Source of the DNA: an uncultured Candidatus Peribacteria bacterium | GTDB lineage: Bacteria > Patescibacteriota > Gracilibacteria > Peribacterales > Peribacteraceae | Assembly (NCBI GenBank): GCA_964575275.1 | Contig: CAZNPE010000005.1 | Location: 16,402 to 80,401 of the forward strand | DNA: 64,000 nucleotides | Reading direction: 5' to 3' | Part shown: positions 1 to 64,000 of the stretch, in pieces | How positions within the stretch are numbered: position 1 is the first letter of the stretch | How the letters are laid out: each line of letters opens with the position of its first letter | Notes under the pieces: model-generated | What the model was told of the DNA's origin: nothing | Databases searched by the model: none | Seen by the model: the letters and a program-made list of their open reading frames with translations, nothing else | Program-made: the position numbers and the translations under genes

Positions 1-858
1 ACGGATACGTGCGAGTGCCTTCTCTTTTACTTCTGGCTGTGAAGAAAGAAGATCCTTGTACCACTTATAGGGAATGCGAACATTCTTGTAAATACTCATG
101 AGCGACGGGATGTCTGCAGCTGTTGGCACAAGCAAGCGATTTTTCCACTTCTCCCACCCTGCGATTTCGGACTGCACAGTCCTACGATCTTCCCCACACA
201 ATCTTTGCAAACGAATGAGCATACCGCTCAGAATTTCAGCAACCTGCTGTACCCGATTTGAACGGACATTCACACTGAATCCTTCTCGGCTATCGAGAAC
301 CTGAGGCGGCAATCCTTCGCGAAGGATCTCAAGTGCAATGTGATCATTATTTGCCTGATCGACAGCAAGTGCATCAGAGAGAGCACGCCACACCGTATTT
401 GTTGCAACCAATCTCTGAAAATCAAAACGAGCTGCGCTTATCTGTGCAAGAATTCTCTTTATTTCATCCTGGCGCAATCGATCACGCTCTTCTGCTGACA
501 AATGATGCTTATCGGCAATAAGTGCACCGACCAAAAGACCGACTGCGGCTGGCACTGGAACTGCTAGCTCCTCTTCATGAATGACAGGGTGACCACTGTG
601 TGCTGAGGTAGGAAATAATTCACGTGTGCGAAAGTCCGGCTTCTCCTCTACCGCTCGCTCCGAATCCTCGACAATACGAAAGACAGCATCGGGGACCTGC
701 ATCAATTGACTGATATGCGGAGCAGGAGGCGTACGCAAAACAAGATCTAATCTTCTTCCAACAAGATCGAGCATTTCTGTATCCGCATCAGGTGGAATCT
801 CAGGTTTTGGAGTCTGATCGTCGGGTGCCGGTGACTTATCAGGAGTGCTGCTAGACAT
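1..858 (-). CDS. hypothetical protein; the 3' end of the gene runs off the window (286 codons visible)
   Basis: Manual reverse translation: ATG at 858-856 (MSSSTPDKSPAPDDQTPKPE...) and the frame stays open to position 1. It is absent from the ORF track because there is no stop inside the window. A TATAAT box lies on the minus strand at 884-879. Confidence 0.55.
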   Translation of the reverse strand, partial: MSSSTPDKSPAPDDQTPKPEIPPDADTEMLDLVGRRLDLVLRTPPAPHISQLMQVPDAVFRIVEDSERAVEEKPDFRTRELFPTSAHSGHPVIHEEELAVPVPAAVGLLVGALIADKHHLSAEERDRLRQDEIKRILAQISAARFDFQRLVATNTVWRALSDALAVDQANNDHIALEILREGLPPQVLDSREGFSVNVRSNRVQQVAEILSGMLIRLQRLCGEDRRTVQSEIAGWEKWKNRLLVPTAADIPSLMSIYKNVRIPYKWYKDLLSSQPEVKEKALARIR

Positions 859-1306
859 GGGCACGGTAAATTTGTGTAATTATACAAAAAGTACCGGGGC
901 GGCGCAAATTAGCAGCCTTCACGACGAAAGACAATACAGCCTTAATTTAGGCAGCCTGATCGTCAGAGTGTGCGTCGACGGTTGCAGATTGACGAACTGC
1001 ATCAACCGCACCAGCAACGTTTGCCACCAACTTCCTGCCTTCATCAGTCTTGCTCAATCGTTCAACAACGCCACGTCCAAACACACTCAGGAGGAAATGG
1101 ACGGTTGCATCAACAAGCGTATGTTTGGATTCCACCCCTCGCCCCGATGCATCGAGTGTATCTGGACGGAAGGGATCGCCACCTGTGTCTGGTGCAAGAA
1201 TCATAGCCACAACACTTTAGCAATTTTCTGCAATATGTCAAGAATTTCGCCCAAAATAATTGTTCGTTTTAAAGAGAGATGGTTCCTAGTCTATACTCCT
1301 CCCCGC

Positions 1307-4300
1307 ATGTTTGACCCCGTCGACCCCAATCAATCACTCCCCGATTTAGAATTGGGAATCCTCAAGTACTGGCGCGAAGAAGATACGTTCAAGCGATCCC
1401 TGAAGCATCGTGAGAAAAACGAAGTCTTCAGCTTCTACGATGGACCACCATTTGCGACAGGTCTTCCACACTACGGTCACCTCCTCGCAGGAACGATCAA
1501 AGACGTCATCCCTCGCTACCAAACCATGCGCGGGAAATATGTTCGTCGTCGCTTCGGTTGGGACTGTCACGGACTGCCGGTAGAAAATGAAATCGAGAAG
1601 GAGAAGAAACTTTCCAGTAAGAAAGATATTGAGGCGCTCGGGATTGCCAACTTCAACGCGCTCTGTCGCGGCGCTGTGCAGCGCTACGCAAAAGAGTGGC
1701 GCACGACTGTCGAACGCATGGGTCGTTGGGTGGATATGGACCACGACTACCGCACGATGGATCCGGACTACATGGAAAGTATCTGGTGGGTGTTCAAGCA
1801 ACTCTACGATCGCAAGTTGATCTACGAAGGACACAAGCCGATGCACGTGTGTCCACGCTGTCAGACTCCGCTCTCGAACTTCGAAGTCACACAAGGCTAC
1901 AAAGATATTCAAGACTTCTCGATCACCGCGATGTTTGAGCTTACTGAGACGAGAGATGAGAGACATGAGACAAGAGAAGAGAAATCCAAACCCTCACGTC
2001 TCAAGTCTCACGTCTCAAGTCTGGCCAAAGGAAAAACGTATGCGCTTGCTTGGACAACGACTGGATGGACGCTGCCAGGCAACATGTTCCTCGCGGTTCA
2101 CCCGGATGTTGACTATGTGACGGTCGACGCCGATGGTGCGAAGTACATTGTTGCAAAAGACTTGGCCGAATCAGTCTTCAAAGGAAAAGAATTCAAGATT
2201 GTCGATGAGTGCAAAGGAAAGAAGCTTCTCGGCAAAACGTACAAGCCGCTCTTCCCCTACTACGAAGAGAAATATACGGAGAAAGCATTCCGCATTGTGG
2301 AAGGTGACTTCGTCACAACGACAGACGGTACCGGCATCGTGCACATCGCAACCGGTTATGGCGAAGACGACTTCATGGTTGGTCAGCGTGAGAAGGTTGG
2401 CGTCGTGCAGCACGTCGATATCGATGGAACTTTTAAGAAGGAGATCACCGACTTCGCTGGAAAATCTGCCAAGCCGAAAGATGATCACCAGAGCGGCGAC
2501 AAGATGATCGCCAAATGGTTGAAAGATAAAGGAAAGCTCTTCAAGGCCGAGAGCTTCATGCACACGTACCCACACTGTTGGCGTTGCGACTCGCCTCTCC
2601 TCAACTACGCCACAAGTTCGTGGTTCGTGGCGGTCGAAAAAATCAAAGACAAGATGGTCGCAGCCAATAAGAAAACAACGTGGGTGCCAGACCACCTGCG
2701 TGATGGTCGTTTCGGAAAATGGTTGGAAGGCGCTCGTGACTGGGCGATCTCTCGTAACCGTTTCTGGGGAACGCCACTGCCAATCTGGCGCAACACGATG
2801 ACAGGCGACATCGAAGTGATTGGTTCACGTGACGAACTCATGAAGAATTCGAAGCAACGCTTCACGAAGATTTACGTCGCGCGTCACGCCGAAAGCCAAG
2901 GCAACGTCGACCGCATCTATCAGGGCAAAGAGCCAGGAACTGATTTGACTGCTCGTGGCGCCAAGATGGCTGAAGATCTGGGACAGAAAGTGCTTGGTGG
3001 TTCTAAGGAACTTCCTGTCGTTGCTATCTACTGCTCCCCACTCCAACGCACGCGTCAGACAGCTGCGGCAATCGCAGCAGCAACAGGTGCACCAATCACC
3101 GTGGATCCACGATTGAAAGAAGTAGAATTCGGTGAGTACGAAGGAAAGCACATCGATTTCGATGACCTCACGTTTGTCCGTGAGCGTCGTGCGCACAAGC
3201 TGGAAACAGGACAGATTGAGAGTGTGTACCACTTCCAAGGAATGGAAACGTGGAACTCTACACAGCTACGCATGAGCGACTTCTTCAAAGATGTATTGGA
3301 GAAGCATAAAGGCCAGTCCATCGCGATCGTGACACACGCCGACCTCGTGATGAATGCGGTGCACTTCTTCACTGGTGAAGATCCACACAAAATTGTGCAT
3401 CAGCCGTACCCAGAACTCGCGTCACTCCGCACGTTCTACTGGGATCACGAAACGAAGTCCCAGATGGATCTTCATAAGGAAACTGTCGATGAGCTCGTGT
3501 GGAAAAATTCATCCAAGCACGCAGTAGAGCTCACGCTGGTGCGCCACGGTGAAACAGATTTCAATAAACAGGGCATCGTCCAGGGCTCCAACATCGACAT
3601 GGTGCTCAATAAAGTCGGCAAAGAGCAGGCGAAGAAGACAGGGCAAGAACTGAAGACAAAGAAATTTGATGTCATCGTGACATCTGACCTCAAGCGTGCA
3701 AAAGAAACAGCAAAGATCATCGCCAAAGAACTTGGCATGAAGATCGATGCCGAGAGCGAGCTCCTCCGCGAACGAAATACCGGCGACTGGAGTGGCAAGA
3801 GCGCCGATGACGTTCGTGCCGAAAACAAGCTCAAGGCCAAGTGGGGCATTGCATTCGCAAAAGCCACACCACCCAATGGCGAATCGTTCGATCAATTCGT
3901 TGCTCGTGCTCGTCGTGCTCACGACTGGCTCCTGAAAGAATATCCAGGCAAGAAAGTGCTCGTGGTTGCTCATGGCGGCTTCCTGAAGGCAATGCTCTAC
4001 ATCACGCAGCAGAAGACCTACATGGAAGCGACAGAATATGAGCCGAAGAATGCCGCAGCAGTGGAGATGACGATCGCGCCACAGATGCGCAGAATTGAAG
4101 AAGTGTTGGACTGTTGGTTTGAGTCTGGCTCCATGCCATATGCGCAGGAACACTATCCGTTCGAAGGTCAGGGTGCAGTGCCACCACACTTCCCTGCCGA
4201 CTTCATCGCCGAAGGATTAGACCAAACTCGCGGCTGGTTCTACACGCTCATGGTCTTGAGCTCCGCGCTCTACGACTGCCCTGCGTTCAAGCACTGTGTG

Positions 4301-5632
4301 GTGAACGGTACTGTTCTCGCCGAAGACGGAAAGAAAATGAGTAAGCGACTCAAGAACTACCCCGAGCCAACCGAGATCGTGAAGAAGTACGGCGCCGATG
4401 CTGTGCGCTTCGCACTCATGAGTTCGCCTGCCGTCCGCGCCGAAGACCTCCGCTTCTCCGAGAAATTTGTGTCCGAGTCTGTGCGCTCGGTACTCCTCCC
4501 GCTCTGGAATGCGTATCGCCTCTTTGTCACGTACGCCAACGCTGCCGATTGGAAGCCATCACTCGATTTTGCGCTGAAGAATGCCAAATCCCCTCACCTC
4601 TTGGATCGCTGGATCGTGTGTAAGACACAAGAACTCGTGAACAAAATGACGAAGGAATTGGAAGGCTACGATCTCTCCGCCACCTGCGCTGAGCTCGCTG
4701 CGTCCATCGATGACCTCACCAACTGGTACGTGCGCTTGAGCCGCCGCCGTCTCGCCGGAAAAGAAGAAGGTACGAACGACGCATTCGACACGCTCTACCG
4801 TGTCATCGTCACCAACTGTCAGCTCCTCGCACCATTCTGTCCGTTCATCACCGAGGCGATCTACATGAACTTAGTCGGCGAAGATCACGACAGTATCCAC
4901 TTCACCGAGTGGCCAAAGACATCCGAGCTCACTGCAGAGGACAAGAAAGTGCTCTCGCTCATGGATAACACGCGCACGGTCGTCACACTGGGCCTCTCAC
5001 TCCGCAGTGGCGCCAAGATCCGCGTCCGTCAGCCGCTTTCCACCGTTACCTTCGCACTCCCACCATCCGACACCGTCGGCGTCCTCACCGATCTTATCGA
5101 GGAGGAACTCAACGTGAAGAAGGTGAATAAGACGAGCGATGCTCACTCGCTGGCGAGTGCCATCGTGCAGGTGGACGCGCGCAAAGTCGGTCCGCGTTTG
5201 GGCAAGAAGGTGCAGGATGTCATCAAGGCTGGTAAGGCAGGTTCCTACGAAGAGAAAGACGGAAAGATCGTCATCTTGGGTGAGGAATTCTCTGCAGAGG
5301 AAGCCAAGATCGTGTATCAGAGCAAGGAAGGCCAAACAGTCGCCGCCGACCATGGCATCGTAGTGAGCCTTGATACAACAGTGACTGATGAACTCGTGCT
5401 GGAGGCCCAAGCCCGCGAACTGATCCACGCCATTCAACAGCTCCGCAAAGATGCAGGACTTGAGTTCACAGATACCATCACACTCTCGCTCTCTGGAGCA
5501 GAGAAGATTATGGAAGTGCACAGAGAATTGATTTTGGAGGAGACACGAGCGGTGCTTGGAGATGCAAGCGGCGACTCGCAGACTGTCGATCTTGGCGGAG
5601 CGGACGTTGGGATTCGATTCAAGAAAAACTAG
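1307..5632 (+). CDS. ileS: isoleucine--tRNA ligase, type 2 (archaeal/eukaryote-like), carrying about 400 extra residues
   Basis: Motifs seen: MFDPVDPNQSLPDLELGILKYWREEDTF, HIGH-type PHYGHLLAG (~1467), WAISRNRFWGTPLPIW, CWFESGSMPYAQEHYPF, DQTRGWFYTL, KMSKRLKNYPEP (~4334). Similarity begins at ATG 1307; the ORF-track start at 845 is an upstream GTG. The gene ends in tandem in-frame stops TAG TAG TAA. Confidence 0.9.
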   Translation: MFDPVDPNQSLPDLELGILKYWREEDTFKRSLKHREKNEVFSFYDGPPFATGLPHYGHLLAGTIKDVIPRYQTMRGKYVRRRFGWDCHGLPVENEIEKEKKLSSKKDIEALGIANFNALCRGAVQRYAKEWRTTVERMGRWVDMDHDYRTMDPDYMESIWWVFKQLYDRKLIYEGHKPMHVCPRCQTPLSNFEVTQGYKDIQDFSITAMFELTETRDERHETREEKSKPSRLKSHVSSLAKGKTYALAWTTTGWTLPGNMFLAVHPDVDYVTVDADGAKYIVAKDLAESVFKGKEFKIVDECKGKKLLGKTYKPLFPYYEEKYTEKAFRIVEGDFVTTTDGTGIVHIATGYGEDDFMVGQREKVGVVQHVDIDGTFKKEITDFAGKSAKPKDDHQSGDKMIAKWLKDKGKLFKAESFMHTYPHCWRCDSPLLNYATSSWFVAVEKIKDKMVAANKKTTWVPDHLRDGRFGKWLEGARDWAISRNRFWGTPLPIWRNTMTGDIEVIGSRDELMKNSKQRFTKIYVARHAESQGNVDRIYQGKEPGTDLTARGAKMAEDLGQKVLGGSKELPVVAIYCSPLQRTRQTAAAIAAATGAPITVDPRLKEVEFGEYEGKHIDFDDLTFVRERRAHKLETGQIESVYHFQGMETWNSTQLRMSDFFKDVLEKHKGQSIAIVTHADLVMNAVHFFTGEDPHKIVHQPYPELASLRTFYWDHETKSQMDLHKETVDELVWKNSSKHAVELTLVRHGETDFNKQGIVQGSNIDMVLNKVGKEQAKKTGQELKTKKFDVIVTSDLKRAKETAKIIAKELGMKIDAESELLRERNTGDWSGKSADDVRAENKLKAKWGIAFAKATPPNGESFDQFVARARRAHDWLLKEYPGKKVLVVAHGGFLKAMLYITQQKTYMEATEYEPKNAAAVEMTIAPQMRRIEEVLDCWFESGSMPYAQEHYPFEGQGAVPPHFPADFIAEGLDQTRGWFYTLMVLSSALYDCPAFKHCVVNGTVLAEDGKKMSKRLKNYPEPTEIVKKYGADAVRFALMSSPAVRAEDLRFSEKFVSESVRSVLLPLWNAYRLFVTYANAADWKPSLDFALKNAKSPHLLDRWIVCKTQELVNKMTKELEGYDLSATCAELAASIDDLTNWYVRLSRRRLAGKEEGTNDAFDTLYRVIVTNCQLLAPFCPFITEAIYMNLVGEDHDSIHFTEWPKTSELTAEDKKVLSLMDNTRTVVTLGLSLRSGAKIRVRQPLSTVTFALPPSDTVGVLTDLIEEELNVKKVNKTSDAHSLASAIVQVDARKVGPRLGKKVQDVIKAGKAGSYEEKDGKIVILGEEFSAEEAKIVYQSKEGQTVAADHGIVVSLDTTVTDELVLEAQARELIHAIQQLRKDAGLEFTDTITLSLSGAEKIMEVHRELILEETRAVLGDASGDSQTVDLGGADVGIRFKKN
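2858..3440 (+). other. histidine phosphatase (PGAM-like, branch 1) domain, insertion 1 inside ileS
   Basis: IYVARHAESQGN (RH catalytic pair), CSPLQRTRQTA, EVEFGEYEGK, IVTHADLV. It lies between the IleRS segments GSRDEL and DLHKETVDEL. Confidence 0.7.
3520..4075 (+). other. histidine phosphatase (PGAM-like) domain, insertion 2 inside ileS
   Basis: LTLVRHGETDFN, TSDLKRAKETA, ERNTGDWSGK, VVAHGGFL. It lies between DLHKETVDELVW and MRRIEEVLDCWFESG. Confidence 0.75.
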
Positions 5633-5761
5633 TAGTAAATTGAGAATTGATAATCCGACTTCGGCTTCGGCCTTTGCCGAGACGAGTTGAAAATGTAGAA
5701 TGAAAGGATCGAATATTGATTGCTTCGTAATTCTCAATTTTCCATTCTCAATTTTCAATTT

Positions 5762-6124
5762 ATGAAGCTCCTCCTCCGCATTGCCGCCAACTTCGCCATT
5801 GTGTACCTCCTGGACGTCTACTTTCCGCAGTACTTTGTGGTCTTCGGGGGAATTCCAGCGTTCATTATCTTGGCGCTTTTGCTGACGATCATGAACATGG
5901 CGCTGCGACCAATCCTCAACGCCATCGCGTTCCCCCTGCACTTCTTCGTGTCCATTCTGGCAACAATCCTCGTGAATGCAGCGTTTTTGTGGGTGACGTA
6001 TCGGGTGACATTGGCGATGGATCCTAACGTGATTGCCCTCACGATCGTGGGCGGTGTCGCAGGATGGTTTGTGGTCAGTACGATTTTGGGTGTGACGAAC
6101 TGGGTGTTGAAGAAGGTGTTGTGA
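5762..6124 (+). CDS. small multi-pass membrane protein, phage-holin-family-IV / YvlD (DUF360)-like
   Basis: MKLLLRIAANFAIVYLLD... with four hydrophobic helices. Length and pattern resemble the DUF360 family. ATG at 5762 is within ORF 5720-6124. Confidence 0.5.
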   Translation: MKLLLRIAANFAIVYLLDVYFPQYFVVFGGIPAFIILALLLTIMNMALRPILNAIAFPLHFFVSILATILVNAAFLWVTYRVTLAMDPNVIALTIVGGVAGWFVVSTILGVTNWVLKKVL

Positions 6125-6128
6125 GAAA

Positions 6129-8051
6129 TTAAATATTACTGAAGAATGAATCGGAAACCTCTGTAAGCATTTTATAGACGAAATCCAACGTTGGAGTTTC
6201 CTCGTAAATAAAATCCAAGATACCAAAACTCATTCTTTCAATTTTATAGTTTCCACCTTCAAAATTAAAAGTTCTCGGCGTCCACTCAATTGCATTGAAC
6301 TTTTCTGCCCTTTCTCCCCAAAGAACTTCGACTAAAGACCCTGTATTTTCTAGGCACGAAGTTATTACCATTTCGTATGAGGGTCCTAGCTGATCACCTC
6401 TATCATAGCTATCTTTAATATCACTAAACGTAAGAAATATTTTCTTATTCTTTAGCCATCCTGACAATCCAGGATTATTTTTTTCTACTATCCCTTTAAA
6501 GGTTTCGGGAAATTCTTTGAAAAGAATATCCAGATTTTTTCTTAATGCATCTGCAGAAAAAATCTCCCAAATCCAACCGCCTCTCGTCCCTAAACGTGAA
6601 AAATCTTTTAGAACAAAAGATCTATCGATGTGATGTATTTTTTGATTCTTCATAAATTCCAAGAATTCAATAAAGAGCCTGAAGGGGAGTTTAGAATTAT
6701 AAAGTGGCCAATTTGGCGGTGTTAAATTTGCAAAATTTTCTTTAATTTTTTGGGATAAATCTTTTGCAAGCTCTGTTGAACAATTCACAGTAAGAAGAAA
6801 ATCTGGGTCAATTTTTACTTGCTTGTCCCAAATTTCCTTTGTCATAAGCGATGGCAATGGACTTTTGCTATTTTTTTCGTGATTCATTCTTAATTCCACC
6901 CACCACTGCAAATGATGGTTGAAAGCATGGTCAATTTGCTTAATTGAATATTTGGATTGCCGTGGCTCTAGACCTAGTTGTATATGAAGTCTATCAATCA
7001 CTGCAAAAAGGTACTCGGATGCCAAGAAACTGCTGACGCCGTGTTGTAATTTTCTTTCCTCAAGAACTTTTGTAAATTGGTTCTTAACAATTTCTTCTGC
7101 GTATTTTTCCGCATTATTCTCAATTGGATTTTCTTGTAAATGGAGGGTAAAAAATGCAATTCTTCGGATACTACCTTTATCAAATTCTTCTACTTTTTTA
7201 ATAAGCACTTCATTCTCATCCTCTTTCACAGGAAACAATAAATAATGAAGCTCGGAAGCTGTGTACTTGGAATAGGCTAATCCAATTTTCCATGCGTCTA
7301 AATACAGTCTTTTTTTAACAATTGGAAACTCTCGATCCAGCAAACTATTAATTCTATCTAGAAAACGATGAATTTTTTTAATGACAGTTTTATCATGAGA
7401 TACTTTTACTTTGTTATTTATTAGAGTGGAGGGGGCTATCGTCAATTTCTTCTCGTGATTTTGCCATTTTTCTTTACCAAGTCTCGCAATCCTAAGAACG
7501 AACTCTTTAACTTCTTCTATAGCAATGGGCTTAAAAGGTTGCTGAGGGAAAAATTTGCTCCAAACTTGTTCCCCTAAAATTGCAAAAATTTTTCGAAACT
7601 CCAAGTTTGATGCATCCCAAATTTCTATATGAAAACTGAAATTGGTGTTGTTTCTAAAAAGTCGATCTCCTTTATCATTTAAAGGTCTTTCAGGTGCAAA
7701 AATAATCCATGTTTCTACTGTCTTGCATTGCTGTTGTAATTCAAGAGCTTTGGATGATAGCTCAGTGTCTTTAACTGCCTTAGTAGTAACACCCTCCTTC
7801 GCCTTAGATTCAAGCGCCCAAATGAATCTTTCTTCCTGCAGAGATTTAGCCAATTGCCCTGCCTGATTTGTTGCTATTGGAATTCTTATTTTAAACTCGA
7901 TTGGCTGAAAATCCGTGATATCTCCTACTCGCGAGGCAGATGGCCTAAAGGTGCATACTTCGAATCCTGCAGCAGAGAGAATCTTTGGAAAATACATCTT
8001 CAGTAAATTTTCCAAGTTATCGCCTCTTCTTAAAGTTTTTTTAATAGGCAT
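6129..8051 (-). CDS. hypothetical 640-aa protein encoded by a markedly AT-rich gene; possible N-terminal PD-(D/E)xK (Mrr-like) nuclease fold
   Basis: Uninterrupted 640-codon ORF. N-terminus: GDNLENLLKMYFPKILSAAGFEV ... GDITDF ... IWALESKAK ... ETWIIFAPE, a D...ExK-type spacing. No recognisable motifs in the remaining roughly 450 aa. Confidence 0.6.
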   Translation of the reverse strand: MPIKKTLRRGDNLENLLKMYFPKILSAAGFEVCTFRPSASRVGDITDFQPIEFKIRIPIATNQAGQLAKSLQEERFIWALESKAKEGVTTKAVKDTELSSKALELQQQCKTVETWIIFAPERPLNDKGDRLFRNNTNFSFHIEIWDASNLEFRKIFAILGEQVWSKFFPQQPFKPIAIEEVKEFVLRIARLGKEKWQNHEKKLTIAPSTLINNKVKVSHDKTVIKKIHRFLDRINSLLDREFPIVKKRLYLDAWKIGLAYSKYTASELHYLLFPVKEDENEVLIKKVEEFDKGSIRRIAFFTLHLQENPIENNAEKYAEEIVKNQFTKVLEERKLQHGVSSFLASEYLFAVIDRLHIQLGLEPRQSKYSIKQIDHAFNHHLQWWVELRMNHEKNSKSPLPSLMTKEIWDKQVKIDPDFLLTVNCSTELAKDLSQKIKENFANLTPPNWPLYNSKLPFRLFIEFLEFMKNQKIHHIDRSFVLKDFSRLGTRGGWIWEIFSADALRKNLDILFKEFPETFKGIVEKNNPGLSGWLKNKKIFLTFSDIKDSYDRGDQLGPSYEMVITSCLENTGSLVEVLWGERAEKFNAIEWTPRTFNFEGGNYKIERMSFGILDFIYEETPTLDFVYKMLTEVSDSFFSNI

Positions 8052-8134
8052 TCAGCAATTAACCTTAAATTTTTTACTACAAATAATCAACTATTATCGC
8101 ACTCAACAAGCAGGCACGCTACAATCCCAACCCT

Positions 8135-8884
8135 ATGAAGAAGATCCCCTCCTCCATCTTTTGGTTCATCGTTTCTGTCGCAGTTGTTGTGGCGGTTTTC
8201 ATCGCCAATCATCAGATCAAAGCGAATAACCAGAAGGCGAAAGATGATTTCGAACTCGCAAATAGGACATGGACAGGTTCGGTGGAACCACAAGTCACGT
8301 ACGTATCTCCAGAAGTTGAACTCGCGGAACGAATCAAGGTAGGAGCGCCAATCACGGATCGGAATGTGAAGATCGCAAAAGATTTTACGTACACGACAAA
8401 GCCAGCTGACTTCATCGAATATTGTGACAAAAGCTTAGGCTTCTGCTTCTCGTACCCCAAGCGCTGGGGAACATTCACCGTGAAGCGCGATAATGTTATT
8501 TGTGAACAAGAAGCATACATTGATGTCTTAGGCGAGTTTTCCAATGCGCAGGTCAGCGCAGATGTTGCTTTTGTCACGACTACACAAAAAGAAAAATGTG
8601 AAGTGCTCGGCAACGATTTTGGTATCAGCGATCCATTCCGTAGCCTCTCCGATGCGGATCAGATCTTGCAGGTTGGAAATACGAATGAAGAAGTCGGTCT
8701 CTGGCTGAAGGGCGAGAGCACGATGTTCTTCTACTATGCGTCGTATATGGCACTGACGGCTCCAACGAGTGATCCACTCTATGGCCGCATGAACTTCATT
8801 TTCCGCGATATGCAAGCGCCGGAAACAGCAAAGCAGGATATCGAGGATTTCGTCGCAATGGCACATACGTTCCGGTTACTGTAA
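8135..8884 (+). CDS. hypothetical membrane-anchored or secreted protein
   Basis: N-terminal hydrophobic helix MKKIPSSIFWFIVSVAVVVAVFIA; 249-aa ORF. Confidence 0.6.
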   Translation: MKKIPSSIFWFIVSVAVVVAVFIANHQIKANNQKAKDDFELANRTWTGSVEPQVTYVSPEVELAERIKVGAPITDRNVKIAKDFTYTTKPADFIEYCDKSLGFCFSYPKRWGTFTVKRDNVICEQEAYIDVLGEFSNAQVSADVAFVTTTQKEKCEVLGNDFGISDPFRSLSDADQILQVGNTNEEVGLWLKGESTMFFYYASYMALTAPTSDPLYGRMNFIFRDMQAPETAKQDIEDFVAMAHTFRLL

Positions 8885-8895
8885 TTTTTTGCACT

Positions 8896-9612
8896 ATGAA
8901 GAAACTCCTTCAGTTTGTTTCACTCGTACTTTTTGCTGGGTGCGCTCCAGGTCAGCAAATCGCCACTCCTGTTCCTGAAGAGGTTGTAGTGCATCAACTA
9001 TCCGCAACATCCGAGGTGCGCTCTGTTGATACTGATCTGAACGAATACCTAAATCATGCACTTGGCGTTTCCATCAAATTCCCAAAGCGAATCTTAGAAA
9101 ATCCGTATGGAGTGAGTGCTACAACGGTTCCCGTAAAAATTATTGAGAACGGAGAGGTGATTACATTCTCTCGTGGATACGTTGTGGATCCCATGGCAAA
9201 CGAGGATGAAGTAGTCAAAATCCAGCAAGACTTCACGGTGCGTCATCCCTACTACAAGCCTCAATACTTGGACGACCTTCGTTATCCGTACCAAATCTAT
9301 CTCGCAAAGGCGGAAACCTTCGATGATGTGAAAGCGTTTGTCGAACGCGTGTACGGCGAAGGATGTACAGTGATTGAAGAGGAGGCTGCTGGGCACATCG
9401 ATCGTCCCGGTTACAAAGGCATGGTTGTCGAGGCCGCGAACAAGAATTGTGAAAATCCATACCATCTTGGTGACTATGTTCAGTGGTACAGCCTGCAGAA
9501 ATTTGTGTCTGCAAAACAGCCAGGATGGACGGGGAACTTCAAGATGAGACACTTACCTCTCATCGACGAAGATCCGTATTTTTATTTTGATGCTCTACCG
9601 ATTGCTGAGTAG
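8896..9612 (+). CDS. putative lipoprotein
   Basis: Signal peptide with lipobox MKKLLQFVSLVLFAGC; 12 nt downstream of the previous gene. Confidence 0.65.
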   Translation: MKKLLQFVSLVLFAGCAPGQQIATPVPEEVVVHQLSATSEVRSVDTDLNEYLNHALGVSIKFPKRILENPYGVSATTVPVKIIENGEVITFSRGYVVDPMANEDEVVKIQQDFTVRHPYYKPQYLDDLRYPYQIYLAKAETFDDVKAFVERVYGEGCTVIEEEAAGHIDRPGYKGMVVEAANKNCENPYHLGDYVQWYSLQKFVSAKQPGWTGNFKMRHLPLIDEDPYFYFDALPIAE

Positions 9613-9641
9613 GGCGGGCGCTGAAATGCTATAATCAACGC

Positions 9642-9950
9642 ATGAGCCCAGTAGTCATTTCCGGCGGCACCGCACATGCACTATCCGCAGATATCAAGAA
9701 AGCTCTGACGAACGACAAAGCTGCATTGGCGAAATGGGAAGATATTACTCCACTTGCACGTAACGAGTGGATTTGTTGGGTCGAGCACCCAAAAACAGAT
9801 GATGTACGAAAGGAGCATGTGGAACGCCTCGTGTCCGAACTGAAAGAAGGCAAGCGTCGTCCGTGTTGTTGGATGGGCTGTATTCATCGCAAAGACAAAC
9901 CCTTAAGTGCCACGCAAAAGTGGATTTTGGGTAAGAAGGCAAAGAAATAG
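9642..9950 (+). CDS. YdeI/OmpD-associated (OmdA) family protein
   Basis: ITPLARNEWICWVEHPKTDDVRKEHVERLVSELKEGKRRPCCWMGCIH matches the characteristic C-terminal pattern of this family. Confidence 0.6.
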   Translation: MSPVVISGGTAHALSADIKKALTNDKAALAKWEDITPLARNEWICWVEHPKTDDVRKEHVERLVSELKEGKRRPCCWMGCIHRKDKPLSATQKWILGKKAKK

Positions 9951-10003
9951 AGAAATGTGCTTCATGATCTCCTTCGTTACCTATGCGGTGTACACGCGTT
10001 GCA

Positions 10004-11474
10004 TCATTCGCCAATGTTAGTTGGCGTGAGATCAAAATCGATAGTGTACAGCTCTTGTCGTATCTGGAATTGAATGAATATTCGATACAATTTTTGTAAA
10101 TTCCTCGGAATATGAAATGTGACATGATCGCTGATGGGTGACGGATGCGTATGGATAAAATCCCCATCTTGCGAGATGAGAATAGCGTGACCCATTGTGC
10201 CTAGATATTGATCGATAAAAGGCGCTCTCATCTCATCGTCATCAATATGGAGTGTGAGAATGTTTCCATTGTTGTACGGCTCTTGCTCCAAAATTACAGT
10301 GTGCTGACCTGTGAATTTTCGCTGGCGCAGATCGGGCACAAAGCCGTATTTACCAACTTCCCCTGAGTACGTCCGAGTGAAACGATGTGTGTAATGTGAG
10401 ATCGCACTATCGACAAAGTCGACATAGAGCCAGTACGTACCCCCAGCAGGCGGTGCATATCCTATTCTCCACGTGCCATCATCCTCTCGTTCGGGATGGA
10501 GATGAGTAAAGTGCTGTAAGTCATCGCGCACGATGAAAAGGTGGAGCTCCTTCTCGTGACTGATACCAAAATCAGTGAAGACTACGTCGTCTTGCATGAT
10601 TCGAAATGCAATCTCATCACTCGTCGATCGATCTTCGATTGTAAATGGTGATGAATCATCACCCTGTGTCCATTGGTGCTCTTCCGCAAGTTCTTCTCGA
10701 TTTTCTACGGAGAGGGCAACTCCACGAGCACAGCCCTCTTCAGAAATACCATGCAAGGAATCGGGACTATGGTCATGCTCATGAGGATATCCAAGCAATG
10801 CTGCTTTTACCTCTGTAGGATCTTCGTCTATCGCTACTGCAAGGCGATGAACAATCCAGTCGACATAGTCCACACGCAGGTCTGGATGGATCTCTCGGAG
10901 TTGCTGAAGGTAGAAATACTGAACACGTCACCAGGTGAATACTTTCGCCCCATGCCTCCTCTTCTATCCGAGATGCAAAGGAGAGTGGGTGAACATTGTG
11001 ATGCGTGTATTCGTATACGCGCGGAGTGCGTGTATCTAGACTATGCTCAGACAAAATATAATCGAGAACTGTCGCATGTTGCCGCAGCCCGCGACCTGGA
11101 ACAGCTACGCCGACACCACCATTGACACTACTTCCAGCATCCGGAAACACCTGACTTTGGCCGGTACTACCACCTGTGCTGCCCTGCCCTCCACCAGTAC
11201 CTCCACCTGTATTTCCTTGGCCGCCTCCGGTTCCACCTCCTGTGTTTCCCTGGCCTCCAGTGCCCCCACCGGTGTTGCCCTGCCCTCCACCAGTACCTCC
11301 GCCGGTATTACCCTGACCGCTCGTTCCTCCTCCATTATTGCCCTGATCGGATTTCGCAATAATGTGCTTCATCGTCGATGAAAAGGCTATGCCTCGACTC
11401 TCATGAACAAGTGTTGTCACAAGCAAAGCAAAAACTGCTACGACACAAATGCCTATGAGAAACTTTCTGTGCAT
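10004..11474 (-). pseudogene. secreted Gly-rich protein apparently split by a +1 frameshift near 10928
   Basis: ORF 10779-11474 (TM helix, then GNTGGGTGG repeats) and ORF 10004-10873 overlap by 95 nt in different frames. The downstream frame is open back to a TGA at 10928-10930, so skipping one nucleotide there joins ...GESIHLVT to VQYFYLQQLREIHPDL... The C-terminal part contains HLFIVRDDLQHFTHLHP. Confidence 0.45.
11150..11335 (-). repeat. in-frame tandem repeats encoding (Q)GNTGGGTGG(G) units
   Basis: Protein reads GGGTSGQGNTGGGTGGGQGNTGGGTGGQGNTGGGTGGGQGNTGGGTGGGQGSTGGSTG. The DNA shows reiterated ccaccagtacctcc / ggtgttgccctg units. Confidence 0.6.
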
Positions 11475-11695
11475 CTTTGCGAGAGAAGAGAAAGTGAAAA
11501 GGAGTAATAACTAGAAGAGAGCATACGTCTCTCTTCATCAGCAAGCCACTTCACAGCAATCAGCAATGATTGGAGAAATATTGTTTGGTCATATGGCTGA
11601 CTACGGAAAACATACCGAGCAAGAAAGTGTGGTGCAGCGAATCTTTTCTTGAAGAAATGATCAATCGATTGAATGTGTCATAGTATACTCAGCAC

Positions 11696-12076
11696 ATGGA
11701 CTCCGCACTCGTCGCTACAAACTTTTCGCGCTGGGAACAGGCACTGCTGACTCGCGATGCAGCAAAGGTTGCTGATCTCTACGCAGAGAATTCAACACTG
11801 CTCCCTACTCTGGCACAGAGAGTGATTACTAACCGCGCCGGCGTACTAGAATACTTCACCTTCTTCCTCTCATTCCTCCCGCGACTTTCCATGGTGGAAG
11901 AACAGGTGCGAACCATTGCACATGACCACTACCTCCACTGTGGAGTCTACCGATTTACTCTCACAACAAACGGCAGAGAAAACGACGTCGATGCTCGCTT
12001 CTCTATGGTCTGGAAGAACGTTGGTAGTGAGTGGAAACTCTTCCATCACCATTCGTCACAGGCGCCAGCACGATAA
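11696..12076 (+). CDS. NTF2-like protein of the SgcJ/EcaC / CaMKII-association-domain (DUF4440) type
   Basis: FSRWEQALLTRDAAKVADLYAENSTLLPT ... RFSMVWKNVGSEWKLFHHHSS, the typical C-terminal W-K-I/L-x-HHHSS signature. Confidence 0.65.
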   Translation: MDSALVATNFSRWEQALLTRDAAKVADLYAENSTLLPTLAQRVITNRAGVLEYFTFFLSFLPRLSMVEEQVRTIAHDHYLHCGVYRFTLTTNGRENDVDARFSMVWKNVGSEWKLFHHHSSQAPAR

Positions 12077-12109
12077 ATGCAGACACATCGAGCGCGCTAT
12101 CTCATTTTG

Positions 12110-12118
12110 TGATATAAT
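12110..12118 (+). promoter_or_regulatory. extended -10 element TGATATAAT, candidate tmRNA promoter
   Basis: Exact TGnTATAAT match about 118 nt upstream of the mature tmRNA 5' end. No convincing -35 was seen. Confidence 0.35.
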
Positions 12119-12235
12119 ATTTGCTCGTTCTCTCACAGCATGGGATGACCCACCTTCGCACCGCATTGCGGCGCTACGGTGGGCGGGAGGATGCTTCTCA
12201 TTGATCCTCCTTATCACCCAGTCGTTTACACCTCT

Positions 12236-12631
12236 GGGGATGACAGGCTTCGACAGCGTGAATCTGCGTTGCTCGTGTCTCGATCCGGGTTTGCTCTGGT
12301 ACCCGTTACCCACCGTTGCACCTCATAATTGCCAAAAGCAATTTCATGGCTCGTGTAGAAGCTATTGCTAACTCTGTTAGCTTTGGCGTCCCTGCACTTG
12401 CTTAAGGTCTGATTTTTCGGACCACGTCCTCCTTTTGATCCTCGCTGGATTGGAAAGACGTCATTAGCGAGGTTGGAACTCGACTGACGCGACGAGTTCC
12501 TGACTTTTGCGTCATCACTCCTACCCCCTCTCTGTTCTTCTCTCACGGAGTAGGAGAATCGAGAAGAACATGATCGTACTGACCTTCAGCGTACACGTTG
12601 GACCCGGGTTCAACTCCCGGCATCTCCACCA
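12236..12631 (+). ncRNA. ssrA: tmRNA (SsrA)
   Basis: 5' GGGGAUGACAGGCUUCGACAGCG. The 3' end has a T-arm CCGGG-UUCAACU-CCCGG followed by CAUCUCC-ACCA. The acceptor stem pairs 7 bp including a G3:U wobble (Ala identity). An internal tag frame ends ...ANSVSFGVPALA-TAA (stop at 12403-12405). Confidence 0.85.
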
Positions 12632-12683
12632 TTCGGGAATTCATCGAAATTCAAACTGATAGAATTGCGATTTTATAAAGAAT

Positions 12684-12705
12684 AACGGCCTTCTAGGCCG
12701 TTTTG
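12684..12705 (+). terminator. hairpin terminator after tmRNA
   Basis: aacggcc-ttcta-ggccgtt (7-bp stem) followed by tt; about 50 nt past the CCA end. Confidence 0.55.
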
Positions 12706-12815
12706 AAAAAGTTCGAAAGCGGGCTTTTGCGGTCTTGGTACATTTTTGGCATCAATTGGAATTGATGGCTTGGTGTTGCGGTTTTCTGGGAGTTCGGAAG
12801 TTTTTCAAAGCCTTG

Positions 12816-14072
12816 CTAAAAGCTACTGTGGATTGAGTTAAATATTGGAGTTAGGACATTTTTGTCTATCCATCGGATAACGGGTACACACACAGCGTCG
12901 CCAAAGCCAAAAAGGTTCTGATTCTTCTGCTTCACAAGAGGAAAATCATCTGCGCCCTGCAACCGCGCATACTCACGTGGCGACATCCATCTCATACGCA
13001 CATCCCCTTTGTCGATTGCAATGACAATTTGTCGTGCGCTTCCACCGCGTGGAGTACGAAGGCAGCCAGCCGTTCCATCAAAACGCGTTTCCGCATATGT
13101 TCTATCGTTTCTTTTGCGTCGATAGATAGTCCCAACATGCGTGCCTCGAGTATTGCACATCTCATCGACCTGTCTCTTATGGAGACTGCTCATCATCGCA
13201 TAGTGTTTTTTAACCGCCTTTGCGTCCCACCATTCTTGGTTAGCATCTAAGTCTATGACATCGACTAGGTTTTTACTCCGTTCCATCGGCTCTTCTAAAT
13301 CAATCGCCATCCAACCAGTCGGTAGCTCAATTGTCTGCATCAGTTGCATCAATTGATCTGGTCTCATACTTCTTGGTCGTCTATCAATAACATTGTTCCA
13401 AAGGTCAAAAATACTATCTGACGATGATCTTTTTACCGTAACAGTTGACTCAACACTTTCGTGTAATCCAACTACAAAAACCCTTTGTCTGCTTTGTGGA
13501 ACAAATTTCTTTGCATCCAGAACAAAACAATCAATCCAATAACCAAGTTCTGCCAACTTAGTCACAGCCGATGCAAAGTCTTTGCCTCCATGAGAAGTTA
13601 TGAATCCCGTAACATTCTCAAGCATGACCATTTTTGGACGTCGATCTCCCAACGCAGTAAGTACATCTATGAATCCAAAAAACGTCGATGAATGGTCTCC
13701 CGCGAGACCGCGTCCTTTACCGGCAAGAGAAAGATCAGTGCATGGAAATGATGCTGTAGCTAGGAACGGCTCATTTTTAATTTTTGAAAGAACTTCATCT
13801 GTGTTCCATATATCACCTAGATGGAAATCATTGCTGTTTTCAAAACGTGCTTTATACATCTCTAGCTTCTTCTCGTCGATATCATTCGCATATACGCATT
13901 CCCATCCAGAAGAATTCAGACCATCTCTGACCAATCCAATCCCTGCAAAGAACTCACAAAAATTCTTTTGATATATTTTTTTCTTGTGCCCTCTTTTTAA
14001 AATTTTATCTTGCACCTGCTGACCCTTTTCCATCAGTGCTGTTCCGCTGATGGCAATTGTTTGTGGATTCAT
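12816..14072 (-). CDS. DNA (cytosine-5)-methyltransferase
   Basis: Motif I FCEFFAGIGL, motif IV SFPCTDLS, motif VI MLENV, motif VIII QSRQRVF, motif X FGDAVCVPV. Confidence 0.9.
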   Translation of the reverse strand: MNPQTIAISGTALMEKGQQVQDKILKRGHKKKIYQKNFCEFFAGIGLVRDGLNSSGWECVYANDIDEKKLEMYKARFENSNDFHLGDIWNTDEVLSKIKNEPFLATASFPCTDLSLAGKGRGLAGDHSSTFFGFIDVLTALGDRRPKMVMLENVTGFITSHGGKDFASAVTKLAELGYWIDCFVLDAKKFVPQSRQRVFVVGLHESVESTVTVKRSSSDSIFDLWNNVIDRRPRSMRPDQLMQLMQTIELPTGWMAIDLEEPMERSKNLVDVIDLDANQEWWDAKAVKKHYAMMSSLHKRQVDEMCNTRGTHVGTIYRRKRNDRTYAETRFDGTAGCLRTPRGGSARQIVIAIDKGDVRMRWMSPREYARLQGADDFPLVKQKNQNLFGFGDAVCVPVIRWIDKNVLTPIFNSIHSSF

Positions 14073-14172
14073 AAGTGTCTATAAAGATACTGCTTGCGGT
14101 CGAATGATGCCAGTTTGTTTATGACAGAACTGAGTACTGCATTTTATAAAACAGACTGATATTCTATACATA

Positions 14173-14919
14173 ATGAGCAACAATGCGCTGGATACCGTCA
14201 AGTCACAAATCAAGTCGGCAAAAGATGAGCTGAGTGCCTACCATCCTTCGGATTCGAATTGGGCGAAAAGGGCTATAGTGAATGCAGAAAGACTCATCCC
14301 ATGGCTGATTGAAGTAAGTCCTCAATTAAAGGGCTACTGCGAGGACGTTTTGAACGCGCCAGCGCAGTTGCGTAGGATGTGGACGGACATTAAACCTCAC
14401 GTTGATCTTCCCAAGGAGCAAATTGAGGCTTTTGACAGACAATTGTCTTTCGATGATGTTCTAAGGGTTTCTATTACAGGCGAAGTTGTGAGCAGCGTGG
14501 TCTCCAAATTTTTGATGGATAATTTCCCCAAGGCAGCATTGAAGTCGAATGGTAGGAGTGATTATCCAGATTTATATTTGGGTGATGTCGATTATTCATT
14601 TCTGCCGATCTTTCAGCGTATTAAAAAGAAAGAAGATGAATATGGTGCGGCACTCAAGGGTGACAAACGTCCTGTGAGAGTTCCTGATGGACTTGAAATC
14701 AAAACTTGCAGAGGTCGAATCGCAGTAGATTGTCATCACCCTCATGCAGGTATGCACTTAGTACTGTTATTTGGAGAAACCGATCACTTATTTTCTGTAG
14801 ATGACATCCGCATCGCATTTCTATGCCAGTCTGATTATCGCGAATCCGAAAGAAACACTACCGCTACGACTGTTAAGTATTCATTTAATGGAGACCGTTT
14901 TGTGAGTCTGCTGACTTAA
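14173..14919 (+). CDS. hypothetical protein; candidate type II restriction endonuclease (PD-(D/E)xK-like motif)
   Basis: Divergent from the C5 methyltransferase. SDYPDLYLGD ... (about 37 aa) ... VPDGLEIKTCRG fits PD...ExK spacing. No other family motif recognised. Confidence 0.4.
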   Translation: MSNNALDTVKSQIKSAKDELSAYHPSDSNWAKRAIVNAERLIPWLIEVSPQLKGYCEDVLNAPAQLRRMWTDIKPHVDLPKEQIEAFDRQLSFDDVLRVSITGEVVSSVVSKFLMDNFPKAALKSNGRSDYPDLYLGDVDYSFLPIFQRIKKKEDEYGAALKGDKRPVRVPDGLEIKTCRGRIAVDCHHPHAGMHLVLLFGETDHLFSVDDIRIAFLCQSDYRESERNTTATTVKYSFNGDRFVSLLT

Positions 14920-14935
14920 TTCGATCTTTATTCAT

Positions 14936-15967
14936 ATGTCGGAAAATCAAACAAACCATCGTGCTGCATTCCTGACTTACAAAAACTATCTTGTGTCTTT
15001 TTCCTATTTTCTCAATCGTCTATATCCTGACTATTCCACCTTGGAAATACAGCTCAAGCATCTCCAAAGAGGAGAAGTGGCTGACGTAGATCGTGTGAAA
15101 AAACTCCTGTTCAATGCGTGGAATACAGAACTCTTATTGAATCTCCCGGCAAGTTTTAATCGTGATCTCCTGCGGCTTTCTAATCATTGGTCTCCTGTAC
15201 AGGCTTATTATGCTGTTTACCTTGCGCTTCGCGCATTGATTGTTGCCAAGATGCCACAAGCGCGCGGCGACCATGCTACGACTTTAAAAACTGTTGCAAT
15301 TAACTTAATCAGAGATCAGGACTTAATGCCTCATCCTCTCAACATACTCAGGGTCAAAAAAGGCTTTCAGCCTGAGCATGCCTGCGGAAGTGTGAATCCA
15401 TTGGAAAGTCCCTCTGCTCACGATGCCGAGAAACAGTTGGGCTCCTTCAAAATGTTTCTCGATACAACTTGGAATCGAGCGATTGAGGAAAGATGTGAGG
15501 ATTGGAAGAAGGTCAATGTGCTAAAAAATGGAAAACAACGAAGGAGACTTCCCAATGGGATGAAGACTGAAATAACCGAAAGGCAAAGACCCATTTCAGT
15601 TTTTGACTGCCTGTATCGCATCAGATTACGTTCAAATTATAAAGACGCTGACATTTTTCTTCTCGGCTCAAGAATGGATGAAGTTCAAGAGTATTTCACA
15701 AGTTTATGTAGTATCACGGATAAGTGTCTTTACTGTCTTGAGCACTATTTAGAACAAGCTCTTGGAAAACAAGAATACCAAGCAATGGTTGGCGCATTCG
15801 CAACAGCTGGCAACGCAATGTTACTGGGTAAAACTCCTTTCAATGTTCTACGCCGTCTTTCGGGAGATGTATCTGCATCAGTGGCTGTTTCCAGACAGAC
15901 CATAGCAGCAAAACATGCAAATATTATGCAAGTAGGTAGTTCGGAATTCACCTCAAAAGCTCTTTGA
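14936..15967 (+). CDS. hypothetical 343-aa protein, apparently co-transcribed with the candidate nuclease
   Basis: Starts 17 nt after the previous stop. Helical protein with HWSPVQAYYAVYLALRAL and YRIRLRSNYKDADIF. Any YaaC/HEPN-like resemblance is only an impression. Confidence 0.55.
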   Translation: MSENQTNHRAAFLTYKNYLVSFSYFLNRLYPDYSTLEIQLKHLQRGEVADVDRVKKLLFNAWNTELLLNLPASFNRDLLRLSNHWSPVQAYYAVYLALRALIVAKMPQARGDHATTLKTVAINLIRDQDLMPHPLNILRVKKGFQPEHACGSVNPLESPSAHDAEKQLGSFKMFLDTTWNRAIEERCEDWKKVNVLKNGKQRRRLPNGMKTEITERQRPISVFDCLYRIRLRSNYKDADIFLLGSRMDEVQEYFTSLCSITDKCLYCLEHYLEQALGKQEYQAMVGAFATAGNAMLLGKTPFNVLRRLSGDVSASVAVSRQTIAAKHANIMQVGSSEFTSKAL

Positions 15968-16155
15968 CGAATCCGCATTACAAGATCGCAAATCTCTTCA
16001 TATCTCTCGGCTTCTCCAGCAGTTCTATAAGCGTATGTAGCGAATAACCGAGCTTCAGGAGCGTTTCTAAAATGTCCGTTACATCACGAACAAAGAACGG
16101 AGACGGTTCGGAATTAACCCTCAATGCTCCACCATATTTGGCATCTTGCGATGCG

Positions 16156-16539
16156 CTAGATCAAAATACTCTTATCCAAAAGCTTGTACGCCTTATCATC
16201 GCCTTCACCATCGTCTCGCGCTACTTCTGTGTCACGTTGAGCCAAGATCTCAATCGCTCGATCAACCATTCCGGAAAGCTGTGTCAGCTTCTTCGCCTGA
16301 ACTGCACCGTTGATCATGATTTTCAGACGGTCACGATAAAATGCGCGCATTTCATTGCGTAGGTTCCTGTTCTTTAGAACGTCATCAACTGTCGCTGGTG
16401 CTTTATTGGCTCTTGTCCCTGCATCGTGTGCGTTATAAATCTCCAAAAATTTTCCAAACGGTTTGCTGTGCAGAAAAGTACGCGTCGTACTGCACCAATC
16501 TTCGTTGTCGCCCGGCATTGTGAAAATCAGATTCGCCAT
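16156..16539 (-). CDS. hypothetical protein (127 aa), possibly longer, see findings
   Basis: ORF-track entry. An adjacent open frame at 15978-16151 fills the gap to the convergent gene. Confidence 0.45.
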   Translation of the reverse strand: MANLIFTMPGDNEDWCSTTRTFLHSKPFGKFLEIYNAHDAGTRANKAPATVDDVLKNRNLRNEMRAFYRDRLKIMINGAVQAKKLTQLSGMVDRAIEILAQRDTEVARDDGEGDDKAYKLLDKSILI

Positions 16540-16595
16540 TAACGTGATTATGACCGGTATTCACTTTTTTAGCAAAATATTATATAATACTCCTA

Positions 16596-16930
16596 TGATT
16601 GAAACTGGCAGTTTTGCCTGGCTCTCGCCAAATTCTGATAATCGAACGGGCAGAGATATCGCTCGATATTATGCGAAGGTCATAAAAGGGCATCTAGAGT
16701 CCGACCAAAAAGATCCGCAGATTCTCGCCGCTATTTTTCAGGAGATGAGGAATCTGAAATATGTAGTAGGGCGACTCGGCATTCCTGTTGAACCTGTCGA
16801 TTTTGACGATCCTTCCATGCGAATTGGAACGAAATTTTTTGAAGAGGCGAACAGATATGTGTCTGCTGTAGAAACATTCATTCCGCTTGAAAACGAACCA
16901 GATGTCTCCATAGGGAATGAGGGCGAGTAA
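16596..16930 (+). CDS. hypothetical protein
   Basis: ATG at 16596 (MIETGSFAWLSPNSD...) within ORF 16463-16930. Upstream region is AT-rich (tatataat). Confidence 0.45.
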
Positions 16931-16967
16931 GAAATAGTTGGACAAACAGAAGGAAGGGGTACTATAG

Positions 16968-17846
16968 ATGCCAATGTTGAACCGACGAGAATTCGTCTTT
17001 GGTTCGGCGCTCGCACTCGCTGCACTCGCTGGTTCTGCCAGAGCTGAGGACGGTGCACTTGGCATCAATGATCGATTAGAACAAATAGTAAAGACCGCGG
17101 AAGGGAAGGAGCATGCAGCAACCACGGAGAAAAATTTTGTCGAGAATCCCGACGGCGCGGTGGTTCATTGGCGATGGGCACACTTCCGTCCAAATGTTGA
17201 TTTGAAATTTTTACCTCTTATAAAGTCAACAAATCGCGAGTTGTACGATGTCATGAACGCAGTACGAGCAGTGCCGGAACTGGGCTTTGATCACATCATC
17301 CACGAAGGATTTATCCAAGGAGAACACCATAGGCAGATGGATGAAAACCTTCGGATGTTTCGATTGTTCGTGGCACACCACATGGGACTCGACACGAGAC
17401 ATCCTGCAGTCGCACGCGGCATGCTTGGATCCCTACAAATGGTGCGCAGCACGCCATGGATTGAACACGTCGATGGCATGGACAGACACATGGACATTTC
17501 TGCACTCACACGGCTTGGAGCTGCGTACATCCTTGCGTGGCAAAAAGACATGAAGATTCTTCCGCTCGAAGATAAAGAACTCGACGATGGTGCAGATGAA
17601 GCGGAGCAGCAACGTGATCCCAAGCAGCACGACAAGTGGATTCAGCTCCTTCGCAATGAACACGTCCTCGCACTTGCGAGAGGGATGAAAGAAGAAATCA
17701 AACACGTCTTCCTAGGCTTTGGCCATCGACTGAAATTCGCCACACAAGACAGTAACCAACGACACGGTCGGCGGTTCTCTCACCTAGAGATCACCGTGCC
17801 AGCGATACGTGAGTACGAGGAACAGATGCGCATAAACACCGAATAA
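16968..17846 (+). CDS. hypothetical exported protein with a twin-arginine-like signal
   Basis: MPMLNRREFVFGSALALAALAGSARA: an RRxFxF motif, a hydrophobic region and an AxA cleavage-like site. Confidence 0.55.
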   Translation: MPMLNRREFVFGSALALAALAGSARAEDGALGINDRLEQIVKTAEGKEHAATTEKNFVENPDGAVVHWRWAHFRPNVDLKFLPLIKSTNRELYDVMNAVRAVPELGFDHIIHEGFIQGEHHRQMDENLRMFRLFVAHHMGLDTRHPAVARGMLGSLQMVRSTPWIEHVDGMDRHMDISALTRLGAAYILAWQKDMKILPLEDKELDDGADEAEQQRDPKQHDKWIQLLRNEHVLALARGMKEEIKHVFLGFGHRLKFATQDSNQRHGRRFSHLEITVPAIREYEEQMRINTE

Positions 17847-17897
17847 AAGAACTTCCGATACTCGCAGTGGAGCTGTAGTATTGGCCAACATTTCCCC

Positions 17898-19322
17898 ATG
17901 TCTATGACAAAGAAATCACTCGCTTCGACAGGCGATGTTCCTCGTGGAGAGAAAGATCTCACCACTGGAAACATCCGTTCGCAACTGTGGTCGCTCTCGT
18001 GGCCAATGATGCTCTCCGTCTTCTTCTACACGCTCTACAACATTGTCGATGCGTACTGGGTGAGCAAGTTGTCTCCGGAAGCTATTGCCGCAGTCAGCAT
18101 CTCGCAGATCACACTGTTCCTCATGGCATCCATCGGGTTCGGTATTACGGTGGGATCTGGTGTCATCATGTCCATGGACATTGGTGCAAAGAACAAGGAA
18201 GGAGCCGAAAAGATTCTGGGGCAATCATTTGTGCTCACCGTCATCGCAGGAGTCTTCTTCACCATCATCTCGCTCGTCTTCCGCCATGAGCTACTCACTG
18301 TCTCTGGAGCGAGTGGAGCAATTTTTGATCCAGCGATGCAGTACTACATCATCAATGCTGCAGGCTCAGTGCTCTTCTTCATACTGATTACCATCATGTT
18401 CGCCTTCAATGCACAGGGCGATACATTCACACTCACCAAACTCTTCGCCCTCTCCACTCTCGTCAATCTGGTGCTGGACCCCATCCTGATTTTTGGATGG
18501 TATGGGTTCCCTGTGATGGGCATTGGCGGAGCAGCAGTTGCCACACTCATATCGCAAGCAGTGTTCATCGTGATTGCTCTCTACTCACTCTCGCGACCCA
18601 CACGCGCGATTCAGTTTCACTTCCGCAATTTGCACTTCAAGTGGGAATCGGTGAAACGCGTCCTGAAGATCGGTATTCCGGCAGCTCTCACGCAAGTCAT
18701 TAACCCTATCGGTCTCTCTGTACTGACAGTGATTACAGCGCATGCATTTCAAGAGCCGGGCACCATCGCATTCAGCCTTGGCTTCCGTATTGAATTCTTC
18801 GCATATCTTCCTGCTGTGGGCTACGGCTTCGGCGCTATGGCAATGATTGCGCAGAACATCGGTGCAGAAAAATTAGATCGCGCCAAAGAGATTCTCCGCA
18901 AAGCACTGATCTATTCGTCAGCGATAGCGCTTGGACTCGGAATTGTGGCTGCAGTGTTTGCGCATCAGATCATCGGCGCTTTCACAACTGACCCCACTGT
19001 GACTGAGTACTCACTGTGGTATATGCGCACCGTGGCCTTCAGTTACTGCTTCCTGGCACTCATGATGGTGGAAGCAAATGCCTTCCAAGCACTCGGGCAA
19101 TCGTGGCCAGGTTTTTGGATCATGTTCATTCGCTTCATCGCTGTCTCTATGCCTTTGAGCTACCTGCTCACAATAGTGCTGGACTTTTCCATTGTTGGCA
19201 TTTGGATCGCGATTATTGCAGGGAACATTGTAGCAGCTGCTATCGGCTACATTTGGATTTGGTCGCGCCTCAACCACTTCGATTTTGCTGACGTGGAAGA
19301 GACGGTGCACATGAAAGCCTAA
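17898..19322 (+). CDS. MATE family efflux transporter
   Basis: 12-TM profile. N-terminal LWSLSWPMMLSVFFYTLYNIVDAYWVSKL is typical of the NorM/DinF family. Length 474 aa. Confidence 0.8.
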   Translation: MSMTKKSLASTGDVPRGEKDLTTGNIRSQLWSLSWPMMLSVFFYTLYNIVDAYWVSKLSPEAIAAVSISQITLFLMASIGFGITVGSGVIMSMDIGAKNKEGAEKILGQSFVLTVIAGVFFTIISLVFRHELLTVSGASGAIFDPAMQYYIINAAGSVLFFILITIMFAFNAQGDTFTLTKLFALSTLVNLVLDPILIFGWYGFPVMGIGGAAVATLISQAVFIVIALYSLSRPTRAIQFHFRNLHFKWESVKRVLKIGIPAALTQVINPIGLSVLTVITAHAFQEPGTIAFSLGFRIEFFAYLPAVGYGFGAMAMIAQNIGAEKLDRAKEILRKALIYSSAIALGLGIVAAVFAHQIIGAFTTDPTVTEYSLWYMRTVAFSYCFLALMMVEANAFQALGQSWPGFWIMFIRFIAVSMPLSYLLTIVLDFSIVGIWIAIIAGNIVAAAIGYIWIWSRLNHFDFADVEETVHMKA

Positions 19323-19354
19323 GTCTTCCGGGGCTTTGTAGTATAATCGGAACC

Positions 19355-19846
19355 ATGCATGAATCTCCCGCACCAAAACCTGGCTTCTTTCGAACATTTC
19401 GACCACTCTTGATCATCGTCGGAATGATCCTCTTGGTCTCCATCCTGAGCGCCAATGGACACTGGCACGAAGGGATGCTCACGTTCATGGCTGGATTTTT
19501 CCTCGTGTTCTCCGGGCTCAAACTGCTCGATGTTCCAGGATTTGCGACAGGCTACGCCAAGTACGATCTTCTTGCTGAACATGTGTATGCGTACGGCTAC
19601 GTGTACCCATTCCTGGAACTCACACTCGGGCTCCTCTACCTCACGCGCACAGAATTGTTTGCGACCAACATTGCGACCATTGTCCTGATGGTGTTCGGCG
19701 GCATCGGTGTCGTGCGAAGCTTGCTCCTGGGACGAAATTTCCAGTGTGCGTGTTTGGGCACCATGATCAATGTGCCACTGACGAAAGTGACGATCGTGGA
19801 GAACTTTGGCATGGCACTGATGGCTGTAGTGATGCTTTTGACATAA
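19355..19846 (+). CDS. membrane protein, MauE/DoxX-like
   Basis: Four hydrophobic helices and an FQCACLG cysteine motif near the C-terminus. Confidence 0.45.
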   Translation: MHESPAPKPGFFRTFRPLLIIVGMILLVSILSANGHWHEGMLTFMAGFFLVFSGLKLLDVPGFATGYAKYDLLAEHVYAYGYVYPFLELTLGLLYLTRTELFATNIATIVLMVFGGIGVVRSLLLGRNFQCACLGTMINVPLTKVTIVENFGMALMAVVMLLT

Positions 19847-19906
19847 GAGTGCCGTTGTCATACACAGGACGAACCGCGTAGACTACGCGTCATCTTCCTT
19901 TCCTCT

Positions 19907-20440
19907 ATGTTCAAACGAATTTTCATCCTTCTCTTGGTCGTGATCGCGGGAATTTTGGGTTACGCGACAACGAAGCCGACGAATTTCCGTATCGAACGAT
20001 CTGTGACTATCGATGCGTCTGCTGACACAATTTACAATCTCATCAATGATTTCCACGAATGGAGCAGATGGTCGCCATACGAGAATATAGACCCAGCAAT
20101 GACCAAAAAGCTCAGCGGCACTGCCAAGGGCAAGGGTGCTATGTACGAATGGGATGGCAATAACAGTGTTGGAAGCGGACGTATGGAAATCATCCGAACA
20201 TCTCGGCCAACGCAGGTTGTAATACAGCTGGATTTCCTGCGACCTATGGAAGCACAGAACACAACAACATTCGACATCGAAGCCGTACGCGGTGGCATGC
20301 GCGTGACATGGTCTATGGAAGGAAAAAACAACTACTTCTCCAAAGTGATGTGTGTCTTTATCAATATGGACACGCTCATCGGAAAAGATTTCGAGGTTGG
20401 ACTCGAAAATCTCAAGCGCACAGCTGAACAAAAGATGTAA
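19907..20440 (+). CDS. SRPBCC (polyketide cyclase/dehydrase-like) family protein
   Basis: N-terminal TM helix, then FRIERSVTIDASADTIYNLINDFHEWSRWSPY ... RVTWSMEG pattern. Confidence 0.7.
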   Translation: MFKRIFILLLVVIAGILGYATTKPTNFRIERSVTIDASADTIYNLINDFHEWSRWSPYENIDPAMTKKLSGTAKGKGAMYEWDGNNSVGSGRMEIIRTSRPTQVVIQLDFLRPMEAQNTTTFDIEAVRGGMRVTWSMEGKNNYFSKVMCVFINMDTLIGKDFEVGLENLKRTAEQKM

Positions 20441-20473
20441 TATTTGCCTATTCCCCTTTCCCACTTTTTTCTT

Positions 20474-20860
20474 ATGAGTAAGCGTGCTGGTTCTGTTGTT
20501 GGTTGGATCTGTGCCATTTTGGTCGGTGCACTCCACATTTTGTCCGGTGTGATGAAATTCCTCCCGGTGACTCCCGGAACAAATAACGCAGTCATGATTG
20601 AACAACTCGGTATTGCAGGTCTTGAGCCAAAGCTTGGCGTATTGCAACTCACTATTGCCATTCTCTTCCTTATCCCCCGAACATCGACTGTGGGCTTCGT
20701 ACTGCTCATTGGCTACTGCGGTGGCGTACTGGCGACCAATCTCACCCATGGCATGCCATTTGCAGCTGTCGCCCCTATCTATGTGATGTTCATCCTGCTT
20801 ACGATCAGTGCGTACTTCCGCAATCCGGAGCTCTTGAGCCGCATCAAGAACAAGATCTAA
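20474..20860 (+). CDS. DoxX-like membrane protein
   Basis: ATG at 20474 (MSKRAGSVVGWICAILVGALHILSGVMKF). About 128 aa with four helices. Confidence 0.5.
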   Translation: MSKRAGSVVGWICAILVGALHILSGVMKFLPVTPGTNNAVMIEQLGIAGLEPKLGVLQLTIAILFLIPRTSTVGFVLLIGYCGGVLATNLTHGMPFAAVAPIYVMFILLTISAYFRNPELLSRIKNKI

Positions 20861-20921
20861 CAAAAATTTTTGAATGAAAAAAGAGCACTCACGCCGAGTG
20901 CTCTTTTCATAGAGTCAGTAG

Positions 20922-22271
20922 TTACTTCGTCTCGGTCTGTACTGGTGGATGGAAATTTGTCAGAAGATAGTTTCCATCGACGCCGATGTACTTGTGAATG
21001 ATGGAGCGCCAGACTGGCTTAGCATAGGTAGCAATAATAGGGCGAACGAGCTCGGCACCATTCTTCATGGTCACAGTGCGCACCCAACCAATTTGATGAT
21101 TGGAGAGTGGCTTCATTGCTGCAGGACGGTTCTTGCTACCAACGAAGAATGGACCCTCCATCTTCACGGTGCGGCCGTCATCGATACCGAAGACGTTCAC
21201 AACAACTTTTGGGTTTTCGAGGTGAGCCTGAATGAGGAGGTCTTCGCCAGTGTCATTCTTGAAACGCATGTCATGCACACCTGGGAACATGGTGGCATCC
21301 AAACCGATACCGTAGAACTCGTAGTGGTCAACGAACAAGCTGTGGTTGCGAAGCTGAACAATAGGTAGACCTGCGAGAAGAGCGGCACGGAACATCGTGG
21401 TTGCAGACTGGCAGATACCAGCACCGTACGTGAGCGCAGCACCACCACCGAAGAGTCCTTTATCCTCCATCCAACCCTTCTCTGGAGTGATAGGAGCATC
21501 CATGGCCTCAACGATAGAGAATGTCTCACCTGCTGGGAGAAGGATGTTATTGAGGTGAGTTTCGATGGCGAGGTGCACGTTATTCAAACGACCGACGGTA
21601 GAGCCGGAATAATCGGAAAGACCTGTGGATAGAAGTGTGTACGAACGCTGCGTGCCATCTGGCATGGTGCGGATGACTACTGGCTTCTTCCACTCAGCTT
21701 CGATCCAGAGGTGACTCTGGCCATCGTGCAGTGCTTGTGCAATCTGTTTGGCAAGCACCATAGGATCGATGTCGTATCCCTCGAGAGCAATGGTGTTTGT
21801 CGTTGCACGAATAATGAGCTTCTCCTGTGCAGACGAAGACATGGTTGCATTGCGAAGAATCGGGAGCGGTAGATGAGAGCCGCTCATCAGGTACGCAGCA
21901 ATATTCTCAGGGCTTACTTTGTTCGAGACCGCACGAAACATGTGCTCCGTTGGGACAGCCCACTCTGGGTGCTCCGCCAAACTGAAAATGGCTTTTGCCT
22001 CTGTGGAGTCCTTTCCACTGAGTGTGACAGTCACCTGACGCTCTAAAAGATCGTCTGGCTGCTGCTCTGTCTGCTCCGCCAATGCAACATCAGCTGGTGC
22101 ACTCTCGTGGAGAGCAACAGGTGTCGTCACACTAGAACGAAGACTGAAAAGCGGCATACTCACCGCATAGGTTCCGATGAACACGAATGCGATGGCAGCT
22201 AGCGCCAAAAGTGCCACGGATACAATGTGCGTAGTGTGTGTGGCGTTACGCTGAATATTTGACTGAGGCAT
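20922..22271 (-). CDS. VanW family protein (paralog 1)
   Basis: GGGAALTYGAGICQSATTMFRAALLAGLPIVQLRNHSLFVDHYE...GLDATMF...RFKNDTGEDLLIQ. N-terminal TM anchor. Confidence 0.75.
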   Translation of the reverse strand: MPQSNIQRNATHTTHIVSVALLALAAIAFVFIGTYAVSMPLFSLRSSVTTPVALHESAPADVALAEQTEQQPDDLLERQVTVTLSGKDSTEAKAIFSLAEHPEWAVPTEHMFRAVSNKVSPENIAAYLMSGSHLPLPILRNATMSSSAQEKLIIRATTNTIALEGYDIDPMVLAKQIAQALHDGQSHLWIEAEWKKPVVIRTMPDGTQRSYTLLSTGLSDYSGSTVGRLNNVHLAIETHLNNILLPAGETFSIVEAMDAPITPEKGWMEDKGLFGGGAALTYGAGICQSATTMFRAALLAGLPIVQLRNHSLFVDHYEFYGIGLDATMFPGVHDMRFKNDTGEDLLIQAHLENPKVVVNVFGIDDGRTVKMEGPFFVGSKNRPAAMKPLSNHQIGWVRTVTMKNGAELVRPIIATYAKPVWRSIIHKYIGVDGNYLLTNFHPPVQTETK

Positions 22272-22406
22272 TTTTATGTGTGTTAATTATAGTTTACTTG
22301 CATATTATAACATATTTTATAATATTATGCAATACTCCCAATTCCCGTCTTCTTTCTCTCTTAGGCTCGTTGCGGCAAAAAAAATTCTCCGCTATAACAA
22401 GCCATC

Positions 22407-23942
22407 ATGAACGTCCTACGCCGATGGCGAAACGCTTGGCCGACTCCTGCACTTGTCTTCTTCGGTCTCTTTTTTGTCGTGGGATACATCGTGCATTCGC
22501 ACTACGGAGTCTCATCCGATGAGCCGACTCTTTTGAAGTACGGCATCGATACGCTCGCGTATTTGCGAGGAGGAGCAGCTCCAACCATCATCGACTGGAA
22601 TTTTCATAATCCGATCATCCAAGTCGTGCTGGCGTACCTCCAGGAACTGCAAGGTTCGACGATGGGCACAGACATTTGGTTCCTGCGACACTGGGTGAAT
22701 TTCCTCATGTTCTTTGTCACCGTTGCGTGCTTTTACCGCATCGCAACGCGTATTTCCGGCGATTGGAAGCTGCCACTTGTGGGCTCGCTCTTCTTTGTCT
22801 TGAGCCCTCGTCTCTTTGCGCACGCGTTCTACAACCCAAAAGACATTCCGACTCTCCTCTTCTTTACGGCATCCATGCTGACACTGCTTCGCTACCGCGA
22901 AGCGCCATCGATGAAGAGATTGATCGTCCATGCACTTCTGTGTGCGATCCTTGTTTCACTCCGCAGTATTGGACTTCTGATGATCGCATTCACGATCTGG
23001 AGCATGCTAAGAGGAAATTCTTGGAAAGAGTCTGGAAAGTCGATTGGCTGGTTTACCCTTGCACTCATCATTCTGACAATCGCCATCTGGCCACGGCTAT
23101 GGACGCACCCAATCGGGAACTTCTTTACAGCGATGACGAGTGGCACGATTCGTACTGGTGGCACCCTGTATTTGGGTGAAATGACAACGAGCACGGCGTG
23201 GCATTACCCATTCGTCTGGATCTTCATCACGACCCCCCTCCTGTATAGCGCACTGTTTTTGATTGGTTCGATTGGCTTTGTCGCAGCAGCAATTCGACGA
23301 CCAATAGCGATGCTCAAAGAACTGCCCGATGAACTCCTGTTCTTCCTCTGGTTCTGGCTGCCGATTGTTGCGCTCATCGCAACAGGAAGCGGCATTTTCA
23401 ATGAATGGCGACATCTTCTCTTCGTCTATCCGGGCTTCCTTCTCCTGGCACTCTTCGGTGTGCAGATGGTATGGCACTGGGTATCGGGAAAGAAGTGGCT
23501 GGAGCGAATTGCGATGGCACTCGTTGTTCTCTGCACTGGGTCGACGACAATCTGGATGATCAAGAATCATCCACTGGAATATGGGTACTTCAGCATTCCT
23601 TCCGCGTGGGTGCGCGGGAATTTTGAGATGGACTACTGGGGACTGTCGTACAAACCAGCACTGGAATACATCCTGGAAACAAATAAAAATTCGACGATCA
23701 ACGTGTATGCGGCAGAGCGAATCGCAGTCGGTAGTGCGCTCACGATCCCCATGGAAGAGCTCAATCGCTTGAACATGGTCGATGCCAGTGAAGCGGAGTA
23801 CATCGTGGATGCCATGATTACAAATGACTACAAGCCTCGCTTCGATGAGAGCGCACTCGTGAAAAATATTGAGATTGATGGGCTTATTCTGGCAAAAATC
23901 TATCGTGGCCCGGATACAACTGGAATATATCCAAAAGATTAA
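22407..23942 (+). CDS. GT-C fold membrane glycosyltransferase (PMT_2 / ArnT-like)
   Basis: Multi-pass membrane protein. First loop SSDEP acidic motif; FYNPKDIPTLLFF; about 510 aa. Confidence 0.55.
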   Translation: MNVLRRWRNAWPTPALVFFGLFFVVGYIVHSHYGVSSDEPTLLKYGIDTLAYLRGGAAPTIIDWNFHNPIIQVVLAYLQELQGSTMGTDIWFLRHWVNFLMFFVTVACFYRIATRISGDWKLPLVGSLFFVLSPRLFAHAFYNPKDIPTLLFFTASMLTLLRYREAPSMKRLIVHALLCAILVSLRSIGLLMIAFTIWSMLRGNSWKESGKSIGWFTLALIILTIAIWPRLWTHPIGNFFTAMTSGTIRTGGTLYLGEMTTSTAWHYPFVWIFITTPLLYSALFLIGSIGFVAAAIRRPIAMLKELPDELLFFLWFWLPIVALIATGSGIFNEWRHLLFVYPGFLLLALFGVQMVWHWVSGKKWLERIAMALVVLCTGSTTIWMIKNHPLEYGYFSIPSAWVRGNFEMDYWGLSYKPALEYILETNKNSTINVYAAERIAVGSALTIPMEELNRLNMVDASEAEYIVDAMITNDYKPRFDESALVKNIEIDGLILAKIYRGPDTTGIYPKD

Positions 23943-24026
23943 GAAAATTATTTCTCGTTGGCGGAGAAGATTTTTTGCAGTGCAACTCATCAATTCGGTG
24001 CATTCATTCTGATACAGTCAGGAGAC

Positions 24027-25382
24027 ATGAAACGCATCCTCTCAGCGATTCTTGCGACTGCGTTTGTCCTGGAATTGCTCCCCACCGTGAGCGCCGCTCC
24101 CGCGCCATTTGCCGACATGGAAGGCCGCTGGTTCCGTTACCAAGAAGCGGTGGAATACCTAAAAGGCAAAGAAGTGCTAAGCGGTTATCCTGATGGTACG
24201 TTCCGACCCAATGACACCATCAATCGGGCCGAACTTCTGAAAATCGTCTTCAAAGGAAAAAGCGATACGACGCCAGGGCAGAGGCGCTGTTTCAGCGATA
24301 TCAATCCCGATGAGTGGTATGCACCGTACGTTTGCGCCGCCAAGAACCGCGGCATCGTGAAGGGGTATGCCAATGGCACTTTTAAGCCAGAGGAACCCGT
24401 GAATTTCGCCGAGGCGATCAAGATCGTACTCAATGCGTACGGAGAAGAGATAGCCGAAACGCCTGGCGCCAACTGGTACAGGGCATACACAGCAAAGCTG
24501 GAAGATATCGAAATTTTGCCGGAGCACTCCTACATCCCATGGAATCCACTGACACGCGAGCGTGCGGCGGATTTGCTGTGGAGAATGCTCAAAAGAGAAG
24601 ACGATCGATTCATTGCCCATCTTTCACCTGGCTGCAATAGCGCACCTCCGACACTGCCACCCACCACAGTCCAGGTGCACGGACAAGATCGCGCATTCCT
24701 ACTCACTATTCCAGGAAGCTACAAATCGCACGACCCTGCACCACTCGTGATTGCGTTCCACGGACGCACCAATGATAACGGCGATGTGAAGAGTTATATG
24801 CGGTTAGATCGAGAGCTAACAGACAGCATCATCGCGTATCCGGCTGCACTGAGAAATGGGAACAATACGTTTTCCTGGGCAGATCCTGGCAATAAACCAC
24901 AGGAAACGCGCGATATCGCCTTCTTCGATGCCATCGTGGAGAAGCTCGCGAACACGTACTGCATCGATATGGATAGGATTTCTGTCGTCGGACATTCACT
25001 CGGTGCGTGGATGGCGAACACCGTCGCGTGTGTTCGCGGCGATGTCATCATGGCGTCTGCAACTGTGGGTGGTGACAGCAGTAACACGAAATGTAGTGGC
25101 CCTGCAGCGGCAATGATCGTCCACAATCCGAAAGATACGCTCGCACCATTTAGTGGTGCTGAGTTTGTGCGAAAACAAAGACTGGAAACAAATATCTGTG
25201 AACCGGTACCTGCAAAGACCGGCCCCGCCGAGCTGAATTGCGAGCGGTACACGTGTACGAGCGGCAACGACATCCTGTGGTGCCCACACACCATCGATAG
25301 TGAAAATGGCAGCTTCTATCCGCACCTATGGCCAAAGCGAACGGCGGAATTTATCGATGCGTTTTTGAGGTCGATTAAATAG
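24027..25382 (+). CDS. secreted SLH-domain protein fused to an esterase (PHB-depolymerase/LpqC-like alpha/beta hydrolase)
   Basis: AGGAGA RBS at 24020-24025. Signal peptide MKRILSAILATAFVLELLPTVSA. Two SLH-like repeats (GYPDGTFRPNDTINRAEL, GYANGTFKPEEPVNFAEA). LVIAFHGRTN and the nucleophile elbow VVGHSLGAW. Confidence 0.65.
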   Translation: MKRILSAILATAFVLELLPTVSAAPAPFADMEGRWFRYQEAVEYLKGKEVLSGYPDGTFRPNDTINRAELLKIVFKGKSDTTPGQRRCFSDINPDEWYAPYVCAAKNRGIVKGYANGTFKPEEPVNFAEAIKIVLNAYGEEIAETPGANWYRAYTAKLEDIEILPEHSYIPWNPLTRERAADLLWRMLKREDDRFIAHLSPGCNSAPPTLPPTTVQVHGQDRAFLLTIPGSYKSHDPAPLVIAFHGRTNDNGDVKSYMRLDRELTDSIIAYPAALRNGNNTFSWADPGNKPQETRDIAFFDAIVEKLANTYCIDMDRISVVGHSLGAWMANTVACVRGDVIMASATVGGDSSNTKCSGPAAAMIVHNPKDTLAPFSGAEFVRKQRLETNICEPVPAKTGPAELNCERYTCTSGNDILWCPHTIDSENGSFYPHLWPKRTAEFIDAFLRSIK

Positions 25383-25459
25383 GTAGTAAGTAGTATGTAG
25401 CTAGTAGTAAGGATATTTATTCAATATATGCTTGCCCTTACTACATACTACTAACTACC
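25382..25459. repeat. stop-codon-rich imperfect palindrome between convergent genes
   Basis: ggtagt/actacc (25382-87 with 25454-59) plus agtagtatgtag/ctacatactact (25389-400 with 25441-52). This gives about 18 bp of stem built from TAG/TAA-type triplets. Confidence 0.6.
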
Positions 25460-25469
25460 TACTACTAAA

Positions 25470-25497
25470 AGAGCCACCTTTGGGATGGCTCTTTCTT
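25470..25497. terminator. bidirectional hairpin terminator
   Basis: agagcca-cctttggga-tggctct (7-bp stem), flanked by aaaa upstream and tttctt downstream. Confidence 0.55.
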
Positions 25498-25517
25498 CGA
25501 TCGCATCGTCACTACTC

Positions 25518-27059
25518 CTACATCACGCGAGGGTCGACTGCTGGAGTCGCCTTCTCGAGAGGCATGGCAGATGGAATCTGCTCATCGAAGAGATCTTTTG
25601 CGAGAGGGACGATGACGTTATTCATGTAGAAGTATCCACCGTTACCACCGCGGATTTCCTTCACTGGGAAGACCAAGGATGGGACGAGGATTTCGGAGTT
25701 CTTGCCATTCTCGTAGCGGTAGTTCATCACGAGGGAGACTGTTGGGTCACCGAGGACAACGGTTGCCTTCTTGGATTCACCATTGCCATCTGGAGCAATG
25801 AGAGGCATTGGGCGTGCATCGATAGGGAACATGCCACCGCCGAGGTTGTCGATGTACTTCATGATGGCTGCAGCATCCGTGACACCGGTGTAGTCGGACT
25901 TCTTGTACGTGCGGTCAGCAATACCCCAGACGCTCATCACTCTGTTTTCCTTGATGTGTACTGTGATTGCGATACCAGTCTTGGCTCCAGACTGATCGTA
26001 TGTTGGCTTATCATCGATCATGAGTGGGAAGACAACCTGTAGAGATTCTGGGATGTAGTAGTCGGCCTTGTTTGGGGTGTTGTCGTAGTCGCGACGCCAC
26101 TGGTTATTGACCTCGGGAGTACCGTAGTTCGACAAATCGATACCGTGTTCCTTGGCAAAGTCCTGCGCAATCTTGATGACAGCATCATCCGATGGAATGT
26201 CACCGATTTTCACTCGCTGCTTCTGGAAACATGCATCAGTTGTGCACTGAGACTGTGGCCATTGGCTCCACATTGCATCGATATTCACCGTTGCCTCACG
26301 AAGGTTGACGTACAGCTGATACCCATACGGACGATCTTGTGTGAACGAGACTGAATCGACATTCATCCCCTGAAAAGAACTGATATCGAGAGTGCCCAAG
26401 TTCAATGCAGATTGGAGTGACGAAAGGGAGAGGTTTTTAGCCGAAGGAGTACGCATGTAGACGGCAACAGAATCCTTGAGATCGGCGATCTTGCCTTCGT
26501 ACACATAGTCGTACTCATAGAATGGATACGGAGCAATCATCTTGGCATCCATGCCCATACCACCGCCGCCCATGCCCATCATGGCAGGCGCGACAGCATT
26601 TGTTGGGCCACCGCCACCAGATTGGTCACGTATGACTGGTGGGGCAGTGGGTGCCTCGCCGTTCTGCTGTGCACCAAGTTCGCCAAAAGCGCCTTTTGAT
26701 GTCTCTTCGATGCGGTATCCGAAGAGATCGGTAGAGGAGCTCGACGTCCCCAGAGGAGGGAGACCTTTGTTCCATGCGATAAAGACGAGTGGGAGGACAA
26801 CGGCGGCAGTCACCGCACCACCGAAGGCGTAGAGTACTTTCTGCCAGACTGAGGAAGACATAGAAGGGGAAGAAGAAAGGGAAGTAGCACGATCTTGGAG
26901 TTGCAAACGGAGAGACTGCACGAAAGCAGCATTTGGTACTTGCGATGGATCGTGCGAGAGTAATTTTTCAATGAGTGGAATGAGTTCGCTCTCATGAGCC
27001 TGAAGATCTGGGTCGATCTCGTAGAGCTCTCGGAGAAACGTTTTCATAGATGGCTTCAT
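25518..27059 (-). CDS. anti-sigma-factor-like membrane protein with a large extracytoplasmic domain
   Basis: Start overlaps the sigma gene stop by 4 nt. Short cytoplasmic N-terminus, single TM (VLYAFGGAVTAAVVLPLVFIAW), then about 400 aa extracellular. Confidence 0.55.
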   Translation of the reverse strand: MKPSMKTFLRELYEIDPDLQAHESELIPLIEKLLSHDPSQVPNAAFVQSLRLQLQDRATSLSSSPSMSSSVWQKVLYAFGGAVTAAVVLPLVFIAWNKGLPPLGTSSSSTDLFGYRIEETSKGAFGELGAQQNGEAPTAPPVIRDQSGGGGPTNAVAPAMMGMGGGGMGMDAKMIAPYPFYEYDYVYEGKIADLKDSVAVYMRTPSAKNLSLSSLQSALNLGTLDISSFQGMNVDSVSFTQDRPYGYQLYVNLREATVNIDAMWSQWPQSQCTTDACFQKQRVKIGDIPSDDAVIKIAQDFAKEHGIDLSNYGTPEVNNQWRRDYDNTPNKADYYIPESLQVVFPLMIDDKPTYDQSGAKTGIAITVHIKENRVMSVWGIADRTYKKSDYTGVTDAAAIMKYIDNLGGGMFPIDARPMPLIAPDGNGESKKATVVLGDPTVSLVMNYRYENGKNSEILVPSLVFPVKEIRGGNGGYFYMNNVIVPLAKDLFDEQIPSAMPLEKATPAVDPRVM

Positions 27060-27625
27060 AGAGAGGAGGGGAAAAGAAGAAGGAGGAGAAGCGACGCTGG
27101 CATTGCTGTGCGTAGCTCGGAGAGTGCACGGGAGAAGAGAACTTTGCAGTTGCCTTCGGATTTCCCAACAAGATGTGCAATCTCTTTGTAGGAAAGACCT
27201 TCCCAGATACGAAGCATCACAACTTCGCGTTGGAGCGGCTTCAGTGTCTGTAGTGCCTTATGCAGTTCAGCGGCATTGATGGACTGCTCTGCCCCCATGC
27301 TGGCGACTTCGTCGCTGGAAAGATCCCACACGGATTCAATATCCACAGTCTTGCGCGCATGACTGCGAAAGTAATCGATGAGAGCATTGCGAGCGATGCG
27401 ATAGAGCCAGGCACGAAATTCGCCCCGAGTACGGTCGTAGGAACGAATAGATTCGAGTGCCTTCAGGAACGTGACGCTGGTGAGGTCTTCGGCCATCGCA
27501 CGAGAGAGCGTGCGTCGGAGGAGATACCGATAGATGGCGTCGACATGGGTTGTATAGAGAGCGTCAAAGTCCTGCAGGCGCCCTGCTTGGCACGCATCGA
27601 TATGCGCGAGTTCAGATGAGTCCAT
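27056..27625 (-). CDS. ECF (sigma-70 group 4) RNA polymerase sigma factor
   Basis: FDALYTTHVDAIYRYLLRR...EDLTSVTFLKA (region 2) and REVVMLRIWEGLSYKEIAHLVGKSEGNCKVLFSRALSELR (region 4). ATG at 27625 (MDSSEL) is preferred over the ORF-track start. Confidence 0.85.
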   Translation of the reverse strand: MDSSELAHIDACQAGRLQDFDALYTTHVDAIYRYLLRRTLSRAMAEDLTSVTFLKALESIRSYDRTRGEFRAWLYRIARNALIDYFRSHARKTVDIESVWDLSSDEVASMGAEQSINAAELHKALQTLKPLQREVVMLRIWEGLSYKEIAHLVGKSEGNCKVLFSRALSELRTAMPASLLLLLLFPSSL

Positions 27626-27891
27626 AAAGATCAGAGGATGAGTAGGATTCCTACAGTAGGGTACTACGAACAAGACCGATGAAAGTAACACCGATCTGTT
27701 GACGTATGCATTCAAGAAGTGGTTAAAGCTATTTCTATATCCCTCGCCCTCTGAATGCCTGCACGAATTGCCTGACCTTCGTCGAACCCTTGCCGTAAGA
27801 ACGCGTTGGCGAATCGAATCGCTTTTCGGCGAAGGCCAGGCTCAAGTGGCTTCATTGCCAATGGATAGTGACGTACAGACCAAGCCATACA

Positions 27892-28077
27892 TTAGTAATC
27901 AACAGACTGACGAGAACTTTGCAGCGGAATGTTCACGTCGGTTTTGAGCATTCCATCATCGCCATCTGCCGGCTGCTGTGCTCGTACGATGAGTGCAGCG
28001 ACATAGGCAACGAAGACGATTGCGATAACAGCAACGATAGCCATAATGACGTTATTGGTGGTCGTGGTATCAGTCAT
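27892..28077 (-). CDS. possible small single-TM protein (61 aa)
   Basis: MTDTTTTNNVIMAIVAVIAIVFVAYVAALIVRAQQ... This is the C-terminal part of the implausible 214-aa ORF 27892-28536. Confidence 0.3.
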   Translation of the reverse strand: MTDTTTTNNVIMAIVAVIAIVFVAYVAALIVRAQQPADGDDGMLKTDVNIPLQSSRQSVDY

Positions 28078-28124
28078 GGGAATAACAGGGGAAAAACAAA
28101 AGAGTCTTCCGAATACGCCGTGGA

Positions 28125-28367
28125 TTACGCACGCCTCAGAAGGTTTGCGAGAGCAAGCAGGATCATGGCACCGATGACAGCCATGGCGAGAGAGCCAAGC
28201 GTGCCGTAGGTGGTGATATTGAGAAACCGCAGGACAAATCCGCCAATGACTGCCCCCACTATTCCTAAGAGGAAGTCCATCACGACTCCGTGGCCATGAC
28301 CATGCATGAGCACGCTTGCAATCCAACCAGCGAGAATTCCGATGAGAATGAACCAGAGGAGTTCCAT
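28125..28367 (-). CDS. GlsB/YeaQ/YmgE (transglycosylase-associated) family membrane protein
   Basis: MELLWFILIGILAGWIASVLM...LLGIVGAVIGGFV...GSLAMAVIGAMILLAL. About 80 aa, typical of the family. Confidence 0.75.
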   Translation of the reverse strand: MELLWFILIGILAGWIASVLMHGHGHGVVMDFLLGIVGAVIGGFVLRFLNITTYGTLGSLAMAVIGAMILLALANLLRRA

Positions 28368-28468
28368 AGGAAAAATGGGGAAAGTCACGAGCAGGAAATC
28401 TGCTCTCGCGTACATATGACGTGGAGCGAGAGCCCTCGTGACAGAACGATGTTGTCAAAATATTAGTT

Positions 28469-29125
28469 TTATTTTCTGCGAACGTGTTTCTGAAACAGTA
28501 CGTAGGACTGCACAATAGGCACGACAACCGCAACAATCATGACGCCAAAGAACACAACCCATGGTCTGCCTACCCACACAACCGCTTCCAGCAGAATGCT
28601 TATTCCCGCAATGATCCAGAGCGTTGCGCCAAACCGATGCGTCTCGTCCCACACACGATCGCTCGCAAGCGTCCATGGCGTACGAATACCGATGAAATAA
28701 TTCTTCTTCATAGAACGAAAGGCGTACCCCAGTACGGCAAAGAGAACACCGATGCCGCCAATCACCGCCCGGCCAGTGTGAAGTGAAAAATCAGGATTCA
28801 ACGATGCGCACAATTGGAGGGCGTAGACGTATGTAAAAAATGCAACAAGTGCGAGCTGTAGTAACTCCCATGACCTGCGGAATTCTGGATAGCGATGCTT
28901 CTCTGGATCAAATCTCTCAAGCCATGGAAGAAAGACCGCAAGGACAATGGTGAGAACTGGAATGAAGAGTACTGCCATCTCACGCGACATCCACCCATCG
29001 ACCTCGCCTGTGATACCCCAGTGCGATGGCATCATGACTGGAAGCGATGGATACAGAACAAGTCCAACGAGGATCATGCCGGCGATGAGGAGGATCTCAC
29101 TGATCCGAAAGACGGAGAGCTTCAT
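28469..29125 (-). CDS. SdpI/YhfL-type (DUF1648 + SdpI) membrane protein
   Basis: LPVMMPSHWGITGEVDGWMSRE (DUF1648-like) and YFIGIRTPWTLASDRVWDETHRFG (SdpI-like). Confidence 0.65.
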   Translation of the reverse strand: MKLSVFRISEILLIAGMILVGLVLYPSLPVMMPSHWGITGEVDGWMSREMAVLFIPVLTIVLAVFLPWLERFDPEKHRYPEFRRSWELLQLALVAFFTYVYALQLCASLNPDFSLHTGRAVIGGIGVLFAVLGYAFRSMKKNYFIGIRTPWTLASDRVWDETHRFGATLWIIAGISILLEAVVWVGRPWVVFFGVMIVAVVVPIVQSYVLFQKHVRRK

Positions 29126-29335
29126 AGGGAGAAAGAACTCTCACCATTGTACTCGCAAAAAAATCTAAGGCGATCTTCTGAGAGAGTATGGAGACAATGA
29201 TATGTGCCTGTCGCAGATTTCTCGCTTCAGAAAGCACTCATTCACTTTTTATACTTTCTACAATATTTCTAGCAAATATCAAACTCCCCCACCTGCCAAG
29301 AACCTCGTTTTGTGGTATACTATCGAGAAAACTCC

Positions 29336-30751
29336 ATGACACCAACATCGCTCACATCGGCTAAGTTTCGCTCGCTGCTTCCTATTGCAACAGTCGCAAT
29401 ACTCATCGTTGCTATCGTGAGTGTCGCTGGAGTGCTGTTCTTCTTCCGTGGAAAGGCCATTATGGAAGAGCAGTTGAAAGACAAGCTACAAAGCACTGCC
29501 GCAGCAGCAGCCATGCAATTTAGCGGTGAAACGATTGAGCGTATTGAGGAGACTGACACTCTCGCTTCGTCCCCTGCCCTCCGCGACACTGTAGAGAAAC
29601 TACAGGAAATCCGCGGGACCATCACCCATGTTCGATTTGCGTACATCATGCGCAAAACCAACAATCCTGATGTGCTTGCGTTCGTTGCCGATGCAGACCT
29701 CTCGCTCACCGACGAAGAACTCGACCGCAATGGAAATGGTACTGTGGACGAAGACGAAGAGGCATCGGTCCCAGGTGAGCCATACGAGTGGAGTGAATTT
29801 CCTGCGATGGATGAAGCCTTCCTCCACCCTGCGGTGGACGACCACGTTGGCGAAGATCAGTGGGGTCCAATCATCTCAGGATATGCACCCATCCACACGG
29901 AAGATGGACGTGTCGTTGCAATTTTAGGTATCGATATGGGCGCAGAAGATTTCGTAGCGCTCTCTTCGAGCATCTTCTCGCCTATCGCTCTCCTGCTCAT
30001 TCTTTTGGCCTCTCTCACACTTGCAGCGGGGACTACATTGTACTTCTGGAAGCGCCGTGTGGAGATGTTGCATCGCTTGGATATTGAGCGCTCGGGACTT
30101 CTTCGTCTTGCCTTCCATCAGCTCGGCGGTCCGCTCACGATCATCAGCTGGTCACTCGAGGAACTGGAGGAAGAGGGTCCTGCCTCTATCCAGCGCATCG
30201 TTGCGAATATTCAGGAAGGCGTGAAGCGTCTCACAGAAATTCTGCAGACACTGAAAAATGCCGACTTGGTGCATAACCGTAAAATCGAGTACAAGCCGAC
30301 ATTCGGTTCGCTGAGTGAAATCCTGGAGAACGTTGTGAAAGAGTCTGGTACGCAGCTGGCCGTTCGTCGACAGCACATCGCACTCGAGCTTGAGAAAAAC
30401 ATTACCATGAAGCTCGACTCCAAGCTCATTGCAGGAGTGCTCCATGAACTTCTTACAAATGCTATTAGCTTCTCGCCCGAAGACACAACGATCACGGTGC
30501 GCTCGCGACATGCAGGAAAATATGCAGAATTCTCCGTCACCGACGAAGGCTACGGCGTGCCAAAACAGGACATTAAGCGACTCTTCTCCGAGTTTACTCG
30601 TGGTTCCAATGCTACAAAATATAAGGCAGACGGCAACGGCCTTGGCCTCTATATTGTCCGCGGCATTGTGGAGCAAGCGGGCGGAAAAGTGACGCTAGAA
30701 AGCACCGAGGGCAAAGGCACCACTGTCACAGTAAAACTGCCGATGGCATAG
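29336..30751 (+). CDS. sensor histidine kinase (orphan; no response regulator adjacent)
   Basis: Two TM helices flank a periplasmic region. Dimerisation/His region LAFHQLGGPL. HATPase_c with NAISFS, DEGYGVP, GNGLGLYIVRGIVEQAGG. Confidence 0.8.
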   Translation: MTPTSLTSAKFRSLLPIATVAILIVAIVSVAGVLFFFRGKAIMEEQLKDKLQSTAAAAAMQFSGETIERIEETDTLASSPALRDTVEKLQEIRGTITHVRFAYIMRKTNNPDVLAFVADADLSLTDEELDRNGNGTVDEDEEASVPGEPYEWSEFPAMDEAFLHPAVDDHVGEDQWGPIISGYAPIHTEDGRVVAILGIDMGAEDFVALSSSIFSPIALLLILLASLTLAAGTTLYFWKRRVEMLHRLDIERSGLLRLAFHQLGGPLTIISWSLEELEEEGPASIQRIVANIQEGVKRLTEILQTLKNADLVHNRKIEYKPTFGSLSEILENVVKESGTQLAVRRQHIALELEKNITMKLDSKLIAGVLHELLTNAISFSPEDTTITVRSRHAGKYAEFSVTDEGYGVPKQDIKRLFSEFTRGSNATKYKADGNGLGLYIVRGIVEQAGGKVTLESTEGKGTTVTVKLPMA

Positions 30752-30760
30752 GGATGCCGC

Positions 30761-32038
30761 TTAGAGCGCCCCTTCTTTCACTATCTCGATAGTATGCGAC
30801 ATTCGTTCGGCGAGTGTTTTTGGAATTGCGTTGTAGCGAGCGATGCGATTCTCCGTCACAGTCGTGTCATTCTTGCTGATCGTACGCCTCCAACCGATCT
30901 CATTGATTTTGAGATCTGTCCCATCGCCTAGTGCTTCAGCACCATCGGTTTTCAAGAAGAATGGGCCTTCCATGGTGACACGACGACCATCGTCGTAGCC
31001 ATAAATATTGACGAATGCTTCTGTGCCTTCGTGGTGTGTCTGAATCAGCAGTGGTCCACCTGTATCATTGGTGAATTTGAAATCCTGCTTGTCGGTATAC
31101 ACCGTCGCATCGAGACCGGCACCGTACTCTTCGTAATGAAAAACGTAGAGACTATGGTTCTTCTGCTGCACCACGGGAAGTCCTGCACGCAGTACGGCAC
31201 GGTAGAGAGTAGTCGAGACCTGACAAATACCACCACCTGGAGCGGAGCGAACGGTGCCACCTTCGAAAATTGTTGGCGCCATGTACCAACCCATATGTGC
31301 ACCCATATCACCCAAAATTGGATTGAAGGAGAATGTTGCTCCTTCTGGCACCCATACGTTCTGCAAGCGCTCATCTAAGCCCTTTTTGACGTTTCCGATG
31401 CGACCATCTGGGGAGTGACTGAACTCGGAACGACCGGTAGCAAGCAGTACCAAAGGACGCTCTGAATTCTCAGGATCGTAGACCTCCGGAGCTCGAAAAT
31501 TGAGAGCGACAGTGAGAGACGTTTCATCGTCGTTCAACGCAGTAGCAATCGAATGTGCAATGGTATCGATGTCATAGTCATACCCGGCACTCGCAATACA
31601 ATCCGTCTCCGCACGAGTGACTTTGTATTCGTCTGTCCATCGAGACACAATCGTACACGTGTGTGCTTTTTTCAGATCAGCCATTGGATGCGAGTTGAAA
31701 TAGTCTTTCACACGCTCGGCATGTACTACCGCCGTTGGCAAACCGTCGTCGGACAGCGCAAATGCAACCCACTCTGGGTGTGCACTGAGGGCAATGGACA
31801 TCTTTCCGACTGTCGCATCATTTGCGACAAAGGACACAGCGATGGTGCGGCTGAGCAGCGCTGCACGCGCATCGATAGCGCCAGAAATTGGCGGAGGGGT
31901 CACAATAGTTTCTGCTTCTGCCACAAGCTCACCCTGCACCGTCTGCTCCACTCCGCTGGACAGGAAAAACACGGCAAGGAATCCGAGGACAATGCCCATC
32001 AGATACTGCCATGCGTGGAAGTTGCGCGGAGAGTCCAT
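30761..32038 (-). CDS. VanW family protein (paralog 2)
   Basis: GGGICQVSTTLYRAVLRAGLPVVQQKNHSLYVFHYE...GLDATVY...KFTNDTGGPLLIQ. ATG at 32038 (MDSPRNF...) followed by a TM anchor. Confidence 0.75.
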   Translation of the reverse strand: MDSPRNFHAWQYLMGIVLGFLAVFFLSSGVEQTVQGELVAEAETIVTPPPISGAIDARAALLSRTIAVSFVANDATVGKMSIALSAHPEWVAFALSDDGLPTAVVHAERVKDYFNSHPMADLKKAHTCTIVSRWTDEYKVTRAETDCIASAGYDYDIDTIAHSIATALNDDETSLTVALNFRAPEVYDPENSERPLVLLATGRSEFSHSPDGRIGNVKKGLDERLQNVWVPEGATFSFNPILGDMGAHMGWYMAPTIFEGGTVRSAPGGGICQVSTTLYRAVLRAGLPVVQQKNHSLYVFHYEEYGAGLDATVYTDKQDFKFTNDTGGPLLIQTHHEGTEAFVNIYGYDDGRRVTMEGPFFLKTDGAEALGDGTDLKINEIGWRRTISKNDTTVTENRIARYNAIPKTLAERMSHTIEIVKEGAL

Positions 32039-32238
32039 GTGTATGAGGGCGGAGAGAAACAGCAATCATGACGGTGAACACGCTTGCTCCTGTCCTATTT
32101 ATATTATTATACCATAATTTTTAATTATATCAAATATTCACAATACATCGGCTGCCTCTCACGCGGTGCCTATTTCTACCTCATATAAACGTAGCCAGGA
32201 CACGGAAGTCCCGGCTACGCATAGGGGGCAAAAGGGAT

Positions 32239-35200
32239 TTAGAGTCCTCCAGTGAGGAAGCGGCTCGCAGCTGCAGAACCAATGGCAAGCATGGCAACCA
32301 CCGTGATAGTAACGAAGGTACCGAAGCCACCTGAGGAGGATGCTGTCTGGGCTGGCTTGGTCAGACTTCCTTCGACAGTTTGGTCAGCGTACAGATCGCC
32401 ATCGCGTGCTCCTGTGATAGGAAGATAGACCGGTGGGTATGGCTTCTGATCGACTGGTGGGTATGTCGGAGGAGTGTAGGTTGGCGGATAGTACACTGGT
32501 GGAGGGTTGTAATACGGTGGGTTGTAGTATGGTGGGTTGTAGTAAGGCGGTGGGTTATAGATTGGCGGCGGGTTGTAGATCACGTCACCGTAGATGTATG
32601 TCTGATCGCTCGCAGTGCGACCGTTCACCTCCACAGTGTTTGTGACGCTGCCATTGCCACAGTTGTTGCGTACTTCTACGTCAATCCACAATGTGCGGCT
32701 GGAATTCGCTGCGACATCGACATTCGTCCAGCGAACTTGCTGGCTATTGATAGTGGCACCGTCCGAGACAGTAATGATCGCAAAGCACGATGGCACATTG
32801 TCGACAACGTACAGATCATTGGCAGCTGAGCTGCTGTTGTTCGTAATGACGATATTGTAACGCAAGCGATCGCCAACGTTCGCTGTGGAACGGTTGTCTG
32901 TCTTGTAGATAGAAAGATCGTCACTGCTTCCTGGACACTGGAGAGTCGTTGAGACGTACGAACTAGAGTTATTTCCGGTGTTCGTGTCCTGCGTATCAGA
33001 AGTCACGGTCGCATTGTTCTGGATTGTGGATGTGCTGCAGTTATTCACTGTCGGAACGTTAAAGGTGAGCGACACAGAGCGTGTTTCGCCAGAGTTCAGA
33101 GTTCCGATAGTGCACTGCACCTCGCTTCCAACGAGAGAGCAGTTCGCACCACTTGCTGACGAGTACGACAGAGGTGATGGGAAGAGATCGTGGACAATAA
33201 CGTTTGTTGCTGTTGCAGGACCGCTATTGGTCACGTTGAGAGTGTACGTAAGGGTGTTTCCACGAGTCACGGACGATGGACCAGACTTCGTGATGGAGAG
33301 ATCGGCAGTATTGCCAGGGCAGAGCAGTGTTGTTGTCGCGCTCGCCTGGTTATTATTGGAATTCGGATCGTTGACGTTAGAAGAAACCGTTGCTGTGTTC
33401 GTCAGGTTAACCTGAGAACAGTTGTTGATTGTTGGAACAGCGAATGTAAGGCTGACAGTCTTGGACTGGCCAGATGGGATGGAACCCACGTCACACGAGA
33501 CGAAGCCGTTGCTACTACTGCCAGATGGAAGCGCTGTCACACAGTTTGCGCCCGAGGCAGAAACGTAGCTCACGCCTGTTGGGATTGGGTCGTTGATGAC
33601 GACGTTATCAGCCTGTGCTGGACCGTTATTGGTCACAACAAGTGTGTACGTGAGGTTGTTGCCGCGGACAACAGACGAAACTGCGCTCTTCGTGAGAGAC
33701 AGATCGGACGTGTTGCCTGGGCAGGTAACGTTGCTTGTAACGCTACTTGTATTGTTCGTCGTGCTTGGATCGCTCACCGACGATGTGACAGTTGCTGTAT
33801 TCGTAATAGTGCTCGATGAACAGTTCTGGATGGTTGGGACTGCGAATGTGATGGAGATGATGCCTGTGGACTGACCGGCAGCGAGAGAGGCGATCGTACA
33901 CTGAACAGCGTTGTTCACGACGCTACACTGCGCACCGGACGACGAGACGTAGGTCAATCCTGCTGGGATGACATCGCTGATGACGATGTTCTGTGCAACA
34001 GCGGGGCCGGCATTGCTGACAATGATGGAATACGTCGCATTCTGGCCACGAACAATCGATGTTGGGCCAAACTTAACGATTCCAAGATCGGCAGTGGTGC
34101 CTCCCGGACATGTCACTGTCGTGCTGATGCTGCTTGTATTATTGGAGTTCGACGGATCGGTGGACTGAGAGTTGACGGTGACCGTATTGGTTACAGTGCT
34201 CTGCGTGCAGCTATTCACTGATGGAACGTTGAAGGTGAGCTGCACTGTCTTTGTCTCGCCACTCTGGACTGTGCCCAAGTTGCAAGACACAAAACCGTTG
34301 TTACCACCAGACGGCAGCGCAACAGCACAGTTTGCACCGTTTGCTGACACGTAGTTCAAGCCTACTGGAATTGGGTCATTGATAATGACGTTGCCCGCAG
34401 CATTTGGACCTGCATTGGCCACAGCAATGGAGTACGTGATGTTCTCGCCACGAACAACGGACGATGGGCCAGTTTTCGTCACAGAGAGATCCGAGACTGG
34501 GCTATTGGTCTCATCGTCGTCTGTTGGAACGTACGTGAATGGATTATTTGGATTGCCGTCGGTGTGACAGCCTGGATCGTTGATGTCAGCGAGAGAATCT
34601 TCTGGATCCTGGTTATCCACACCGTCGGAACACTGTGGAAGATTCTGCTGACCACAATGAATGGCAGTGAAACCACGAATATCTGGACCTTCACTGACAT
34701 CATTCGATGCGCGGTTTTCCGTGTTGAATACCTCGAGCGCAACAATGGACTGCAAGCCAGCTTGTCCAATATCAACCTGTAGATCTAAGAGGTTCTGTGG
34801 GCGTGAGTTGTATGGATGTGTACGGTTGAAGGACTGGATGAAGACACGCTGACCACCAGCTGTGTATCCGTAGACATCGAAGTTTTCATCCGTATCTTCC
34901 AAATGAATCACTACATCGGCACCAGCTTGATTGACGATAGGTGTGGCAAAACCAACCTTCACATAACCGGCTTGGCTACCGTTATTGTCGAAGTTCACCG
35001 AGTCGCCCAAGCCACCTGGTGCACCGAGAATCGTCTGAGGATTTCCAGTAGGAACACTTGTAGATGCCAAGATGGTGACGGCGTATCGTGAGTTGAGCGG
35101 GCAGAAAGAGACTGTATTTGTCTCATCGTTATCATTTGGATCGTACGAATTCGGATTGTTCGGATCACCATCGGTGTGACAGCCTGGATCGTTGATGTCA

Positions 35201-38200
35201 GCGAGAGAATCTTCTGGATCCTGGTTATCCACACCGTCGCGGCACTCTGGGACAAATGCGCATGTCTGCTGACTTTGAATATTCACACTTCCTGCCCAGG
35301 AGACAAGACGGCCGACGTTACAACCACTCACTTGTCCCTCTGCTTGTAAACGCAGAGTGTGCTGACCTGCACTGAGTGTTCCGAAGTTTATTGCCTGACT
35401 TGTGAGTGGCGAAGGTCCGCCAGGCCAGCCCATGAACTCAGTAGTGCCACGCTCCTGTCCATCGACAAACATTTTCATGCGGACAGAAGAACAGTGTGCT
35501 GGACCTACCGTATAGGTGGCATTCACTTGTGATGTGTTCTGAATAGTAAAGTTGTATGTCGGCTCGTTGTTACACACTTGTCCAAGCGAACTACAGGATG
35601 TGAAAGGAATCGTGATGCTCTGATTTGTTGGTTGAGTGGAGCACACAGAAGAGCTGCTAGACGATGAACTGAACGAGTTACGCTCATCATTATCATCTGG
35701 GTTGTACGAATTCGGATTATTTGGATTGCCATCGGTATGACAGCCTGGATCGTTGATGTCAGCGAGAGAATCTTCTGGATCCTGGTTATCCACACCGTCG
35801 CGGCACTCTGGGACAAACGGTGAAGAACTGGATGTTCCACCTCCACCATTACATGCCATGTTGATGAAATTCGTAATATAGTTAGCGCTTCCCTGGCCTG
35901 GAGTTACGCCAGATGGACCAGCGCCCCAGTTACCTTCCGCAAAGACAAAGCCTTGGTTCCCTTCACGTGGCTTGAGCGCAGCGATACAGAAACCGTCTTT
36001 GCTATACGCACATTCAGCTGGGCTCTGGATGTTTTCAATGAAACCTGGCGAGTTGAGACCACCGGTGAAGTTGAATGTCTTTCCTTGGAGATATGGGTAG
36101 CGAACCGTGTCAGGCTGTTCGATACCAGAGTGGGCACGACCAGTTGTATTGTCCGAGTACTTCATCTTGGACTGGATGCTGTTCATGATCTGACGAGTGT
36201 TATACGACGCCTCGTAGACTATTGGATTGTCTGCAAAGAATGTGAAGTTGGTTCCTGTGTTGTAGGCATTCTTGAAGAGATCGATTTCGGCTTGTGTGAG
36301 CTGACGGTAGCTCAATTGCCAGTCACCCCAGACAACAAGATCTGCATCCTGGAGATCGGACGACTGGAGACGGCGACTACCGGAGAGATCGAGTGTGCGA
36401 ACCTGGACATTCGATGGAAGATTGCTTGGCAAACGAGCTGCGGAATTCTGTGGACCAGCTGCGTATGTGGATGCGTGTACGACGACACAAGAACCATTGT
36501 TTGAAGAACTCGCAATAGAAGAGCTGACGCCACCACCACAGTTGTAGTTCAGCTGGAAGCTATCTGTGTATGGGCCGTAGCCGATATACATGGTGGCAAC
36601 GTTAGAACCATTGGTCACTTCAACTTCATCGTTGTGATATCCACCAACCAATTGGTGCACACCATCGTCGTAGCGTTCGGCACTATTGTAGCCAGACACT
36701 GGCGTGTTTTTGGCTGTCCAGACACCGCCTTCAATAGTGAAACGTGCGTAGACTTTCTCAATGTATCCTGTGGGGAAACCAACGAAATCAACATGGCCGT
36801 TGGCACGATTGACGCCCAAGCTTGGACTCGTTCGATCGTATGCCCCCGTATCGGTAATGATGTTCCCATTGGAGTCAGTCAGATTGAATGTCTGACCATC
36901 TTGGATCACAGTGCCATCGTTCAGGCGAACAGTGTTATTGGCATTGCCACCACCAATGTTCTGAACTTCAATGAAGTTCACACGCACACGACACTGACCA
37001 ACGGTTGGCTGCGAAGACGCGCTGGACGATGAGGTGGTGATGATACCGTTACAGTTGTAGAAGAGTTGGAAGCTGTCGTCGTTCGTGCTGTTTGCAATGT
37101 AAATCTGCGCAACGCTGGACCCATCGGTAATTACTTCATCGGTGTGAGAATAGTGAATGCTATCCCATCCGTGGAATCCCTGACCGTTACCTTCGAGACC
37201 GTTGAATCCACTCACGCCATTGGCCTGGCCTGTGAAAGAGCCATTTTCAACTGTCAGAGTGAGATAGTACTGCTCAGTGTCGGCAAATCCACCAACGGTC
37301 GTGTTCACGACACTCAGCTTTCCTGCTTCGCGACGAATATGCAGGCTAGTGTCATTTGCACCGTAATCTGAGCTATCGGTTATTGGTTGACCGTTTGCGG
37401 TTGTGACATCGAACGTCTGTCCTTCTGTCACAATCGTTCCATCGTTGAGGCGGATACTACCAACGGCATTGCCGCGGTTTGTATTTTTCACATCGATAAA
37501 GTGCACGCGCACACGACAGGTGCCAACACTTGTCTGGGATGATGTACTAGAAGCGACACTGGACGCAGCAGCAGACGACGATGTCGCCTGTGGGTTGCAG
37601 TTGAGTGGGCCGAAGTGAATGTCATCGATGATGTGACCTTCGCCACCATTATCAGTGAACTCGATACGCGCTACCTGGCCTGTAGAGAACTGAACGTGTG
37701 TGTTACGACCGGTAACGTTGCGTGTTTCGATGAGCTGTCCGTTGAGACCGTAGGAACGAATGATGACCTGTGGGATAGCGCCGAAGTCAGTGTCATCGAC
37801 GTAGAAATCGATCGTGGAGCCGTCAACAGTTGCAGCTTGGCTTGGGTTGCTTGGGTTAACAAAGCGCATGATGGCAACCGTATTTGGCGATGCAAATGTT
37901 GGCGTTGTATTGACCGCAAGAACTGGGGATCCCGATGGCGCTGGGAGACCACCTGCTGTTGCAGACAACGGAACGATAGCAAGTGTGTACTGTCCGGATG
38001 CACGGTTCTCGACAGAGAAACGAACACCGCGGTTTTCGTACGGCTGGGCTCCATTCAGCTGACCTGTGATTCCAGCATCACCAAATGTGATGGTCTGTGC
38101 AGAGGTACAGCCATTGATTGTTGCACTCGATGCAACAGAAGACACGCTGGACACCGATGAGACAGACGATGTCCCCCCTCCATTTGGAGCGCCAAGAAGA

Positions 38201-39816
38201 CGTCCGAATTGAAGATGATCGAGCTCGATCATTGCCTGGTTCACGTTTGGGTTCTGAATGACGTTCTTGAGCACGATGCGAGCAATGCCGTTGATATTCA
38301 CCACACCGAAGAAACGATCTTCACCAACCGAGCCAACGTTTGTCTCGTCGCCGAGCTGATGTGTACCAGATGTGCCTACCTTATTACCATTGGCATCGTA
38401 TGCATCAAATGAGTACTGCATGCCGGTCTGACTTGGAAGTGGACCATCTGTCCAGACGTATCCAACGTGTGTCGGAAGGCCGCCTAAGACCGAAGGATCG
38501 AATGTGAACGTGAGCTCATGTTCATTTTTATTGAAGAGGAAGCCCATGGATCCACAATCACCATACGGACACTGACCATTGCGAGAGCCGTCATCTTCAT
38601 CGATAGAATCGACGAGGAGGTCTGAGGAACCTGGATACGTAATAGTGGCAGAGCCTGGCTTCTGCACAGACACACCAGGAACATTGAGAGCGAAGTCTTC
38701 AAAATCTTCGAGAACGAAATACTGGAACTGGCCGTTACACCCAACGAACGGACTGTCGCTGATACCGAGGTATGGCGATGGACCGTAGTAACCGTAACTC
38801 GTAGAACATCCGACGGAAGAACTGGAGCTAGCAGATCCGGATGTGGACGATGCAATGCTGGACGCAGACGATGCACCAATGCTGGAGCTTGAGGAAGCCG
38901 CACCAGAGGAGCTGCTATCGGATGAGGTGCTAGAACTCACCGACGAGAAGCTGGAGACAGACGACACACTGGAGTTGGATGACACAGAACTCGCAGCGCT
39001 GGAACTCACGGCAACAATGCTAGACGCGGATGACGCGCTACTTGCTGCGGACGAACTGATGCTGGAAAAAGTGGCAGAGCTCGAAGATGCATCTGACGAC
39101 GTGCTACTCGAAAGGCTTGAGTTCAGAGACGATGAGAGTGCTGAAGACGAAAGTGAGCTGAACTGGGAGCTGCTGACGCTTGAGCTGAGCGATGAGAAAA
39201 CGCTGGAGACACTAGACGAAAGGCTGCTGAATGCAGAAGAGCTCGAGTCAGCAACGAGAGAGGCAACGATCACTGGATCTGTCTCATCGTTGTCCGATGG
39301 ATCAGTACATCCTGGATCTGTCATGTCGGGCTTGCCATCATTGTCGTTGTCGATGCCATCGGAACACTGTGTTGGGCTTTCACATGTGAGCACAGTGATG
39401 TATTCCTTGGCGGAACAGGCTGCGTTGAGAGACAAATTGCTTCCGTTCCAGCTTGCAGTGACGTGCGTGTCGCACTCGCCATCGGCGTATGCACTTGCGG
39501 ACTTGGATACGACTTTTGGAAATCCTTTGAGTTCGCAAATGCGCTGCGCAGTCAGTTCATCATCGTGCACAAAACCAGAGCCAGGATCAGATTCTGGAAT
39601 TGGCGTGAGATTCCCCATACCATTCACAAAAGAACGGATTTCCTGCGCACTGGTAAATGTGAACTGCGCACCAACAGCACCAGATGTTTCCACAATTCCT
39701 GGGAAGACTGGCAACGACCCAATCTGCGCTTGGATGAGGAACAGAGAGACGATCGCAACCGCGGCGATATGCTTCTTGATCTGTGTCATACAAAACGTGG
39801 AAAGGAAAGTAGACAA
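32239..39816 (-). CDS. giant (2525 aa) repeat-rich cell-surface protein / putative adhesin
   Basis: N-terminal signal/anchor, a Ser-rich tract (about 38800-39260) and four acidic Cys-bracketed DNxD modules. Also two paralogous beta-rich modules, five DUF11-type repeats, a Pro/Tyr-rich YNPPP tract, LPITG (32410-32424) and a C-terminal TM helix. Confidence 0.85.
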   Translation of the reverse strand: MSTFLSTFCMTQIKKHIAAVAIVSLFLIQAQIGSLPVFPGIVETSGAVGAQFTFTSAQEIRSFVNGMGNLTPIPESDPGSGFVHDDELTAQRICELKGFPKVVSKSASAYADGECDTHVTASWNGSNLSLNAACSAKEYITVLTCESPTQCSDGIDNDNDGKPDMTDPGCTDPSDNDETDPVIVASLVADSSSSAFSSLSSSVSSVFSSLSSSVSSSQFSSLSSSALSSSLNSSLSSSTSSDASSSSATFSSISSSAASSASSASSIVAVSSSAASSVSSNSSVSSVSSFSSVSSSTSSDSSSSGAASSSSSIGASSASSIASSTSGSASSSSSVGCSTSYGYYGPSPYLGISDSPFVGCNGQFQYFVLEDFEDFALNVPGVSVQKPGSATITYPGSSDLLVDSIDEDDGSRNGQCPYGDCGSMGFLFNKNEHELTFTFDPSVLGGLPTHVGYVWTDGPLPSQTGMQYSFDAYDANGNKVGTSGTHQLGDETNVGSVGEDRFFGVVNINGIARIVLKNVIQNPNVNQAMIELDHLQFGRLLGAPNGGGTSSVSSVSSVSSVASSATINGCTSAQTITFGDAGITGQLNGAQPYENRGVRFSVENRASGQYTLAIVPLSATAGGLPAPSGSPVLAVNTTPTFASPNTVAIMRFVNPSNPSQAATVDGSTIDFYVDDTDFGAIPQVIIRSYGLNGQLIETRNVTGRNTHVQFSTGQVARIEFTDNGGEGHIIDDIHFGPLNCNPQATSSSAAASSVASSTSSQTSVGTCRVRVHFIDVKNTNRGNAVGSIRLNDGTIVTEGQTFDVTTANGQPITDSSDYGANDTSLHIRREAGKLSVVNTTVGGFADTEQYYLTLTVENGSFTGQANGVSGFNGLEGNGQGFHGWDSIHYSHTDEVITDGSSVAQIYIANSTNDDSFQLFYNCNGIITTSSSSASSQPTVGQCRVRVNFIEVQNIGGGNANNTVRLNDGTVIQDGQTFNLTDSNGNIITDTGAYDRTSPSLGVNRANGHVDFVGFPTGYIEKVYARFTIEGGVWTAKNTPVSGYNSAERYDDGVHQLVGGYHNDEVEVTNGSNVATMYIGYGPYTDSFQLNYNCGGGVSSSIASSSNNGSCVVVHASTYAAGPQNSAARLPSNLPSNVQVRTLDLSGSRRLQSSDLQDADLVVWGDWQLSYRQLTQAEIDLFKNAYNTGTNFTFFADNPIVYEASYNTRQIMNSIQSKMKYSDNTTGRAHSGIEQPDTVRYPYLQGKTFNFTGGLNSPGFIENIQSPAECAYSKDGFCIAALKPREGNQGFVFAEGNWGAGPSGVTPGQGSANYITNFINMACNGGGGTSSSSPFVPECRDGVDNQDPEDSLADINDPGCHTDGNPNNPNSYNPDDNDERNSFSSSSSSSSVCSTQPTNQSITIPFTSCSSLGQVCNNEPTYNFTIQNTSQVNATYTVGPAHCSSVRMKMFVDGQERGTTEFMGWPGGPSPLTSQAINFGTLSAGQHTLRLQAEGQVSGCNVGRLVSWAGSVNIQSQQTCAFVPECRDGVDNQDPEDSLADINDPGCHTDGDPNNPNSYDPNDNDETNTVSFCPLNSRYAVTILASTSVPTGNPQTILGAPGGLGDSVNFDNNGSQAGYVKVGFATPIVNQAGADVVIHLEDTDENFDVYGYTAGGQRVFIQSFNRTHPYNSRPQNLLDLQVDIGQAGLQSIVALEVFNTENRASNDVSEGPDIRGFTAIHCGQQNLPQCSDGVDNQDPEDSLADINDPGCHTDGNPNNPFTYVPTDDDETNSPVSDLSVTKTGPSSVVRGENITYSIAVANAGPNAAGNVIINDPIPVGLNYVSANGANCAVALPSGGNNGFVSCNLGTVQSGETKTVQLTFNVPSVNSCTQSTVTNTVTVNSQSTDPSNSNNTSSISTTVTCPGGTTADLGIVKFGPTSIVRGQNATYSIIVSNAGPAVAQNIVISDVIPAGLTYVSSSGAQCSVVNNAVQCTIASLAAGQSTGIISITFAVPTIQNCSSSTITNTATVTSSVSDPSTTNNTSSVTSNVTCPGNTSDLSLTKSAVSSVVRGNNLTYTLVVTNNGPAQADNVVINDPIPTGVSYVSASGANCVTALPSGSSSNGFVSCDVGSIPSGQSKTVSLTFAVPTINNCSQVNLTNTATVSSNVNDPNSNNNQASATTTLLCPGNTADLSITKSGPSSVTRGNTLTYTLNVTNSGPATATNVIVHDLFPSPLSYSSASGANCSLVGSEVQCTIGTLNSGETRSVSLTFNVPTVNNCSTSTIQNNATVTSDTQDTNTGNNSSSYVSTTLQCPGSSDDLSIYKTDNRSTANVGDRLRYNIVITNNSSSAANDLYVVDNVPSCFAIITVSDGATINSQQVRWTNVDVAANSSRTLWIDVEVRNNCGNGSVTNTVEVNGRTASDQTYIYGDVIYNPPPIYNPPPYYNPPYYNPPYYNPPPVYYPPTYTPPTYPPVDQKPYPPVYLPITGARDGDLYADQTVEGSLTKPAQTASSSGGFGTFVTITVVAMLAIGSAAASRFLTGGL
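32650..34500 (-). repeat. five tandem DUF11-like (conserved repeat domain) units of about 125 aa
   Basis: Each unit begins DLS[VLI][TY]K[TS]/DLGIVKFG, followed by ...Y[ST][IL]xVxNxGPxxAxNVxIxDxxPxGLxYVS... Confidence 0.6.
34561..34626 (-). repeat. near-identical intragenic DNA repeat, copy 1 (encodes DGVDNQDPEDSLADINDPGCHTDG)
   Basis: ggtgtgacagcctggatcgttgatgtcagcgagagaatcttctggatcctggttatccacaccgtcg. Confidence 0.85.
35173..35255 (-). repeat. near-identical intragenic DNA repeat, copy 2
   Basis: Same 66-nt core as copy 1, extended by cggcactctgggacaaa, which it shares with copy 3. Confidence 0.85.
35734..35817 (-). repeat. near-identical intragenic DNA repeat, copy 3
   Basis: Same core with one substitution (ggtatgacag...). 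Confidence 0.85.
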
Positions 39817-39844
39817 AAGGGCTAATTCGACAAAAAAGGGAGTA

Positions 39845-39873
39845 ATAGTAGGCCTTACTTCCTATATTGTCAA
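39845..39873 (-). promoter_or_regulatory. sigma-70-like promoter for the giant surface-protein gene
   Basis: Minus strand: TTGACA (39873-39868), 17 nt spacer, TACTAT (39850-39845). Confidence 0.4.
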
Positions 39874-39937
39874 ATAAAATTTTTGTTGCAAAACATCGAA
39901 ATTTCGCCTCTGGCTAGGGTCTACTGGCTTTTTTGCC

Positions 39938-40729
39938 CTACTGACGAGCAAAACCGACAATTCCGAGGATAAGAACCGCGAGTCCGGCGAGGATAAAAAT
40001 CGGCAGGAGAGAGATGGAGTTTTCCGCAGAATTTTGCGCTGGAAACAGGACAAATTCTTGCGCATGCGCTGTCTCAAAAAGGACACTCTGTGCGCCTGTT
40101 TGCGGAAGCACCACAGAAGCGTACATCGGCTGGGGGGTAGTCACGTTCTCGGACGGAAATACTGCATTTTCCGCATTGGTAAGGGCTCCCTGAGCTGTCT
40201 GATGATCAAAATCGATGGTGGCACACGCGACCTGCATGTCTACACCACTACCCATGGTGGAGCTCTTGAGATTTTGAAGACTCGGAGCATCCTCACAACG
40301 AGCAATATTCTTGTAAATAGCGGTCAGATACTTCGTCTCGCCTTTCGCAAAATCGACGGTGCAACGGACTTCGTTTCCTACGCGTTCACAGCCCTTTGTA
40401 GAGAGCTCCGTATCAAGTTCGGCACCGCTCGGAATATCTCCATGGATAATGGTAATCCCCTTCCGTTCTTGCTCAGAATTATTCTTTGTATAGAACGTGT
40501 ACGCAGTTCTGCGACCTGTCGGAGAGCTCTGAACAGAGCCAGAAGTGCGAGGTCGACTTGCAAGAGTTGAGCCTGTGAAACCACCACCACTTCCCGCCCA
40601 AAGAGGACGAGTCAGCAGCTCAGATGGAGGATCATTTCTGTAGCGAAAACTCGGTAACTCCTGCATAGAGTACCGATGACCTCCAGGACATCCAACGAGG
40701 CCGGGGATACACGGAGCTTCAGGAAGCAT
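39938..40729 (-). CDS. hypothetical protein with a C-terminal LPQTG-spacer-TM signal
   Basis: ATG at 40729 (MLPEAPCIPG...) is preferred because the GTG at 40774 lies inside the promoter. LPQTG at 40094-40108. C-terminal helix LLPIFILAGLAVLILGIVGFA + RQ. No obvious N-terminal signal peptide. Confidence 0.55.
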   Translation of the reverse strand: MLPEAPCIPGLVGCPGGHRYSMQELPSFRYRNDPPSELLTRPLWAGSGGGFTGSTLASRPRTSGSVQSSPTGRRTAYTFYTKNNSEQERKGITIIHGDIPSGAELDTELSTKGCERVGNEVRCTVDFAKGETKYLTAIYKNIARCEDAPSLQNLKSSTMGSGVDMQVACATIDFDHQTAQGALTNAENAVFPSENVTTPQPMYASVVLPQTGAQSVLFETAHAQEFVLFPAQNSAENSISLLPIFILAGLAVLILGIVGFARQ

Positions 40730-40740
40730 ATAGGATATAT

Positions 40741-40768
40741 ATTTTATAATATATTTAATATTTGTCAA
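40741..40768 (-). promoter_or_regulatory. sigma-70-like promoter for the 39938-40729 gene
   Basis: Minus strand: TTGACA (40768-40763), 16 nt spacer, TAAAAT (40746-40741). The ATG follows after only about 11 nt, so the leader is very short. Confidence 0.4.
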
Positions 40769-40814
40769 TATCACATGCGGGCTAGAAATGCGTTATAGCC
40801 TATAATCAGACCTC

Positions 40815-41312
40815 ATGCAGAACGTAGCTGAACTTATCGAGTCCGCGTATGACCAATACGCAGATGCCATCTTTCGACACTGTTATCTGCGGCTTTCCAA
40901 CCGCGAACGTGCGAAAGAATTGATGCAAGACGCGTTCATAAAGGCATACGAATATGCAGGGAAAGGAAATCAGATCGAGAATATTCGAGCCCTCCTTTAT
41001 AGGATCGCCAATAACCTGATTATCGACCATGTGCGCAAAGCGAAAGAACTGTCGTTAGATGCTCTCGCGGAATCTGGTTTTGACCCTATGGGAAGCGACG
41101 GAAGCGAGGTCGGCCGTGGCCTTGAGGAAGAGCGAATGGTGCACACTTTGGCGAAACTGAGCCCAGAAGATAGGCAGCTCATTGTCTTGCGCTTTGTCGA
41201 TGAGCTGAAGCCACAGGAAATCGGCGAAATGATGGGTATAGCCGCAAACACTGTCTCGGTACGTATTCACCGAGCACTGAAAGAACTTAAGTCACATCTC
41301 AAGAAACCATGA
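40815..41312 (+). CDS. ECF RNA polymerase sigma factor
   Basis: YADAIFRHCYLRLSNRERAKELMQDAFIKAY (region 2) and RQLIVLRFVDELKPQEIGEMMGIAANTVSVRIHRALKELK (region 4). A TATAAT at 40801-40806 lies only 8 nt before the ATG. Confidence 0.85.
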   Translation: MQNVAELIESAYDQYADAIFRHCYLRLSNRERAKELMQDAFIKAYEYAGKGNQIENIRALLYRIANNLIIDHVRKAKELSLDALAESGFDPMGSDGSEVGRGLEEERMVHTLAKLSPEDRQLIVLRFVDELKPQEIGEMMGIAANTVSVRIHRALKELKSHLKKP

Positions 41313-42664
41313 GAGACGAGTTGGATGTGTTCCTCGACGGCCTAAAGAATATTCGGCTCTCTGCAGCGGAAAAGTCTTCGATACAGGCAGGCGTACGGAA
41401 TCATGTAAGGAACGGTGCTCATGCACGTCTTACAGGAGACATGGACGAGAAAGGTTTCCTTCAGACGGCTCAAAATGTACGACTTTCCCCTGCGGAAAGG
41501 GTCCTCATTCGCGAGTCGTTGATTGAGCATATGAGTAAGCAGAAAGGCATTTCGTGGTCTGGACTTCTTCGTCGCATGGTGTCTGTCACAGCGGCATTCG
41601 TCATCATTGCGGGGTCTGGCGCTGGCCTTTCCTATGCTGCGGAGAGCTCTCTTCCTGGTGACCTGCTCTACCCAGTAAAAGTTCAGGTCAATGAGCCACT
41701 TCTGACATCACTCAATCGTACCCCGGAAGCTCGCGCTCGTTTCGAGGCGCGCAAAGCACAACGACGACTGGAAGAAGCGCAGGCACTGGCTCAACGCGCA
41801 TCGCTGAAGGCCGATGTCGCAGAGAAAATTATGACTCGTTTCCAGGAACACACTGCACAGATTCAGACAGAAATGCAGATGCTCATTGACGCGGAGAAAA
41901 ATTCGGAAGCGAGCGACATTGGCATCGATTTCGACGCAACGCTCGTTGCATACGGCAACGTACTGAATGCCTTGAATGCAGACGCTCAGACGACAGAAAT
42001 TGCCACGCTTGTCGATGCTGTACATGAGGCGCGTTTGCAAACAGAAGAGGCGACACTCAGTGCTGCACGAAAGAACAGAAATATGGCAAAGGAAAACATC
42101 GAAAAAGCATGGTCTGAAGCCAAAAATGAGATAGACGCTGTCCAGAAGATTTTGAGTAATCCTGGCCGACCGCTTGCTCCAGAAGTACAGAAGAGACTTC
42201 GTAGTGCGCAGGAAGTATTGGAAATTTCCGGCTCGGCATCTTCTGCAACAGATGACGAACAATTGCGATGGAGTCGCTCCGCACTCCGTAACGCTCGCGA
42301 AGCAAAAGCATTTATCAATCTTTCGGGTCGCACCTCTTCCGCAGGAAGTGAGAATAACGACGACTCCGATCTTCATATCCGCCAAAAGCAAGACGCAGAA
42401 TTCTCTACATCAGTGCGTTTGCGTATGACCAAGAAGCGAGTACAGCAAGCAGAAAAGAGAATCCGTGAAACATTGAAAGATTTGGATGAAAATACAAGTG
42501 TGAATATTGAAACGCGCGTCGAAGGGACAAGGCAACTCCTGGATATCGCAAACACGCAGCTGGAGAATGGAAATCTCGATGAAGCACTGGAGACATCGGA
42601 CTCTGCGCTCGACCATGCAGACTCTGTGACAGAAGACATTGAGAAGCTGGTTCCTGGACTGTAG
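41309..42664 (+). CDS. anti-sigma-like membrane protein with a DUF5667-type coiled-coil ectodomain
   Basis: 4-nt overlap with the sigma gene. TM VTAAFVIIAGSGAGLSYAA. LYPVKVQVNEPLLTSL...ARFEARKAQRRLEEAQAL is the DUF5667 signature region. Confidence 0.6.
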   Translation: MRDELDVFLDGLKNIRLSAAEKSSIQAGVRNHVRNGAHARLTGDMDEKGFLQTAQNVRLSPAERVLIRESLIEHMSKQKGISWSGLLRRMVSVTAAFVIIAGSGAGLSYAAESSLPGDLLYPVKVQVNEPLLTSLNRTPEARARFEARKAQRRLEEAQALAQRASLKADVAEKIMTRFQEHTAQIQTEMQMLIDAEKNSEASDIGIDFDATLVAYGNVLNALNADAQTTEIATLVDAVHEARLQTEEATLSAARKNRNMAKENIEKAWSEAKNEIDAVQKILSNPGRPLAPEVQKRLRSAQEVLEISGSASSATDDEQLRWSRSALRNAREAKAFINLSGRTSSAGSENNDDSDLHIRQKQDAEFSTSVRLRMTKKRVQQAEKRIRETLKDLDENTSVNIETRVEGTRQLLDIANTQLENGNLDEALETSDSALDHADSVTEDIEKLVPGL

Positions 42665-42711
42665 TCGTTCTTGCAGGAATGGCGGCATTTCCAGTACTCT
42701 CTGCACCACGC

Positions 42712-44553
42712 ATGAAGCCGCTTTCAACTGCAGAAATTCGGCAGAAGTACTTGGACTTCTACAAGTCCAAAGATCACGCTGTGATTCCCGGGGCGAGCCT
42801 GATCCCAGAGAATGACCCAACCGTTCTCTTTACGACAGCCGGAATGCACCCCCTCGTCCCCTACCTCATGGGGCAGGCGCACCCCATGGGTAAGCGTGTG
42901 TGTGATGTACAGCTCTGTGTTCGCACCCAGGACATCGATGAAGTTGGTGATGCAAGTCACCTCACGTGCTTCGAAATGCTCGGTCGCTGGAGTATGGGCG
43001 ACTACTTCAAAGAGAAGACCATCGAATGGAGTTACGAATTCATGACGAGCGTTCTTGGTATTCCGAAAGAGAAATTCGCCGTCACCTGTTTTGAGGGCGA
43101 CACAGACGCCCCACGTGATGATGAATCTGCCGCACTCTGGATGAAGGTGGGCGTACCGAAAGAACGCATTGGATTCCTTCCGAAAGCCAAAAACTGGTGG
43201 GGGCCTGCCGGTAAAACTGGCCCCTGTGGACCAGACACGGAAATGTTCTACTGGGTCGGAAAGTCCGCTGTGCCGCCCGCTGGCAGCAATCCTGCCAATG
43301 ACGATGCGAACTGGATGGAAATCGGCAACGACGTCTTGATCCAGTATGAGAAATTGGAAGATGGATCATTTGTGCCACTCAAGCAGAAGAACCTCGATGA
43401 AGGGTGCGGACTTGAGCGTTTGGCATGCGTGCTTCAAGGAGTCGAAAGCGTGTACGACACCGATGAGTTCCAATCACTCATGAAGATCGTCTATCCAGAC
43501 CAACACCTGCTCAATGCTTCTGAGGAAGGCGAAATGCTGAAGCGTCATGTACGTATCATCGTCGATCACTTGAAGGCTTCCACCTTTATTATTGCCGATG
43601 GCGCGGTGCCCTCGAACGTCGATCAGGGCTACGTGCTGCGAAAATTGATCCGTCGTGCTATTCGCTCACTCCGTAAGCTCTACATCGAACGCGACCTGAA
43701 TTTTGAAACATCGATGTACTGTTCCAAGATCGCTCGCACTGTCATCAAGCAGTACGGAAGTTTCTACACACATCTCCAGAAGAAAGAGAATGAGATCTTG
43801 CAGATCCTCGATAAGGAAGAAGGTCAATTTAAGAAAACTCTCCTGGAAGGACTCAGGCACTTTGAGAAAATTACGAAGAGCCTGAGTGGAACAACCATCG
43901 ACGGACAGACCGCCTTCCACCTGTATGACACGTACGGCTTCCCTATCGAAATGACGCGCGACGTCGCGACAGAACAAGGTCTCAAAGTTGATGAAAAGGG
44001 CTTCCAGAAGGCCTTCGAGGAACATCAGGCCAAGTCTCGTGCAGGTGCCGAAAAGCGTTTTGCTGGTGGCCTTGCCGATCACTCGGGCGAAACGACCAAG
44101 CTCCACACTGCCACTCACCTCTTGAACCAAGCGCTCCGGACTGTCCTTGGCGATCACGTGTTTCAGAAAGGAAGCAACATCACTGCCGAGCGCCTACGCT
44201 TCGACTTCTCCCATCCAGAGAAGATGACGCCGGAGCAGATCAGGAAAGTGGAAGATTTGGTGAACGAAGCGATCAAAGCCGACGCACCCATCTCCTTCTC
44301 TGTCATGACAGTCGACGAAGCCAAAGCCGCAGGAGCCATTGGAGTCTTTGAGAGTAAGTACGGCGAAAAAGTGAAGGTCTACTCCATGGGCAAGTACTCC
44401 AAAGAAATCTGTGGTGGTCCACATGTGGCTCGTACAGGCCTTCTCGGCCACTTCAAAATTCAAAAAGAAGAGTCGAGCTCCTCGGGCGTTCGTCGCCTCA
44501 AAGCGATTGTCGAAGGCGGTCCGAAGGACGTGGAAGTAGCGAAGGAAGCCTAG
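42712..44553 (+). CDS. alaS: alanine--tRNA ligase, short form (613 aa) lacking the C-terminal C-Ala/DHHA1 domain
   Basis: IRQKYLDFYKSKDHAVIPGASLIPENDPTVLFTTAGMHP, SHLTCFEMLGRWSMGDYFK, and editing-domain motifs HTATHLLNQAL and CGGPHV. The protein ends shortly after the editing domain. Confidence 0.85.
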   Translation: MKPLSTAEIRQKYLDFYKSKDHAVIPGASLIPENDPTVLFTTAGMHPLVPYLMGQAHPMGKRVCDVQLCVRTQDIDEVGDASHLTCFEMLGRWSMGDYFKEKTIEWSYEFMTSVLGIPKEKFAVTCFEGDTDAPRDDESAALWMKVGVPKERIGFLPKAKNWWGPAGKTGPCGPDTEMFYWVGKSAVPPAGSNPANDDANWMEIGNDVLIQYEKLEDGSFVPLKQKNLDEGCGLERLACVLQGVESVYDTDEFQSLMKIVYPDQHLLNASEEGEMLKRHVRIIVDHLKASTFIIADGAVPSNVDQGYVLRKLIRRAIRSLRKLYIERDLNFETSMYCSKIARTVIKQYGSFYTHLQKKENEILQILDKEEGQFKKTLLEGLRHFEKITKSLSGTTIDGQTAFHLYDTYGFPIEMTRDVATEQGLKVDEKGFQKAFEEHQAKSRAGAEKRFAGGLADHSGETTKLHTATHLLNQALRTVLGDHVFQKGSNITAERLRFDFSHPEKMTPEQIRKVEDLVNEAIKADAPISFSVMTVDEAKAAGAIGVFESKYGEKVKVYSMGKYSKEICGGPHVARTGLLGHFKIQKEESSSSGVRRLKAIVEGGPKDVEVAKEA

Positions 44554-45846
44554 TTAACTCACCCATCCACGCACGCGCATTGCCTCGATAATGCGACCAA
44601 CACCGATATTAAAAGCCGCATCGCGGTAGGAAATCTTCTTTCGCTTGGCCTCGGCACGAACGTCGTCGAAGGCAGTAAGCATAATACGCTTAAGTTCACG
44701 GTCGACTTTCTCGGCAGTCCACTGGTCACCAGAGCGACCTTGCACCCACTCGAAATACGAGACAGTGACACCACCAGCATTCGCCAAGACGTCTGGCACA
44801 ACCATGACATGTTTCGCATTCAAAATTTCATCAGCATCAGGAGCGACAGGACCATTGGCGAGTTCTAAAATAATTTTTGCTTTCACGTCCTTGGCATTTG
44901 CCTTCGTGATGACATTATCGAGCGCTGCTGGAATGAGGATGTCACAATCGACAGTGAGCAGTGCTTCATTGCTGATTACTTCGGTTTGATCGAGCTTGAG
45001 CTTCTCGATGTCACACACAGATCCTTCGCAGTACTCACCTCGTACTGACCCCGTCTTCTTCTTGTACTTCTGAATGCGAATAGGATCCAGACCGTCGGCG
45101 CTGTAGATGCCACCGTGTGAATCGGATACTGCTACGATCTGAGCACCAGCATTGTGGAGAAACATTGCGATTTCAGAGCCTGCGTTTCCAAATCCTTGAA
45201 CCGCAACACGCAGCTCGGACATGTCCATCGCCTCGGACTTCACCAGTTGTTCCAAGATGAAGAATCCACCCTTGGCTGTGGACTTATCGCGACCTAGGGA
45301 ACCACCGAACGAGAGTGGTTTTCCCGTAATCACTGCTGGCGAATAGCGACCTGTCACCTTTTCATATTCATCGCGCATCCAGGCCATAATTTGCGGATTC
45401 GTATTCACATCTGGCGCCGGAATATCCACATCGGGACCAATATCTTTGGCGATGGCACGCATATACGCACGGCTCATGCGCTCGAGCTCTGCTCTGGATA
45501 ATGTCTTCGGATCGACCTGAATACCACCCTTGGCTCCTCCAAATGGAATATTCACGACTGCTGTTTTGATCGACATGAGAGCAGCCAGAGCTTTTACCTC
45601 TTCCTCATCGGCTTCGGCATGGTAACGGATGCCGCCTTTATACGGACCACGCGCGTTGTTGTGCTGCACGCGCTCCGCCTTCACTTTCACCTCTTTGCCT
45701 GTGTCATCCTTGAAAGAAATCGTTTCCTTCAGAATTTTTTGTGGCTTGAGAAGCATTTCCGTCTCTTTTTTGGAAAGCTTCAAACGGTCAAAAGCACCGT
45801 GCATAAAGTGCATGGCGCGGTCGTAGGGAGTGAGTGAGGCCGGCAT
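44554..45846 (-). CDS. gdhA: Glu/Leu/Phe/Val dehydrogenase family, glutamate dehydrogenase-like
   Basis: ARGPYKGGIRYH, NIPFGGAKGGI, Rossmann VAVQGFGNAGS. ATG at 45846 (MPASLTPYDRA...). Its stop codon abuts the alaS stop with no spacer. Confidence 0.8.
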   Translation of the reverse strand: MPASLTPYDRAMHFMHGAFDRLKLSKKETEMLLKPQKILKETISFKDDTGKEVKVKAERVQHNNARGPYKGGIRYHAEADEEEVKALAALMSIKTAVVNIPFGGAKGGIQVDPKTLSRAELERMSRAYMRAIAKDIGPDVDIPAPDVNTNPQIMAWMRDEYEKVTGRYSPAVITGKPLSFGGSLGRDKSTAKGGFFILEQLVKSEAMDMSELRVAVQGFGNAGSEIAMFLHNAGAQIVAVSDSHGGIYSADGLDPIRIQKYKKKTGSVRGEYCEGSVCDIEKLKLDQTEVISNEALLTVDCDILIPAALDNVITKANAKDVKAKIILELANGPVAPDADEILNAKHVMVVPDVLANAGGVTVSYFEWVQGRSGDQWTAEKVDRELKRIMLTAFDDVRAEAKRKKISYRDAAFNIGVGRIIEAMRVRGWVS

Positions 45847-45952
45847 AGGTGGAGTATACCGAGAAAGCAGATTGTGGCGAGAAATTGCACCATTATTTTG
45901 GTAAAGACGGCTCAGGGCAGCAAAAATCTCTAAGTCACGGTACACTTGTCCT

Positions 45953-47113
45953 ATGTCCCGCCGCTTCTACAGCAGTATTGCCATCGTATTTGGACTTTTA
46001 CATCCCCTAACGCTGTGTGCCATGCAGACACAGACGTTCGACCTAGCCGCAGGAGAGGTAAATGCATCATGGCAAGGTATTGGGCCGATACAGATGCAGA
46101 AACAAGCCGATGGAATTTTACTCTCAGTAGGAAGCAGCACAGGCATGTTGCTCACTGAAACGCAGGCAGCCTTTCTGGCTGATGCTGCAACTGTCGTGGT
46201 AAGTACACAACAGCCAACAAATCTGCACTTCGTGTGGATGTATACCGATGATACAAGTCGCACAACGTACAGTGTCCCACTCTCCTTTTCTTCAGGAGCG
46301 AGACGCTCTGCATCGTTCTCTCTCACGAATGTTCATGAATGGTTAGGAGGAAAGAAAAAAGTCGGCCTCGTTCTTCCCCCACAGACATCAATCCTCCTGC
46401 ATCGTATCGATTTTCACCGATGGAATTTTTTCGAACGAGTCATGGAAAATATTCAGGCATTCTGGACGTTTGATGAATACCGACCGTACTCCATCAATTT
46501 CACGTGGGGACCACAGCTTGCATCGAATACCATCGAACGGAATGAGTTGTATGCAACACTCCCGCCAACATCGACATCTGCAACACTTGTCACGTACGAA
46601 ATTCTCCTGGGCATTCTCATCCTCGTCGTCGCATTCACCTCCATCCGTCCGCGAGAGGATCGTACGACGCAGATCGTAAAACGCATGTCGATCGTCTTCC
46701 TTGTTGTATGGGTGGTATTCGATATGCGCATGGGTAGCGAGTTTCTCTCATGGGTAAGCCACGATCAGAGCACGTACATTGGGGAAAATACGTCGATACG
46801 AACATTGCGTGATCGTGATCGTTTCTACGATTTTGCACAGTTTGCTACCCCACTCGTGTCTGACCGTGAAACGTACATTTTCTTCGCGGAGCAGCCATGG
46901 CCATACCTCGGACTTATGCGCTACCTCACGTACCCCGCCATTCCTGGCATCGACTATGAGAAGGATGATACGTGGGTCATCTACAACCGACCGGACATTC
47001 AGATCAGTCCTGCAAATCAGCTCACAATCGATGGCACTGCAATTTCTGAACCAGGCAGTCTCCTTGGGCGTTTTGATAGCGACTCTTTTATTTTCCGCGT
47101 CTCTCGCTCATGA
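45953..47113 (+). CDS. hypothetical membrane protein (signal peptide plus two central TM helices)
   Basis: MSRRFYSSIAIVFGLLHPLTLCA. 4-nt overlap with the downstream glycosyltransferase gene. Confidence 0.55.
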   Translation: MSRRFYSSIAIVFGLLHPLTLCAMQTQTFDLAAGEVNASWQGIGPIQMQKQADGILLSVGSSTGMLLTETQAAFLADAATVVVSTQQPTNLHFVWMYTDDTSRTTYSVPLSFSSGARRSASFSLTNVHEWLGGKKKVGLVLPPQTSILLHRIDFHRWNFFERVMENIQAFWTFDEYRPYSINFTWGPQLASNTIERNELYATLPPTSTSATLVTYEILLGILILVVAFTSIRPREDRTTQIVKRMSIVFLVVWVVFDMRMGSEFLSWVSHDQSTYIGENTSIRTLRDRDRFYDFAQFATPLVSDRETYIFFAEQPWPYLGLMRYLTYPAIPGIDYEKDDTWVIYNRPDIQISPANQLTIDGTAISEPGSLLGRFDSDSFIFRVSRS

Positions 47114-48561
47114 ATATTCTCGCTTTCATTCTTGGCATTGGACTCACGACTGTCATCGGCTGCTTGTCCGTTGCAATTGTTCAAGGAAAGCAACCCGTAC
47201 TTACCAACATGGAGCGCCTTGCTTTCGGGATTGTACTCGGGCCAACAATCTCCATGTTCTTGGTGTTTGTTCTGCATATTCTTGGACTCGTCTCATTTAC
47301 ACTTCTTGGCTTCTTGGTGCCTATTCTTGTACTTCTTGCGATCGTGGTTGGCATGAGCACCAAACAAGGAACACTTCGCGCATTTGTCTCGAAAGATGTG
47401 TACGTACCTTCTCATCAACCACTCAAAAAGTGGGGAAAGATCACGCTCGGCATTCTCGTCGTATGGACAGTGATTAAACTTATCGCAGGTGCCTACGACC
47501 TCACGATGGTTCCCACATACTGGGATGACTCGTTCAATAACTGGAACATGCGAGCCAAGCTCTTCTATCAAACCGAAATGCTGACTCTCGAAATTCCAAA
47601 CGGCAATGGTGCAATACAGTCGGCACAGGGTGTGGGCTCGTATCCACCAACTGTATCGATGGTGAAAACATGGCTGTCGGTCGTCCGCGGAAGTTTCCAG
47701 GAGCCACTCATCAATAGCGTACACGTCGTCTGGCTTTTAGGTCTTCTGTTAGGCTTCTTTGCCACGTGTCGTCGCTATCTTAACCGCAACTGGTCACTCC
47801 TTGCCCTCTATGGACTCGTGTCACTACCACTCTTTCTGATCCATGGAAGTAATCCCTATGCTGATATTTTTGTTGCGGCTCACCTGTTCCTGACGGTGAT
47901 GACAGTGCTTGGCATCACACGATCGACGCATGCACACGAGCTCAAGATCTGGCTCAGACTTTTCGGACTCGCACTTGGACTTCTTATCTTTACCAAAAAT
48001 GAAGCGCTGATTCTCCATACGCCGCTCTTGATACTGGCGGCTGCATGGGCGCTGTACGATCGAACAAAAGCCACTGTCATCTCAAAAGATGCGCTTCCTC
48101 GATCAATTGCTGTCGCTTCTCTCTTCGTACTCTCGTTCGTTCTTCCATGGCTCGGATTTAAGTGGATCAATGGACTCACGTTCGGAAATGCAAAATCTGT
48201 CAGTGGCGTGTCATTCGTGCTCAACCCACAAGTGGCACGTGCCATATGGTTCCACTTCACACACGAACCAAACTGGCTGCTTCTCCCCTTCGTCTTGCCG
48301 TTCTTCCTCATTGTCTCTGGCAAGAAAGGATTCGAAATGCCGACAGGCATTCTTGCGCTCATTGCGTGTCTGTCTGTTATTGGGCAAATGACGCTTTTCC
48401 TCATCATTCCATCGCTCGCGACGGAAGCAATCGATCAGACAGGCATCAGCCGCGGGCTACTGCAAATTGCACCTATTGCGATGCTGCTAACAGTCCTGCT
48501 CATTGATAGGGTATATCAACACGATGAAACCGCGCCCACGAAGGGGCGCTCTGGTTATTAA
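47110..48561 (+). CDS. GT-C fold membrane glycosyltransferase (ArnT/PMT-like)
   Basis: At least 10 TM helices. First-loop acidic motif TYWDDSFNNW. FTKNEALIL. Confidence 0.5.
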   Translation: MNILAFILGIGLTTVIGCLSVAIVQGKQPVLTNMERLAFGIVLGPTISMFLVFVLHILGLVSFTLLGFLVPILVLLAIVVGMSTKQGTLRAFVSKDVYVPSHQPLKKWGKITLGILVVWTVIKLIAGAYDLTMVPTYWDDSFNNWNMRAKLFYQTEMLTLEIPNGNGAIQSAQGVGSYPPTVSMVKTWLSVVRGSFQEPLINSVHVVWLLGLLLGFFATCRRYLNRNWSLLALYGLVSLPLFLIHGSNPYADIFVAAHLFLTVMTVLGITRSTHAHELKIWLRLFGLALGLLIFTKNEALILHTPLLILAAAWALYDRTKATVISKDALPRSIAVASLFVLSFVLPWLGFKWINGLTFGNAKSVSGVSFVLNPQVARAIWFHFTHEPNWLLLPFVLPFFLIVSGKKGFEMPTGILALIACLSVIGQMTLFLIIPSLATEAIDQTGISRGLLQIAPIAMLLTVLLIDRVYQHDETAPTKGRSGY

Positions 48562-48606
48562 AAAGGAGAGCGGCCGTTCGTGGGCGCTGAATTTAAGGTT
48601 TGGAAA

Positions 48607-49260
48607 TTAATCCTTCAGGAAATCCACCTTCTGTCCTTTGTGACGGCGCCAATATAACCAGGCCAGGACAACTCCGACAATGAGTACCATCACGATCTTT
48701 AAGATCGTTTCGGCCGTGTCGAGACCATTCATGAGTGAATCTGCTGCAGAGAGACCCGTGAAACCCAGGATCATGAAGAACAGGTTGCGGACGTAAAAAC
48801 CAACAAACGTACTCATGAAGAAGGTGCGAGCACGAATCTTCAGGACACCGACAACAAGAGATAATGGCGTGCTTGGCATCACCGGAATCGCACGAAGCCC
48901 AAGGAGTATCCACAAATCTTTTTGTGATCCACTAAAATGCTTACCGAAACGTTCCAGGTGCTGATGTGTCACACCGAAATATTTTCCAACGCGAGGAACT
49001 GCCACGTCTTCAAATTTTGCACCAAGGAAATAGAAGATCCATGCACCCGCTGTCTTTGCGAGTGTGGCAAGTAGACAGATCCAGAGAAGGTACACAATAC
49101 CCATGTGCTGTGCTTCGGCGATGGTGCCCGAGAGGCTGGCAACGAGTGGCGATGGAATTGGGGCGATGATTTCTTCCACAATGCCGCCAACAATCACAAA
49201 GAGCGGGAGCGGAACAGAATTTGCGATGTGCTGTAACCAGGTAATGACGGCGTCAAACAT
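48607..49260 (-). CDS. DedA / VTT-domain membrane protein
   Basis: LPLFVIVGGIVEEIIAPIPSPLV and RAIPVMPSTPLSLVVGVLKI patterns. Confidence 0.7.
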   Translation of the reverse strand: MFDAVITWLQHIANSVPLPLFVIVGGIVEEIIAPIPSPLVASLSGTIAEAQHMGIVYLLWICLLATLAKTAGAWIFYFLGAKFEDVAVPRVGKYFGVTHQHLERFGKHFSGSQKDLWILLGLRAIPVMPSTPLSLVVGVLKIRARTFFMSTFVGFYVRNLFFMILGFTGLSAADSLMNGLDTAETILKIVMVLIVGVVLAWLYWRRHKGQKVDFLKD

Positions 49261-49333
49261 AGTGGGCAGATACTACCGATGGCAGAGGCGAATACCCCTT
49301 GTCACATCAAGAATCTGTTATAATGTGGTTCCT

Positions 49334-49561
49334 ATGACCGCTGAACGATCCGACCATAATCAATACATTGCGCTCTCGGTGCAGACGATGGTGTATATGA
49401 GACCGAACGCCCATTCTGCTCCTGATATTGCCCAAGTAATTGAAAAAACTGGTGCCTATACAAGCAATCAAGTACTCCATGTTATCGCCAAAATGGAGCA
49501 GAGGGGCAGCATCATCAATCGTGATGGGAAATACTCAACGCCGAGCTTTGTTAACGCCTAA
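49334..49561 (+). CDS. small hypothetical protein, possibly winged-helix
   Basis: ATG at 49334 (MTAERSDHNQYIALSVQTMVYMRPNAHSAPDIAQVIEKTG...). Its 3' end overlaps the atpG stop by 4 nt. Confidence 0.4.
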   Translation: MTAERSDHNQYIALSVQTMVYMRPNAHSAPDIAQVIEKTGAYTSNQVLHVIAKMEQRGSIINRDGKYSTPSFVNA

Positions 49562-50466
49562 CCAAGCGCAGCTGCTGCAGCCGACAGCTCCGCAAGCTCG
49601 TTTGTGATGCCTGCCTGGCGTGATTGGTTGTACGTGAGAGTCAGGTCGCCGATGAGATCAGACGCGTTATCGGAAGCATTGCGCATCGCGACCATACGAG
49701 CCGAATGCTCGGAGGCAGTGGATTCCAAAAGCGCCTGATACATCTGCATTTCCGTTATTTGTGGCAAGATGCGATCTAACACTTCTTCGGCAGAAGGTTC
49801 GAATGTGTACGTCACTCGCCTCTCTTTCTCTGCCTCTGAGTCACGCGGCACGAGTCGCTCCGTCATCTCACGAACGTTATCGCGAGAGATAGGAAGGAGT
49901 ACTTTGGCTGTTGCCTGTTGTACAAGTGGCGAGACGAAGTCTGGATATAACACCACCACGTGGTCGTATTCCCCACTCTGGAAACTATCGAGTGCCAATC
50001 GTGTTATAGGAAGAATGTCCCGGAACTGCGGACGAACAGACATCGCGGGAAATGCAGCAACAATCTTCTGGCCAGTTCGCGTGAGGAATTGCTGACCTTT
50101 CTTTCCAATTGCAACGAAGGAAGCGCTTTGGAAGGTGCCAAGCTCTTCCAGTCCCTTCAGATACTTCGCGACAAGGCGTGTCATCTGTGTATTGAAGTTT
50201 CCTGCAAGGCCACGATCGGAGGTAAAGAGAATGATGAGAACATTCTTCAGTGGACGCGTGCCGAGTGCTGGATGTTCACTGCTACTGGCGAGCGCCACTC
50301 GCTCCAAGATACTCCACGCTGTGCGAGAGTATTTGCGTAGCTGCATCGCACTCTGAATTGCTCGTCGCATTTTCGATGCCGAGACTAGCTCCATCGCCTT
50401 CGTCACCTGGCGTGTGGATTTCACACCTTTGATCTTGTGCCGAAGCTCGCGAAGGTTTCGTGCCAT
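49558..50466 (-). CDS. atpG: F-type ATP synthase gamma subunit
   Basis: MARNLRELRHKIKGVKSTRQVTKAMELVSASKMRRA and the C-terminal ITNELAELSAAAAAL. Confidence 0.85.
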   Translation of the reverse strand: MARNLRELRHKIKGVKSTRQVTKAMELVSASKMRRAIQSAMQLRKYSRTAWSILERVALASSSEHPALGTRPLKNVLIILFTSDRGLAGNFNTQMTRLVAKYLKGLEELGTFQSASFVAIGKKGQQFLTRTGQKIVAAFPAMSVRPQFRDILPITRLALDSFQSGEYDHVVVLYPDFVSPLVQQATAKVLLPISRDNVREMTERLVPRDSEAEKERRVTYTFEPSAEEVLDRILPQITEMQMYQALLESTASEHSARMVAMRNASDNASDLIGDLTLTYNQSRQAGITNELAELSAAAAALG

Positions 50467-50468
50467 AC

Positions 50469-52010
50469 CTACTTTTTGTGCTTCGATTCTTTCTTTTCGT
50501 AGTCACGCTTGTCGACCAATTTCTGAAGAATCTTCTGTAGATCAGCATCGACGTCTTTCGTAATTTCTACGGCGAGCGCCTTCATCAGCGTTGTCTTGGA
50601 TCGTACAACAGTGAGGTAGTCATCCAAGAATTGGCGAACATCGGCGAGTGGAATAGTATCCAAGTATCCATTCACACCAGCGTAGAGCATCGCTACCTGC
50701 TCAGACACGAGGATGGGCGCGTACTGATCTTGCTTTAAGATTTCTGTGAGACGCGCGCCGCGATCGAGCTGCTTCTTCGTTGTTGCGTCCAAGTCGGAAC
50801 CAAACTGTGCAAAGACAGCAAGTTCGCGGTATTGAGCCAAATCTAAACGCATACGGCCGGCGACTTTCTTCATGGATTTCACCTGCGCTGCAGAACCAAC
50901 GCGTGAGACCGATGTTCCTACGTTCACTGCAGGACGAACACCTTTGTAGAAGAGATCGCTCTCTAAGAAGAGTTGTCCATCAGTGATGGAAATCACGTTT
51001 GTTGGAATATATGCAGAGATGTCACCTGCTTGCGTTTCAATGATGGGAAGTGCGGTGATGGAGCCGCCACCGTGCTTGGGGTCCATACAGACAGCACGTT
51101 CAAGCAAGCGCGAATGGAGATAGAAAACGTCTCCAGGATAGGCCTCGCGTCCAGGTGGACGACGGAGGAGGAGCGATATTTGACGATATGCCCACGAATG
51201 TTTGGAAAGATCGTCGTAGACGATAAGCACATCCTTCCCCTGGTCTAAGAAATACTCAGCGATTGCACAACCTGAGAATGGTGCGATGTAGGACATCGAT
51301 GCAGATTCCGACGCTGATGCGGCAACCACTACCGTGTAGGGCATGGCTCCGCGCTTTTCGAGCTCAGAGACAATTTTGGCGATTTTCGCTTCCTTCTGAC
51401 CAATGGCGACATACACACATGTGACTGGTCTGTCGGTATTCTGGGTCTGTTTCTGGTGCAAGATCGTGTCGATGGCAACTGCTGTTTTTCCGGTCTGACG
51501 ATCGCCAATGATGAGCTCACGCTGACCACGACCAATCGGAATAACTGCATCGATAGCAGTGATACCTGTCTGAAGCGGACGACGCACGGAGGTGCGAACG
51601 ATGACACCAGGTGCAATCTTTTCCACAGGATAGAATATTTTAGGCTCAAGAGTTGGACCACTATCCTTCGCTTCCCCAAGCGCATTCACAACACGGCCAA
51701 TGAGCTCATTGCCAATGGGGACAGAAAGCACGCGACCCATTGCTTTCGCGCTGTCGCCTTCTTTGATACCCGCTCCGTCGCCAAAGATAATGGCACCGAC
51801 TGTTTCTGTTTCTAAATTCAAAGCACTGCCAATGACGCCGTTACCGAAATCGATCATTTCTGCAGCACCAATACTGGAAAGACCCTTGATCTTCACGATG
51901 CCGTCGCCCACGGCCGTCACTGTGCCAACGTGCTGACGTGTGCCGCCGCTTGTTTCCAAGGAATCGATCTGCTTACTCAGCAATGCCTGAATATCTTTGG
52001 TGAGACTCAT
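50469..52010 (-). CDS. atpA: F-type ATP synthase alpha subunit
   Basis: Walker [16 protein letters not shown]; [21 protein letters not shown]. Confidence 0.9.
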
Positions 52011-52375
52011 GTGGTGGGGAAAGTTTTTAAATGTTCTGTCGCACGAGTGAGGGCACCACGCACGCTACGGTCTATGCGTACATCTTCGTACAGCAGAATG
52101 GCGCCACCCAACAGTGTTGGATCGGCTTTCTGAATGAGATCGATGGGACGTGCAAGCTTCTCTTCGAGCAACTCCTGGATCTTCTGCGCTGACGCGTCAG
52201 CGTTTCCCATGGGCGTGATAAGCGTGACAACGAGCACTCGACCTTTGCGTGCAATTTCACGACTCAAATCACGGCTCAGCTGCGTGGTATCGGCCTGCAT
52301 ATTATGTGCCTCGAGCAATTGATACGCTGTATCAATGGCACTCTGCGCGATGGTTTTGGTCGTTGGCTTGTGCAT
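52007..52375 (-). CDS. atpH: F-type ATP synthase delta (OSCP) subunit, short form (122 aa)
   Basis: Position between atpF and atpA. C-terminal [25 protein letters not shown] matches the OSCP C-terminal motif. The N-terminal half is much shorter than usual. Confidence 0.55.
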
Positions 52376-52881
52376 TACGCAATGAGAGTAGGAATATCTT
52401 TCTCGAGTGATTTGAGAAGTTTCTGCTGATCTTTGTCATTAAATTCACGTTCTAAAATCTTCTCGGCAACTTTCACGCCGATGGAAATCACTGTGCTCTG
52501 CAAATCTCCCAAGAGTTTGCGACGCTCATCTTCCAGCTGCTTCCGACCTTTCTCCAGAAGTTCTGTTGCTTCTGTTTTTGCTGCTTCTAACATTTCTTTT
52601 TTCATGGCATCAGCTTCCTTCTGTGTCTGCTTCAGAATTGCCTTGGTCTCATCGTCTGTCTCTTTCAAGCGCTTCATGCGTTCCTTCTCTGTTGCGGCAG
52701 CTTGCTTCTCGACAAGCTTGGCTTGTTCCATGGACTTTTCGATACGCATTCTGCGTTGGTCGATGACGTTGAGAACAGGTTTATACAGAAGCCACGTCAG
52801 AGCCCCAAGCAGAATGGCGAAGTTTATCGCCTGTGCTATGAGCATCCCCCAATCGATGCCAAGAGTCTGAAGAATTTCCAT
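52375..52881 (-). CDS. atpF: F-type ATP synthase b subunit
   Basis: ATG at 52881 (MEILQTLGIDWGMLIAQAINFAILLGALTWLLYKPV), followed by a long charged coiled coil. Confidence 0.7.
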   Translation of the reverse strand: MEILQTLGIDWGMLIAQAINFAILLGALTWLLYKPVLNVIDQRRMRIEKSMEQAKLVEKQAAATEKERMKRLKETDDETKAILKQTQKEADAMKKEMLEAAKTEATELLEKGRKQLEDERRKLLGDLQSTVISIGVKVAEKILEREFNDKDQQKLLKSLEKDIPTLIA

Positions 52882-52900
52882 AGAAAGAGGAGAAAGAGGA

Positions 52901-53224
52901 TTAGACGAACTTAATAATGAGAGCCACGACAAGTGCGTAGATAGCAATTGCTTCTGCGAAGGCTGCTGTCAGGATCATTGCAGTTTGGATACGCGCTGCT
53001 GCTTCTGGATTGCGTCCAATGGCAGCGCTGGCCATACCACCGACAATACCGATGCCAATCGCGGGGCCAATGGCTCCAAATCCCATGACGATGGCCATGG
53101 CGAGATCCTTGATATCAAATGCCGCAGCTGCAGCAGCAAGATCTGTATTGGCAGGTTCTTGTGCGAGCACGAGAGCAGGAACGAGTGCTGCACCGAGACC
53201 AAGGAGGAGAGACAGTTTTTTCAT
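52901..53224 (-). CDS. atpE: F-type ATP synthase c subunit with an N-terminal signal-like extension
   Basis: GIGIVGGMASAAIGRNPEAA ... LTAAFAEAIAIYALVVALII (ion-binding Glu), preceded by MKKLSLLLGLGAALVPALVLAQEP. Confidence 0.8.
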   Translation of the reverse strand: MKKLSLLLGLGAALVPALVLAQEPANTDLAAAAAAFDIKDLAMAIVMGFGAIGPAIGIGIVGGMASAAIGRNPEAAARIQTAMILTAAFAEAIAIYALVVALIIKFV

Positions 53225-53257
53225 ACGAGGGAGAAGAAAGAAATAAGGGGGAGAAAA

Positions 53258-54052
53258 TCAGTGAGCGGGCGCCCCGCGTGGAGCTTCGTGTTCATCGCCA
53301 TGGGGTGTGACAGCCATTTTGATGAACGCGAGAGTGAGGAGTGAGAATACAAGTGCTTGGATAATCCCTACGAAGAGCTCTAATCCCAGGAAGGGAATGG
53401 GTACAGCGTATGGAACGAGGAACGACACGACGACGAGAAGGACTTCTCCGGCAAAAATGTTTCCAAAGAGACGGAAAGTGAAGGAAATCAACCGAGCGAA
53501 TTCACCAACAAATTCTAAAATTCCGACAAAGGTGCTAATGGGATTTTTCCATGGTGGAACAAAATACTTGCCAAGGTGTGAACCAATACCGAGTGATGTG
53601 ACACCAAGGATTTGCGTTGCAATGACTGAAATGAGGGAAAACGCGAGCGTTGTATTCACATCGGCGTTCATGGAACGGAAGAGTGGCACGTTGGCCGCAT
53701 GACCATCGTGCAGCATGGCAACAGTAATACTTCCGACTCCGGGGAAGATACCAAGCCAGTTGGCCATCATGATGAAGAGGAAGAACGTTGCGATCATCGG
53801 GAAGATTTTTCGCATGAGTGACTTGTCCTGGAGAATGGAATCGAAAAAATCAAAGAGTCCCTCCACAATCATCTCCACAGCAGTCTGGAAGCGGCCAGGA
53901 ACTAGCTTGTAACGAGTACAGCGTGCAATGATGGCGAGCAGAATGAGCACAGCCATTGTGAGCCATGCCATGACGAGGGTATTGCGAACACCGAAGGCGC
54001 CAATGTGCGCAACCGTTTCCGAAGCCAGTGTCGGTGCGTGGATGGTGCTCAT
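53258..54052 (-). CDS. atpB: F-type ATP synthase a subunit
   Basis: RLISFTFRLFGNIFAGEVLL (essential Arg region); 5-6 TM helices. Confidence 0.85.
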   Translation of the reverse strand: MSTIHAPTLASETVAHIGAFGVRNTLVMAWLTMAVLILLAIIARCTRYKLVPGRFQTAVEMIVEGLFDFFDSILQDKSLMRKIFPMIATFFLFIMMANWLGIFPGVGSITVAMLHDGHAANVPLFRSMNADVNTTLAFSLISVIATQILGVTSLGIGSHLGKYFVPPWKNPISTFVGILEFVGEFARLISFTFRLFGNIFAGEVLLVVVSFLVPYAVPIPFLGLELFVGIIQALVFSLLTLAFIKMAVTPHGDEHEAPRGAPAH

Positions 54053-54309
54053 GCTGGCGGAAAGGAGGAAATGATTGCCTTCACTTTTCGGTAGACAGCA
54101 ATGCTGGAGAGGATGAGCGCGATGAAGAGTCCGAGAAGCATATACATCGGCGAGGTGCCGTACGCTTTATCCATGTACGCACCACCGAATCCGAATGCGA
54201 ATGCTGGGAGTGCAATGAGGTACCCAAGCTGACCTGCCAGGCTTAAACTCATGCCCATGGCCTCGCGGTCACGCTTCACAGTTGCCGATGACATGGGAGA
54301 AGCGTTCAT
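54049..54309 (-). CDS. AtpZ/AtpI-like small membrane protein
   Basis: Lies immediately upstream of atpB with 4-nt overlaps on both sides. Two TM helices (LAGQLGYLIALPAFAFGFGGAY..., YMLLGLFIALILSSIAV). Confidence 0.5.
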   Translation of the reverse strand: MNASPMSSATVKRDREAMGMSLSLAGQLGYLIALPAFAFGFGGAYMDKAYGTSPMYMLLGLFIALILSSIAVYRKVKAIISSFPPA

Positions 54310-54743
54310 GATTGACCAGGAGTTGGCATGTAGGCACGGCGTGCGCGGTAGCGACGCACTGTCTTTAAGCGTGCAAGCTCTCTGTCTAAGAGAGCGGTTG
54401 CCTCTGCGAAACTCATTGCATCTTCGCTCTTCTCAGTCATTAATTTCTCGGCTTTCGCTTTCGCAGCTTCCACTGCTTCTTCTTCCAATGAATCGGCACG
54501 ATCAGCAATGTCAGAGAGGACACGCACCGATCCACCATCGACCTCTATGACACCTCGCGAAACAGCGAAGATCATCTCCCCTTTCTCGTTTCGCACAACC
54601 ATAGAACCAGGCATCAGAGTAGAAATGATCGGAATATGCTTCTCAAGCACCGTGATCTCCCCATCTGCAGACGGCAGCGTGACCGAGACGACGTTGCCGT
54701 CGTACACAGTTTCATCTGGCGTAATCAGTTGGAAATGGAGCAT
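54306..54743 (-). CDS. atpC: F-type ATP synthase epsilon subunit
   Basis: MLHFQLITPDETVYDGNVVSVTLPSADGEITVLEKHIPIIS. Confidence 0.8.
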   Translation of the reverse strand: MLHFQLITPDETVYDGNVVSVTLPSADGEITVLEKHIPIISTLMPGSMVVRNEKGEMIFAVSRGVIEVDGGSVRVLSDIADRADSLEEEAVEAAKAKAEKLMTEKSEDAMSFAEATALLDRELARLKTVRRYRARRAYMPTPGQS

Positions 54744-54763
54744 TGGAGAAGAATATTGAATAC

Positions 54764-54777
54764 AGAATATAGAATTC
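54764..54777. repeat. left arm of the 14-bp perfect inverted repeat bracketing the four-helix-bundle gene
   Basis: agaatatagaattc. Its reverse complement occurs at 55185-55198. Confidence 0.7.
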
Positions 54778-55174
54778 AGCTGGGGATATTTTTAATCAAT
54801 CCGGTAATAAGCTTACTGATAAGAATCGTTCGCTCTGCAAAAGCAGCGAAAATTTCCTTTTTGATAAGATCAACATCTTTGCAAAAGAGTAACTGGTTCT
54901 GAACTTCTCGCAATGAACTTAAAGCCATTGTATAAAATTGCGTCTTCTCTTTCGGCGATCTTCGAGAAAAACCTTCAGCTATATTCGAGCTTATGGAAAG
55001 AGCCGATCGTCGTATTTGAGATGTGACACCAAATAATTCTTCTTTAGGAAATTCTTTGGATACTTTATAAATATCCACAGACAACACGTGTGCTTCGCGC
55101 CATGCGATCAAATCAGTGAATGATTTGATTTTTCCTGTCTTCTCGCCAGTGGTAGCAAAAGGTACTTGCTGCAT
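54776..55174 (-). CDS. four-helix-bundle protein (23S rRNA intervening-sequence protein family, TIGR02436-like)
   Basis: FTDLIAWREAHVLSVDIYKVSKEFPKEELFGVTSQIRRSALSISSNIAEGFSRRSPKEKTQFYTMALSSLREVQNQL. The gene is AT-rich relative to the atp genes. Confidence 0.8.
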   Translation of the reverse strand: MQQVPFATTGEKTGKIKSFTDLIAWREAHVLSVDIYKVSKEFPKEELFGVTSQIRRSALSISSNIAEGFSRRSPKEKTQFYTMALSSLREVQNQLLFCKDVDLIKKEIFAAFAERTILISKLITGLIKNIPS

Positions 55175-55184
55175 TCTGAATTCA

Positions 55185-56671
<1,487 letters not shown>

Positions 56672-57104
56672 CTAAGACCCTTGATTTTTTGAGGATCATC
56701 CATGAGTGTAATCAGTTGTGTGTGAAGATTGCATCACACAATATTTTTATTATTTTGCGAAGGTCAGCAGGGGCGCAGGGTCGTAGTCTGAGGGTGTACT
56801 TGCCAGACTATTTATGATGTATAAATTTTGTATACAATTTAAGTTTTAGCAAATCCAAAATAGATTTCACCGCACTTTGAGGTAGGTAGAAGATTGAACT
56901 AATTCTGTGTTCAATTTTGTTCACAATATGTAGTCGTACACTGATTGTGGAAATGCATCGAGCCCTAGTGTTTGCGGAAAAGTCAGAAGTGAATATGATG
57001 AAGCGATCCCGGACAGAAAAGGATCACTTCCCTCCTCCAAACAGCCCAACAGTAAGCCAAGGAGTAGCGAGAAGACCAAGATCATTCACATCACAGCTAA
57101 AACT

Positions 57105-57228
57105 GCGGAGAGGATGATGATCGCACGTTAACTTCGACTCGTTCCTCCCGGCCACACACATGCAACCTTTGCACACTTCTGGGTATAGGTAACGTGACAT
57201 CGCGGTCTGTGGTCATCATTCTCTCCGC
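57105..57228 (+). other. long imperfect RNA hairpin inside a 0.95-kb non-coding region (unassigned structured element)
   Basis: gcggagaggatgatga (57105-20) pairs with tcatcattctctccgc (57213-28): 16 bp including one G:U. Inner helices are tcgc/gcgg, acgtta/taacgt and cccgg/ctggg. The wobble pairs only work on the + strand. Confidence 0.35.
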
Positions 57229-57475
57229 CTGCATAATGACGTCTTCCATCTTCGTTGAGATTAATGAATGGTTGATGCACCCAACTTACTTCCCAGTGTT
57301 TCCCTTAGCTCCCTCAAGGACTTGTGGCAAACCGGTACGGGGACTTCGGCTGGTTCCGAGGAGAAACAAGAAACCACAATGCGGGCGAAGATGGGAATCT
57401 CCCCTTTACACAAACACGTCCTAGTATCGTCAACGCTTCCATAGCACTGCCGAAACCGACGAATGATACAAACAA

Positions 57476-57498
57476 GGCTCCCTCGTGGAGTCTTTTTT
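57476..57498 (+). terminator. terminator-like hairpin with a T6 run
   Basis: ggctcc-ctcgt-ggagtc (6 bp, one G:U) followed by tttttt. It lies 47 nt before the methyltransferase ATG. Confidence 0.4.
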
Positions 57499-57544
57499 GT
57501 TTCATTCGCGCTCTGCACCCTGGAAGGGTGCTCTGATTTCCTTT

Positions 57545-58759
57545 ATGCTTCAGGCCATGCATTCGTACGCCGCTTTCCTCGGAATTAATCCTCAACTCAG
57601 TATCGCAGAGCTTGCCGCAAGCCTGCCGGATTTTGATAAAGGCCACATGTTCCCTGGCAATATTCAAATCTTCCAAACTGCACAGGAATTGGATCAGAAG
57701 TTCCTCGATCGACTGGGTGGAACCATGATTATCGCCAAAAAGATCACAGGTGACAGTACTTTTACGATTGACGACGTCCCCACTCTCCTCGCAACAGAGC
57801 TGAAAGGAGTGAAGGGAAAGGCCACCTTTAGCTTGCGTTTCCTCGGTGTACCGCCAAAGCGCATTCGTGATTTTTACCGAATGTGCAAAGATGGGCTCAA
57901 AGCTCAGGGAATCTCCAGCCGTTACATCGGTAACGAGCGCGATGCTGCCAAGCCAATTCAGCTCCATGACGAAGGAATCTTGAATCCAAAGGAAGGAGCT
58001 GAGATTGTCGTGCTACAAGAAAAGGAACACCTGTGGATTGGGCGAACTGTCGGTGCTCAAAACGTAAAAGCGTACACGCACCGCGATATGGAGAAACCGG
58101 TTCGCGATACAAAAGTAGGACTTCTGCCACCTAAGTTGGCTCAGATGCTCATCAATCTTGGACTTTCGATGGTGAAGGAAGAGAAGTCGATCACACTCTT
58201 CGACCCATTCTGTGGCACAGGCGTTATCCCGATGGAAGCGATGCTCCGTGGATTCAATGTCTTGGCTTCTGATAAAGCTGAGAAGGCTGTCACAGGCTGC
58301 GAGAAAAATATCGAGTGGGTGCGCAAGAAGTACGCTGTCGGTAAGAAAGACTTGAACACCACTGTCTGGAAGCAAGACGCCACAAAGCCATTTGAGCTCG
58401 CTGCGATGCTGCCACATATCATCGTGACAGAAGGCACACTTGGTCCGCCGCTCGTCCGCCGTCCAATGGTGAAGGAGGCTGAAGGCTACTGTCGAGAGGT
58501 AGAAGATATTGCGACACGCTTTGTGCAGAACTGCGCTGCAACGCTGAAAGGTGTGCCCATCGTCATGATTCTCCCGGTGTGGTACGCACAGAAGAAAATC
58601 GTCCAGATGAACAAGATTTGGGGAGCGATTGAGAAAGCTGGCTACCGCCCAGTCCTCCCGCCACACATCAACCCAACAATGGGACGTTTCTCACTCCTCT
58701 ACCGCCGCGCCGATCAGTTTGTTGGTCGTGAGATCGTGATGCTGAAGCCGAAGAATTAA
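57545..58759 (+). CDS. class I SAM-dependent methyltransferase (UPF0020/TRM11-like, probable RNA methylase)
   Basis: Motif I TLFDPFCGTGVIPMEAM; LASDKAEKAV. The start is ATG 57545 or 57557; the ORF-track start at 57485 is a GTG inside the terminator-like hairpin. Confidence 0.55.
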   Translation: MLQAMHSYAAFLGINPQLSIAELAASLPDFDKGHMFPGNIQIFQTAQELDQKFLDRLGGTMIIAKKITGDSTFTIDDVPTLLATELKGVKGKATFSLRFLGVPPKRIRDFYRMCKDGLKAQGISSRYIGNERDAAKPIQLHDEGILNPKEGAEIVVLQEKEHLWIGRTVGAQNVKAYTHRDMEKPVRDTKVGLLPPKLAQMLINLGLSMVKEEKSITLFDPFCGTGVIPMEAMLRGFNVLASDKAEKAVTGCEKNIEWVRKKYAVGKKDLNTTVWKQDATKPFELAAMLPHIIVTEGTLGPPLVRRPMVKEAEGYCREVEDIATRFVQNCAATLKGVPIVMILPVWYAQKKIVQMNKIWGAIEKAGYRPVLPPHINPTMGRFSLLYRRADQFVGREIVMLKPKN

Positions 58760-58788
58760 GAATCAGGAATTATGAATTATGGAAGCTG

Positions 58789-59370
58789 ATGTTCTTCGTA
58801 ATTCTTGATTCATACTTCATAATTCTCGCCATGCCTTCCTCGGCAGCACGCACAATCGCTCGCTGGTGCATCATCCTCTTTTGCCTGTTTCACATGACGG
58901 CGATTGCGGTCTATCTTTTGCCAGAAGGATGGCTCGTGAAAGCGAAGGAAATCGCTTCACCCTATGTGCTAAGTACCAGCCAATGGCAGAAGTGGGACAT
59001 TTTTTCACCGAACCCCCTTCGCAGAGTGTCCATGTACAGCATCGAACGATGGAAAGGCGGCGACACCGGCATTGCCCGCACAGAGTGGGAAACACTGCAT
59101 ACTTTGCACCCTAGCGACTTTCCTTGGTACGAGCGCGCCACAATGATGAAAGTACTTGAGCGACTAGAGGAAGATGAATGGCTGGCTTCTGTACCACAGT
59201 TTTTACTCTCTGTGTGTGCGGAGGATCCTTCGAATAAAGGCCGCACGATCCGACTCGTGAATGAATACACTGTCATTCCTGACTCACTCCATGCCCTGAA
59301 GCACCTCAGTGCTGCAAAGCTGTCATCGCATCGACGAGTGCTCAACGACGCTATTCTTTGTCCTTCATGA
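58789..59370 (+). CDS. membrane-anchored protein, DUF5819-like
   Basis: TM helix WCIILFCLFHMTAIAVYLLP, then SPYVLSTSQWQKWDIFSPNPLR (W-x-x-F-[AS]-P-x-P type motif). 13-nt overlap with the HTTM gene. An alternative ATG is at 58831. Confidence 0.5.
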   Translation: MFFVILDSYFIILAMPSSAARTIARWCIILFCLFHMTAIAVYLLPEGWLVKAKEIASPYVLSTSQWQKWDIFSPNPLRRVSMYSIERWKGGDTGIARTEWETLHTLHPSDFPWYERATMMKVLERLEEDEWLASVPQFLLSVCAEDPSNKGRTIRLVNEYTVIPDSLHALKHLSAAKLSSHRRVLNDAILCPS

Positions 59371-60668
59371 CAGCACAAGTAACTGCATCGGCCATTGCAC
59401 GATTCGAACAATATTGGTTTCGTCCGACTTCGGCTGCTGGCTTTGGCTTGATGCGCATTGGATATGGAATTTCAGCACTTCTCACGATGCTGTCGTATTG
59501 GCCAAAGATCGATCTGTACTTTGGCGAGTATGGGCTCGTGACATACTCCATGATTCAGTATGTACACCGTTCCATGTGGAGAATGTCGCTGCTCGATGGC
59601 ATCGGCGTTGAAACGATGCATCTTTTCTACTGGGCACTTCTCGTAAGCCTCGTGCTGGTCATTATTGGCATCTGGACGCGAGTATCGCTCGTCGTATCCA
59701 CCATTCTCCTCTTCTCTTTCCATGAATATGGGCGAATCATTCTGAATGGCGGCGACACTCTCCTGCGCATCATTGCTTTCCTCTTGGTGATCTCTCCGTG
59801 TCACCGAGCACTCTCGCTTTCCAATCTTTTGAAACGATGGAAGGTCAGTTCCCTCACAGGAAAGGATCAGCTACCACATGCACGAACTATGCCAATCTGG
59901 CCGTATCGCCTCCTACTCTGGCAGCTCATCGTGCTTTACACCGCGTCGAGTATCGAGAAATTTTCCGGTTTCATGTGGCGCGACGGCTCTGCTGTTGCCG
60001 CAGTTTTGCATCATCCGCACTTTAGCCGTCTGACAACAGAGCTTGCCGATTCTTTGTCTGCTACCAGCCCATTCATTGGCTACTTCACACTCGCAGCACA
60101 GAGTGCATGGATTCTCCTTCTCCCTCTTGGACTACTCTCGATGCTCGGGCTGATATCCAGGCATGCATTCGATACGTGGAAACGGATGCTGATTCTGTGC
60201 GGCATTGTGGTGCACGGAGGAATTTTCCTGATGATGGATGTCGGGACATTCTCACTCACCATCTGTGTCGCGTACTTGGGACTCCTTCTGGATGATGATT
60301 TCGATGCAATTCGATCAATCCTGAATCGAAAAGAGCGATCGGTAGTGGTTCTTTTCGATGGACGGTGTGGCTTCTGCCAGAAAGCAATCATCACGCTGAA
60401 ATCGTTCGACTGGTTACAACGTCTGGAATTCGCAAACTATCACGATGCAAATGTGCGAAAAAAATACGCTCCCGACACTGATTTCAAGGCACTCAATACC
60501 GAAATGCACGTCCGCCTTCCAGATGGAACCCTCAATGCTGGCTTTTTCGCATTTCGAAGCCTTTCGTGGCACTTTCCAGCTCTCTGGATTTTGGCTCCAA
60601 TGCTATACATTCCAGGTATTCCGACGATTGGAAGATGGATCTATAGATGGGTAGCGAATCATCGATAG
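59358..60668 (+). CDS. HTTM (vitamin-K-dependent-carboxylase-like) membrane domain fused to a DCC-family (DUF393) CxxC thiol-disulfide oxidoreductase domain
   Basis: N-terminus FEQYWFRPTSAAGFGLMRIGYGISALLTM plus multiple TM helices. C-terminus (about 60340-60668) VVVLFDGRCGFCQKAIITLKSFDWLQRLEF. Confidence 0.65.
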   Translation: MSFMTAQVTASAIARFEQYWFRPTSAAGFGLMRIGYGISALLTMLSYWPKIDLYFGEYGLVTYSMIQYVHRSMWRMSLLDGIGVETMHLFYWALLVSLVLVIIGIWTRVSLVVSTILLFSFHEYGRIILNGGDTLLRIIAFLLVISPCHRALSLSNLLKRWKVSSLTGKDQLPHARTMPIWPYRLLLWQLIVLYTASSIEKFSGFMWRDGSAVAAVLHHPHFSRLTTELADSLSATSPFIGYFTLAAQSAWILLLPLGLLSMLGLISRHAFDTWKRMLILCGIVVHGGIFLMMDVGTFSLTICVAYLGLLLDDDFDAIRSILNRKERSVVVLFDGRCGFCQKAIITLKSFDWLQRLEFANYHDANVRKKYAPDTDFKALNTEMHVRLPDGTLNAGFFAFRSLSWHFPALWILAPMLYIPGIPTIGRWIYRWVANHR

Positions 60669-60689
60669 GAGGAATAGAATTCCCCTCCT

Positions 60690-60932
60690 ATGTCCGCTAA
60701 TTTTCTTACACCATTCAATACACCTGACGCTGGATCGATAATTATTCAGCGAATGCTCACTGACGTCCCTGATCTACGTGACTCTTTTGGCGTACAACTC
60801 AATAGAATCTTAGAGAAAGGTGAGCCAGCAGATGTTCAGGTTTCTCGGATGCTCGACCTTATTGAACAGTTGGAGTCACAAGGCGCTACGCTACCCGCTT
60901 CACTGCAGTCCCCGCTTGAGCGGTCGGCATAA
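60690..60932 (+). CDS. possible small hypothetical protein (80 aa)
   Basis: ORF-track entry. It overlaps the 3' end of the convergent SDR gene by 47 nt, which lowers confidence. Confidence 0.25.
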   Translation: MSANFLTPFNTPDAGSIIIQRMLTDVPDLRDSFGVQLNRILEKGEPADVQVSRMLDLIEQLESQGATLPASLQSPLERSA

Positions 60933-61638
60933 TCAGAAGTAGCTCCACATTCACATGCTTCGGCGCACTCACGGCGTAGTGTATGGCATCTGCGATGTCC
61001 GCTGGCTGTAACGATTCGATCTCGCGGTAGATGGCATTCGCTTTCTCTTTGTCTTTGCCGTGATAGCGCACTTCGCTGAATTCGGTTTCTACTCTTCCTG
61101 GCGCGATGATCGTGACGCGCACGCCAGTGCCGAGGAGATCTTTGCGGAGCCCTTCGCTGAACGCATGAACGAAGTGTTTGGTCGAACAGTAAATCGTACC
61201 ACCTGGATACGTGAGCGTTCCGGCGATCGAACCGAGATTTACCAAATGTCCTTTTGTTTTCTTGAGAAATGGAATCGAGAGCTGTGCCACGCGTGCCATC
61301 GCACGGATGTTCACATCGATCATCGTGTCGACATCAGCAAAGTCGTACTGATCGAATGGCTCTGTCCCCAGTGCGAGGCCAGCATTATTGATCACAACAT
61401 CGATGCTGATGTCCTTCAAAGATGTGAAAAACGAGTCCAAAGCCTTCCGATCGGTCACATCGAGCGTTTGAATGCGAACCTCAATCTTGTATTTCTTCTC
61501 CAAAGCCTCCTTGAGGGCTTCTAGGCGGTCAAAACGACGGGCAATGAGGAGCAGATTTCGGCCATCGGAAGCGAACTTTTCGGCAGCAGCATGCCCAATA
61601 CCGGCACTTGCGCCTGTGATCAAAGTGAATGTTTTCAT
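60886..61638 (-). CDS. short-chain dehydrogenase/reductase (YdfG-like, NADP-dependent)
   Basis: LITGASAGIGHAAA (TGxxxGxG), NNAG, catalytic YCSTKHFV. Confidence 0.85.
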   Translation of the reverse strand: MKTFTLITGASAGIGHAAAEKFASDGRNLLLIARRFDRLEALKEALEKKYKIEVRIQTLDVTDRKALDSFFTSLKDISIDVVINNAGLALGTEPFDQYDFADVDTMIDVNIRAMARVAQLSIPFLKKTKGHLVNLGSIAGTLTYPGGTIYCSTKHFVHAFSEGLRKDLLGTGVRVTIIAPGRVETEFSEVRYHGKDKEKANAIYREIESLQPADIADAIHYAVSAPKHVNVELLLIMPTAQAGTAVKRVA

Positions 61639-61661
61639 GTATTTATGGTACCATTTGCCCG

Positions 61662-62525
61662 ATGCGCGTCATCCTGTATTACAAATATGTGGCTGTTCCT
61701 GAGCCTGCCAAAGAAGTGCAGGAGCAACTCAAGTTGTGCAAAGACTTGGGGCTCCGCGGTCGTGTCTTCATCGGATCGGAAGGAATCAATGGCACGTGCT
61801 CTGGAACACCTGAAGCAATTCAGAAGTATCAGGCATACCTCAATGCTCACCCCCTCTTTAGCGGCATCGCGTTCAAAGAGTCCGATCACCCAGAACATGT
61901 CTTTGCCAAAATGTTCGTGCGCCATCGTCCAGAGATCGTTGCGCTCAAGACAGATGTGTCTGCCACAAATGCGGCAGCGTACATCACGCCAGAGCAGCTC
62001 CACGCTGAGCTGGAAGCGGGTGAAGATCTCGTGTTGATCGACATGCGCAACGACTACGAAGCTGCCATCGGCCGCTTCCGCAACGCAGTCACGCTCACGA
62101 TGAGAAACTTCCGCGAATTGCCTGAGTACATGACACAACTTGAAGTGTACAAAGACCGCAATGTGGTGACGTATTGCACGGGCGGCATACGCTGCGAACG
62201 TGCCTCAGCACTGCTCAAAAAGCACGGCTTCACGAATGTTCGTCAGCTGGAAGGCGGCATTGTGAAGTACTGCGAAGCCTTTCCAGATGGCTACTACGAT
62301 GGAAGCCTCTTCGTCTTCGATTCTCGCTTGAGCATGCGCTTCCCAGGTAAGCGCCCGCACACGTATCTCACCAAGTGTTCGTTCTGCAATACACCGTGCG
62401 ATCGCTACCGCGACTGCCAGGATCACACATGCACCGATCGCCTGTTCATCTGCTGTGAGGCATGTGAACCAAAGTGCGATACTCGCTGCAGGAAACACGC
62501 GAAGCACGTCGCTGTCGCTGCCTAA
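61662..62525 (+). CDS. trhO: rhodanese-domain tRNA uridine(34) hydroxylase (YceA/UPF0176)
   Basis: MRVILYYKYVAV...GRVFIGSEGINGTCSG; rhodanese active site YCTGGIRCE; C-terminal Cys cluster. Confidence 0.8.
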   Translation: MRVILYYKYVAVPEPAKEVQEQLKLCKDLGLRGRVFIGSEGINGTCSGTPEAIQKYQAYLNAHPLFSGIAFKESDHPEHVFAKMFVRHRPEIVALKTDVSATNAAAYITPEQLHAELEAGEDLVLIDMRNDYEAAIGRFRNAVTLTMRNFRELPEYMTQLEVYKDRNVVTYCTGGIRCERASALLKKHGFTNVRQLEGGIVKYCEAFPDGYYDGSLFVFDSRLSMRFPGKRPHTYLTKCSFCNTPCDRYRDCQDHTCTDRLFICCEACEPKCDTRCRKHAKHVAVAA

Positions 62526-62597
62526 TTGGATACCCAATCCACTTTTCCTCTGAAAAATAATCGACGGCGTTTTGTCGATGGCGTACGATTCTTCCCT

Positions 62598-63041
62598 ATG
62601 TCCTCCACTGTCATCGACTCCCCTCTCGGGAAACTGTTGGTTCGTTCCAATGGTTCAGCGATAACGGAAGTCGTGTTTGGATCTAAGGCATCGAAAGAAT
62701 CCGGTGATGCGATCACAAAAAACTTCACAAAAGAACTGAGTGAATATTTCGATGGAAAGCGTCGTGAGTTTTCGGTGAAATTTGAGCCACGTGGAACAAA
62801 GTTCCAGAAGAAAGTGTGGAACGCGATGCAGAAGATAGAACAAGGGAAGACGCTCCGCTACGCCGATGTTGCCAAGAAGATCGGGCACCCGAAAGCAGTA
62901 CGCGCTGTTGGAACAGCATGTGGGAAAAATCCAATTGTCGTCGCTATCCCCTGCCATCGCATCGTTGGCTCAAGCGGACTTGGCGGATACAGCGGCGGCT
63001 TAGAGAAGAAAAAATGGTTGCTGAAGCACGAAAGCAAATAA
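62598..63041 (+). CDS. ogt: methylated-DNA--protein-cysteine methyltransferase
   Basis: FQKKVWNAMQKIEQGKTLRYADVA, active site IPCHRIV, GGLEKKKWLLKHE. ATG at 62598. Confidence 0.85.
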   Translation: MSSTVIDSPLGKLLVRSNGSAITEVVFGSKASKESGDAITKNFTKELSEYFDGKRREFSVKFEPRGTKFQKKVWNAMQKIEQGKTLRYADVAKKIGHPKAVRAVGTACGKNPIVVAIPCHRIVGSSGLGGYSGGLEKKKWLLKHESK

Positions 63042-63070
63042 GCAGGCTTTTGGCTACTTACTACCAACTA

Positions 63071-64000
63071 CTACTCCGTTGGAGCTGGTGCTGGGTCAGC
63101 AGACTCAGTGATTTCCGATGAGCTTGAGGACGACTCACTCGACGCGAGAGACGAAGATTCGCTGCTACTGACGCTCGAAGAACTCGACAATGCTGGCTCA
63201 GACGAAGATGAGCTGGATGCTTCGGAAGAAACGCTTGAGGAAGAAGAACTAGAAGATTCGCTGGATTCAGACGAAGCAGAAGAGGAAGAATCGGAACTTT
63301 CGGATGAAGCGGAGCTTGAGGAATCGCTGGAAGACTCACTCGATGCGCTGGAGGATTCAGACGAGCTGACGCTCGAGCTTGATGAGGAAGCATCTGGGAT
63401 TACCGTCACGACGTAGCCTTCTGGCACCGTGAGAATTGGAGGCTCGTTGTTTGGGTTGTAGGTGAAGAGGATACCGAGATCTGGGTGCTGCCAGTCGTAA
63501 CCAACATGGTAGCGAGCACAGTTCACTGGCTCACCGGACTCCAAGATGATTGGCTGACCCTTCACGCAGGAGTTCCAGACTGGGTCGGACGAGATCGGCT
63601 GATTGAGCGAGTTCACTGGGAATGGTGTGTTCACTGCAGCAGAACCCGTACCTGTTGTCGTCACTGGATCTTCCGCAGAGAGCGCAGTCCATGCGAAGCG
63701 GACATCCTTCTCAACGGTTTCATCTGTGCGAATCGTGAAGCCCATCATTGTGGCATTTTCGATCCACCATTCGCTACCCACGCGACCATGAGGCGTTGCC
63801 TGAACAATTGGCGTACCAGTCATCTGCTGGACGAAGCGGACAGTGACGGATGTACCTGTCGCTGGGATGACGGCAAAGCCAGCCTGACGGTTGCTAAGGA
63901 CAAGCTCACCCTTCACGTGCACGTCGCCAAGGAGGGTCGTGAGACCTGTGATGGTGATGTTGCCAACAACACGGAGAGCGCCAGTGGAAACCAGAGTTCC
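63071..64000 (-). CDS. surface protein with a Ser-rich C-terminal tail; the 5' end lies beyond the window
   Basis: Manual translation shows the frame is open from 64000 (GTLVSTGALRVVGNITITGLTTLLGDVHVKGE...). The C-terminal tract at about 63085-63390 encodes SSSSSSVSSSESSSASSESS... The ORF-track start at 63922 is an internal GTG. Confidence 0.6.
   Translation of the reverse strand, partial: GTLVSTGALRVVGNITITGLTTLLGDVHVKGELVLSNRQAGFAVIPATGTSVTVRFVQQMTGTPIVQATPHGRVGSEWWIENATMMGFTIRTDETVEKDVRFAWTALSAEDPVTTTGTGSAAVNTPFPVNSLNQPISSDPVWNSCVKGQPIILESGEPVNCARYHVGYDWQHPDLGILFTYNPNNEPPILTVPEGYVVTVIPDASSSSSSVSSSESSSASSESSSDSSSSASSESSDSSSSASSESSESSSSSSSSVSSEASSSSSSEPALSSSSSVSSSESSSLASSESSSSSSEITESADPAPAPTE

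Follow-up and report, generated by a model that had tools for sequence, protein, structure and literature searches.

Two histidine-phosphatase domains within the type-2 isoleucyl-tRNA synthetase of a Peribacteria-like bacterium

The 64-kb stretch of DNA analysed here (the window) carries an ileS gene whose 1441 amino acid product is a type-2 isoleucyl-tRNA synthetase (IleRS) with two internal histidine phosphatase (HP) domains. In what we consider the probable reading, two anciently acquired and separately descended HP domains, both active, reside in a working IleRS, and the resulting bifunctional protein has been kept by selection. The DNA comes from an uncultured, groundwater-type, Peribacteria-like bacterium (Peregrinibacteria, CPR/Patescibacteria).

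The translation from 1307 to 5632 (+ strand) is uninterrupted, in agreement with the original prediction of a continuous frame of about 1441 residues. The mechanical ORF is longer, extending back to a GTG at 845; homologues begin at MFDPVDP, which is the ATG at 1307. Against Pfam, the full protein gave tRNA-synt_1 in two parts (E 6.8e-135), Anticodon_1, DUF5915 and two His_Phos_1 matches (E 1.4e-83). It passes the curated NCBIfam equivalog model TIGR00392 (ileS) with 867.8 bits against a cut-off of 621.4, the match falling into two stretches because the insert interrupts it. The best PDB matches are to eukaryote-type/type-2 IleRS (9w01, 8wnd, 8c8v and 1ile; 810 to 665 bits), the type-1 enzymes 8c9e, 1ffy and 8wnf scoring lower (226–322 bits). 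The class I signatures HYGH and KMSKR are conserved in 119–120 of 120 homologues. The AF2 model of residues 1–1200 has a mean pLDDT of 86.5 and a pTM of 0.83, with both HP modules above 90, and in Foldseek the modelled IleRS reached a TM of 0.86–0.87 relative to 6ldk and 1ile, the scaffold being preserved. These properties point to a product that is probably a working type-2 IleRS, with its catalytic, editing and anticodon-binding parts all kept. No second IleRS was found within the 64-kb window. For the complete SR1 genome a second IleRS is unmentioned by Kantor et al. 2013 (PMC3812714), who list extra copies of ValRS and AlaRS. The features of the gene are, in window coordinates:

1307..5632 (stop codon included), + strand: ileS, 1441-aa type-2 (eukaryote-like) isoleucyl-tRNA synthetase with two internal HP domains (translation, Pfam, TIGR00392)
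1469..1480, + strand: HYGH, the class I HIGH signature, aa 55–58 (119 of 120 homologues, the exception being N-terminally truncated)
1922..2041, + strand: site 0, a 40-aa low-complexity insertion predicted to be disordered, aa 206–245 (pLDDT below 50 for aa 217–241)
2042..2626, + strand: CP1 editing domain, aa 246–440, with WTTTGWTLPGN and GTGIVHIATGYGEDD motifs intact (invariant residues, structure matches)
2627..2866, + strand: CP2, CP2-3 linker (WAISRNRFWGTPLPIW) and the N-terminal part of CP3 to ...RFTK (motifs, alignment)
2867..3451, + strand: HP module 1, His_Phos_1, aa 521–715 (125 bits, invariant residues, pLDDT above 90)
3452..3526, + strand: native IleRS CP3 element, aa 716–740, with DLHKETVDEL at nt 3467–3496 (alignment)
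3527..4081, + strand: HP module 2, His_Phos_1, aa 741–925 (163 bits, invariant residues)
4082..4591, + strand: second half of the Rossmann fold and SC-fold, with KMSKR at nt 4334–4348, aa 1010–1014 (motifs, alignment)
4604..5044, + strand: anticodon-binding domain, Anticodon_1, aa 1100–1246 (Pfam)
5090..5623, + strand: C-terminal domain, DUF5915, aa 1262–1439 (Pfam)

Site 0 lies between the N-terminal half of the Rossmann fold/CP core and CP1; it is a gap in 63 % of homologues, and at about this position some relatives carry a GNAT (P0014), a Nudix (P0491) or a DUF559 (P0486) domain. In CP1, residues W249, T250–252, W254, G341, G343 and H346 are invariant, the motifs WTTTGWT and GTGIVH...GEDD vary little or not at all, and there are matches to two structures of the isolated IleRS editing domain (1wk8 and 1udz). 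DUF5915, taken here as a type-2-like C-terminal region, is annotated in nearly all full-length homologues.

A construct from which residues 522–715 and 742–922 had been removed in silico is colinear with the human (9w01), Candida (6ldk), yeast (7d5c) and Thermus (1ile) enzymes, with gaps of merely 5–6 residues. The two modules are thus clean insertions on either side of a native stretch. This element, DLHKETVDEL, corresponds to DLHRESVDHL in the human and DLHRDVIDKL in the yeast enzyme, and its residues D721, L722, H723 and D728 are invariant. Alignment to IleRS of known structure thus bears out an internal domain insertion as opposed to a terminal fusion, with the modules on either side of DLHKETVDEL and intact IleRS motifs beyond them, all as originally predicted. 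The insertion had also been placed in the catalytic core; this holds for the catalytic half of the protein but not for the core beta-sheet itself, the host being, as a refinement that follows PMC7955072, the subdomain CP3, a connective polypeptide of the Rossmann fold. In the yeast enzyme CP3 comprises residues 459–526 and the linker 453-ARDWNVSRNRYWG-465 forms part of the reveromycin A pocket (PMC7955072); the same paper puts reveromycin A in the tRNAIle binding site. CP3 follows directly upon this CP2-3 linker.

Each module was analysed separately against His_Phos_1 (PF00300; gathering score 21.7). Module 1 (nt 2858–3460) scored 125 bits (E 3.8e-36) and module 2 (nt 3500–4090) 163 bits (E 7.9e-48), which confirms the two predicted His_Phos_1 modules, and all the motifs that had been quoted for them and for the synthetase were found in their places. 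The full catalytic set that had been read from these motifs is essentially invariant: R526, H527, R581, E605 and H677 of module 1 in 120 of 120 homologues, and R746, H747, R797, E822 and H889 of module 2 likewise, except for H889 (119/120). In wider sets these residues are kept in 140–141 of 141 site-1 and 156–157 of 157 site-2 modules. Structure prediction, which had been proposed as a check, gave an IleRS scaffold with confident HP folds (pLDDT above 90), and Foldseek related the modules to PhoE, PspA and CobC with a probability of 1.00 and TMt of 0.74–0.79. Score, catalytic core and alpha/beta PGM-like fold thus all place both modules among the branch-1 histidine phosphatases.

Within this branch, the folds nearest to module 2 are PhoE (1h2e), PspA (4ij6), the phosphatase HFP (9mmh) and CobC (6e4b). 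The dPGM structures gave a lower TMt (0.63–0.68) than the short phosphatases, the modules being of about 190 aa and dPGM proper being taken as about 230–250 aa with mutase-specific segments. With the TIGR01258/PRK gpmA models for a true phosphoglycerate mutase, module 1 was unmatched and module 2 scored 57.7 against 81.7 bits, its match covering the first ~100 positions alone; the archaeal dPGM model NF038349 gave 84.6 and 74.5 against a cut-off of 225. On sequence and predicted fold, both modules belong with the short phosphatases of the PhoE/PspA/CobC type and not with the true phosphoglycerate mutases.

Among the functionally defined HP families, neither module attains any curated cut-off. 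Taken singly, they scored 82.5 and 128.1 with the CobC (alpha-ribazole phosphatase) model TIGR03162, the cut-off of which is 162.9; the whole protein exceeds it (199.9) because the two domains add up. For the phosphoserine phosphatase PspA (NF045917) the values were 79.3 and 81.0 against 350, a likeness that is structural only (4ij6), and the per-module scores for SixA were also below the curated cut-off. The top neighbours in structure and sequence, namely PhoE (1h2e/1ebb), PspA (4ij5/4ij6), CobC (6e4b/6nru), GpgP Rv2419c (4pz9) and riboflavin HFP (9mmh), share with the modules fold, size (~190–200 aa) and catalytic pentad; they are, however, free-standing and just 19–28 % identical, and module 1 differs from them in a strongly conserved cap segment of its own (RRAHK...ES[IV]YHF.GMETW). 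Modelled alone, the insert reached a pTM of 0.51 with a disordered DLH linker, compared with 0.83 in the IleRS context; these confidence values do not support an intramolecular pseudo-dimer of the modules. An intein or other self-excising insertion was rejected, Hint/intein Pfam domains being absent throughout the protein and the inserts being complete HP enzymes under purifying selection. Recent tandem duplication as the source of the pair was also rejected, their mutual identity being merely 31 % over 97 aa. A search of all six frames with the module HMM revealed no extra HP copies in the window.

Both modules keep the complete phospho-histidine machinery, which makes each most likely an active phosphomonoesterase. 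The nucleophile would be the histidine of the RHG motif, assisted by two arginines, a glutamate as acid and a second histidine.

The possibility that the gene is a chimeric assembly, a pseudogene or a synthetase with a dead structural spacer has prior caution and nothing more in its favour, and the evidence already refutes it; we give it practically no credence. The same continuous gene is present in a JGI metagenome copy (L081, 99.8 % identical) and in a copy from an unrelated SRA run (L082, 85 % aa identity), the frame is uninterrupted, the GC content is even over the insert (0.50–0.54), the dN/dS of the modules lies at 0.04–0.08 and the catalytic residues are invariant. The search for the same architecture that had been suggested at the outset yielded at least 120 protein clusters (55–100 % identity) from independent assemblies of Candidatus Peribacteria/Peregrinibacteria with the same layout. 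Among the 80 loci listed in a contig scan, most were free-standing HP genes, chiefly cyanobacterial double-HP genes, and at least 10 were Peribacteria/Peregrinibacteria species representatives with the architecture. The HP pair in IleRS is a conserved, lineage-wide trait of these bacteria. With dN/dS values of 0.075 (module 1), 0.042 (module 2) and 0.098 (synthetase core), purifying selection on the modules is as strong as on the core. A recent horizontal insertion was discarded, since there is no GC anomaly and the modules are deeply diverged and cluster by site.

A sample of 239 related IleRS, retrieved with HP-bearing queries and not a census, showed 1–3 HP modules per protein at no fewer than four distinct sites, which lie in CP3, after CP3 and at the start of the anticodon-binding domain (site 4); seven of the 239 are HP-free. 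Identity between modules is 60–77 % within a site and 30–38 % between sites, and this grouping by site points to several old, separately diverged module lineages. Three relatives (P0046, P0081 and P0091) possess a tandem duplicate of module 2 with all catalytic motifs kept. Valyl-tRNA synthetases (ValRS) show a parallel occurrence: HP modules are present in 71 of 120 sampled relatives from Gracilibacteria/Peregrinibacteria and in one ValRS of Sungiibacteriota, mostly at the homologous CP3 position, and a single ValRS may have up to four. The other 49 of the 120 are HP-free, one Peribacteria ValRS among them. The CP3 modules of ValRS are less conserved, the acid glutamate being kept in 51 of 73 and the second histidine in 64 of 73. 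As HP-free IleRS and ValRS exist, HP is dispensable for the synthetase as such, which is an observation contrary to our main reading.

Other domains were found inserted in these relatives as well, namely Nudix, GNAT and P-loop AAA_33/AAA_18 kinase-like domains. Members of these three families mostly act on nucleotides, RNA ends and acyl or aminoacyl groups, which counts in favour of our main reading. The same loops, however, host DUF559 nuclease-like, MuF_C-like and serine-hydrolase (Ser_hydrolase) domains. The scaffold may therefore simply be permissive, and insertion sites as scattered as these speak against an exact geometric coupling of HP to the active site. Both observations bear on a rival explanation that we regard as possible, if on balance unlikely, in which ordinary metabolic phosphatases are hosted ('Rosetta-stone' or hitch-hiking enzymes) in permissive surface loops of a protein that is essential and expressed constitutively. 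Their chemistry would then have nothing to do with aminoacylation, and they might supply a missing pathway phosphatase for, e.g., phosphoserine, a sugar-phosphate or a cofactor. This explanation accommodates the loops that take GNAT, DUF559, MuF_C, Ser_hydrolase, HAD, Nudix and P-loop domains alike, the sites scattered across the protein, the lack of HP in some members of the lineage and the nearest folds, all generic pathway phosphatases (PhoE, PspA, riboflavin HFP, GpgP and CobC); the sparse metabolism of small-genome CPR bacteria (PMC3812714) would make gap-filling enzymes plausible. It is at odds, however, with the specificity of the capture, the best 150 matches above 600 aa in a scan of 1.84 billion representatives all being IleRS or ValRS. 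Nor does it readily explain why there are several separately diverged HP lineages and, in addition, a non-homologous phosphatase at about the same site: IleRS P0450, which is without HP, has a HAD phosphatase at aa 566–760, about the CP3 position. The four copies in one ValRS are likewise hard to square with a single metabolic step. That the trait recurs at several sites, also in ValRS and in more than one CPR lineage, and once with HAD as a stand-in, suggests an unrecognised functional link between phosphate hydrolysis and class Ia aminoacylation.

Under the favoured reading of a selected, bifunctional synthetase, two HP domains of separate ancestry would have entered the CP3 hairpin so that the native DLH(K/R)ExVD element lies between them. 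The synthetase would charge tRNA-Ile as usual, each module would act as a phosphomonoesterase, and the polypeptide would thus be bifunctional, the phosphatase activity being retained on class Ia synthetases through selection. We infer that the HP modules are catalytically active and that this activity is functionally tied to the synthetase. The leading guess for such a tie is the hydrolysis of a phosphorylated nucleotide or a terminal tRNA phosphate present at the enzyme; alternatively, a metabolic step may merely be housed in the synthetase.

A wider and decidedly speculative proposal, to which we give a small chance, is 'charge-and-repair', in which the class Ia synthetases of Peregrinibacteria/Gracilibacteria/SR1 and some other CPR would turn their embedded phosphatases in cis against the acceptor end of the tRNA, or against adenylate-type molecules in the active site. 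Examples might be the removal of a toxin-installed 3'-phosphate or pyrophosphate, the healing of nuclease damage or the destruction of phosphorylated inhibitor mimics, and the Nudix, P-loop kinase and GNAT domains of relatives could serve in the same role. Put as a rival in its own right, the modules would be protective or repair devices, acting alongside the GNAT, Nudix and kinase-like domains that relatives carry, so that the substrates of the synthetase stay usable. They might do so by removing 3'-phosphate or pyrophosphate from, or healing, toxin-damaged tRNA acceptor ends, or by inactivating, at their target, inhibitors that are phosphorylated aminoacyl-adenylate mimics. We judge this very unlikely. 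T4 Pnkp combines a kinase with a HAD phosphatase, toxSAS pyrophosphorylates the CCA end of tRNA, and further cases are GNAT toxins and MccE; by analogy the domain repertoire (phosphatase, AAA_33/Zeta_toxin-like kinase, Nudix and GNAT) may resemble end-healing and toxin/antidote chemistry, and CP3 borders on the linker lining the tRNA-site pocket. The argument is, however, entirely one of analogy: we know of no branch-1 HP that acts on RNA ends, no toxin partner was seen beside the gene in the window or in copies L081 and L082, and site 4, in the anticodon-binding domain, presumably lies a long way from the acceptor end.

The modules might instead be regulatory sensors that bind, or are His-phosphorylated by, a glycolytic or nucleotide phospho-metabolite and, via CP3, influence the KMSKS loop or the CCA pocket, so that tRNA charging would follow the energy state. 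HP domains form a phospho-His intermediate, the regulator TIGAR is among the structural neighbours, PFKFB and Sts are further HP-related regulators, and the location next to the CP2-3 linker would suit such a role. We nevertheless hold it to be most improbable, given that complete conservation of the acid glutamate and the second histidine fits turnover rather than mere binding, and that many copies and sites would be unexpected for one allosteric switch.

Few enzymes are known to be as conserved as synthetases. It is unusual for an otherwise intact IleRS to harbour, in its catalytic half, 400 residues that make up two apparently active phosphatases, and selection on the pair as strong as on the core makes it more so; the bacteria concerned have minimal genomes and are probably host-dependent. 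Should the link be real, aminoacyl-tRNA synthetases would gain an accessory activity new to their repertoire, and CPR physiology would become easier to approach. Otherwise, the insertions still form a natural catalogue of sites at which class Ia synthetases accept whole domains, useful in protein engineering. Were charge-and-repair true, it would represent a previously unknown layer of translational self-defence inside the synthetase itself.

The architecture has a precedent from 2013. The original prediction knew of no aminoacyl-tRNA synthetase with embedded PGAM-like domains, and this part of it is contradicted by Kantor et al. 2013 (mBio, PMC3812714), who described in SR1/ACD80 an 'unusual isoleucine-tRNA synthetase' with an in-frame interruption by two 'phosphoglycerate mutase' (His_Phos_1) domains. 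They devoted one sentence to the architecture, with mapping, conservation analysis and function absent, and theirs is the single mention found in the literature of phosphatase domains within IleRS or ValRS. The SR1/ACD80 protein, from a related CPR lineage, has two HP domains as in the window protein and adds a Nudix domain, whereas the latter has at the corresponding place, site 0, no more than a disordered stub of 40 aa. The sampled Gracilibacteria-type relatives carry HP mostly at sites 4, 2 and 3, in contrast to the pair at sites 1 and 2 here.

Synthetases with an accessory catalytic domain are also known from the M. penetrans MetRS-aminotransferase, in which an N-terminal extra domain supplies the amino acid substrate (PMC7694997), and from 'ileS_w_GNAT', a curated NCBIfam model (NF040702) for a GNAT insertion in IleRS, which was found in relatives P0014 and P0125. 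The window protein differs from the M. penetrans enzyme in that its additional domains are internal phosphatases with no obvious tie to isoleucine or valine synthesis. Mycobacterial MutT1 (NF052459) combines Nudix and HP on one chain, as do the SR1-type IleRS and P0491; the match is weak (24 bits against a cut-off of 475), MutT1 having no synthetase and the window protein no Nudix domain. With the type-2 IleRS of P. megaterium (IleRS2, 8c8v), S. cerevisiae (7d5c/8wnd), C. albicans (6ldk) and T. thermophilus (1ile) the window protein shares the scaffold, the HYGH and KMSKS motifs, the CP1 editing domain and Anticodon_1, but it possesses an extra 40-aa loop before CP1, and in CP3 about 405 residues, comprising the two HP domains, replace their ~19.

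The ileS gene was translated from an ATG at nucleotide 1307 to 5632 on the forward strand and gave 1441 residues in an unbroken frame. A mechanical ORF list extends it at the 5' end to a GTG at 845; the ATG was taken as the start since the homologue consensus opens with MFDPVDP. Pfam analysis revealed tRNA-synt_1 in two pieces, two His_Phos_1 domains (joint E-value 1.4e-83), Anticodon_1 and DUF5915, and the product scores 867.8 bits against the NCBIfam ileS equivalog (cut-off 621.4). Scanned singly, the two histidine phosphatase (HP) modules score 125 and 163 bits against a His_Phos_1 gathering score of 21.7. The features of the gene are:

1307-5632 (+): ileS, type-2 isoleucyl-tRNA synthetase (IleRS)
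1922-2041 (+): site-0 loop, aa 206-245, 40 residues, charged and of low complexity (TETRDERHETREEKSKPSRLKSHVSSLAKGK...)
2858-3460 (+): segment scanned for module 1 (aa 521-715; site 1)
3500-4090 (+): segment scanned for module 2 (aa 741-925; site 2)

The best matches among solved structures are eukaryote-type and type-2 IleRS (9w01, 8wnd, 7d5c, 8c8v, 6ldk, 1ile), the alignments stopping at about residue 520 and restarting at about 926. With aa 522-715 and 742-922 removed in silico, the remaining 265-residue stretch forms one colinear block with the human, Candida, yeast and Thermus enzymes, with gaps of just 5-6 residues, and DLHKETVDEL aligns with human DLHRESVDHL and yeast DLHRDVIDKL, which indicates two separate, clean insertions around a native IleRS element. 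According to a study of the yeast enzyme (PMC7955072), connective polypeptide CP3 comprises residues 459-526 and the CP2-3 linker ahead of it (ARDWNVSRNRYWG) is part of the reveromycin A pocket; its abstract places the compound in the tRNAIle binding site. By residue numbering in the module-free alignment both insertion points lie within CP3. The gene specifies an intact type-2 IleRS carrying two complete HP domains there.

An AlphaFold2 model of aa 1-1200 (73 sequences) had a mean pLDDT of 86.5 and a pTM of 0.83, with both modules above 90 and disorder confined to aa 217-241 and the KMSKS loop. Foldseek recovered the IleRS scaffold (TM relative to target 0.86-0.87; 6ldk, 1ile). Modelled without IleRS, the insert gave two confident HP folds, with no predicted docking of module 1 on module 2, while pTM fell to 0.51 and the DLH element became disordered; structurally, this element would seem to be part of IleRS. 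The closest structures to the modules are short phosphatases (PhoE, PspA, riboflavin HFP, TIGAR, GpgP, CobC and Rv3214), true dPGMs fitting less well. Assignment of the modules as dPGM, CobC, PspA or SixA was rejected by curated criteria. The original prediction of two HP domains, set internally on either side of DLHKETVDEL in a continuous frame with intact IleRS motifs, is borne out by the scan, translation, alignment and model.

From 5.8 billion proteins searched, at least 120 clusters (55-100% identity) were retrieved, all with PF00133 and PF00300, the named ones belonging to Candidatus Peribacteraceae, Peribacteria, Peregrinibacteria or Patescibacteria. Some carry the JGI label 'isoleucyl-tRNA synthetase/bisphosphoglycerate-dependent phosphoglycerate mutase', and NCBI labels the HP-bearing enzymes 'class I tRNA ligase family protein'. 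Among the matches listed, the two-module gene is present in at least 10 GTDB species representatives (Peribacteria, Peribacterales, Peribacter, Peregrinibacteria). In a 120-sequence alignment R526, H527, R581, E605 and H677 of module 1 and R746, H747, R797 and E822 of module 2 are invariant, and H889 is found in 119; HYGH, KMSK, WAISR..WGTPLP and DCWFESG are likewise conserved. Comparison with a gene of 85% identity, assembled from an unrelated SRA run, put dN/dS at 0.098 (core), 0.075 (module 1) and 0.042 (module 2), figures that are approximate since dS is about 1.2-1.6. GC content is uniform along the gene. Independent assemblies, invariant residues, low dN/dS and even GC together exclude a chimeric assembly, a pseudogene and a decaying spacer; the insertion is no mis-join, and the catalytic residues noted in the original prediction are conserved in homologues. 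The modules are conserved lineage-wide under purifying selection.

In two related loci, a near-identical JGI copy (L081) and the SRA copy (L082), ileS is immediately followed by a small gene of the Phage_holin_4_2 family; the corresponding place in the window holds a 134-aa ORF (5720-6124). Further 3' in L082 (6039-7257, +) lie an HTH protein and, after it, a reverse transcriptase (RVT_1), a pair absent downstream of ileS in the window. No Pfam match was found for ORFs 6129-8051, 8135-8884, 8896-9612, 10004-10873 and 14173-15967, among many. Other features of the window are:

12236-12631 (+): tmRNA gene, 396 nt, predicted tag peptide AIANSVSFGVPALA
12816-14072 (-): C-5 cytosine DNA methylase
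20922-22271 (-) and 30761-32065 (-): two VanW-like proteins, with a sigma-70/ECF-type factor (27056-27715) and a histidine kinase (29312-30751) between their genes
32239-39816 (-): giant ORF, 2525 aa
42679-44553 (+): short AlaRS, 624 aa, tRNA-synt_2c and tRNA_SAD, no further C-terminal domain detected
49558-52010 (-) and 55190-56662 (-): F1 ATP synthase genes, gamma and alpha side by side, a beta-like gene about 3 kb off on the upstream side and not after gamma, an unusual order

Kantor et al. 2013 (PMC3812714) note fragmented copies of both AlaRS and ValRS in SR1.

With the insert alone as query against 1.84 billion representative proteins, 36,383 matches were obtained at E ≤ 0.001, just 16 below 1e-30; among the best 150, all proteins longer than 600 aa are class Ia synthetases. 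Module arrangements in individual relatives include:

P0128, IleRS: module 1 only
P0171, IleRS: module 2 only
P0130 and P0134, IleRS: a site-1 module and another where the anticodon-binding domain begins (site 4)
P0133, IleRS: modules at sites 2, 3 and 4
P0127, ValRS: four HP modules

A third module, duplicated in tandem from module 2 and retaining every catalytic motif, is present in three Peribacteraceae-type IleRS. Anchor motifs placed the modules of 239 IleRS at sites 1+2 (121), site 4 (43), site 2 (23), site 1 (14), site 3 (7) or various combinations, with no HP in 7, counts that mirror the queries used and are no census. HP modules occur in parallel in ValRS of Candidatus Gracilibacteria and Peregrinibacteria (related proteins P0127 and P0281-P0398): the 120 sampled comprise 58 with one module, 11 with two, one with three, one with four and 49 with none. 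These lie mostly between WCISRQIWWGH.IPVWY and LRQDEDTLDTWFSSALWP, homologous to the IleRS CP3 position, and some instead follow PQWFI.VNKEF in the CP2 region; a Candidatus Sungiibacteriota ValRS (L063:4672-7479, +) has one at the CP3-homologous position. Nearest neighbours share 60-77% identity when they occupy one site, against 30-38% for modules of different sites, the latter no greater than likeness to free-standing HP proteins; this grouping by site suggests several module lineages that are old and diverged separately. All 61 site-4 modules retain the catalytic pentad, as do at least 140 of 141 at site 1 and at least 156 of 157 at site 2; its conservation is somewhat looser among the CP3 modules of ValRS. 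Cyanobacteria widely encode free-standing tandem double-HP proteins of about 390-400 aa (loci L011-L059, L073, L075, L078). These align across both IleRS modules at 25-31% identity and demonstrate that two-HP polypeptides exist without synthetases.

Other domains occupy the same enzyme. In Gracilibacteria-type IleRS relatives (P0450, P0491, P0486, P0414, P0457, P0437) GNAT, DUF559 and P-loop AAA_33, AAA_18 or Zeta_toxin-like domains are inserted in frame, DUF559 and an AAA_33/Zeta_toxin-like domain occurring together in one protein and GNAT and a MuF_C-like segment in another. P0491 has a Nudix domain at site 0 (before CP1), P0457 a serine hydrolase near the CP3 position, and P0450, which lacks an HP domain, a HAD-superfamily phosphatase at about that position. 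The site-0 loop is predicted to be disordered and is missing in 63% of homologues; relatives hold whole GNAT, Nudix or DUF559 domains at about this position, and it may be the remnant or landing pad of another insertion site.

We infer that both HP modules are probably active phosphomonoesterases, because each combines a complete phospho-His catalytic set with a confident fold and strong constraint. The IleRS would then be a bifunctional synthetase, with selection maintaining active phosphatases on class Ia synthetases, and the most likely substrate would be a phosphorylated nucleotide or the terminal phosphate of a tRNA. Our confidence in this joint claim is moderate, reflecting the balance of points on coupling to aminoacylation. 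Coupling is favoured by the repeated capture of HP by both IleRS and ValRS, by the substitution, at roughly the CP3 site, of a phosphatase that is not homologous, by companion domains in relatives directed at nucleotides and RNA, and by the closeness of CP3 to the linker lining the tRNA-site pocket. Against it, the insertion sites are scattered, one lying in the anticodon-binding region, some family members have no HP module, and the loops are evidently permissive for unrelated domains. The main rival, that the modules are metabolic enzymes merely hosted by the synthetase, is considered rather unlikely.

The sole mention of HP-bearing IleRS in full-text literature searches is a passage of Kantor et al. 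2013 (PMC3812714); the Peribacteria genome paper, the AARS Online paper and the other searches yielded none. NCBIfam models the GNAT-containing form of IleRS (NF040702), and none of its models recognises the HP-containing form. A synthetase with embedded phosphatases is therefore not without precedent, a sister lineage having been described with this architecture in 2013, and ileS of the window is not categorically new; it is a real and striking member of a lineage-wide, essentially unstudied phenomenon.
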